From contig NW_014039856.1 of assembly GCF_001186125.1 (NCBI RefSeq), positions 13,710-49,139 of the forward strand: a stretch of DNA of 35,430 nt, in the 5' to 3' direction. Below the pieces are notes generated by a model. That model did not search any database. It worked only from the letters and a program-made list of their open reading frames with translations, and was not told where the DNA came from. The stretch's first letter is position 1; every line of letters starts with the position of its first letter. Of the stretch, positions 1-35,430 are shown piece by piece. This stretch comes from Sphaeroforma arctica JP610 (taxonomy: Eukaryota). Both the position numbers and the translations under genes were made by a program.

Positions 1-859
1 TATATATATAATATATGTATATGTGTGTATATACATTAACATACGTGTATAGCACTGCAATGAAGCATATCGCTGCTATACGTGGATGTAAGTGATCCTC
101 ATTCACTGACAAATGCCTGTTCACCCTTACAATACAGGAAAGTCACCAACAGCAACACTGATATACGACCATATGTCGCAAGATGAGTAACTGTGCTATA
201 TACGGCAATCTATGTCCACCCTGCATCAGCGAAATAAAGGTTGGCAGTCCTTGTTATACACAAAACAAAACTGGCTTAGATGTATCCCTTATTGATTAAG
301 GTCCTCAATGCTCAATAGATATGCACATGTATGGTAATATCTCATATGCTTACCAGTAGCGGTGGTATGATGGTCGCAGGTTTACTATATCGTCGGTGCA
401 AACCCTCGCTCTGGACCACCACACATATTTCAGTAATATATTTTTAAGTGAGACGCATTACAGTCACGATGTGCAGACGTGTAAAGCGGTTGTATCGGAA
501 AAGAGGGAGCTTATAATAAATATTTCAAGCCCAGACAGGGCATGTTTCTATATGAATTGGTGGGATATAGTAAGGTGTATAATAAATGGTCCCAAACCAC
601 TTATAGAATGTTTCTGAATGAGAAGGCAGCGCATTACAGCTGACTACAGGAAAAGCGTAGTGGAAGAAAGGTTGAGATAACACTTTTTAAATCGGCATCA
701 CTCGGTCCTTTAAGCTGCATAATTCTTGAAGATTGATAATTGCTTCCATGTATTTTGTACGCACAAATAAGATGTATCTTGTATAGTACCTATATCTATC
801 GACTGAACTAATCTTCAGAGATGGTCTAAGTACAATGGGAATGTTCAAACTTCTGTCAC

Positions 860-1550
860 TCTCAGCATTTAACTGGCGAGACTACGCGTGCATACCCTGT
901 TTTGTGTATACTGTACATACAAGTATACACTACATGCAATGTGAGTACATGTATATATATGCAAATATGTTATGTAGACACTGTACACAAGCGAATACAG
1001 GCTATGAGAACAGTACATATATGCAAGCATATTGACTGTACATCCATGTTATATGAAAATTTATGCAAGCATGCTATGTCGATACTGTAAATACCTGCAT
1101 ACATGTTATATAAATATCGTCCATATATGTATACATACTACGTATATTCTGTACGCACAAATGTATTATATAAAAGCTGAAAATACATGCATACAATATG
1201 CATAGCTGGAAACATATGTATACAAGCTATGCATGCATGCTACGGGTACACTGCATTCATGCCATTCAATCATATAATCCACGCAAGCTATTTGAACATA
1301 TATGTATACATGTATAAACTTATATGTATACATGTATAAACATATATGTATACATGTATAAACATATATGCAAACATGTTATTTGGACATATATTCACAT
1401 GTACAATGCATACATTGTACATTTGTGAACATATGCATACATAAATTGTATGTATATATATGTATATATGTATTATGCTATGTAAATAGCTAAAACAGTA
1501 CATGAACACTACATACATCATATAAACGCATATCAAGTGCATACTACATA
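860..1550. repeat. Low-complexity TA/CA/TG-rich microsatellite-like tract
   Basis: Degenerate tatgtatacatgtataaac-type units (e.g. 1301-1370); ORFs here are Y/I/M/C-rich artefacts. Confidence 0.85.
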
Positions 1551-1741
1551 GTATATTCTACAATAAATCGTGGTTATTGAAATGCCTGCGGTTTCAGACA
1601 ATCCAACATGCAAATCGTAGAGTACTTCATGAAGTGCTTGAAAATATCATCTGATCCGAGAGTATCTCACATTAATCATAAGTAGCCTGCACGCGAGTTC
1701 ATACGAACTTAGGGTAAGTCAGACTCACACAGTACAAATGT

Positions 1742-2775
1742 TTGCTCCCGTGCCTTGGAAAGTGTGTTCAAAAAGGTCATACCGGAGCCAAGTGTACAGC
1801 CACCACTATCTCTTGTGGCGTTTGTTCCATACTCGACCACATCGATTCTGTCTGTTCCAAACAATTAAATAAAGCAAATTTCCCTTATATTTATCCCAAA
1901 GTAGTTTCGTTTCGCACATATTCCATCCCACGCTCCAACTCTAACCTCCTCATCGACGGCGGTGCCACTGTGAACCACTTACATACTAAATTCGAACACC
2001 TTGAGAATTTAGGGCACGGCTCATTTACCCTACAGCTCGCCGAGGATAGCACACGTCAGATTACCACTCGTGACACCCTTCAACCCCTCGTATACACGTA
2101 TGTCAGCAATCAAGTAAAACAACAGCTGGTCTCTCAGAACCAGCTCCAAAATACAGGGTTTACACTCAATTTTGCTGCCGATCGACAAGCTTGCCACCTA
2201 AGCTACGGCTCTCGCCAGCTCAACCTATCTCGTGCACAAGGGGACTACCGTCTCCACTACGGCCAGCTGCTTAGCGCCGCCTCTTCCTCGGCAACCACAA
2301 GCACCCTACAACCTGCACCTACTGTACCATCGCAACCACAGGTTGATATGGTTCATCCTTCAATATGGTTCTCTTACGGTACAACCACCTCCACAAGTTA
2401 CCACGGTTCATCCCCCAACACAGAAGACCGCCCCACCCCCACATGTACCCTTCTCAAGTCCACACACTCTTCCGGCCACCCCAGCCACCTCCAACAGGGT
2501 CCAAACCTACGACGAATACCATTGCAACCTAGGCCATAAGAGTTGCACCACGACTCTGAAGATGGCCACGAAAGATAAAGTTACTCTCATCCATCCTCCA
2601 TCGCCAGGCATAAACGCTGAAGAATGGATGCTGAACAGGACCAACTTTTCTCACGACAAGGGCCATCTCGACTATACACCCACTATCGACTTCTTCGCTT
2701 CCCCGAAGGCCGCACAACTACTCCGATTTGTTAGCCCCTACGGTGGAGGTGCATTCACCGACTGCTTCAGTTTCG
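1742..2775 (+). mobile_element. Ty1/Copia-like retrotransposon remnant: two gag zinc knuckles, protease, GAG-pre-integrase motif, then N-half of a DIRS-type adenine methyltransferase
   Basis: CVQKGHTGAKC and CGVCSILDHIDSVC (CCHC-like); LLIDGGATVNH (Copia-type D-x-G-A-x-x-H protease); YHCNLGH at ~2517-2537 in the overlapping frame; then EEWMLNRTNF...PTIDFFASPKAAQLLRFVSP...TDCFSF (2619-2775). Confidence 0.7.
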
Positions 2776-3290
2776 GGCTCCGCCACTTTAGACTCCATCC
2801 GCATCAAATGGGCCCACCTCGCTCTCGACGGCAACAGTTATGACAAATGGCTGTCCCTAATTACATATCTTCCTCGGCAAGTTCCAAGTTGACATCCCAG
2901 TCGGTACTCTACTTCAAATACATCTAGAAAGAGATCTTAGCTCACCAAAAGGCTACTCCAGTGGTCTCACGCACTCCGGGTCTCGATGGGGCTCGCGTCG
3001 AGCAAGCTGATACTTTCAGAAAGAAGACTATCGCCGATGGCACTTAGCACAAGGCCCGCACACGTCCCTTGAACTGAACGAGGATCCATAGGCAATTTCC
3101 TTCTATCTCTGCAAGACATATCGACACATGTCCTTCGAGATATCCAACACCATAACTTTAGAGATCTTCCAGACCTTCAAACGCAGTGATGAGGACACGA
3201 TTCGCGTCTGGTCCAAACGGGTCGTCCTGGTCGCGCGCGAAGCTGAACTCCAACACACCACCTTCTCACCGATCTTCATCCAAAGATGAT
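2776..3290 (+). pseudogene. Decayed Copia-type gag N-terminal (UBN2-like) fragment
   Basis: Manual translation: LALDGNSYDKW (L-x-G-x-x-Y-x-x-W), then across frameshifts and stops YLCKTYRHMSFEISNTITLEIFQTFKRSDEDTIRVWSKRVVLVAREAEL, matching the helical pattern of Copia gag. Confidence 0.5.
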
Positions 3291-4496
3291 CCTATCTCTT
3301 GTAACCTTCAACTACATTCGAGACTATACAGGCAGTACTTCATACATGCAGAGCATAATAAACAAGAAAGAGAGGGAAAAAAGATTACCCCCCTGTTCAA
3401 CGCCAAACACTTCAAACGAAACAATTTGATGTCCAAAGGTGGACATAGAATAGCAGCGAACCCTGATGCATTACCATCTCTTGTATAGAGTTTCAGTGGG
3501 ATACAGACTATATAATGAATAGAATAACGAAGTTACAAGCTGTCGAAGACGGCATCGTAAATGTATTTGTATATTAAACAAAGACGAGTTGTGCGGCAAG
3601 AATATAAGATTAAGGGAGGTCTTCAAGTGCCGTGTAGAAGTCAATACTACACCTCCACGCAGCATTCCCACAAAGAATCTCTTAAGTTATAACAATGTCT
3701 TCTGCTCGAATACATATGAGCACGAAATACTTTTTGAGCTTTGTCTAAAAATATCACAGCAGAACATTACAAAGCTTGTACCTTCGAATTTAGATACAAC
3801 CGTAGAGGAACCAAAGATACAAGAAAAAGGACGAGCAAAGCTGAGTTTGCACGCGTAGATAGAAATGTTTTACATCAGCCAGTTAATGACTACCACATCT
3901 ATCTCCCAATGTAAGTGCTCTTAACACATCTGTAAAAAAGCTCACGCTTATGAAGATGGAGATTGCTCACGACACATTAGTTTTGGTAAATGTAGTTGGT
4001 TGCTATGAGAAGTTGATCACCATCACACAGAGGAAAATCTCCATTAATAGACGTGACAAGTGTGAGAAGACCAACACCCATCACACCAAGGCCTGTGACA
4101 GCAAACCAGACATTAAGTTGTTATGAAAAGGTTACTGGGTTCAATCCCTGCAGTAAAAGTATGACGACTTATTAGATTAGCGTGTAATCGTAGCTGTATA
4201 CTGCAATAAAAAGAGTATTCTTGCAGCTGATGTTGGTTCTGAAATATCGTATATATCACACCGCTTTACTTTACAGAAAGATATTAAACGTAGAACACAG
4301 ACAACTCACCTTGTGCTATCAGAGAGAGGCACTAAAGTTACAGTCGTTAAAATCTTGCACAACAACCACGTAATTTACAGTGATTAAGATGCCACAAAGT
4401 AAATACGACATAATTGTTGGAATGAGCGACCTAATTACTTAGAATCAATCAGAAGATGATTGTTTGAAACCTTATATACCTCCATCTGTAAAAGTT

Positions 4497-5253
4497 TGAC
4501 TTACCAGGCTGACTATACAGTACCAATACGGTTATGCTAAAGAAATTACGTTAAATAAGTTAAATTGCAAAAATTAGGTTCAGCTTCAGACCTTTATAAT
4601 GAGCAAATGATTAGCGGATGTAAGACTGAGACTTTTGTCTATATAGTTTCGCTCTGATCACTCACTACGTTAGTCTAAATTTATCTGATGTCAGTATGTA
4701 TTTTATTCTATTAGATGCATAAAATTTCATTTCATGCATCGAAACAATCATCCAATCGCGATTACTAATAAAATAACTCAAGTCTATCTTAAGAAAAATA
4801 AAATAAAACCTAAAGCACCAAGCTGGTGCAGTTGAATGTCTGCACCTATACCCCATCACTGGTATCTAGCTCTCCATCCCATTGAAGGCATAGACTGACA
4901 CATCTGATAGGCTGGCTAGGAGGAGTCAATATTATGTCATACTTCTCAGCGGATTAACTTGCGCTGAGCGTATTTGGCAATACAACATGTGTCATCAGCC
5001 CATCATTGATTATACCCCAATATTATGGTGGGAAACATGTCACTAAAGAAAAAAACCACCAACAAGTTTACAGTAGAGTCTCCACTCTATATTGTATACG
5101 ATTGTATTTTCAAATATCTAAAAATAATGTTTGTTTGTTTGTTTGTATTTTTCAATTATTTGTTTATTATCCATTTTACAAATACCTACAATTACGCCAT
5201 AACATGTGCTTCTACTATTAAGAACACCGTTGTTTTCAAAACGCAGCCGAGGA
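4497..5253. other. ~755-bp unrelated insertion in the PR-RT linker of copy 1
   Basis: Homology to copy 3 stops after PYIPPS (~4497) and resumes at LISDVAGKIM (~5254); these are contiguous in copy 3 (PYKPPSDTVKALIPDFANKIM). No TIR or TSD recognised. Confidence 0.7.
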
Positions 5254-6526
5254 ATTAATTTCTGACGTCGCAGGTAAGATAATGAATTTTGTGCTTCTTA
5301 ACAAAACAAAATACTAACAATGACTGGGTGAAGTGGATATGCTAGTTTTGACTTAACCAAAGTAGGCATTTCAAAGCTAAAATGTCCTTAAAGAAGCGAT
5401 GTATCCTAGAGACATGACGCTGTAGTAAAGTAACATGTAGAGAAGTGGTTATCCGATGGGCCAATTGAAACTACTATCGACAAACCCCGGTCAATATAGC
5501 ACTGACGATTCGTTCAATACGGTCAAGGTATGCTTAGACACGGAGTTCATATAAAAACTCACAGTTTCCACCTACCTCGTATTAATAGCTATTAAAAGGA
5601 TGCAATAAGCTCCAATTTTTAGCACCAAAAATATATATGAATCACAACGTAAATACTTCATCGTTACTTGGGAATAGAAGCAATTATTGATTCAAAGGAG
5701 CCCCATTCGGCTTACACTTTATACCAGCATTCTTCCAGCAGGGTTGCTAAAATGACTAATGTGCAAGTATATGTAGATGACATAGTTGTCCTTTCTAAAG
5801 CAACAAGTGAACATGCTGCCATAGTACAATAAGATTCACAGCGACTCAACGAACAAACAACTTCTCAGATACTGTATATCAGGGGAAGGCACTAAAATCG
5901 ACCCCGGTAAGGTAGAACAACTCTTAGATTGGCGTATATCAAATATTGGAAGAGATATAAATTGCATAAGTAGTTTTGTAAACTACATCATTGACGGAGT
6001 TCCAAACCTGGCAGATTATTTGAACCTTTTTTTAACACAAATGCCATAAGGGCAAACTAGGACAGTTATGGACTAAAGAATGCGATGACGCATATAAAGC
6101 ATTAAAACACACAGTCCAACAAAATCGCCTAGTATAAGGATCAGTTGATGGGGTACATTTGATATAGCCACGAACGGTGTGTTAGACTTAGCCTTAGGAG
6201 GTATTCTCTATGGGGTTATAAATAACATACCTAGGCATGTACATTTTTTTAGTTGAGTAATAAATGCTTCACAGTTGAATTGCCCAACAGTAAAGCAAAA
6301 GCTTCTAGCTATATCATCATCTATGACAAAGTTAAAGATTTTACGGTGATGTCTGATCAGAAGCCTCTTCGATATATGAAAGAGATGAAGCCAGACTCTC
6401 AATTATTTAGTAGGTGGCATGATACAATATCAAATTTCACTTTGGTATTAAACACTTACCAAGGATACACAATCATTTACTAGATATGCTATCCAGGTTT
6501 GCACCAGACTTCCAATGTTTGTAAGA

Positions 6527-6920
6527 CGGCTCTTGGTCACCGATTGAAAACATAATCTACGATGGTAGTGCTAACCCATAAGTTATTTGAACCGTATACT
6601 ATAGATATGTTTGCTGCGCATCGTAATGAGGAGTTGGAAAGATTTACTACAGACATTAAATCATTCCACAGGAGGTGCATTTCCATTTCTAATCTCCAAA
6701 CATAACGCATGGGCTAACCCACCCTGGCAAGTTATTGCCCGACTACTAAATTTTGTTCATTTATACATGGCTAAAATAGCACTGTGTCGTTTACTACGGA
6801 AATCAGATCCGTAGCTTACAAAACTGATAAGTATATTATGAAGCGAGCCTATGTATTTGAATGAAGGAGTATATCTTCCTACATCACAGTACCAGGGACA
6901 TATCGTATTATGTCGTATAG
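6527..6920 (+). pseudogene. DNA N6-adenine methyltransferase domain (DIRS/Dam-like) of family A copy 1
   Basis: IDMFAAH 6601-6621, AWANPPW with NPPW at 6716-6727; frameshifts and stops present. Confidence 0.85.
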
Positions 6921-7913
6921 AAGCCCTCTATGTACGAGGAGACTTTCTGAAGCCTTTCTTAACAAGGCCAAAGAGTCGGAGATTTCACTCTCCATTAACT
7001 TAATCGTAAATCAGTTCAAAGACAAAACATCACTTTAAGTTCGTGCACAAGGAATACAATCTACTACCGATAACGCTGTTAAGAAGCGTCAATCCTGAGC
7101 TCAACCCTTGAAATAGTAATATATATAATCAGAGCCCGAAATCTTTGGGACACGCTTCTAAAGAAACTTATGAAAAACAATACCGAAGTATATACAGATA
7201 TAATGCAACTATTAAATAAGCCGAGTGCATATACTGTTACAAGCGCACTAATAACGCTCAGACAATATTAGTGCAGGGGTCTGATGCCGTTTTAAACTTA
7301 GAGAACACGTAGGCGGACTCTTAGCACTCTGCATTTGCTCTCGAAGAGCAGCATGTCTCATGCAAAACCATAAGCTGAAGCACCAGAATGTAGCAAAAGT
7401 CTTCACAGACGCCAAGCGCAATGGAATAGCACATCCTTAGCTAGTGACTTTAATAGATAAAGTATATCAGTCATGTGCAGACTGTGATTACAATCAGATC
7501 AGGCGCAATGGATTCTCGCCGCATAAAAGTGTGATAGAAAATGTCATCATTGATTTGGCCGACCTGCTAACGTTCGAGCACACGGGCGACCGCTACGTAT
7601 GTCACTTCTCCGATGTGGCGTCACGGTTTAACCCGTTAAATTTATTAAAAAAATGAGAGTACTCTGACCGTGGCAGAATTATGTTGCCGAGTCTTTGCTG
7701 ACCACGGGTGGCCAGGTATCATAGTTCTGATAACGGTAGCGTGTTCTGTGATGACGTAATGTAAACATCTTGTATCTTAAGTTTTCCACCTGAGGAACAT
7801 TGAATATACATTATGCTACTTAAGTGTTTCGACCCAATTTCATTTCTTGCTTTTTTTTTGTGTTTAAAATTAGCTTGAGCGGTGAGCAAGTAGCGTCTCA
7901 TGAACATCAAAGC

Positions 7914-8315
7914 TGAGTGGGGGCTGTGCAATAGCCAGGCCTGCATATTAGATTCTATACATATAAACGTTGCTTTAGGTAAACTAGGTTTACCAAATGG
8001 TTTCTAAAGGTTTTATTCATAAATTCCTTTTCTATTATTCAAATTAAATATTTGGATTGCCTATTAAAAGGCCTATTAATTTCCACTGATATATATTTGA
8101 GTACTTCAGTAGCGAAATGGCTTAACTGAAAATATGTTCTTAGGGACTAGTAGCCTTGCCAAGTTTTTCCTCCGAGTAGCCAACCAGATTGCCAGTCTGA
8201 TGTAGGCAAGCCGGCGATTCCTGATGCATGGCTAGTCATCGGTTAGTGCAATGGCTAGAGACTTCAGCAGTATACTCCTTTTCAATCTTTTTCCCAAAAG
8301 ATAGGATTTTTAAAG
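7914..8315 (+). repeat. Polypurine tract and 3' LTR of family A copy 1
   Basis: agctgagtgggggc followed by TGCAATAGCCAGGCC (7927), homologous to 29106 onward (tatttggat, attaaaaggcct, aagataggatttt blocks). Right end not resolved. Confidence 0.75.
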
Positions 8316-9434
8316 TAACAACTTCGCGCGGCGAAAACAATAATAATAGTTTTGTCAAGCACGACGATGAAAACATAAATAAAATCCTTTGGCGAATTCA
8401 GTGGTAAAGAAATACACATACTTACTCTCGTATGAACCATGGTTGCAAACGTTAGCTGCAATAAATATTGGTGCGTATTGCTATTAGCAAGATATTCAAA
8501 AGTATTCAACAGCTAATTGTTCACCTGATCGCACCAAAGAAGGACTAGATTTGCATTATAATGTAGCTCTCTATACCGACGTCTGTACAAAGTGAAAGAT
8601 TGAGTCACACGTATGTGTATTTAACGATCTATATTCAGCATCATTCAGGGAATACAAGAACTTTACAACTATCAAACACAATGTAATTTTCCGAATCGGA
8701 TATTGCTCAAGGGCGCTACGGTGTATCAACAGATAGTGGAATTCATAGTAGAGGAATGAAATGTGTGGAAATAAAATACGTTTTGTAGGTGGTTTTGGAT
8801 AAGAGTTGGCACAGATAATACTCATGTGTCATTTATATGACTAAAGGTCTGTCTGATAGCTAGGAGATAAAATCTTATGTACGTATGTACTCCCAGAAAA
8901 AAAACAGAACGGGCAGTTGCCATTTTCGCAACAACGTGCCACTGATGATAAATCAATAGCTCGCGTGGGAATATATATCGAGAGGAATATGAAGGAAAAT
9001 TTGATGCTACTCGACCGTCAATTCATTGCACGATCGGGTTATATCCCCGTCGGAATTCGACTTAGCCAACCATGGGATACATATACCACAAAGCTTCGGT
9101 ATCTCTTTGTTGGCAAAGCAAGCCTAGTACTATAGATCAGGACTTAACTTACATTGTGCCAAAGGCTATTGCAACGCATATCAATGACGAACTAGATACT
9201 AGTTGGTTTGGATAGCACATAATCCTAAATCAATCTAACTCACCTATAGTGGTGAGCGGAGACAGGGCGCGTTTATATGTGTGTATGATCACACAGTAAA
9301 TCTCTACTCATCCCTGTATAGCCTACAGTCAACTTTGTAACGAGTGCTTGGCATTCATCTTCCCCTTAGTTCTCTTTTTTCGTGTGTTCTTTCCATTTGT
9401 GGATCCAGTTGATACAATTCCTATCATACGTTCT

Positions 9435-11535
9435 TGTAGCATCTAGAGGGACCAGATAATCAAAAAGACAATACAAATCCTAAATCCGCAGGATTACCAA
9501 ATACTGAATTTTGGGATTCGTATACAAATATTAAGAACAAGATTCACGAGAAAGGCTATCACCCGTCATAATCGACAGCAGCCCCATTGTTACAATCGGT
9601 CCCTTGATAGACTCGAATAGATGTACACGTACGTTTTAATTAGGCTCGATGCACACTCATCATATGCCAAACTGAAACCAATAATGGACAAATCAGCGGC
9701 AACCATCGCAAGGACACTAGGTTCAATTCCAAAAAGAACAAATAAACTAGTACATTGAAGGGTATGTACCATATCTCAAGAACCAAATTCATAAGAAGGG
9801 CTATCATCCGATAGAATCCACGGACGCCGCATTTCACGACGATAAAATTCAAGTGGGCACTACCGGTCCCTTGATAGACTCGAATAGAGGTAACACGTAC
9901 ATTCTAGTAAGGCTCGATGTACACTCATCATAAAAAAAAAGATGAGACCAGTGATGGAGAAATCAGCGGCAACCGGCGCAAGAACGCTATTTCCAATCAT
10001 GTATGAACAGGGCTTCCCACAAGACATAGAAACGGAACAGGGCACCTAGTGTCCAGAGCATACCAATCTAGTACGTAATGGGAGCCAATGAGTGATAACA
10101 CAGAGACCTCACACCCTTATTAAAAGGAAACTCGTTGAACAAAATCCAAGCAATTGGTGTTCTACATTTTCCTCTCGTTCTAGTGGATCCCAACATAAAT
10201 TTATCAAAAAGGTATAGAACACTTCGGTTCAATATGTACTTTGGACGGAGATGAGACGAAACCACCTAGTTGATTTCCAAACATCAGTAGACGCACCTGG
10301 CACAAGAGCACCATGGGAATCGCGACTGGTAAATCTAAAAGAGTCGATCATACCAAAGCTAGACACGAATGCTGCGCAATACCTAAAGAAAATGCGCTCA
10401 ACGTATCACCGAAAATACCAAAAAGAAGTACGTACACTCCCAGGAAGGGAGCAATGTAATTGTTTGTTGTCAAGGTGAAATGAATAAAATGACAGCAACA
10501 TGGCGAAACATACAAAATAGTAGGCAAGGGGGCCAACGGGTATTTTGTTTGTAACCTTCACGAATCTAAAGCCTCAGAATATCCTAACTAGGTCAGTGAT
10601 GAAATAGTCGGACTAGTAAAGAAGGCCAATGCTTCGAAGGAATTTACTCCCAACAGCCGCATACAACCAGCTGAGGACGCACAATACAGATGGGGAGCGT
10701 ATCTGGACGTATGAAACAGACATCACAGAAGTTGATGTCTTTACACATTACCGGCAACGCACCGGACGCAAGCGAAGACAACCCCAATCGACGAAATCAA
10801 CAGCAACGAGCACTGATGAACGATCAGCGAGCAACAGGAAGTGCACGCTTAACCGAGTTTTACTGATACTGAAGAGCACTCCCACTTTTCTCACCTTGAA
10901 GCATGTTCCGCCCACAATCCAGAAGGATATGTACCAAGGACTCGGTTGTAGAACCATACACTGTTGAGATGCGTTTTCTCAAGTCAAGTTGATATCAACC
11001 GAGAGCACAGGTCAAGACTGTGCGTTGTTAAGAAATTCCATCATAAAAATAGTTTAATTAGGACTATATACGTATTAGAATAGATAATAGCGGCAAGTTT
11101 TTTAATCTTAAACCCCTAAGGGACAAGTTTTTCCATATACAAAACTCCAACTTCAAAAAAGTTCAGTACTGTAATATCCTACGCAGGCACAGAAGTACAT
11201 AGTAAGGGGAGTGTAGTAACTAGAGACCAGATTAGCAAAAAGCAATACAAAACTCACAACTGTGCTATTATCAATTATTGAGTTTTGGGGTCCGAATCCG
11301 ATATTCCTGATATTAGAGTCATCAGAAATTGAGTTGGATTACCGGTAGATGATACAGGGACACCGAGAGAGAAGCACTCAAGTAGAATCAGAGTCTAGTG
11401 TAGAAACACAAATTATAAAATGGAGCCTCAATGTGAGTCCTTCAGCCTAGGACTTTTACCTAGCTGAGACAATCGTACTTAAAGAAGAGGTCTATTGTTT
11501 CCTTTGGTCGTATCTTGTCAGTTGCTCTCAAACTT
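9435..11535 (+). mobile_element. Ty3/Gypsy family B remnant: LTR start, duplicated integrase N-half, integrase core/C-terminus, PPT, 3' LTR
   Basis: TGTAGCATCTAGAGGGACCAGATAATCAAAAAG (9435) vs TGTAGTAACTAGAGACCAGATTAGCAAAAAG (11212), the latter preceded by PPT AAGGGGAG (11204-11211). Translated GPLIDSNRGNTYILVRLD, KSAA, EQGFPQDIETEQG, a frameshifted AYQSST/NGANE, NMYFGR, and chromo-like DGERIWTYETD. Confidence 0.8.
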
Positions 11536-11539
11536 AACA

Positions 11540-13160
11540 TTCTGATACTGCTCTGATATACACACAGCCCATACGATTGTAGCAAGGACTAAATCCTTTC
11601 AGTTTATCAGCGGCCAGCCCTACTGAGTACGTACAAAAGCAATTACGAACAGATAGTACTGCCTTGTCGCCTGTACCATGGGAATTACCTACAATGAGTA
11701 CATAGATCACATTTAAAAATCTCATCACACAAACCTTAATACATCACCTCTCACACACATGAGCAACACCTCCTTGTTCTTTTCATCTAGAACCTACTGG
11801 CTACGTACAAAAGGGATCACTGACAGATAGTACCACATTGTCTCCCGTACCGGGATACATCTTTACCCGTAAAATACGTAGATCCCATTTTATAGTCTTA
11901 TCGCATAGACCATAGTACATCACACCCTTCACGCTCATGGGTAGTACCTTCTTGTTCTCTTCATCTAGAACCTACTGAATACGCTTAAAAAGAATCATTG
12001 TCAGATAATACTACCTTGTCGCCCGTCACCAGGATCCTTACCTATAATGAATACACAGATCACATTTATAAATCTCATCGCATAGACAATACACCACCAT
12101 TCACGTACACGAGCAGCATCTTCTCGTTCACTTCATGTAGGCAGTTGTAGTTGTAGTATAGTTTAAATCCACACTCCCACGAGTCTATTGCTCGCGAGCT
12201 CTCTGTGTATATCCGGACGCATCGAAGTTCTGTTTGTCTGTATTCGTAATGTTAGCTAACTTGTTAATTACAGTATAATCATATGAAAGAAATTCACACT
12301 TATTAAAGTGCAAGTGCACATCTTCCTCTATCTGTATACGTGAAGCCAACAGTGCCTTGGGCGCTACTAGTAATACATAGTACCTCTTCAAACACGCCAA
12401 ATAAGTACGCTATAGGATTGTTGTCTTCGTACTCTTTTGGTATCTTGATAGAATGTTCGCGTGAATATTGTATATGTTCGAACATAATTCTACGAAGTAA
12501 AGTTAACCATTTCCTTTTCGAATTCGATACAAGCGGTCCTAAACCGATATTGTCGCTCCATACTAGTGTTCACGGAAAGGCTGTGATATCATGCATATGT
12601 CCACTTATCCAATTTCTGACTTGCTTCGTATTCATGTCAAAAATGAGAGGGGATATCTTGGTGTGTGCCTGTTCGATAGTAAGTTACAGTAATATGATCT
12701 TTTGTTCGTGTACTATCTATAGAAAAAGTATGAATTGCTCGGCGAATGTACGGTATACTTGCTGTACAAAGAATATCAATTTAGTATAAATTGGTTTATC
12801 TAGATACGCATCTATTAATGCTTGGTTACTTTTGTGCAGCATCTGTAAACCTTTCAGCACACTGGCGGGCTGGTGTGACTGCTCTAACAGGTTGCACAAT
12901 TTACGTGACTGAATCTTAGTTTTGTTTCGGTAATAAGTCTTCGTCAATAGTGCTGCTATAAGAATTACTCTATCAACCCAACTACGCACGATGCTATGCG
13001 GAATACACTTAAGCTTCGTAGCCGAATCATCCAATACAATCTGGACGGCCGTGGGTGTGCGCTATGATACTTATAATACCTTTGCAAACCCAACTTGCCA
13101 ACGGTTGTCGATCACAAGATTAACACAGCCTAGCACTGTATAGTCGGTGTCATAGGCCAT
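11540..13160 (-). pseudogene. Decayed ORF of unknown function (~530 codons) with three C-terminal ~58-aa tandem repeats
   Basis: ATG at 13160 is in frame with track ORFs 13034-12717 and 12485-12303, separated by scattered stops. The repeat units translate similarly (LDEENKxVL...GTGDxVVLSV.D.FCT). Confidence 0.5.
11619..12140. repeat. Three diverged tandem units of ~170-180 bp
   Basis: Units start cctactg...tacg at ~11619, ~11792 and ~11971 and end ttgttct.ttcatctagaa; all share cagatagtac, ttgtcgcc.gt and agatcacattt blocks. Confidence 0.9.
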
Positions 13161-13369
13161 TATTTGTCAAAATATCACTCCGTTTGCAAAGCTTAAATTT
13201 ACGCCTCAGCCTCCGGTGGTGCTACTATGTGCTCGATTTCCAGGTCATTACTACAAAAGCTTTATGAACATTAGGGCTCATTCTATATTGTATGCACGAA
13301 CAACGCAATAACAAGATTATGTTCGTCAAAGTCTTTAAAAGGTGGTTGTTTTTGTAGTTGTGTGTTTAT

Positions 13370-13696
13370 AGTGTCGAGCGTAACTGTAAAGGTACGACCG
13401 AAGAAAACAATGCACCTCTTCTCAAGTACGCTTCTCTCAGTTAAGAAAAGCCCAAATTGAGAGAAGCGCACCAATTCTTCAGTTGTGATTTTTATTTAAT
13501 ATTTCACGAGACTCAGATTTTCACTTAAACGTTTCTCTCACGCGGGACTCCGGTTAGCAGGTACCAGTTTCTTGCCGGATTCCTGACGAATCTAGTATCA
13601 GGAATATAGTATTTATGTCCAGAGCAATTTTTTTAGGTATTGGGAATCCTGTAGAATTGGGATTTAGATTTTTGGCTTTTTGGCTTATCTAATACA
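13370..13696 (-). repeat. Inverted, diverged copy of the family B LTR
   Basis: Reverse complement matches 11212-11535, e.g. atattcctgatactagattcgtcagga vs atattcctgatattagagtcatcaga, and cgtacttgagaagaggtgcattgttttcttcggtcgta vs cgtacttaaagaagaggtctattgtttcctttggtcgta. Confidence 0.8.
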
Positions 13697-13956
13697 CGAG
13701 CTTCCCACCCACCCTAAACTCGTCGAATACTAGAAGCACTGTTTTGATACCATTGTCGGCACTCTGTATCTTTCTCGGCGACGAAGCACAGTCTTGTAGG
13801 AAACTGTAACTACGTTCGAGCACTATCTCTGATGCATGCTGCTGTGCAATGTGTGTGTATTTTAAACGTGCGTCCATAGCTACAGTCCCTGCGAAGTAAG
13901 ACACATACATCAATACGCATACAGTCTATCAATGGTTTGAGACCTGCAACTCTCAT
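13697..13956 (-). pseudogene. EXO1/XPG/FEN1-family 5' nuclease N-terminal fragment, copy 1
   Basis: MRVAGLKPLID, frameshift, then YVSYFAGTVAMDA...HASEIV...NGIKTVLLVFDEFRVGGK: the XPG-N pattern MGV.GL.P / VA.D / GI..V.VFDG. Truncated by the LTR. Confidence 0.7.
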
Positions 13957-15341
13957 ATTGACGAAATCGTATACGCTAGTTAAACATATGTATATGTACA
14001 TAGGTGAGCAAATCTTTATCTCGCATCTTTACAGTTAAATTGGTGTACATGTTATTAAAATGCAAACACTCTTAGCTTTAAAAATAGGAAGATACAAATT
14101 CAGTATAGGGGAAGTATTGAAAAACGCTATATCAAAATTGTTCAAAGAAACATACATATATCGTTTTCCTTAGACCAAGAAGTTAGAGAGGGAGAGAGAG
14201 AGATAGGACTCGAGAGGACTCGAGTCAAGTGTTCACATAGTTCGTGACCTACTTGTGTGTGTATTTTGGGACTAATTTGCCATTTAATATGTAGGTTTTA
14301 TTTATCCCAGAACACCCTGGAGTGAAGAAGTATGTCCTGGAATACTGAATACAGAATGTGACCCTGCTCTAAACGTACCCTGAGCTATCACAGCCGCCCA
14401 GGTATAATAGCCACGCTTCCATATCGACTGGGCGACGATTAGTACGAAACGGTGAATTAAGTATGCACCAGATAAAAAATAGCGAAATTCTTGAACACAA
14501 CACGAGCAAACGCGTTTGTTGGCATATGGCGGACAGTGGTTCCGCTAACTAAAAGTCTCTGGATTCAGTGTCGAGTTGCAAACCCACAAAACCAGACGGC
14601 TGTACATGGGTACAGAATAACAATGCGATTTCAGATTTTTTTTGTGACCAACTCAGCGTGGAGTTGTGTACATTGCACAGCGACAACATTGGAATGAAAG
14701 TCAATATTTGGGTATATCCTACGTTTTATAAAAAAAATTGTACACCTCGAATCTCACAGCCTTGATTGGTATGATATAATTCCATGGATTTTTGCAAGGC
14801 TTCATGGTTCACATGATGTATCCAGCACATAGATGAATATATTTACAAATTTTACAGACGCACCTACAAATATCAAAATCTTCATATATTTTTCGTTTGT
14901 TTGAACTTAACGTCACTTTTATGATATTTATATATCCCTATAGCTACGTAATCATCTATTTGAAATTTATGGTTCCTCCCTGGAGTCAAAGCTGGTGGTA
15001 CAAATGGCCCTTTCAATTCAATCCAGTATTTATTGATTGTCCCTCTATATTTATGGTCGCATATCTCTCAGAAAAGTGCTTTACCGGGTACCTCTACAAA
15101 ACCACTGTAAACTTGTATCGAAAGCCGTTTCTGAAAGTCATATTTAATCGGATTCGGACAGCTCAGGCGGCAATAAAGGAAGGGCCGATAGGACACTTCG
15201 GCAGACCGATGTCCTACGCCATGGAATACCAGTTGAGTTGTCTGGATAGCACGGCCAAGACACATTAAGCCATATCCACTCAAGTGTATGCCAAGGCCAT
15301 ATTTTTCTTTTAGTGAACCGTGTGAGACTTCCCACGTGTCT

Positions 15342-18300
15342 CTATGCCTTTTCAGCCTTAGGATCGACCCACAAATCGTCTACAACGTCGAAGTGGAGCT
15401 GGTTGTGAAACTCCAATTCATACATCTCATCAAAGCGTATATCGCATATGCGGCATATGTACTCATCCTCTTCTATCTCGGCCTCAGCCTGTGCCTGCCG
15501 CTCGGCACTTGCATATGCTCTGGGCGATACTTCCCGCCCATCCAGGTCCACCGTCACAGTTCCTTTTCTATTCCGACGACGCCGGCTACTCACTCGCATG
15601 CCATTCGCTCCCACTGCTCGCTGAGTAGATTCCTTTCCACTGCTTGACTCCTTATGCTTCTGCACGACCTTCACCTTGGCTTTTGCCACAGGCGCAACTC
15701 CAGCGCTCCCACTTGCAGTTTTACCGGCTTCAGAATTCGCCTGTTCACTACCTGTGTCTTTCGCTTGCGCATTCACATCGGCGGCTGATAACGTCTCGTG
15801 GGTCCCTACAAATTGAGCATCGGACGTCTCAGACGCGGTTTTGGTACCAGATGCTAGATCTTGTACTGACATCGGTATATCCGTCTGACCATGTGTGTCA
15901 CTGACCGGCTGAGCGGACTTCTGAGCAACCCTAGCCTCCGCTACATTGTCGGTAGCGGTGACCTGATCACTGAACGGGCACTTACTAGAGGCTTTCTTGC
16001 CATTCTTTCCCTTATCGCCACTTCTACGGCTGGATTTCTGGGTATGTGCCTTGGGTAGTGGTCTGACCTTTGGTTGTGGCCGGGGCAGTTGGTATAGTGC
16101 GTTGCCAGACCCATTTGCGGCCCGAATTGCCTGAGCCTTATCAGACCTCTTCTTCTGAGCATCAATTCCTAATGACGAGTCTTTCTGAGGCTCACTTCCT
16201 AACGACGAGTCTTTCTGAGCCTCATTCACCACTGCTGTTGTAGCCGTTTTGGGGTTTTTAGAACCGGGAGTATCCGAGTTAGTTTTACCTTGAACAGTTG
16301 TATGTGATACCTTCTCCATACCCGCAGACACTGCCTCCTGAACGTATGGTTGTACCTGGCGAGATGCATTTGCCCTGCGAGATGCTCTGGGCGACCTCTT
16401 TCTCCCCGCCGCGTGTGGTACACTGTTGGCCAGGTCACGCCCGTCAAATCTCGCTTGCCCAAGGTGTTTTTCAGTGTTAACTTTCTTGTCTGAAGCCTGT
16501 TGTACGGGAGCAGTAGCTGTTCCGTTGTCCACATTCTCTTTCGAGTTTCGACCGTCTGCTTGCCGTTTGCGACGGCTATCCACTCCATCTCTAAGATGTG
16601 GTTGTGTCTGTTGTTTGCTAGGACTGCTTGCGGCCCTCTTAGACTGCACTGTGGATGAGAGTGCCGTGTCTGTCTGCGTTTCCGCCACTATAACTTCTAT
16701 TGCGGTACCTACAGACGCCCTCGAATCACCTGCAGACATAGATACCTCAGCGCCATTGTGTCTATCAGGTAGGTCCATCGCACTCTCCAGTGTTTTACGG
16801 AGCCGCTTGCTACTACTATACCGAGCCGAGCCACTAACTTCGCTGTTTATATCGGCCGTCCTTCCTCGTTTCGCGCCACGACGGGTGGCCCTTGGACTGT
16901 ACTTATGGGCTGACACAGACACAGCTACCGTCGGTACCTCTGTCACAGGCCCATGTGTATCTCGTATCTCTCCCAGAGCTACCTCTTTGCTCGTGGGCTT
17001 CTCCAGCTCTGACTCGATACCAGTATTCACAGGCCCTTCCCCCGCCGCACTGGCATCAGCTCTAACATTCGGCGAACCCGAGTCACCGTCTACGTCCATA
17101 GCGGTAACACCTGTGGTCTCCCTAGACGTGCTCACCGTTTGACTATGCCGCTCAGTCTTCTCATCCGCCACAGCATCCCCACGCGACTGTACGGGTAATT
17201 TGGCTGCTTTCTTAGCAGCCTGTTTGGCCTTTCGAGTCTCTCCAGGCCTATTTGGCCTATTCGGCCGGTTTTGGAAGATCTGAGCGGCCTTCTCATCTGG
17301 CAGGGGTGCCGTAAGATCAATCTCAGGTGCAGCCCCGTGAGCTCGCGTGGTGCGGGGCTTGTATTTGGATTTGTGGTGTACCTCCTTTTCTACTACCGGT
17401 TGTGCTGGCACCGATTCTCCCACAACAGATGGAACTATCTTGTCCTCGACAGGTTGTGCTTGTGATTTCTTCTCCCGCTGCGCCTTCTCCTCTATGACTG
17501 GTTGTACCTTTTTCTCTACTTCTATCACGACCGGTGGTTGCTTCACTGCGACAAGTGGCGCTCGCGACTTTCCTGCAGCAGAAGGTACGGTGTCAGTGAT
17601 CGCCGGAGACACTCCATTCCCATACAACCCGCTCGATTTGGGCTTAGACAGTGCGCGCCTGTGTCTCATATCCACGTGTCCGCTTCCCTTTGTTATCCCG
17701 GCAGCCTTTCCCCCCTTCTCACTATTGTTGGGTGTGAGTGAACTCACACCACTCCCACCAGGCCCCGGGCTCAATTTGCGCCACCCAGGGCTCTTTTTCG
17801 GTGTCAGTGGATGTGCACTTTTTCCACCATATCCAGGGTTCCGGTTACCGGCATTGCGCAACCGCCCGGTAATTGCACTTCTAGCCGCTTCAGCGCGTGT
17901 CTGTCGGGGTTTGTACTTGCCTTCTGACTTATGGTTAACGTCTTCTCTGCCGTTTGCTTTTGTGGCTGTAGTGCTTATCGTCTTAGCATTGTGAACAACA
18001 GTGTGGTGGTCTGCATTGCCACTAGCGGGTCCACGAGTGTGTGTTTCCTGCACATGGTCTGCGGGAGCTTTCCCTTCCAATTCTCGTCCCGATGTGCGAG
18101 GCGGTCTCTCAGATTGCGATGTCACAGCCGCACCTTGACGCCGAGACGCACGCGTGGGCTGAGTACTGTTGCTATTGCGACTACCCCCTCCACGGCCGAA
18201 GTCTTCCTCTAAACGAGCCCCTTTCAAAATGCTGGCTCCTTCCATGATACTGGTATCCCCATCCTGGATATCGGCCATACCCATACCTTGGGTCACCTGA

Positions 18301-19376
18301 CCCCTGGTGTCAGATCCTCTCATAGTTCGTCGTGCGTTGATGGACGGAATACTCTCAGTGGTATAGGTATTCTGAGCTTCTCTGAGTTTGGCTGTTTCTG
18401 CAACGCGACCGCAACGCAGCGCACAGTTATCCTTGTGGCCATCTCGCCGCCAGTTGGTTCTCTGAAATAGAAATATTCATGGAGGAATATTTGGATAAGA
18501 ACACTGCATTGTCCATGGTACAGATATTAATGGATAGGATGATTGGGTAAGCACACTGAATTGCGAGATACTACCTGTACTCGAGCTTTGCGTGTAGGAC
18601 TTTGGCTGAGCACAATAGAATATATGAGCAAGCTGGAGCAAGTGTAACGAGATCAGTGCTATAAGTAGAACACGCACCTGATAAAAGCATATCTACGCAA
18701 AAGAAATAAATTGGTTGTAAGTGCAATCTAACCGGGACTGCACGAATAATAAATTTCCTAGCATTAATATTGACTCCACACGTGTGCCCAAAAAAATCTC
18801 ATATAAACGATATCTGTCTGCATGTTTAACTAAGCAGAGGTTCGCGGGTGGCAAAAGCGTAGCAGAATGCATCCGATGCCATGGGGTGGGAGTACATGTG
18901 AACAACAGATATCACCAGTCAAAATCATACAGGCACACTTACAGTGTACCTATAGATTCAAGATCGGTAACGAAACCGTATATATCATACAAGAATGGAA
19001 AAGTAAAACATATAAAACCTATGATATGAAGAAGTGAGTACCCCAATATACTCATTTCAGCATGCGGGTAAACACAGGGGCCTTTGGCACAGGTACAAGC
19101 TACGCTGATAGAAACTTGTATATTCAATATATGCGAATGAGTCGACAAATACGAGAAGCACACAAGAACAATCCGTGGCACATGAGAAAATGAAAATACT
19201 CCTGTTTCCATAGCCTGGAGACAGGGCGCCTTAACGGGGAGACAAGCTTCATCGCACATTATAAATAGAATTCAAGGACTCTCTCGCGTACATGGAATCA
19301 TTGAAGCAGTGTGTGCCTACGAGGACGCACGTGAATTTTGAGACTATACACTTCAAGAGGTAGCTGATGAGAAGAT

Positions 19377-19412
<36 letters not shown>

Positions 19413-20226
19413 AATATACATATATATATATATATAAATATACATATATATATATATATAAATATACATATATATGAGTGTACGTGTGCGAATGTGTGTA
19501 TATGTGTGTATGTGCGTGTATGCTTGATGACGCTTGCGTACATATGTCTATATTCTTACGTGTAGATATGTGGATTTCTATAGTGACACACATACAAATA
19601 CATACATACATGCATGCAGGAATACAAACAGACACAGACAATATATATATATCACTCACACAGACACACACATATATATATATATATGTAATACATATAT
19701 ATATATATGTATGTGCAAATGTATAGCTAAAGCAAAAAAAGTAGAGTTCACACACAGACACACATATATATATATATATGTATAACTCACACACAGACAC
19801 AGACACACACATATATATATACATATATATACATATACATATATATATATATATAACTAATATTCATCATCATCAACCATAAGAGTCACTAGATTATTGT
19901 CAATATCGAATATCCACAGAGCTGGACACACAAATTCAGGCTAACAAGTTTTCCACTGTACCGGCACAATGCTACAGCCGAATATTGTAAATCGGAAGAA
20001 AGGAGAAAGAAAGAAGAAAATATTGTACTAAGTTATAAAGTCCTGTTCGAACTTATACTGATCCCATAGAATGGATGTGTCTAAGATCATCTCTCCTCAC
20101 ATTAATCTAAACCACTGCGATACAATAATTTACCTGGCATTCTTTAGTACAGTAGAATCGGTGCTGACACGGACACGCAAAAACTGCAGGCGCGCCACAA
20201 ACATCGCATTTAGTCCTGCATGCCAT
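15342..20226 (-). CDS. MYND zinc finger + long disordered region + C-terminal C2H2 finger protein, ~1070 aa; exons 20226-20134 and 18461-15342
   Basis: Exon 1 MACRTKCDVCGAPAVFACPCQHRFYCTKECQ ends at GTAAAT; acceptor tttcAG precedes RTNWRRDGHKDNC, in frame with the 993-aa ORF. The splice completes a MYND signature (YC..ECQ...W...HK..C). C-terminal CRICDIRFDEMYELEFHNQLH. Confidence 0.85.
19378..19855. repeat. (TA)n/(CA)n compound microsatellite inside the intron
   Basis: Direct reading; lies in the predicted intron 20133-18462. Confidence 0.9.
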
Positions 20227-21129
20227 TCTGTACAGATGTTAGGTGTTGTTCCGATATAGCTTACTTCTAATATTAGACGGTGCCTATTTTTTTTACTCTG
20301 CTCATATGTCGCCTTTCAGTGTATTGCCTGTGATAGTATACGAGGAGTGTCGCGTTCGTCTATTCAGCACCGCTTCGAAAGCCGATTCGCAGTGTAGTGC
20401 TTCATATCTGTGTGCAGCTACCTATCTATTCATAGTACACTGTATATATTCACGAGTCCATGCTTTAGTTCAATATTACTGTATTAGTATGCATATACTG
20501 CAACAGGGAGCTTAGGTTGCCGGCTCAATCCGTTTATGTATAGTATCACGTAAAGATCCCCAGTTTTACACGTACGTGACAGTTATTTGAAGGCGGCACT
20601 ACAGCAAATATTTTCGGGTGGCTTCTGACCTTCCGTTATATATATATATATATTTATATATAATATAGATATATAATTAAAATGAAACACAGCCTTGATT
20701 TAAAACAAAATATAGACTAAATATAACACACATTTAATTGAGCAGTTGGAATATATATCTATAAATCGAGATACAATTGCTGCCAAGTTTCAACTTTAAT
20801 TACAGACCTAGTAGAGTAAACGACATTTTGTATTAAAGTTCTTTTTCGACACGGGTGAATTGTGCTTACAATTATTAGATTGATTCCGCAGAAATTGGCG
20901 CGTAATCCTCACACGACACAAATACCGATATTAGACAGACATCATGATATTCTATAAATAAAAAAAGTACATCTATGACTATGAGTCTATGACTATATAC
21001 ATAAATGTAAAAAAAAATAGTGTTCAATTTTTATAGCCTTCTCTTGTATGACATTAAATGAAGGCCATGTTAGAAGGCTATGTCAATTTAGGTATGTATT
21101 TACCGTTATTTAGGTTGATAGTCGTGTCA

Positions 21130-21290
21130 CTGTTGATCTTCTATAACAATAGAGTTCGTAGATGTTTTGCGTGTACGTTGTAGCGGTATAGCTGTTGATA
21201 TATATAGAAGCTATAGACGTGCCATATGTAGGTTGTAGTTTTGTAGCTGTTGATTTTCACTGAGTTCGTAGACGTGTTCTGTGTAGAACT
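21130..21290. repeat. Three degenerate ~55-60 bp tandem units
   Basis: ctgttgat...tagaYgt...tgta recurs from ~21131, ~21192 and ~21247. Confidence 0.55.
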
Positions 21291-22225
21291 ATTTCTATGA
21301 GACAGTACGTTGAGAATATATACGTCTACTGTATATATACAAATACGATAGTATTATAAACCTCTGTTTCACTGTCTGTGCGCTGTTCCTCGCGTGAATA
21401 CACCGGTCACAAAATTGGCATCTCTTTCTGCATAGGTGTCTATCGGACTGCTATTTATAACGTGTATACGCTGTATGACGATATACGTACGATGTATAAA
21501 ATGATCACGCAGCATCCGTGTATCCCAAGGCACAAACATGACACAGATATTACTTTTAGCGAGCTATTGAGGACCAACACAATGGCATAGTCCAAAATTG
21601 TCTTCGTGTTCGGTCTGAATTCGATGGTTTAGAGATTATTTCATACTTTTGCGTACGACTGTGAACGATACATTCTCGTGGAATTGAAGCTAGTTTTGCT
21701 GGATGATCTTGAGGGTGCTTGTGAGGTGTGTAAATGTATTTGTACCGCATGCGAAATTAGAAATATATCTCTTGACCTGCCAGCTAATGACTCTCCAAAG
21801 TAATTAAGTTAAGGTCGATATAGACGATATACGATATTTATATTCTGTTGGAATTGTACAGGATTACACTCCGTTGTCGCAACGGGGTCGACATTCTTTA
21901 TAGAATGGATCTCAGGGCAACTCCCTGAAGGCCCCAGCTTTAAATCAGTGGCTTTATCTACTTCGATCTCCACTAGAAAATGACAGAACTAGTGCGCAAT
22001 ACCGCTGGCCACGCTCGAGTTATTTGCTAGTAAATACCTGCTTCCACGGCATTTGCAATTGCTGGACAATGTAATTCTACTATACTAATCCATCATTGAC
22101 CTATCGGGTCTTACATTGTTGTCTATCGATGCAGCTTTCGCTTTCGTACATACATTTGCAACGTTTGGGGAGAGAACGTCGCGAGATTCTCCGGATTAAT
22201 ATAGCTACTGTATGTACAAATTACT

Positions 22226-23845
22226 TCACCTCATTGGCTTCTTGGCTAGATAAAAGAACATCGGTGTGAACAGTTTTTGTTCCCCACCGGCAACAAGACC
22301 ATGCGCTGCCGTTTCGAGTATGGCAGCTGTGCGCCCGGTGCCCTAATCGTACATTGAACGCGGGTAATCAATTGTAATCAGTAGCTGACAATAGCCAAAC
22401 TCAATATCGATAAACATACCAGCCATACCTACTCGCGGCTACTCTCAGGTAAAAAGCATACCTTTAAGTATATAGGCTACAATTTGCACAGAAAAAGGAT
22501 TAGATGTGTATTGGGGGTCACCACTAGCAATAGCTGCATACCTCAGGGGCGAGACCGAGCTTCTCCATGGACCAAATCGAGTACTTCGTAACGAACCTTC
22601 CAATCATTGATGATCTGAAATTACTCAAAGAGTAATAGCTACCTTGAAAGGGCTCATACCATGGTATGGTGGCCGTATCCGCAAGATCAGCAAATTCGAT
22701 AATCTGTGTCAACCAAAGTAGGATAAATGTGTGGGGAAGATTGAACGCTGAATACTCGCATTATTTCTTCATAGACTAATCAAAGAAATCTTCTATAGGT
22801 AAACACTCTTATTAAAATATACACATACCTCAAAACCAGCCTTCTTCAGAGCTTCTAGACATTCCTTCGTCGTGAGAACATCAGGCAATCCATTGCCAAT
22901 CTCTATGTCAGATTTGATCTTGACGTGTTCGATATTGTCGGGATCAAATCTGTGCGTCATGCACCAGTCGTATCCACCAAAGCACTAGGGATGGGGCACA
23001 AATCAAAAGCCAACAAGACAGAAGTAAATATTTTTCGGTGCTTGTTAACTAATGGAAATTTACATCCCAGAATAACTTAAGGCGATCTATCTTATAAAGA
23101 CGCACGTTGAAGCAGAGTATTGACATTAAGAGTCCATTGCATATGTCTTACCTGACCGGGCTTCAGTAAGCGAAAAATCTCAGCATAACAGGCAAACTTA
23201 TCGGGGGCGTGACAGGTGGCTTCAATCTGGTAGATGGCGTCGAAGGAGCAATTGGGCATGGGAACATGCATAAAGTCTGCCTTCATGAAATCGCAGCTTT
23301 TATCATGACCCGATTTGACATTATAGGCGGTGCCACGCTGAATCTACAAAAAAAGAGTTCAACAATGATTACATATCCGAGATTATGAACAGCTATAAAC
23401 TTTAGTGCAAATAGTGTGAGCATCGCATTTTGGAGTCAAACAAACATTCTGTAGAGTCACAACTTCTTGTTCTACTCACCTGGTATGCATTGTTGTTTAA
23501 ACCAGTGATGCTAGCGCCGGAGAATGATGCGATCTCACGTAACGGGCCACCAACGCCACAGCCGACATCTAGAACCTTCATACCTGGCTCCAGTCTCAAT
23601 TTATGTGCCAAGTAATGTTCGTGGCGTTTTATGCTTTCATTGTGTGTTTCGCCTATCAACCGATGCGCAAAATGGAAACTCGTGCCCCAACCCCATTCAT
23701 AGAAGTCAGTGGCTAGATCATAATACTTGTTAACCATGTCGGCATACATATCGCGGCGTGCTTGTATGTCACCGCCATGTTCAGTGTGGTATTTTTCGTA
23801 CGCACCAATTTTTTCACTGTACTCTTCAGATACGTGTCGACACAT
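22226..23845 (-). CDS. SMT: Sterol 24-C-methyltransferase (SMT/ERG6 family), ~330 aa; exons 23845-23480, 23343-23152, 22984-22829, 22703-22542, 22342-22226
   Basis: [71 protein letters not shown]. Four GT-AG introns join in frame. A short additional 5' exon is possible (acceptor-like tatatag just before the ATG). Confidence 0.95.
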
Positions 23846-24645
23846 TGTGCTATATATTTAGTGCAATTAAAGGGAATCGATTCCTTAAAGTTTTCTATTA
23901 AAAATGAGCGGGCAAATGTTGTCGCAGACTTCTCTTGTACATATGTCGAAAAGAATGAAGATTCACTGAATTGCAATTTCAAGGTGCTCAGCCGCTCAAG
24001 GCCTTTCGGCTTACAGTTGTATTTATGTACCCGCTGCCGCTGGTGCGGGGAAACTACTCTCACGTAGAGAAGGCCCGGTGCTATTATTGCTCTCGAATTC
24101 TCGATATATAAATATATTTAGATTATAGTGCGGGCGTAGGCCGTATGGACTACGGTGGCATCATCCGAAGCAAAAAAGCATAAATATCGTACCATCGTGC
24201 GTTTTGATGACCCACTGCCGGTTCTAATATGATTGGTTAGTGTTATCTGGGCGCCCAAAATGTCTTAAAACCCCACGTAATCAACTATTCCTGGACAAAA
24301 TGACAGAATTTAAAACAAATAGCAATATTATTCTCAGATTTTAGAAATTCAGAAGGCTATGAAAATTGAAATTATTTTATACCATAGCCAAGAGAGACCT
24401 AGCTAGAACATAGTCTTCTGTTCTATTTTCAGAAGGCTATGATATTACATACAATGATTTTTTTGTGTAATTTTCCGAAGTGCAAATAATTGCCGCCAAT
24501 GAAATTATTTTATATCTTCCATAGATGCTTGACTGTTGTTTTTACAATTCAAAAATTGGTTTTATTCTGTTAAACTTTAGAAGGCTATGATTCTGTTTTA
24601 TAAATTGGTTTGTTGAAAAAAGAGAAAACAATAGAAAAAGAAAAT

Positions 24646-24722
24646 ACAAATGACCAAAATTCAATTTTATTAGAGGGCAAATATGCAAATTATTGAAAGA
24701 TAAAAATATTTTGGTCATTTGT
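24646..24722. repeat. Perfect 15-bp inverted repeat with 47-bp spacer
   Basis: acaaatgaccaaaat (24646-24660) / attttggtcatttgt (24708-24722). Confidence 0.8.
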
Positions 24723-24878
24723 TTTGTTTAAAAAAAACCCCCCTGTAAAAAATATGTGGTGAAGGGCGGGGGGGGGGGAGGGTCTGGTTTTAAACTCTAC
24801 TTTTTTTAACTCGTTGCAATTGCATCCAATAAAATAAATAGATCACAATGTACGTATAGGAGCTGTAAACATTTAAAC

Positions 24879-25452
24879 ATGGCATTTACAGCCCGGACTT
24901 TGCCGGGATATGGCAGAGGGTAGCCGTCCCGTTGTTGTAATTTCACAATCATAACGGGAGCCCGCCCAAATAGCTTGTACGATAAGTGACTGTAAAATAA
25001 CTTGCAAATAATTTTACAACGGATATTGTGTATTTGTGTGTATATAGGCTCAGTTACGCATGTGCTTGCCCCCTTTTCATATGAAGACGGCTACATACCT
25101 TTTGTTGTTATGAACTTCGTCTTCGGGAGTGACTGGGACATCGAGCCAGTTGGATGTAGATTGTGTAAACAGGATTACATTCCAGTAGAAGAGCTGAGTG
25201 CATACCATCTATGTCGTCTGATATGGCATTACTCTTGTCACGTATCTTGTGGAAAAGGTCATGAGTTTTCTCAGGATAAAAGAGACCCTAGGCTATGGAA
25301 TAGTGTACGGTTGGGATGCTGTATGTTGGATGTAAAGCTAAGGCACAGATTATACAGATTATTTGCAGGCTGTACATACAGTAATACGGACGTACATCGA
25401 TCACCACGAGATATTGAATCTCTGATCAAGAAGACCAAAATTGCGAAGGCAG
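24879..25452 (+). pseudogene. Non-Gypsy Cys-rich coding remnant (degenerate PHD-like finger) fused in frame to family A pol
   Basis: GCRLC...AYHLCRLIWHYSC...LWNSVRLGC follows PHD spacing with two Cys replaced. In-frame ATG at 24879 is followed by stops. Homology to family A begins only at 25453. Confidence 0.4.
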
Positions 25453-26680
25453 ATTTTGCGGACAAAATCATGGATCTGATTCTAGTAAATAAGAAGATAA
25501 GGATCACAGATTGGGCAAAATACCGCTTTAACGACGGATATATCAGCCTTGACTTAACCAAGGTAGACTTTACGCAGTTAAAGTGTCCCTCAAGGAACTA
25601 TGTATCCTGGAGACACGAGGCTGTGGTAAAAGATCAAGTTGAGAAATGGCTAGCAGATGGTGTGATAGAAATTAACTATCAACAGACGCTAGTTAACTTG
25701 GCGCTGCTAGCCGTAGACCAACATAACTCTGACGGATCGTTTTAAAAAGTCAGAGTATGTTTAGATATGAGCCCGATAAATAAATTATTCGACACATAGC
25801 TTTCACTTACCTCGTATTAAAGAGCTACTGCGAAGGATGGAAGGTGCTACAGTGTTTACAACTATAGACCTTACACAAGGATACCATCAAATGCAGGTAT
25901 ATGAACCCCACCGTAAATACTTTAGCTTTACGTGGAAAGGCAAACATTACCGGTTCAGAGGTGCACCTTTCGGGTTGCACTCTTTACCAGCATTCTTCCA
26001 ACAAGTAATGGAAGAAATGTTTACAGACATGCCTAACGTGCAAGTCTATATAGATGACATTGCCATCTTTTCTAAGACTAAGGGCGAACATGCCGCATTA
26101 GTCAGACGAGTCCTTAAGAGACTCAACGAACAAAACTTCACGATTAACGAGAAGAAATGCCACCTCGCAATGAGCGAAATACATCTCTTTGGCTACCGTA
26201 TATCTAGGGAAGGTATTAAAATCGACCCCGGTAAGGTGGAACACCAGTTAGATTGGCGAACCCTAACTACAGGAAGAGATGGCAAGGACCAGTCGTTGGC
26301 GTGCCGTTTGAAATAGCAACGGACGTCTCCGACTTAGCCCTAGGAGGAGTAATATATCAGGTTATAGATAACAAACCTAGATATATACAATTCTTTTGTC
26401 GAGCGATGAATGCTTCACAGTTCAATTATCCAACTGTTGAACAAGAGCTATTAGCCATAGTGACAGCTCTAACACACTTCCGAGATTACGTATACGGAAC
26501 AGCATTTACGCTGATGTGTGATCAGAAATCTTTTCAATATATGAAAGAGATGAAACCCGACTCGCAATTACTGAGTCGCTGGCATGATACAATATCAAAG
26601 TTTCATTTTGATATAAAACATCTGCCAGGTATACATAACCATTTACCGGATATATTATCACGCTTCGTACCAGACTTTTA

Positions 26681-27130
26681 ATAAATCCGCACGTGAGTTA
26701 CTAGCCACTGACTGGAAGTGCAATCCCAGGTGGTTTGAACTGGCTCAAAAGATATATGGGCCACATACCATAGATATGTTTGCTGCACATCATACTGCAC
26801 AACTGTCGAATTACAGAACTTTAAATCATCCTATGGGAGACGCCTTTCAAATAGACCTCTCCCAACATAATGCGTGGGCTAATCCACCATGGCAGTTTAT
26901 TGCCCAGCTATTAAATTATGTTCATATACATAAAGCTACCATCACGTTGTGTTGCCCATTACGGAGTTAAGATCCATGGCTCAATAAATTGATCAGCATG
27001 ATTCAATGCGAGCCAATATATTTAGATAGGGAAGTAGATACTTTCTTATATCAGGGTACCCGAGCCGTACAGAAGACGCCATGGAGACATACTTTTATAT
27101 GTCGTATAGGTTTCATTGGAACAACCAAAT
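26681..27130 (+). pseudogene. DNA N6-adenine methyltransferase domain (DIRS/Dam-like) of family A copy 2
   Basis: One frame: ATDWKCNPRWFELAQKIYGPHTIDMFAAHHTAQLSNY...GDAFQIDLSQHNAWANPPWQFIAQLLNYV...TLCCPLRS*DPWLNKLISM...PWRHTFICRI; NPPW at 26881-26892. Confidence 0.9.
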
Positions 27131-27636
27131 GAACCCCTTCTGAGACCTTCCTTAACAAGGTCAAAGAATCAGAGATTCCACTCTCTACCCAATTGAACGT
27201 TAAGCAGTTCAAAGGCAACACAGCATTTAACGTATGTGCACAAGAAATACAATCTACTAACGACACTGTTAAGAAGCGTCAGTCTCTAGCTAGGACTCTG
27301 TTTAATAACATAAAGCCTAAGCCCGAGGTCTTTCAAACCTCATTTTTAAAGGGATTAGTGAAAGACAATCCTGAAGCGTATACACCTATAATGCGACTAT
27401 TTAATAAGTCAGGTGTATCCAACGCACATGAGCGCGATTCTGACACTCATGCAAAAGCAGGACAGGAGTCTGAAAATACTACAGACTTAGAGACCACGCA
27501 AATGGATTCTCAACACCCTACCTTTATTCTGGAAGAGTGGAAGGATAAAAACATTATTGCTTGGCTAAAGCAACAGCATAAGCTGAAGCACCAGAACGTA
27601 GTAGAAGCACTCAAAGATGCTAAGCGACATGGGATC

Positions 27637-27656
27637 NNNNNNNNNNNNNNNNNNNN
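27637..27656. other. Assembly gap (20 N)
   Basis: Run of n; followed by ~390 bp of AT-rich sequence with no integrase similarity before integrase resumes at ~28043. Confidence 1.
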
Positions 27657-29105
27657 TAAGTACTAAGTGTTCATGACCACATGCCTAATTTGTAGATAGA
27701 CATAATAACGTAAGTCACGTTAATACATTAGCTGATATAAATAAAGTTCCATCTGAAGAAAAGTTAAAAAAGAAAAATACTTATTGGATTTTGGAGATTG
27801 GCGGGAGGACCAAAATCTATAAGTAGTAGTTCGGAGATTATAAAATTTAGTTTATAATATCCTACATCTACTAATGTCTCAAATAGGTCCAAGTAGATGA
27901 GTCATACCAAATACTCAGGCTATTGGAGCCATCAAAGTGAATTTAGAACACTTTGGGAATATTGGAAAAAGAGCTTGTATTAAATTATTTAAAATACAAA
28001 TAAAAACCAATGTATTATCTCAATTGATCTTGATATTTTAGACTGACCGGAGGCCGTATTTCTACATAGCCATATAAGCCGCAAACGCAAGGCGCGAATG
28101 AAACGCGCCATAGAAGACTTAAGTTCTTTTTGCGTACAGCATTAACGGATGATGCATATGATTGGCCGTACCACCGTCAGTGGGTGCAAACACAGATGGA
28201 CGTATGTGCTGATCCGGTTACAGAAACTACACCCGCTCACTATTTTCGTGGCAGATATAGTGAGTTACAAATCCCTTTTAACAAGGACGAACCCAATCAC
28301 CATGAGTTACCATGGTTAGAGAAGGTCCAACGTATTTATAGCGTTGTATATCCTTGCTTGCGAGAAATACGCAATATAGCCTTATTAAAAAGGCAAAAGC
28401 GTTGGAACACTACCAAGAAGATAGCAGAGTATCAGGTTGGTAACAGAGTTAACATCCGGCAACGTAATTCCGATACTACTGTATTAACTTCTAAACGGGA
28501 ACGTACGAATGGTTCTAGTGCGCTTAATATAGGCACAAGTCGTATTCCGACTACAGAGATTATACTCGCAAGAAGACATGACTCTAATGACCCTCTTGAT
28601 CGTTCTGAATTTAAAAACATTATATGGAGAACGGATAAGGGAGGCTATACATACTATCGTACACGCTTTATAGACGGTACAATAGCTAAGTTGACTTCAG
28701 ATACTTTCGATAACCAAGACTATTTAAAAGCCTTTAATCGAAAATGACGTAAACGCCTGCATAAGTCACAAGCTGAAAAATATAGCATGTTTCCATCGTC
28801 TGAAGGAACGGAAGTTAAAACTTATTCGCCTACAGCATTTATCCCGAGCCTTAATGCTCATCCTTCATATGTGCTTAAGACACTGAAGCGTAAGGAACGT
28901 CCAGTCGACCACCACGGACCTACTGGACCTAAGCCCAAAACTCACAGGGTAACCGAGAACACTTAACTTCTCCGCCTGAGAAACACTAACTATATGTTAT
29001 GCTACTTAATGTTTCGACTCGATTTTTTCTTTCTCGTTTTTTGACTCATAATCAGCTTGAGTGAGCAACCTGCTTCTCTTGGGTCTCAAAGCTGGGTGGG
29101 GGCTG

Positions 29106-29545
29106 TGTAATAAGCCGGGCCTCCACATTAGACTCTTATGTATAAACGTAATTTTCAGCAGTACGCAAATTATAAACGTACTCTTAATAGTACGAAGAAC
29201 TTAAGTCTCCTAAATGTGCTCTTAATAGCACGAGGAACTTAAGTTTCCTAAAATGGCTTTTAATGGTTTTATTAATTAATACCTTTTCCATTAACATATC
29301 AGATATTTGGATGAGGCCATTAAAAGGCCTCAGTAAAATACCAAACATAAAAGAGTTGGTCTAGTTCTATTAATTGAGCTTTATTTACTTTCAAAACATA
29401 TCTGAATACTTCGGTGGCGAGATGGCTCAACCGAATATAGGTTTCTATGGACTATTAACGCTACCTAGAGTTATTGGTTAAGACAATAACTAAAGACGTC
29501 AAGAGTAATTTTTCTTTTCTTCTAAAGATAGGATTTTACGAGTCT
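29106..29545 (+). repeat. 3' LTR of family A copy 2, with internal ~38-bp tandem repeat
   Basis: Starts TGTAATAAGCCGGGCC just after the PPT; near-identical to the reverse complement of 31341-31072; unit gtactcttaatagtacgaggaacttaagtttcctaaat x2. Right end unresolved. Confidence 0.85.
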
Positions 29546-29591
29546 CTCGGATTCACCCCAGAATAGAGTGACAACGAAACACTAAACCACT

Positions 29592-31341
29592 AATCGATTC
29601 GTCAAAGTTATGTTGGTCTGCGGCTAGCAGCGCCAAGTTAACTCGCGTCTGTTGATAGTTGATTTCTATCACTCCATCTGCTAGCCATTTCTCAACTTGT
29701 TCTTTTACCACAGCCTCGTATCTCTAGGATACATAGTTCCTTGAGGGACACTTTAACTGTGTAAAGTCTACCTTAGTTAAGTCAAGGCTGACATATCCGT
29801 CGTTAAAGCGGAATTTTGCCCAATCTGTGATCTTTATCTTCTTATTAACTAGAATCAGATCCATGATTTTGTTCGCAAAGTCAGGTATTAATGCCTTGAC
29901 TGTGTCTGACGGGGGCTTATATGGATTCAGACAATTATCGTCTTATTGAATCTTTAATGGATCTATGTTATTTGGTAGACCCGTTACGGTTATACCTAGA
30001 GTGAGTAAATCGCTCATTCCGACTATAATGTCGTACTTCTGTGACACCTTAACTATCACAGCTTGGGGGCAGTGATATTCCTACTATTGGCCAAGGAGAT
30101 TTTATTATCTGTGGCCATGGTATCACACTTTGCAGTTTTATCATCAGCTAAAATGAGGTGAGTTGTTTATGTTCTTCTTTCGATATCTTTCATTAATGCA
30201 AAGCGATCGGATATACATGAAATTTCTGAACCAGGATCAATCAACGCAAGGATTTTATTTCCATTGCAGTATACAGGGATTATTACACGCTCATCTAAAG
30301 AGTCGTTGTATTGTCTGTGTAACGATTGTACCTGGTAGTACCTTCACTCCAACTTAATGTTGGGCTTTTTGTCACAAGACTTAGTGTGATAGCCATTGGT
30401 CTTCTCACACTTGTCGCACTTAATAGGAAAGTGTGTACAGGTGGATGCATGTCTGCCATTCCAATAACCGTTAGGGGTTAATTGGTACATGTCATACCCA
30501 CACTGTGCGTCGGCACATTTTTTAATATCCTTAAATGAAGGTTCCATGTCCTTCGCTCCCGCGCGTGCCCGTTTATTGGGTCGCGTGGATAGAGTGGAGT
30601 CGCGAGCACGTGTATGTTGGGGTCTCTCGTTTGAGATCTGCCTGGATACGTACCCGTAATCGGTGCGCTCCCGCGGCTTCTTAACAGCCGCTTTTCCCTT
30701 CGCTGATACTCGATGTGCTGGGAAAAGGGTGAATACAGTACCATAAAACTGTTCCCACGTAAGTCGGGATAGATAAAACTTTGTTTCATGTCCCTTGTCT
30801 CGAGCCTCAGTCGCGTGTTTACGTCGCAACTCGGTGTACAGGCTCTCGCGGTCGTTATTCCATATGTTCTTACAGAACACGTGCATAACCAGGAACTCGT
30901 ACCATCGCTGTGCCTTGTCCTTTGTTATATCTGGACGTTTCAGGTCAGCATCTAGCTTCAGAATATAACTCTGAATGGGCGTGTTCTCAACTGGTTCAGT
31001 TAAAATTGAACTCAGTCCAGGGCTACGCATGTCTTTACTTAACAAGGATGTATCCAACCAACACACGGCAAAATGGAAAAGGTATTAAATTAATAAAACC
31101 ATTAAAACCCATTTTTGGAAACTTAAGTTCCTCGTGCTATTGAGAGTACATTTAGGAAACTTAAGTTCCTCGTACGTATCATACATACTTGTCATTTTTG
31201 AAATAAATAATATTATTCCTATTAAGAGTACATTTAGAAAACTTAAATTCCTCGTACTATTAAGAGTACGTTTATAATTTACATACTGCTTAAGAGTACG
31301 TTTATAACATCGAGTCTAGTGTGGAGGCCCGGCTTATTACA
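29592..31341 (-). mobile_element. Ty3/Gypsy family A, copy 3 (inverted): partial 5' LTR, gag, protease, start of RT
   Basis: LTR start attaca at 31341; gag ORF 31066-30344 with CDKCEKTNGYHTKSC; in-frame ILALIDPGSEISCIS; 29592-29882 is the reverse complement of 25453-25742. Confidence 0.92.
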
Positions 31342-31452
31342 CTCGTAATTACTGAGTCGCTGGCATGATACAATATCAAAGTTTCATTTTGATATAAAAC
31401 ATCTGCCAGGAATACATAACCATTTACCGGATATGTTATCACGCTTCGTACC
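31342..31452 (+). mobile_element. ~110-bp fragment of family A RNase H C-terminus
   Basis: Matches ~26561-26671 with 3 mismatches by eye. Confidence 0.9.
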
Positions 31453-32011
31453 TCTCACAATACAGAAGCATATAATCAATGTCACTTCAGATACAGTAAT
31501 CAACCATACCGATTTGTTGGAGGTAGACGATCTGCTGTTCAGCTCCTTGTGGGGCTAATATAAACGGCAAATCGTTCTCAGCTAGCATGACCATTATCAC
31601 CCTTGCTGCTATTAAATTGTAAGCTCCGACTGTAGTCTTGCACTCCTTATACAAGCTTTCTCCCTCCTCGCCTACATCTTCTTAAAGTATTTTTGCTACT
31701 TTCTTTAGCGCATCTGATCGGTTAGTGGTTCGCGATGCATTCACTTGCTTTCCACTCACCCGTTTCCCATCGAATACTGGTAGCACTGTGTTATCATTTC
31801 CCCAACTCGCAACTCCGGGTATCGTACGCCATATTTCTGTCTTGAAGAGATCATAACAATCACGCTTATCCTTCGAGCTAACTATTTATGTCGCATGCAT
31901 GGTCTAAAATTTATGAATCATTATTGACATGATACCACTGTCTTCGATCCCTGTATATTCTATGTGAACAAAGATTTCACCCATCAATGGCAGCAGACCG
32001 TCTACACCCAT
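31453..32011 (-). pseudogene. EXO1/XPG/FEN1-family 5' nuclease (N and I regions), copy 2
   Basis: Single frame with 4 stops: MGVDGLLPLM...HAT*IV...VLPVFDGKRVSGK...PFILAPQGAEQQIVYLQQIGMVDYCI*SDIDYMLL, matching MGV.GL.P, VFDG, AP.EA..Q...L...G.VD and DSD motifs. Not in the ORF track. Confidence 0.85.
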
Positions 32012-32337
32012 GATGTTTGAACTCTCCTAGTTACTACAAACCTTGTATTGCAAACGTGCACGCATATATGCATATATGTATATATACCTTAAAAAAACTA
32101 ACACGTGTTTATCAGTAAATCTGGTACAAAAGTACGTACTATAGGGTTTAGGGTTTATAGGTCAGATTCTGTGAAAATCTGTCCGGTCTGATAATGCCAC
32201 CAATATATGTTTACCGTGCCTATTGCTTTCAAAAGAAAACTCTGTGTATTTAAAAAAAAAATAGGTTTTGTAAAAAATCTCCTAAACCACCCCCAAAATA
32301 AGTACATCCCGCTGGGAGGCTGGGAGTCTGGGACTAT

Positions 32338-32425
32338 GGGTTCTCTGGGTCCTCTCTGGGTCCTCTCTGGGTCCTCTGGGATCCTGGGTCGGGTCCGGGC
32401 CTGAGAGTCTGGGACTCTGGGGCCC
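32338..32425. repeat. Short GC-rich tandem repeat (gggtcctctct)n
   Basis: Direct reading. Confidence 0.7.
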
Positions 32426-33090
32426 TAGACATAGCCTTCTGTTCAATTTAGAAGGCTAGGGCTTGTGCATAGCCCTCTAAATTACATATAAAGGGCCATG
32501 GCTCATGGCCTGTGCCTGAGACTCTGAGGCACTGTCCGACAGCCACTGTCCAAACCCCATTTGCTGATCTGGCACCCACTACGAGTGAAACGCCACTGAC
32601 ACGTATCATGACACTCCAGTCTCCAAGCACGGCGTACTGCGTAGTGAACGGTCAGTCGTATTTAAAATCGGCGCAGAGGCACAGAGGGCCAGAGGCTTAG
32701 TGGCATTTTTAAATACTTTTGATTTAAACTCTGAACTCTGAAGTCAGTCAGTCACTTGTGTGACAGGCTGGAACCTGGAGCTGGTTACTCTGCTTTTTTT
32801 AATTTTTTGCTTTTCTATTTTTATTTTTCGTCACGTATGTGTGTAAATATTTACAGTATGACATTGATTTTACAAAACCAAATCATTTATATTATTTTTT
32901 ACAGAGCCTCCAAATTCCAAATGAACTTCATAATATTCATTCAATTAAATAAATAGTAATTTTTTTTTACATCACTAATATGACGGTCAAAGACATCCAA
33001 AAGACAGCCAAAAGGAGGGCTGTCTGATAGTCGCTGAACATAGTTTGTGTAAACAGCGTATACAGCCAAAGCGGGGGAAACAATTATTTG

Positions 33091-34971
33091 ATGAGAACAC
33101 TGGATTCACCGTACATACCTCGAAATAGTGGTTATATCAACAACAATGCCGATATGAGTAAAACAGAATGCACGCAGGGTGGCACGCAGGGTGAGACTTC
33201 TCCATTGCTAGGAGGCAAGGATGGCAGCATCGAGAAAATTGTGCACAGCTACGGGGTGTCTGACAATGTTGAGCACTCCTCTACACCTACAAAACATAAG
33301 ACAAAAGCAAGTTATGAAAATATCAATTCCCAAATGAACCACTTACAACCTACGGATAAAGGAGGAAGAAATTTGATTGATAGAGATGCATTGAAGTTAA
33401 GCAAGGAGGAGAAAGCTGTGCTGGTCATACAGCGATTTGTCCACAAATGGCGGTTTAAGAAGCATATGAGAAGCGCTTGTGCCTTCCGAACCCTGGTAGA
33501 AGCCCCTCCTCAACCGATAACCATGGTTACGTATGTGAAGGCGGTTGTCACGCTGGTAGGGCTGGCTTTAATGTGGCTGGGTCTGTGGACACAGTTTGAT
33601 GTCGGGTTATGGCAGAAGGATCTATTTCCTAATACTTTTGTCAAAGATACCATATTCCTAGTCGTTGGTGTTTTGTTGCTCTGTTCAGTAGACTGTTACT
33701 ATATAGACGGTGGTATGGAAGGAACCCTGTTGTATCCGGAACCTAGATGGCTTATACGGGCGAACTCGTTTCTACTACGGCGTGGCGAGATGTTCTACAG
33801 GTGTGTAATAAATATCGTCGAGGTTATGCGCTTGCTAGCGAGCCATTTGGGATCAGCACTGGTGTGGTTTGCCTTCTACGACTTAGTGGATAAGGTTTGG
33901 CAGGAACCAGGTGATCGTAAAAACGGAGTCGCACCGTTAGAGTACACATTTGACACATACACGTATACGATTGATGATGTGAACTATGTGGATATACTCC
34001 ATTTGTCGGAGGCCTTCAGACCCGCCTACAACGTGCTGTTGTTCTGCCTGGGACTGGGCATCACTGTTTGGACCGGGTGTTTCCTTACAGTCACTGGCAT
34101 TGAACCTGAAGATGACGATGATTCAACGTACGTTGATCTGACCAATCCATCGAGCGACCACTTGCAATTGGCTGCACTCACTTTGTTGTCTCTTTTTGGC
34201 CAGGCGCTCATATGGGTAGGGGCAAATAACTTTTTGGAAATGGATTTGGGCTGGGAGTGCATATGGCGTGAGTTGTTATATATAATAATTGGGTTTGCGG
34301 CATTCATGCTCTCCGATTCATTTATATCGAACGGTTGCATCGAAACCAAAGATACCCCGGAGCAATATACGGAAGACAGCATAGCCGACGAGAATGAACG
34401 AGAAAGTGCCGGCAAGAGTCTAGTAGGGCGAGATAAGCCCAAAAACACATCGAAGAAGAATCAGCAGACAGATGAACAGAAATGGGAAAGTGGTGATCTC
34501 TCTTTAAAATCTATTTACCTGCGCTCGATGCTCTCCTTGGTCGGCGCTGTGACGCACAACACAGCCATGTGGCAAATTGCTGACACATACATATACCCGT
34601 CGGCATGGGGTCAATGCTCGCACAACGGCACCAGCAATGACCCTGACTGGCCGTGCGCAAAGAGAGACTTGATGTACATGTGCATCGGTATGGTCATGCT
34701 AATTGCTACACGCACCGCTACCCAGGCTGTAGGTATCAGTATCAACCCTCTTTCCACCGCCCCAGGCATCGGGCAGAAGCGAACTAGTCGCGTGCGACGT
34801 ATGCGCAAGGAGCTGCTCCTGCGCAAGTATGTGAGTGCGCTGATCGACAATACATTGAAGTCTGGAGATAAACTGGACTCTTTGATCACAAATGGGTCTC
34901 GGAGAGAGTGTAAAAACAGGGCCAGGAGAAGCGGCCGGGAATTGAGACCGGCCGCGGAGAAGCTCGTTTAG
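33091..34971 (+). CDS. Multi-pass membrane protein, Fuseless-like, with N-terminal IQ-like motif (626 aa from the ATG)
   Basis: Uninterrupted ORF, about 8 hydrophobic segments in four pairs with LMWLGLWTQFD / LVWFAFYDLVD / LIWVGANNFLE / THNTAMWQIAD; AVLVIQRFVHKWRFKK. The CDS is solid; the family call is tentative. Confidence 0.8.
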   Translation: MRTLDSPYIPRNSGYINNNADMSKTECTQGGTQGETSPLLGGKDGSIEKIVHSYGVSDNVEHSSTPTKHKTKASYENINSQMNHLQPTDKGGRNLIDRDALKLSKEEKAVLVIQRFVHKWRFKKHMRSACAFRTLVEAPPQPITMVTYVKAVVTLVGLALMWLGLWTQFDVGLWQKDLFPNTFVKDTIFLVVGVLLLCSVDCYYIDGGMEGTLLYPEPRWLIRANSFLLRRGEMFYRCVINIVEVMRLLASHLGSALVWFAFYDLVDKVWQEPGDRKNGVAPLEYTFDTYTYTIDDVNYVDILHLSEAFRPAYNVLLFCLGLGITVWTGCFLTVTGIEPEDDDDSTYVDLTNPSSDHLQLAALTLLSLFGQALIWVGANNFLEMDLGWECIWRELLYIIIGFAAFMLSDSFISNGCIETKDTPEQYTEDSIADENERESAGKSLVGRDKPKNTSKKNQQTDEQKWESGDLSLKSIYLRSMLSLVGAVTHNTAMWQIADTYIYPSAWGQCSHNGTSNDPDWPCAKRDLMYMCIGMVMLIATRTATQAVGISINPLSTAPGIGQKRTSRVRRMRKELLLRKYVSALIDNTLKSGDKLDSLITNGSRRECKNRARRSGRELRPAAEKLV

Positions 34972-35375
34972 ACCGTGTTAGAAAATCGTTCGTTACTGGC
35001 TTGGTTTATTATTACTGAAGTGCGGGTACACAATGGCAAAAGTCTGCAAACTTGCACATTCACAACAACCGGAATGGACTGGCGTAGTGAGGACTTGACC
35101 ATACGCATTGGTATCGCATTAAATAACACGGGCGAAGGTCTGTAAAGTTTTCTGTAGTAGGTACGATACCTTGCAACACGTTTCTGGGTCTGGTAGTGAG
35201 TAATCCCCAATTGAAGCTTACTACTAAGGTGGATTGGGTGGGACGTCCGCAAATATTTTACAAAACCGTATCTCGGCCCCGCTGCTTATATAGCCAAACT
35301 ATGATATTACTGGTGTCACCCAGCGTTGTTGGTATGTTACGACTCCCTTGTGTCAAGTTTGCGATACAAGTATAA

Positions 35376-35376
<1 letters not shown>

Positions 35377-35415
<39 letters not shown>
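35377..35415. repeat. (TA)n microsatellite
   Basis: Direct reading. Confidence 0.95.
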
Positions 35416-35420
<5 letters not shown>

Positions 35421-35430
35421 GTGTATGTAT

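Follow-up and report, generated by a model that had tools for sequence, protein, structure and literature searches.

Dam-type adenine methyltransferase domains have been described in Ty3/Gypsy elements, including those of Sphaeroforma arctica (Fernandez-Moreno et al., May 2026; bioRxiv 10.64898/2026.05.21.726589). According to the main text of this preprint, there are five DAM-LTR lineages, the ichthyosporean one being 'conventional Ty3/Gypsy-like', and capture of Dam by Gypsy elements is linked to hosts in which 6mA is activating. More 6mA and more transcription are reported there for the Gypsy DAM-LTRs of S. arctica, and it is proposed that Dam marks an intermediate and that host AMT1 keeps the mark; eukaryotic Dams expressed in E. 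coli gave no gain of 6mA. The words 'copia' and 'ty1' occur 0 times in the preprint's main text, the RT tree was built on PF00078 (the Copia RT being PF07727), 46.1% of Dams were left without a TE label, and the figures and supplements may show more architectures (bioRxiv 10.64898/2026.05.21.726589). A Copia-Dam family could fall among these unlabelled Dams. The relevant sections of earlier accounts place Dam in DIRS only (PMC3266345, PMC5890265), where the role of the methyltransferase domain has been called a long-standing unknown (PMC3266345). A literature search covering titles and abstract openings, with subscription papers and preprint supplements outside its scope, returned no report of a Copia element with Dam.

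We analysed a stretch of 35,430 nucleotides from S. arctica JP610 (contig NW_014039856.1, positions 13,710 to 49,139 of the forward strand; hereafter the window), in which part of an element shares features with several of these systems. Like the ichthyosporean DAM-LTRs, its family combines a DIRS-type Dam with the Pol of an integrase-using LTR element and comes from the same organism, which supplies seven of the nine protein matches described below; unlike them, it runs from protease to integrase (Copia order) with no RT between, and its Dam appears to lie within the HHCC zinc-finger motif of the integrase. With DIRS1-like elements it shares the same kind of Dam-like methyltransferase (MT; W.L, P.IDxFA, Q.xF and NP motif), but those elements are organized as RT-RH-MT plus a tyrosine recombinase, with the MT after RNase H, whereas here the MT follows the integrase HH (PMC3266345). 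CopiaMBD of arthropods is likewise a Copia family with an epigenetic domain in Pol beside the integrase, although its MBD reads 5mC and sits next to INT, whereas the present domain is a predicted adenine methyltransferase-type writer within the zinc finger (PMC6673714). Ordinary Ty1/Copia (Pseudoviridae) Pol has in common with this family the Gag knuckle, Pol_BBD-type protease, GAG-pre-integrase HH, CxxC-x2-GK, integrase core and Copia order, but has about 160 fewer residues between HH and CC than P0003, one of the predicted proteins of the family.

The window copy

A preliminary description had read positions 1742 to 2775 as a Copia-like element continuing in one frame into a DIRS-type methyltransferase. 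Every motif that it named was found at about the place given, but the single frame did not hold: knuckles and protease lie in ORF 1718-2539 (frame 2) and YHCNLGH to DCF (the latter at 2760-2768) in ORF 2202-2843 (frame 3), continuity in a single frame being limited to the passage from HH into Dam (frame 3). The following features were assigned from the window sequence:

1751..1855, + strand, frame 2: two Gag zinc knuckles, the first degenerate (CVQKGH at 1763, CSILDH at 1823)
1943..2272, + strand, frame 2: Copia-type aspartic protease (LLIDGGATVNH, with IDGGATVNH at 1952-1978)
2273..2504, + strand: Pro/Thr-rich linker, delimited by ORF bounds
2505..2612, + strand, frame 3: HH part of the zinc-binding motif of the integrase, TYDEYHCNLGH (YHCNLGH at 2517-2537), and the helix after it
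2613..2762, + strand, in frame with HH: N-terminal half of a DIRS-type Dam adenine methyltransferase domain (EEWMLNRTNF at 2619-2648, PTIDFFAS at 2679-2702, AAQLLRFVSP at 2709-2738)
2764..3295, + strand, out of frame with the cut Dam: likely 5' part of gag from a second copy of the same family

The second knuckle is a perfect CX2CX4HX4C (1814-1855), and the knuckles match a Copia gag profile with 2/500 shuffles as high, while Pfam gave no match on them. The protease stretch is the best match to the Copia profile across all six frames of the window and is 42% identical to P0003. The shift from frame 2 to frame 3 falls within the linker, at about 2273-2504, and a comparable low-complexity linker is present in the relatives P0001-P0004. 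Downstream, the HH half aligns with the Copia WHxRxGH position, and the Dam half is colinear with residues 186-235 of P0003, within that protein's match to PF05869; over about 50 columns it is 42-47% identical to family copies, 52% to the DIRS-like protein P0008 and 40% to family A, a Gypsy family of the window. As the preliminary description had it, the domain is cut before an NPP-type motif. Homology to Dam extends no further than 2762, which leaves the 'CF' of DCF outside it. A Pfam scan of ORFs 1718-2539 and 2202-2843 gave no relevant family, no Pfam Copia family matched the window or its relatives directly, and an Atlas search with the window piece returned nothing. Two other assignments were dropped, namely YHCNLGH as the CC half with THSSGH as HH, since relatives have H-x3-GH at the YHCNLGH place, and FYLCKTYRHMSFEI as a third knuckle, which was unsupported.

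The window copy is dead, being frameshifted, cut at 2762 and joined to the gag of a second copy. The sequence after 2762 matches the N-terminus of P0002 (11/19 residues, E 0.001), which in turn fits the start of a Copia gag (2/500 shuffles as high); the translation of window 2764-3340 against Copia-type Gag, with 100/500 shuffles as high, was not significant. Among the matches listed, two paralogous contigs carry 2792-2855 and 2907-3147 upstream of knuckles or protease, and the end of a paralogous contig before 2792 agrees with 2762-2791 in 19/30 letters, counted by eye. Dam copies 80% alike are absent from these listed matches, a negative of no weight, as a filter also hid the window's own contig in 3/4 runs. 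Most likely, then, what follows the cut is the gag of the same family and not DIRS sequence, and the fusion of Dam to gag probably arose by deletion between neighbouring copies, a circular permutation being a possible alternative. No direct repeats were found around 1742-3300, the window copy being a fragment, and none of the window's 25 longest inverted repeats lies at the element.

The window DNA is not an assembly artefact. Fifteen of the 24 sequencing runs listed contain 99% of its words (10 of the 15 from three studies that are not marked as its possible source), and the junction is real, single contigs bridging 2762-2765 without an indel in all four runs compared. In two related organisms, D and E, the segment 2440-2920 is uninterrupted and shows 19 and 22 differences, respectively, across its 481 positions. 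Based on 40 of the 42 difference rows, comparison with D and E gave 12 replacement and 5 silent changes in the HH-Dam part (pN/pS 0.69, p 0.33 for an excess of silent changes) and 10 replacement changes, 2 silent changes and one stop in the gag part; the second His is changed in organism D. These changes, small in number, look neutral; the copy is an old relic common to these organisms, and nothing points to its domestication. At window 3328-3407 there is a 78-nt purine-rich stretch, in place of which organism D has 5 letters.

Relatives of the window copy and the position of Dam

A phmmer search with window 2487-2840 against 1.84 billion proteins yielded nine matches at E<=0.001, seven of them S. 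arctica hypothetical proteins with separate gene numbers. The remaining two were a metagenome protein, which without Pfam confirmation we take to be an RNase H end followed by an MT start (DIRS), and a spurious match to a bacterial repeat protein, P0006, which was removed. TYD.xHxxxGH, the helix and the start of Dam occur in 6 of the 9 matches, all from S. arctica and 38-55% identical, and three of the nine also have the protease. The preliminary description had allowed for a chance fusion of Copia and DIRS relics, in which the junction would be unique and its relatives ordinary DIRS elements; instead, the HH-Dam join recurs, with the MT after the HH helix in six relatives and the window and not directly after RNase H as in DIRS1-like elements. 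Identity among copies over the Dam half is 38-67%, from which we infer that the family is old and diverse. The join is thus present in diverged copies of Copia order, of which one has a complete Dam domain and another has part of a Copia integrase core:

P0003 (SARC_09551), gene model: protease, linker, HH, whole Dam domain, CxxC
P0005 (SARC_09016), gene model: protease, HH, start of Dam to HGNPG, C-terminal half of a Copia integrase core

Dam in P0003 matches PF05869 over residues 189-296 (E 1.2e-5; 25.5 bits, below the curated cut-off of 28.1) and the phrog_111 DNA methyltransferase at E 0.002; the domain reads LYGNPIW and is followed by CRVCVEGKMKAKH, the CC half of the zinc-binding motif. 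The nearest structures to the Atlas model of residues 144-386 include Dam/RT-RH clusters, with TM up to 0.70 and taken as a lead only, and the Atlas search with P0003 likewise gave only leads below 0.9, in which Pol_BBD was carried by 23-70% and gag_pre-integrs by 34-93% of members. A PDB search with P0003 gave 0 matches, and its AlphaFold model (mean pLDDT 37, usable at about residues 141-180 only) is too poor to show a contact between HH and CC.

As Copia references we used eukaryotic Copia elements contaminating prokaryote assemblies (at least 121 loci, 29 long ORFs), of which all five checked carried RVT_2, rve, Pol_BBD and gag_pre-integrs. A profile was built from 12 reference polyproteins and matches were compared with those of 100 column shuffles. 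Against this profile, the only one compared, the family protease matched with a probability of 73% (E 3e-5, 99 columns, 0/100 shuffles), while HH (3/100 shuffles as high) and CC (1/100) gave modest matches in the right order. From the second His to the first Cys there are 195 residues in P0003 versus 20-40 in 12/12 reference Copias. Residues 199-255 of P0005 matched the Copia integrase core at 15.9 bits (best shuffle 3.4, 0/500), a stretch that does not include the two Asp, and gave no match to the Gypsy integrase of family A. CC and the integrase core were each found in one of seven copies, in different proteins, and both P0003 and P0005 are automatic gene models in which splicing predictions may have brought separate pieces together, and P0005 can be seen to skip parts. 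The order and spacing in P0003, together with the core in P0005, place Dam amid the zinc-finger motif of the integrase, where it separates HH from CC; in the predicted proteins the domain is thus inside HHCC and not at the element's end. We are highly confident that this is a real family architecture.

With respect to class, P0003, P0004, P0005 and the window all run from protease through the linker to HH with no RT between, which is the Ty1/Copia order and not that of Ty3/Gypsy elements, where an RVT_1 RT precedes the integrase. The protease is of the Copia type (Pol_BBD) by profile-profile comparison; HH is found in six relatives and the window and CC in P0003 only, the motif being split by Dam; the C-terminal half of a Copia-type DDE core is in the P0005 gene model; and, as regards a Copia-type Gag, the knuckle and the P0002 N-terminus each match with 2/500 shuffles as high but window 2764-3340 does not match significantly. 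Homology to the PF05869 Dam is seen in P0003, below the cut-off, to which the window is linked. No RVT_2 RT, RNase H, LTR or primer site was found in the window or linked to any copy found, and Pfam matched no DIRS1-like tyrosine recombinase in the ORFs scanned around the element. That the family is a true Ty1/Copia lineage with RVT_2 and LTRs is likely. It would work like a DAM-LTR and yet belongs to neither the Gypsy lineage nor DIRS, and it passes the Copia tests of order, protease, HHCC motif and integrase core.

Searches for further relatives gave little. Longer ones were absent from word-indexed protein searches, which is weak evidence, and a search at near length gave only P0003 itself; pattern matches in metagenome scans were confirmed in 0/66 and 0/93 cases; viral contigs contained nothing for the Copia RT motif, P0008 or the DIRS MT motif; and Dam was absent from the 121 Copia-motif loci listed (one match, E 0.055) and from the 5/5 assemblies behind them. 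Within the family, the IDxFA of the Dam, which resembles motif I, is retained together with further residues of the fold, and across five copies conservation is higher in the columns that P0008 and family A have in common than in the others (0.81 vs 0.65, p 0.016; 15/45 columns), a pattern that fits selection on the Dam fold during the spread of the family. The canonical NPP triplet occurs in no copy, P0003 having NPIW and P0005 NPG, and both copies are possibly decayed.

Family A and the origin of Dam

The window also contains two decayed copies of family A, at 25000-29300 (+) and 5200-8070 (+), with the Ty3/Gypsy order RT-RH-Dam-spacer-integrase. They have Pfam matches to RVT_1, RT_RNaseH and Dam, are 64-67% identical in DNA and fit the published ichthyosporean DAM-LTR. 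The spacer, which separates Dam from the zinc-finger region of the integrase by about 150 residues (27133-27636 (+), and near 6945-7430 in the other copy), is kept in both copies, with stretches 77-79% identical, and had no Pfam match. A third, inverted and partial copy at 29592-31342 (-) includes a gag-like ORF in which Cys/His motifs occur (30344-31084), a 291-nt inverted duplicate of 25452-25742 at 94% identity, and LTR-like repeats in common with 29105-29292.

The parallel that the preliminary description drew between the window methyltransferase and that of family A (26701-26967; PF05869 E 1e-4) is weak when the two are compared directly, with 14/39 residues and a tblastn E of 1.5, or a BLASTP E of 0.014 as a pair; 9/1000 shuffles score as high. 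It becomes firm by way of P0003, whose match to the window has an E of 6e-20 and which itself carries PF05869. A profile score of 43 bits for the window, obtained against P0008 and family A together, was circular and not counted. The other two points of this comparison stood, as blastn found no DNA likeness to family A and the GC content is higher, at 0.50-0.51 vs 0.41.

Dam might instead have been acquired from family A, the Gypsy DAM-LTR of the host, or from a donor common to both, a reading that bears on origin and is compatible with the explanation that we prefer below. The two occur in the same host as neighbouring relics, identity between the window Dam half and family A is 40%, and a Dam tree (8 rows x 55 columns, with no DIRS reference set in it) had no starred branch and so no supported grouping. 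P0003, however, is only 24% identical to the family A Dam over 124 residues, other copies are 27-30% identical to family A vs 29-36% to P0008 (which was found with the window, so that this side is biased), and the insertion site in Pol differs; we consider such a link rather doubtful. An independent capture is plausible and would fit the differing insertion site and the low identity to family A. For the host-wide selection for TE-encoded 6mA suggested in the preliminary description, outside support comes from the Gypsy family only (bioRxiv 10.64898/2026.05.21.726589).

Possible role of the integrase-borne Dam

The best explanation overall, and one that we hold to be moderately probable, is that the window contains a decayed copy of a multi-copy family of Copia order with Dam in the integrase zinc finger, that is, with an integrase-borne methyltransferase. 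Copia Pol is cut by its own protease into PR, IN and RT-RH, and IN remains bound to the cDNA ends. Release of Dam would split the zinc finger, and Dam therefore probably stays part of IN. The mature integrase would thus likely carry Dam in the particle and on the cDNA ends, where it would methylate adenines on the cDNA or the RNA-DNA intermediate around the time of integration; host AMT1 would then keep the 6mA mark and the copy transcribed, as proposed for Gypsy DAM-LTRs. The missing NPP triplet, the lack of a 6mA gain in E. coli and a structure model that shows no closed finger speak against this marking model and the better-kept fold residues for it; we give an even chance that Dam is active in the living family. 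The fuller scenario, in which a Ty1/Copia lineage took a DIRS Dam independently of the same host's Gypsy DAM-LTRs, grafted it into the zinc finger and writes activating 6mA at integration, is a tentative one, to which we give somewhat less than an even chance.

The main rival is a targeting role for a catalytically dead Dam, the architecture being real and the domain binding DNA or SAM as a tether, by which integration would be directed, for instance to 6mA-marked open chromatin. The only two copies reaching the catalytic motif have NPIW and NPG instead of NPP, eukaryotic Dams were without activity in E. coli (bioRxiv 10.64898/2026.05.21.726589), and a place inside the integrase suits targeting, for which CopiaMBD is a precedent (PMC6673714). 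Both motifs, however, come from decayed copies, IDxFA and other fold residues are retained, and the triplet of P0003 is flanked by aromatic residues as in active Dams (bioRxiv 10.64898/2026.05.21.726589); a dead Dam with this role is, in our view, unlikely. Less probable still is that a DIRS fragment landed in one Copia copy by chance and broke its zinc finger, the chimera then spreading non-autonomously with a Dam that has no role. All copies found are indeed broken or internally deleted, with none linked to an RT, and an insertion within HHCC would normally be harmful. Against this improbable course of events, the predicted P0003 reads through from protease to CC at length, its Dam being clean and flanked by neither RNase H nor recombinase, and copies only 38-67% identical have kept the HH and the Dam fold residues, which a passenger would not need.

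It might also be supposed that the join exists at the window locus alone, through an assembly error or a single deletion fusing Copia and DIRS relics. The window copy is rearranged and does have a real, unique fusion at 2762-2764, but this fusion joins Dam to gag and not Copia to Dam, the HH-Dam join occurs in 6/9 matches, and contigs of 4/4 runs bridge the place, which refutes a unique join.

If the integrase-borne methyltransferase that we prefer is borne out, a Copia-order Dam family would add another capture in this host group, by a superfamily on which the main text of the preprint is silent (bioRxiv 10.64898/2026.05.21.726589). It would allow a within-genome comparison of Copia elements with and without Dam, and would show that a complete extra domain can be accommodated within the HHCC motif of the integrase. 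The place inside the integrase would point to when and where the enzyme acts, namely in the pre-integration complex, and would offer IN-Dam as one protein that can be tested, isolated Dams having given no signal.

Several other observations were made along the window and in the reference set. A degraded integrase-like relic, identified by eye, lies at 9400-10500 (+) and contains a 130-nt internal duplication (9597-9727 / 9864-9997), without a Pfam match. Three diverged direct repeats of about 176 nt at 11619-12140 fall below the threshold of Tandem Repeats Finder. A 1044-residue low-complexity ORF at 15342-18476 (-) has a C2H2-like motif at its end (CRICDIRFDEMYELEFHNQLH) and no Pfam match, and a 646-residue ORF at 33031-34971 (+) has several hydrophobic stretches and only a weak ZIP match (E 0.018). 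Eukaryotic Copia contigs were present as contamination in many prokaryote species-representative assemblies, with at least 121 motif matches, the 5/5 checked being Copia. Finally, 23402-23857 (-) is an exon of a SAM-dependent methyltransferase, with CMAS and Methyltransf matches, which we presume to resemble sterol 24-C-methyltransferase.

What the first reader, a model, noticed from the sequence alone, without database searches (positions are those of the whole stretch)
31453..32011. Multi-copy, decayed, intronless EXO1/XPG-like nuclease family, probably mobile-element cargo
Seen: two pseudogenes 18 kb apart (13956-13697 and 32011-31453), neither called as such in the ORF track. They share family-specific motifs (HASEIV vs HAT*IV; VLLVFDEFRVGGK vs VLPVFDGKRVSGK) and a taactag acceptor-like site 15-20 bp before the ATG. 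Both are truncated by Gypsy sequence. Established: host EXO1/FEN1/XPG/GEN1 genes are usually low-copy; XPG-type nucleases are carried by Academ (AcademX) transposons and large DNA viruses. Inference: these belong to an unidentified DNA transposon or endogenous viral element. The free MGV.GL N-terminus differs from the internal XPG domain of AcademX.
Basis: partly seen in the sequence, partly recalled or inferred. Interest (0 to 1): 0.7.

Follow-up and report, generated by a model that had tools for sequence, protein, structure and literature searches.

The report
Dead transposon-type EXO1-like nuclease genes
The window holds two old, broken genes for an EXO1-like DNA-trimming enzyme that group apart from the ordinary EXO1 repair genes and are likely leftovers of a cut-and-paste jumping gene that carries its own nuclease, here in what is probably a single-celled relative of animals.

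Summary
Both copies are real pseudogenes. Copy A (32011-31454, minus; 4 stops; Pfam XPG_I 4e-6) is cut by Gypsy DNA. Copy B is not truncated: it runs 13956-12309, interrupted by a ~330-bp solo-LTR-like repeat. A third copy is S. arctica SARC_12789 (55%). Contigs of public runs show no extra copies at 80% identity or more, so this is an old, diverged family, not a recent burst. In trees the three copies sit with environmental EXO1-like proteins that have a SAP and SWIM-like tail (96/93), apart from canonical EXO1 (AU p=0.009); grouping with giant-virus nucleases is disfavoured but not rejected (p=0.20). One close relative lies between 184-bp, 97% inverted repeats; a more distant one faces a DDE_Tnp_4 transposase. 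Best reading (0.68): dead accessory-nuclease genes of an ISL2EU/Harbinger-like (PHIS) transposon in which an EXO1-type nuclease takes the place of YqaJ. No transposase, ends or TSD survive in the window. The pairing was not found in 10 paper searches, but earlier notes of this scan report it in algae and diatoms; what this window adds is a likely ichthyosporean host.

The parts
31454..32011 (-). Copy A: pseudogene of an EXO1-like (XPG N + I) nuclease, first 186 codons, 4 stops, one catalytic Glu lost and the first Asp not aligned
   Evidence: one contig only, shared with the host gene at 33091+
31341..31452 (+). Gypsy RNase H fragment that cuts copy A
   Evidence: 97% identical to 26560-26671; very many contigs
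13695..13956 (-). Copy B, 5' part (XPG N region), one frameshift
13363..13698 (-). ~330-bp dispersed repeat (TGT...ACA, likely a solo LTR) inserted in copy B; ends approximate
   Evidence: 321-bp skip in frameshift-aware alignment; many contigs; sister copy
12309..13373 (-). Copy B, 3' part: XPG I motif, start of H3TH, then a tail with no match; 12 stops, 2 frameshifts
   Evidence: 53% over 30 aa to P0015
11211..11545 (+). Inverted sister copy of the ~330-bp repeat (not an end of the nuclease element)
24996..29330 (+). Decayed Gypsy LTR element with RT, RNase H and a Dam-like domain; part of the Gypsy cluster beside copy A
   Evidence: Pfam RVT_1 4e-27, RT_RNaseH 2e-27, Dam 1.3e-4; self-matches

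Best explanation
The two stretches are broken EXO1-like nuclease genes that group with a distinct family outside canonical EXO1, and they are likely dead remains of the second gene of an ISL2EU/Harbinger-like (PHIS) cut-and-paste transposon. Shown: pseudogene state, family placement, an intact EXO1 active site and fold in relatives, SAP and SWIM-like tails, one relative between long inverted repeats and a more distant one facing a DDE_Tnp_4 transposase. Inferred: in the live element the transposase cut and pasted while the nuclease, held on DNA by SAP and SWIM, trimmed 5' ends or flaps at the excision or insertion site, the job that the 5'-to-3' YqaJ exonuclease likely does in animal ISL2EU. 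The elements entered this genome long ago, diversified (30-55% identity between copies), died, and were then overrun by LTR retrotransposons, which removed or hid the transposase gene and the ends.
For: Careful tree, 47 rows: A, B and SARC_12789 in a 19-row clade with 16 non-canonical relatives, 96/93; with 11 viral nucleases added, an 18-row clade at SH-aLRT 99. Held together with canonical EXO1: rejected, p-AU 0.009. Family profile beats EXO1 profile for all three: 108/84, 56/25, 32/13 bits. 7 core relatives and L009 keep all 8 active-site columns checked, with D-to-E at one; the model of P0017 matches human EXO1 best (E 1e-15, TM 0.83, rmsd 3.9) against FEN1 4e-9 and viral 1e-10. SAP in 3 of 13 non-canonical and 0 of 22 canonical hits. 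L001: nuclease plus a convergent 297-codon frame between 184-bp arms of 97% identity. L009: nuclease-SWIM facing an 889-codon frame that resembles DDE_Tnp_4 (atlas 0.94, 186 shared features; Pfam E=0.065) with 41-bp subterminal inverted arms, 76%. ISL2EU has a transposase plus an exonuclease ORF (PMC4482050, passages).
Against: No transposase, inverted end or TSD was found in the window, nor a SAP/SWIM tail in either copy. Only 2 of 6 family loci extend past both sides of the gene. L001 has no DDE domain and its second ORF is THAP-like by eye only. L009, the one locus with a transposase, is on a long branch: inside the clade, outside it, and its tail does not match the core family's tail profile. 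A clade with giant-virus nucleases is not rejected (p-AU 0.20) and the atlas ranks a Nucleocytoviricota cluster first for P0017 (0.90). Relatives were chosen by their match to copy A.
Confidence: 0.68

Rival explanations
1. The copies are scattered remains of an endogenous virus (giant virus or polinton-like) that carried a flap endonuclease.
For: Ichthyosporeans take up giant viruses and adintoviruses (PMC11244446, passages). Atlas first hit for P0017 is a viral XPG cluster, 0.90. AU test does not reject a clade with 11 viral nucleases, p 0.20. Virus-like loci L010/L011 carry an EXO1-like gene near the base of the family.
Against: That tree is 20.8 log units worse; all 11 viral nucleases score higher on the EXO1 profile than on the family profile; four scans of viral contigs with the copies or the family found no relative; no viral hallmark gene among 20 frames scanned or in 7990-12321; the fold is closer to EXO1 than to viral FEN1.
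Confidence: 0.12
2. An old cellular EXO1 paralogue (with SAP/SWIM tail) of protists that was duplicated and lost in this lineage, unrelated to transposition.
For: Single-copy depth, no element ends, position next to host genes.
Against: Relatives sit between long inverted repeats on small contigs of 0.5-6.3 kb; three mutually diverged dead copies in one species fit a mobile family better than a housekeeping gene.
Confidence: 0.09
3. Nuclease of another kind of transposon (AcademX fragment, Crypton or Kolobok accessory gene).
For: XPG-type nucleases travel with Academ (recalled; the paper is not held); Kolobok lineages swap accessory nucleases (PMC9587614, passages); the core clade's own transposase was not seen.
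Against: Both copies and the relatives begin with the free Met-Gly of EXO1 and have no transposase upstream in frame; the one transposase seen is DDE_Tnp_4-like.
Confidence: 0.07
4. Processed or duplicated pseudogenes of the host's EXO1.
For: EXO1 is the closest solved structure and 22 of 37 hits are canonical EXO1.
Against: One clade with canonical EXO1 is rejected (p 0.009); family-specific columns (H-x-x-x-x-x-H-A, AVG-AY, APxEAE) are shared with the non-canonical family. The host's own EXO1 was not in the tree.
Confidence: 0.04

Closest known systems
ISL2EU group of the PHIS (PIF/Harbinger-ISL2EU-Spy) superfamily (PMC4482050, passages read)
   Same: Two-gene TIR layout in relatives: DDE_Tnp_4-type transposase plus a separate 5' nuclease gene; size 4-5.5 kb; TIRs within the 6-259 bp range.
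   Different: The nuclease is EXO1/XPG-type with SAP and SWIM-like tail, not YqaJ; the A|AT|T target was not shown; in this window only the nuclease gene survives.
Eukaryotic EXO1 (XPG/Rad2 family)
   Same: Fold, free Met-Gly start, active-site acids and the K/R pair.
   Different: Separate clade; APxEAE instead of APYEAD; SAP/SWIM-like tail instead of the long disordered tail; dead here.
AcademX (recalled; Kapitonov and Jurka 2010, Kojima 2020, neither readable here)
   Same: A DNA transposon that carries an XPG-type nuclease.
   Different: There the nuclease is an internal domain of the transposase; here it is a separate gene with its own start.
Giant-virus flap endonucleases (Nucleocytoviricota XPG/FEN1, poxvirus G5)
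   Same: Intron-poor XPG-family genes; such viruses are endogenised in ichthyosporeans.
   Different: Branch apart in the free tree, weaker fold match, no SAP/SWIM-like tail in the 11 sampled.

Membership tests
XPG/Rad2 5' nuclease family, EXO1 branch | XPG N and I regions with acidic active site | tested here: met
   Pfam XPG_I 4e-6; 6 of 8 checked columns kept in A, 7 of 8 in B
Canonical EXO1 orthologues | One clade with eukaryotic EXO1 | tested here: not met
   AU p=0.009; host's own EXO1 not available
ISL2EU (PHIS) | DDE_Tnp_4 transposase with HTH and THAP | tested here: inconclusive
   None in the window; DDE_Tnp_4-like in distant relative L009; THAP only by eye
ISL2EU (PHIS) | Second ORF with a YqaJ exonuclease | tested here: not met
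   The second ORF is XPG-type in all loci; Pfam finds no YqaJ
ISL2EU (PHIS) | TIRs, usually starting GG | tested here: inconclusive
   None around A or B; 184-bp arms in L001, outer end cut by the contig; GGCCCC...GGGGCC candidate ends and 41-bp arms in L009
ISL2EU (PHIS) | A|AT|T target, AT duplication | tested here: inconclusive
   L009 flanks read AAT and ATC one base off the candidate ends; no empty site available
AcademX | XPG domain fused behind an Academ DDE transposase (recalled) | tested here: not met
   Free Met start in A, B and relatives; no open upstream frame
Endogenous giant virus | Viral hallmark genes nearby | tested here: inconclusive
   None in 20 frames or 7990-12321; rest of window not scanned through stops
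Endogenous giant virus | Nuclease groups with Nucleocytoviricota XPG | tested here: inconclusive
   Apart in the free tree; constraint not rejected, p 0.20
Multi-copy mobile family | Several dispersed copies with shared ends | not testable with these tools
   No genome held; three diverged copies known; no extra at 80% or more

The most novel reading that the evidence does not exclude
ISL2EU-like transposons with an EXO1-SAP-SWIM partner once lived in a unicellular relative of animals, so this pairing spans algae, diatoms and Holozoa, and the YqaJ exonuclease of animal ISL2EU is a later swap of one 5' nuclease for another: this branch of cut-and-paste transposition would need its own 5' nuclease.
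Probability: 0.4. Interest if true: 0.62.

Novelty: new variant of a known kind. Interest (0 to 1): 0.4.

Why it matters
The role of the second gene of PHIS transposons is stated to be unknown (PMC4482050, passage). If unrelated 5' nucleases (YqaJ, EXO1-type) fill the same slot, that points to a 5' trimming step in their transposition and makes it testable with an intact relative. The window itself holds only dead fragments; its value is to extend the family to a likely ichthyosporean and to warn that such 'EXO1-like' annotations in protists need not be repair genes.

Tried and rejected
Whole-genome copy count: no genome held. Word-index searches with copy A found nothing; the family alignment found 4 proteins. 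P0008, top hit, is a tandem-repeat artefact and was dropped. Viral contigs, phages and prokaryote contigs hold no family member by these scans. P0006 (tail of B) has no Pfam or PDB match and was not examined in the atlas. A 43-bp inverted similarity (near 24855-24898 and 32222-32180) as a possible end of element A: 22 of 500 shuffles score as high, rejected. Upstream regions of A and B share nothing beyond chance, nor with ends of L001, L002, L009. The 11211-11545 and 13363-13698 repeats as TIRs: rejected, one lies inside the gene and both are copies of a dispersed repeat. A 34-nt intron in the start of B (seen by eye): not needed, the frameshift reading keeps the family spacing. 'Intronless' is weak evidence: the sterol methyltransferase gene has introns but two neighbours have single frames of 646 and 1044 codons. 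THAP identity of L001/L002 frames: no Pfam or PDB match, model pLDDT 49, best Z 3.0. Expression: no RNA holder listed; the two guessed-RNA runs with small assemblies had no contig on the copies; no conclusion drawn. A and B are not sisters in the free tree (13% of bootstrap trees), but one clade of A, B and SARC_12789 is not rejected (p 0.79). Paper searches; none listed a paper joining ISL2EU/Harbinger with an XPG/EXO1 nuclease (59 and 121 returned 0). Repbase Reports and subscription journals are not searchable; supplements (family tables of PMC4482050) were not read and could list such elements.

Full report
What is there. The window is eukaryotic, about 40% G+C, with a spliced sterol methyltransferase gene, two long host frames and two decayed Gypsy clusters. 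The closest protein to copy A is Sphaeroforma arctica SARC_12789 (55% over 82 aa), and the Gypsy element carries a Dam-like domain as described for ichthyosporean DAM-LTRs (bioRxiv 10.64898/2026.05.21.726589, passages), so the host is probably an ichthyosporean (inference). No genome is held for the window.

Copy A (32011-31454, minus) is 186 codons with 4 stops and no frameshift, matches Pfam XPG_I (4.3e-6) and human EXO1 (3e-4), and ends at a 112-bp Gypsy RNase H piece. Copy B starts at 13956. The insert is bounded by TGT...ACA and has an inverted sister at 11211-11545; I read it as a solo LTR (inference). A and B are homologous (DNA score 163.5 against 73.7 +/- 9.3 in 200 shuffles; 45 of 150 residues). 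TAACTAG is present as described but occurs 6 times against 6.6 expected.

Copy number. Laying contigs of public runs at 80% likeness, one contig alone covers A (3 of 4 runs; the same contig reaches the host gene at 33091+) while the Gypsy pieces beside it draw hundreds to thousands of times that summed depth. The coding parts of B behave the same (3 of 4 runs), with a small partial extra at 13653-13874. Contig depth is not a copy number and older copies would be missed, but a young expansion is unlikely. Three diverged copies are known.

Family. The unindexed search gave 37 hits: one repeat artefact (dropped), SARC_12789, 22 canonical EXO1 and 13 non-canonical proteins from environmental assemblies. 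The latter share family columns with the window copies; 3 of 13 have a Pfam SAP domain against 0 of 22 canonical ones, and the full-length ones end in a Cys/His SWIM-like motif (by eye; Pfam SWIM 0.006 only for L009). In a careful 47-row tree the three copies lie in a 19-row clade with 16 of the 19 non-canonical rows (96/93; left out: P0008, P0082, and the near-duplicates L001, L004, L005, L007); joining them to canonical EXO1 is rejected (p 0.009). With 11 viral nucleases added (quick tree) an 18-row clade remains (99) but L009 drops out; joining the copies to the viral rows is 20.8 log units worse but not rejected (p 0.20). One clade of the three copies is not rejected (p 0.79). Relatives keep the active site and the model of P0017 (core pLDDT 80-90, tail under 50) matches EXO1 best.

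Context of relatives. The metagenome scan confirmed 11 of 231 candidates: six family loci, three canonical EXO1 in an AT-rich eukaryote, two virus-like loci. Four family contigs end in or near the gene. L001 has the nuclease and a convergent 297-codon frame between 184-bp arms of 97% identity, the right arm cut by the contig end; it has no DDE domain. L009 has the nuclease-SWIM gene facing an 889-codon frame whose features match DDE_Tnp_4 clusters of diatoms (0.94; Pfam 0.065), with 41-bp subterminal arms. This is the ISL2EU layout (transposase plus exonuclease gene; PMC4482050, passages) with an EXO1-type enzyme in place of YqaJ. Weak points: L009 is distant and unstable in trees, its tail does not match the core profile, THAP is not confirmed, and the window has no transposase, ends or TSD (only 7990-12321 was scanned through stops with Pfam).

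How it likely worked. The transposase cuts and pastes; the nuclease, anchored by SAP and SWIM, trims 5' ends or flaps at the donor or target site. EXO1 and YqaJ/lambda exonucleases both act 5' to 3' (own knowledge), which is why a swap makes sense. None of this was tested. The copies here are dead and were overrun by LTR elements.

Known and new. Ten paper searches listed no paper on this pairing; seen in passages only: PMC4482050, PMC9587614, PMC11244446, PMC5751038 and the bioRxiv preprint; the Academ papers are recalled (not held). Repbase could not be searched. After my own context results, earlier notes of this scan showed the same pairing in green algae and diatoms (15 notes, at least 4 genomes); they are unchecked, and no sequence link to this window or to P0017 was found. 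Verdict: a real feature, a new variant of a known kind of transposon, present here only as dead fragments; interest 0.4.

Noticed in passing
window 24996-29330 and 5335-8074 (+): Two Gypsy elements with a Dam-like domain after RNase H (Pfam Dam 1.3e-4 at 26617-26970), fitting the ichthyosporean DAM-LTR lineage of bioRxiv 10.64898/2026.05.21.726589.
   Followed up: partly
window 11619-12140 and 9525-9997: A ~176-bp tandem repeat (3 copies, 72-75%) just behind copy B, covered by one contig only, and a ~250-bp duplication further on; origin unknown.
   Followed up: no
window 21034-21080, 24351-24587, 32432-32458: A recurring hairpin motif (TAGCCTTCT...AGAAGGCTA), 7 half-sites, upstream of the sterol methyltransferase gene and of copy A; 11-bp tandem repeats at 32342-32377.
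   Followed up: partly
window 32038-32027 and 11211-11222: The 12 bases just before copy A's leader equal the first 12 bases of the solo-LTR-like repeat; similarity goes no further.
   Followed up: partly
window 22226-23857 (-): Spliced sterol C-24 methyltransferase-like host gene with GT-AG introns of about 100-170 nt.
   Followed up: partly
window 33091-34968 (+) and 15342-18476 (-): Two host frames without a confident Pfam family: a 626-aa membrane protein (in NCBI/UniRef/EukProt) and a 1044-codon low-complexity frame ending in a C2H2-like motif.
   Followed up: no
L010 1-4999, L011 1-12677: Gene-dense, 28% G+C, virus-like loci with an EXO1-like nuclease and an Arg-rich-start protein that recalls small-virus capsids (by eye); the nuclease sits on a long branch near the family.
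   Followed up: no
L002 3070-4611 (+): The SWIM-like region runs on in frame into a THAP-like motif, hinting at a fusion of nuclease and transposase parts; the contig ends there.
   Followed up: partly
P0065 (cluster of P0023): An 814-aa EXO1-like/SWIM-like protein is filed under a Sphingorhabdus MAG on a 6.3-kb contig, probably eukaryotic DNA in a bacterial bin.
   Followed up: partly
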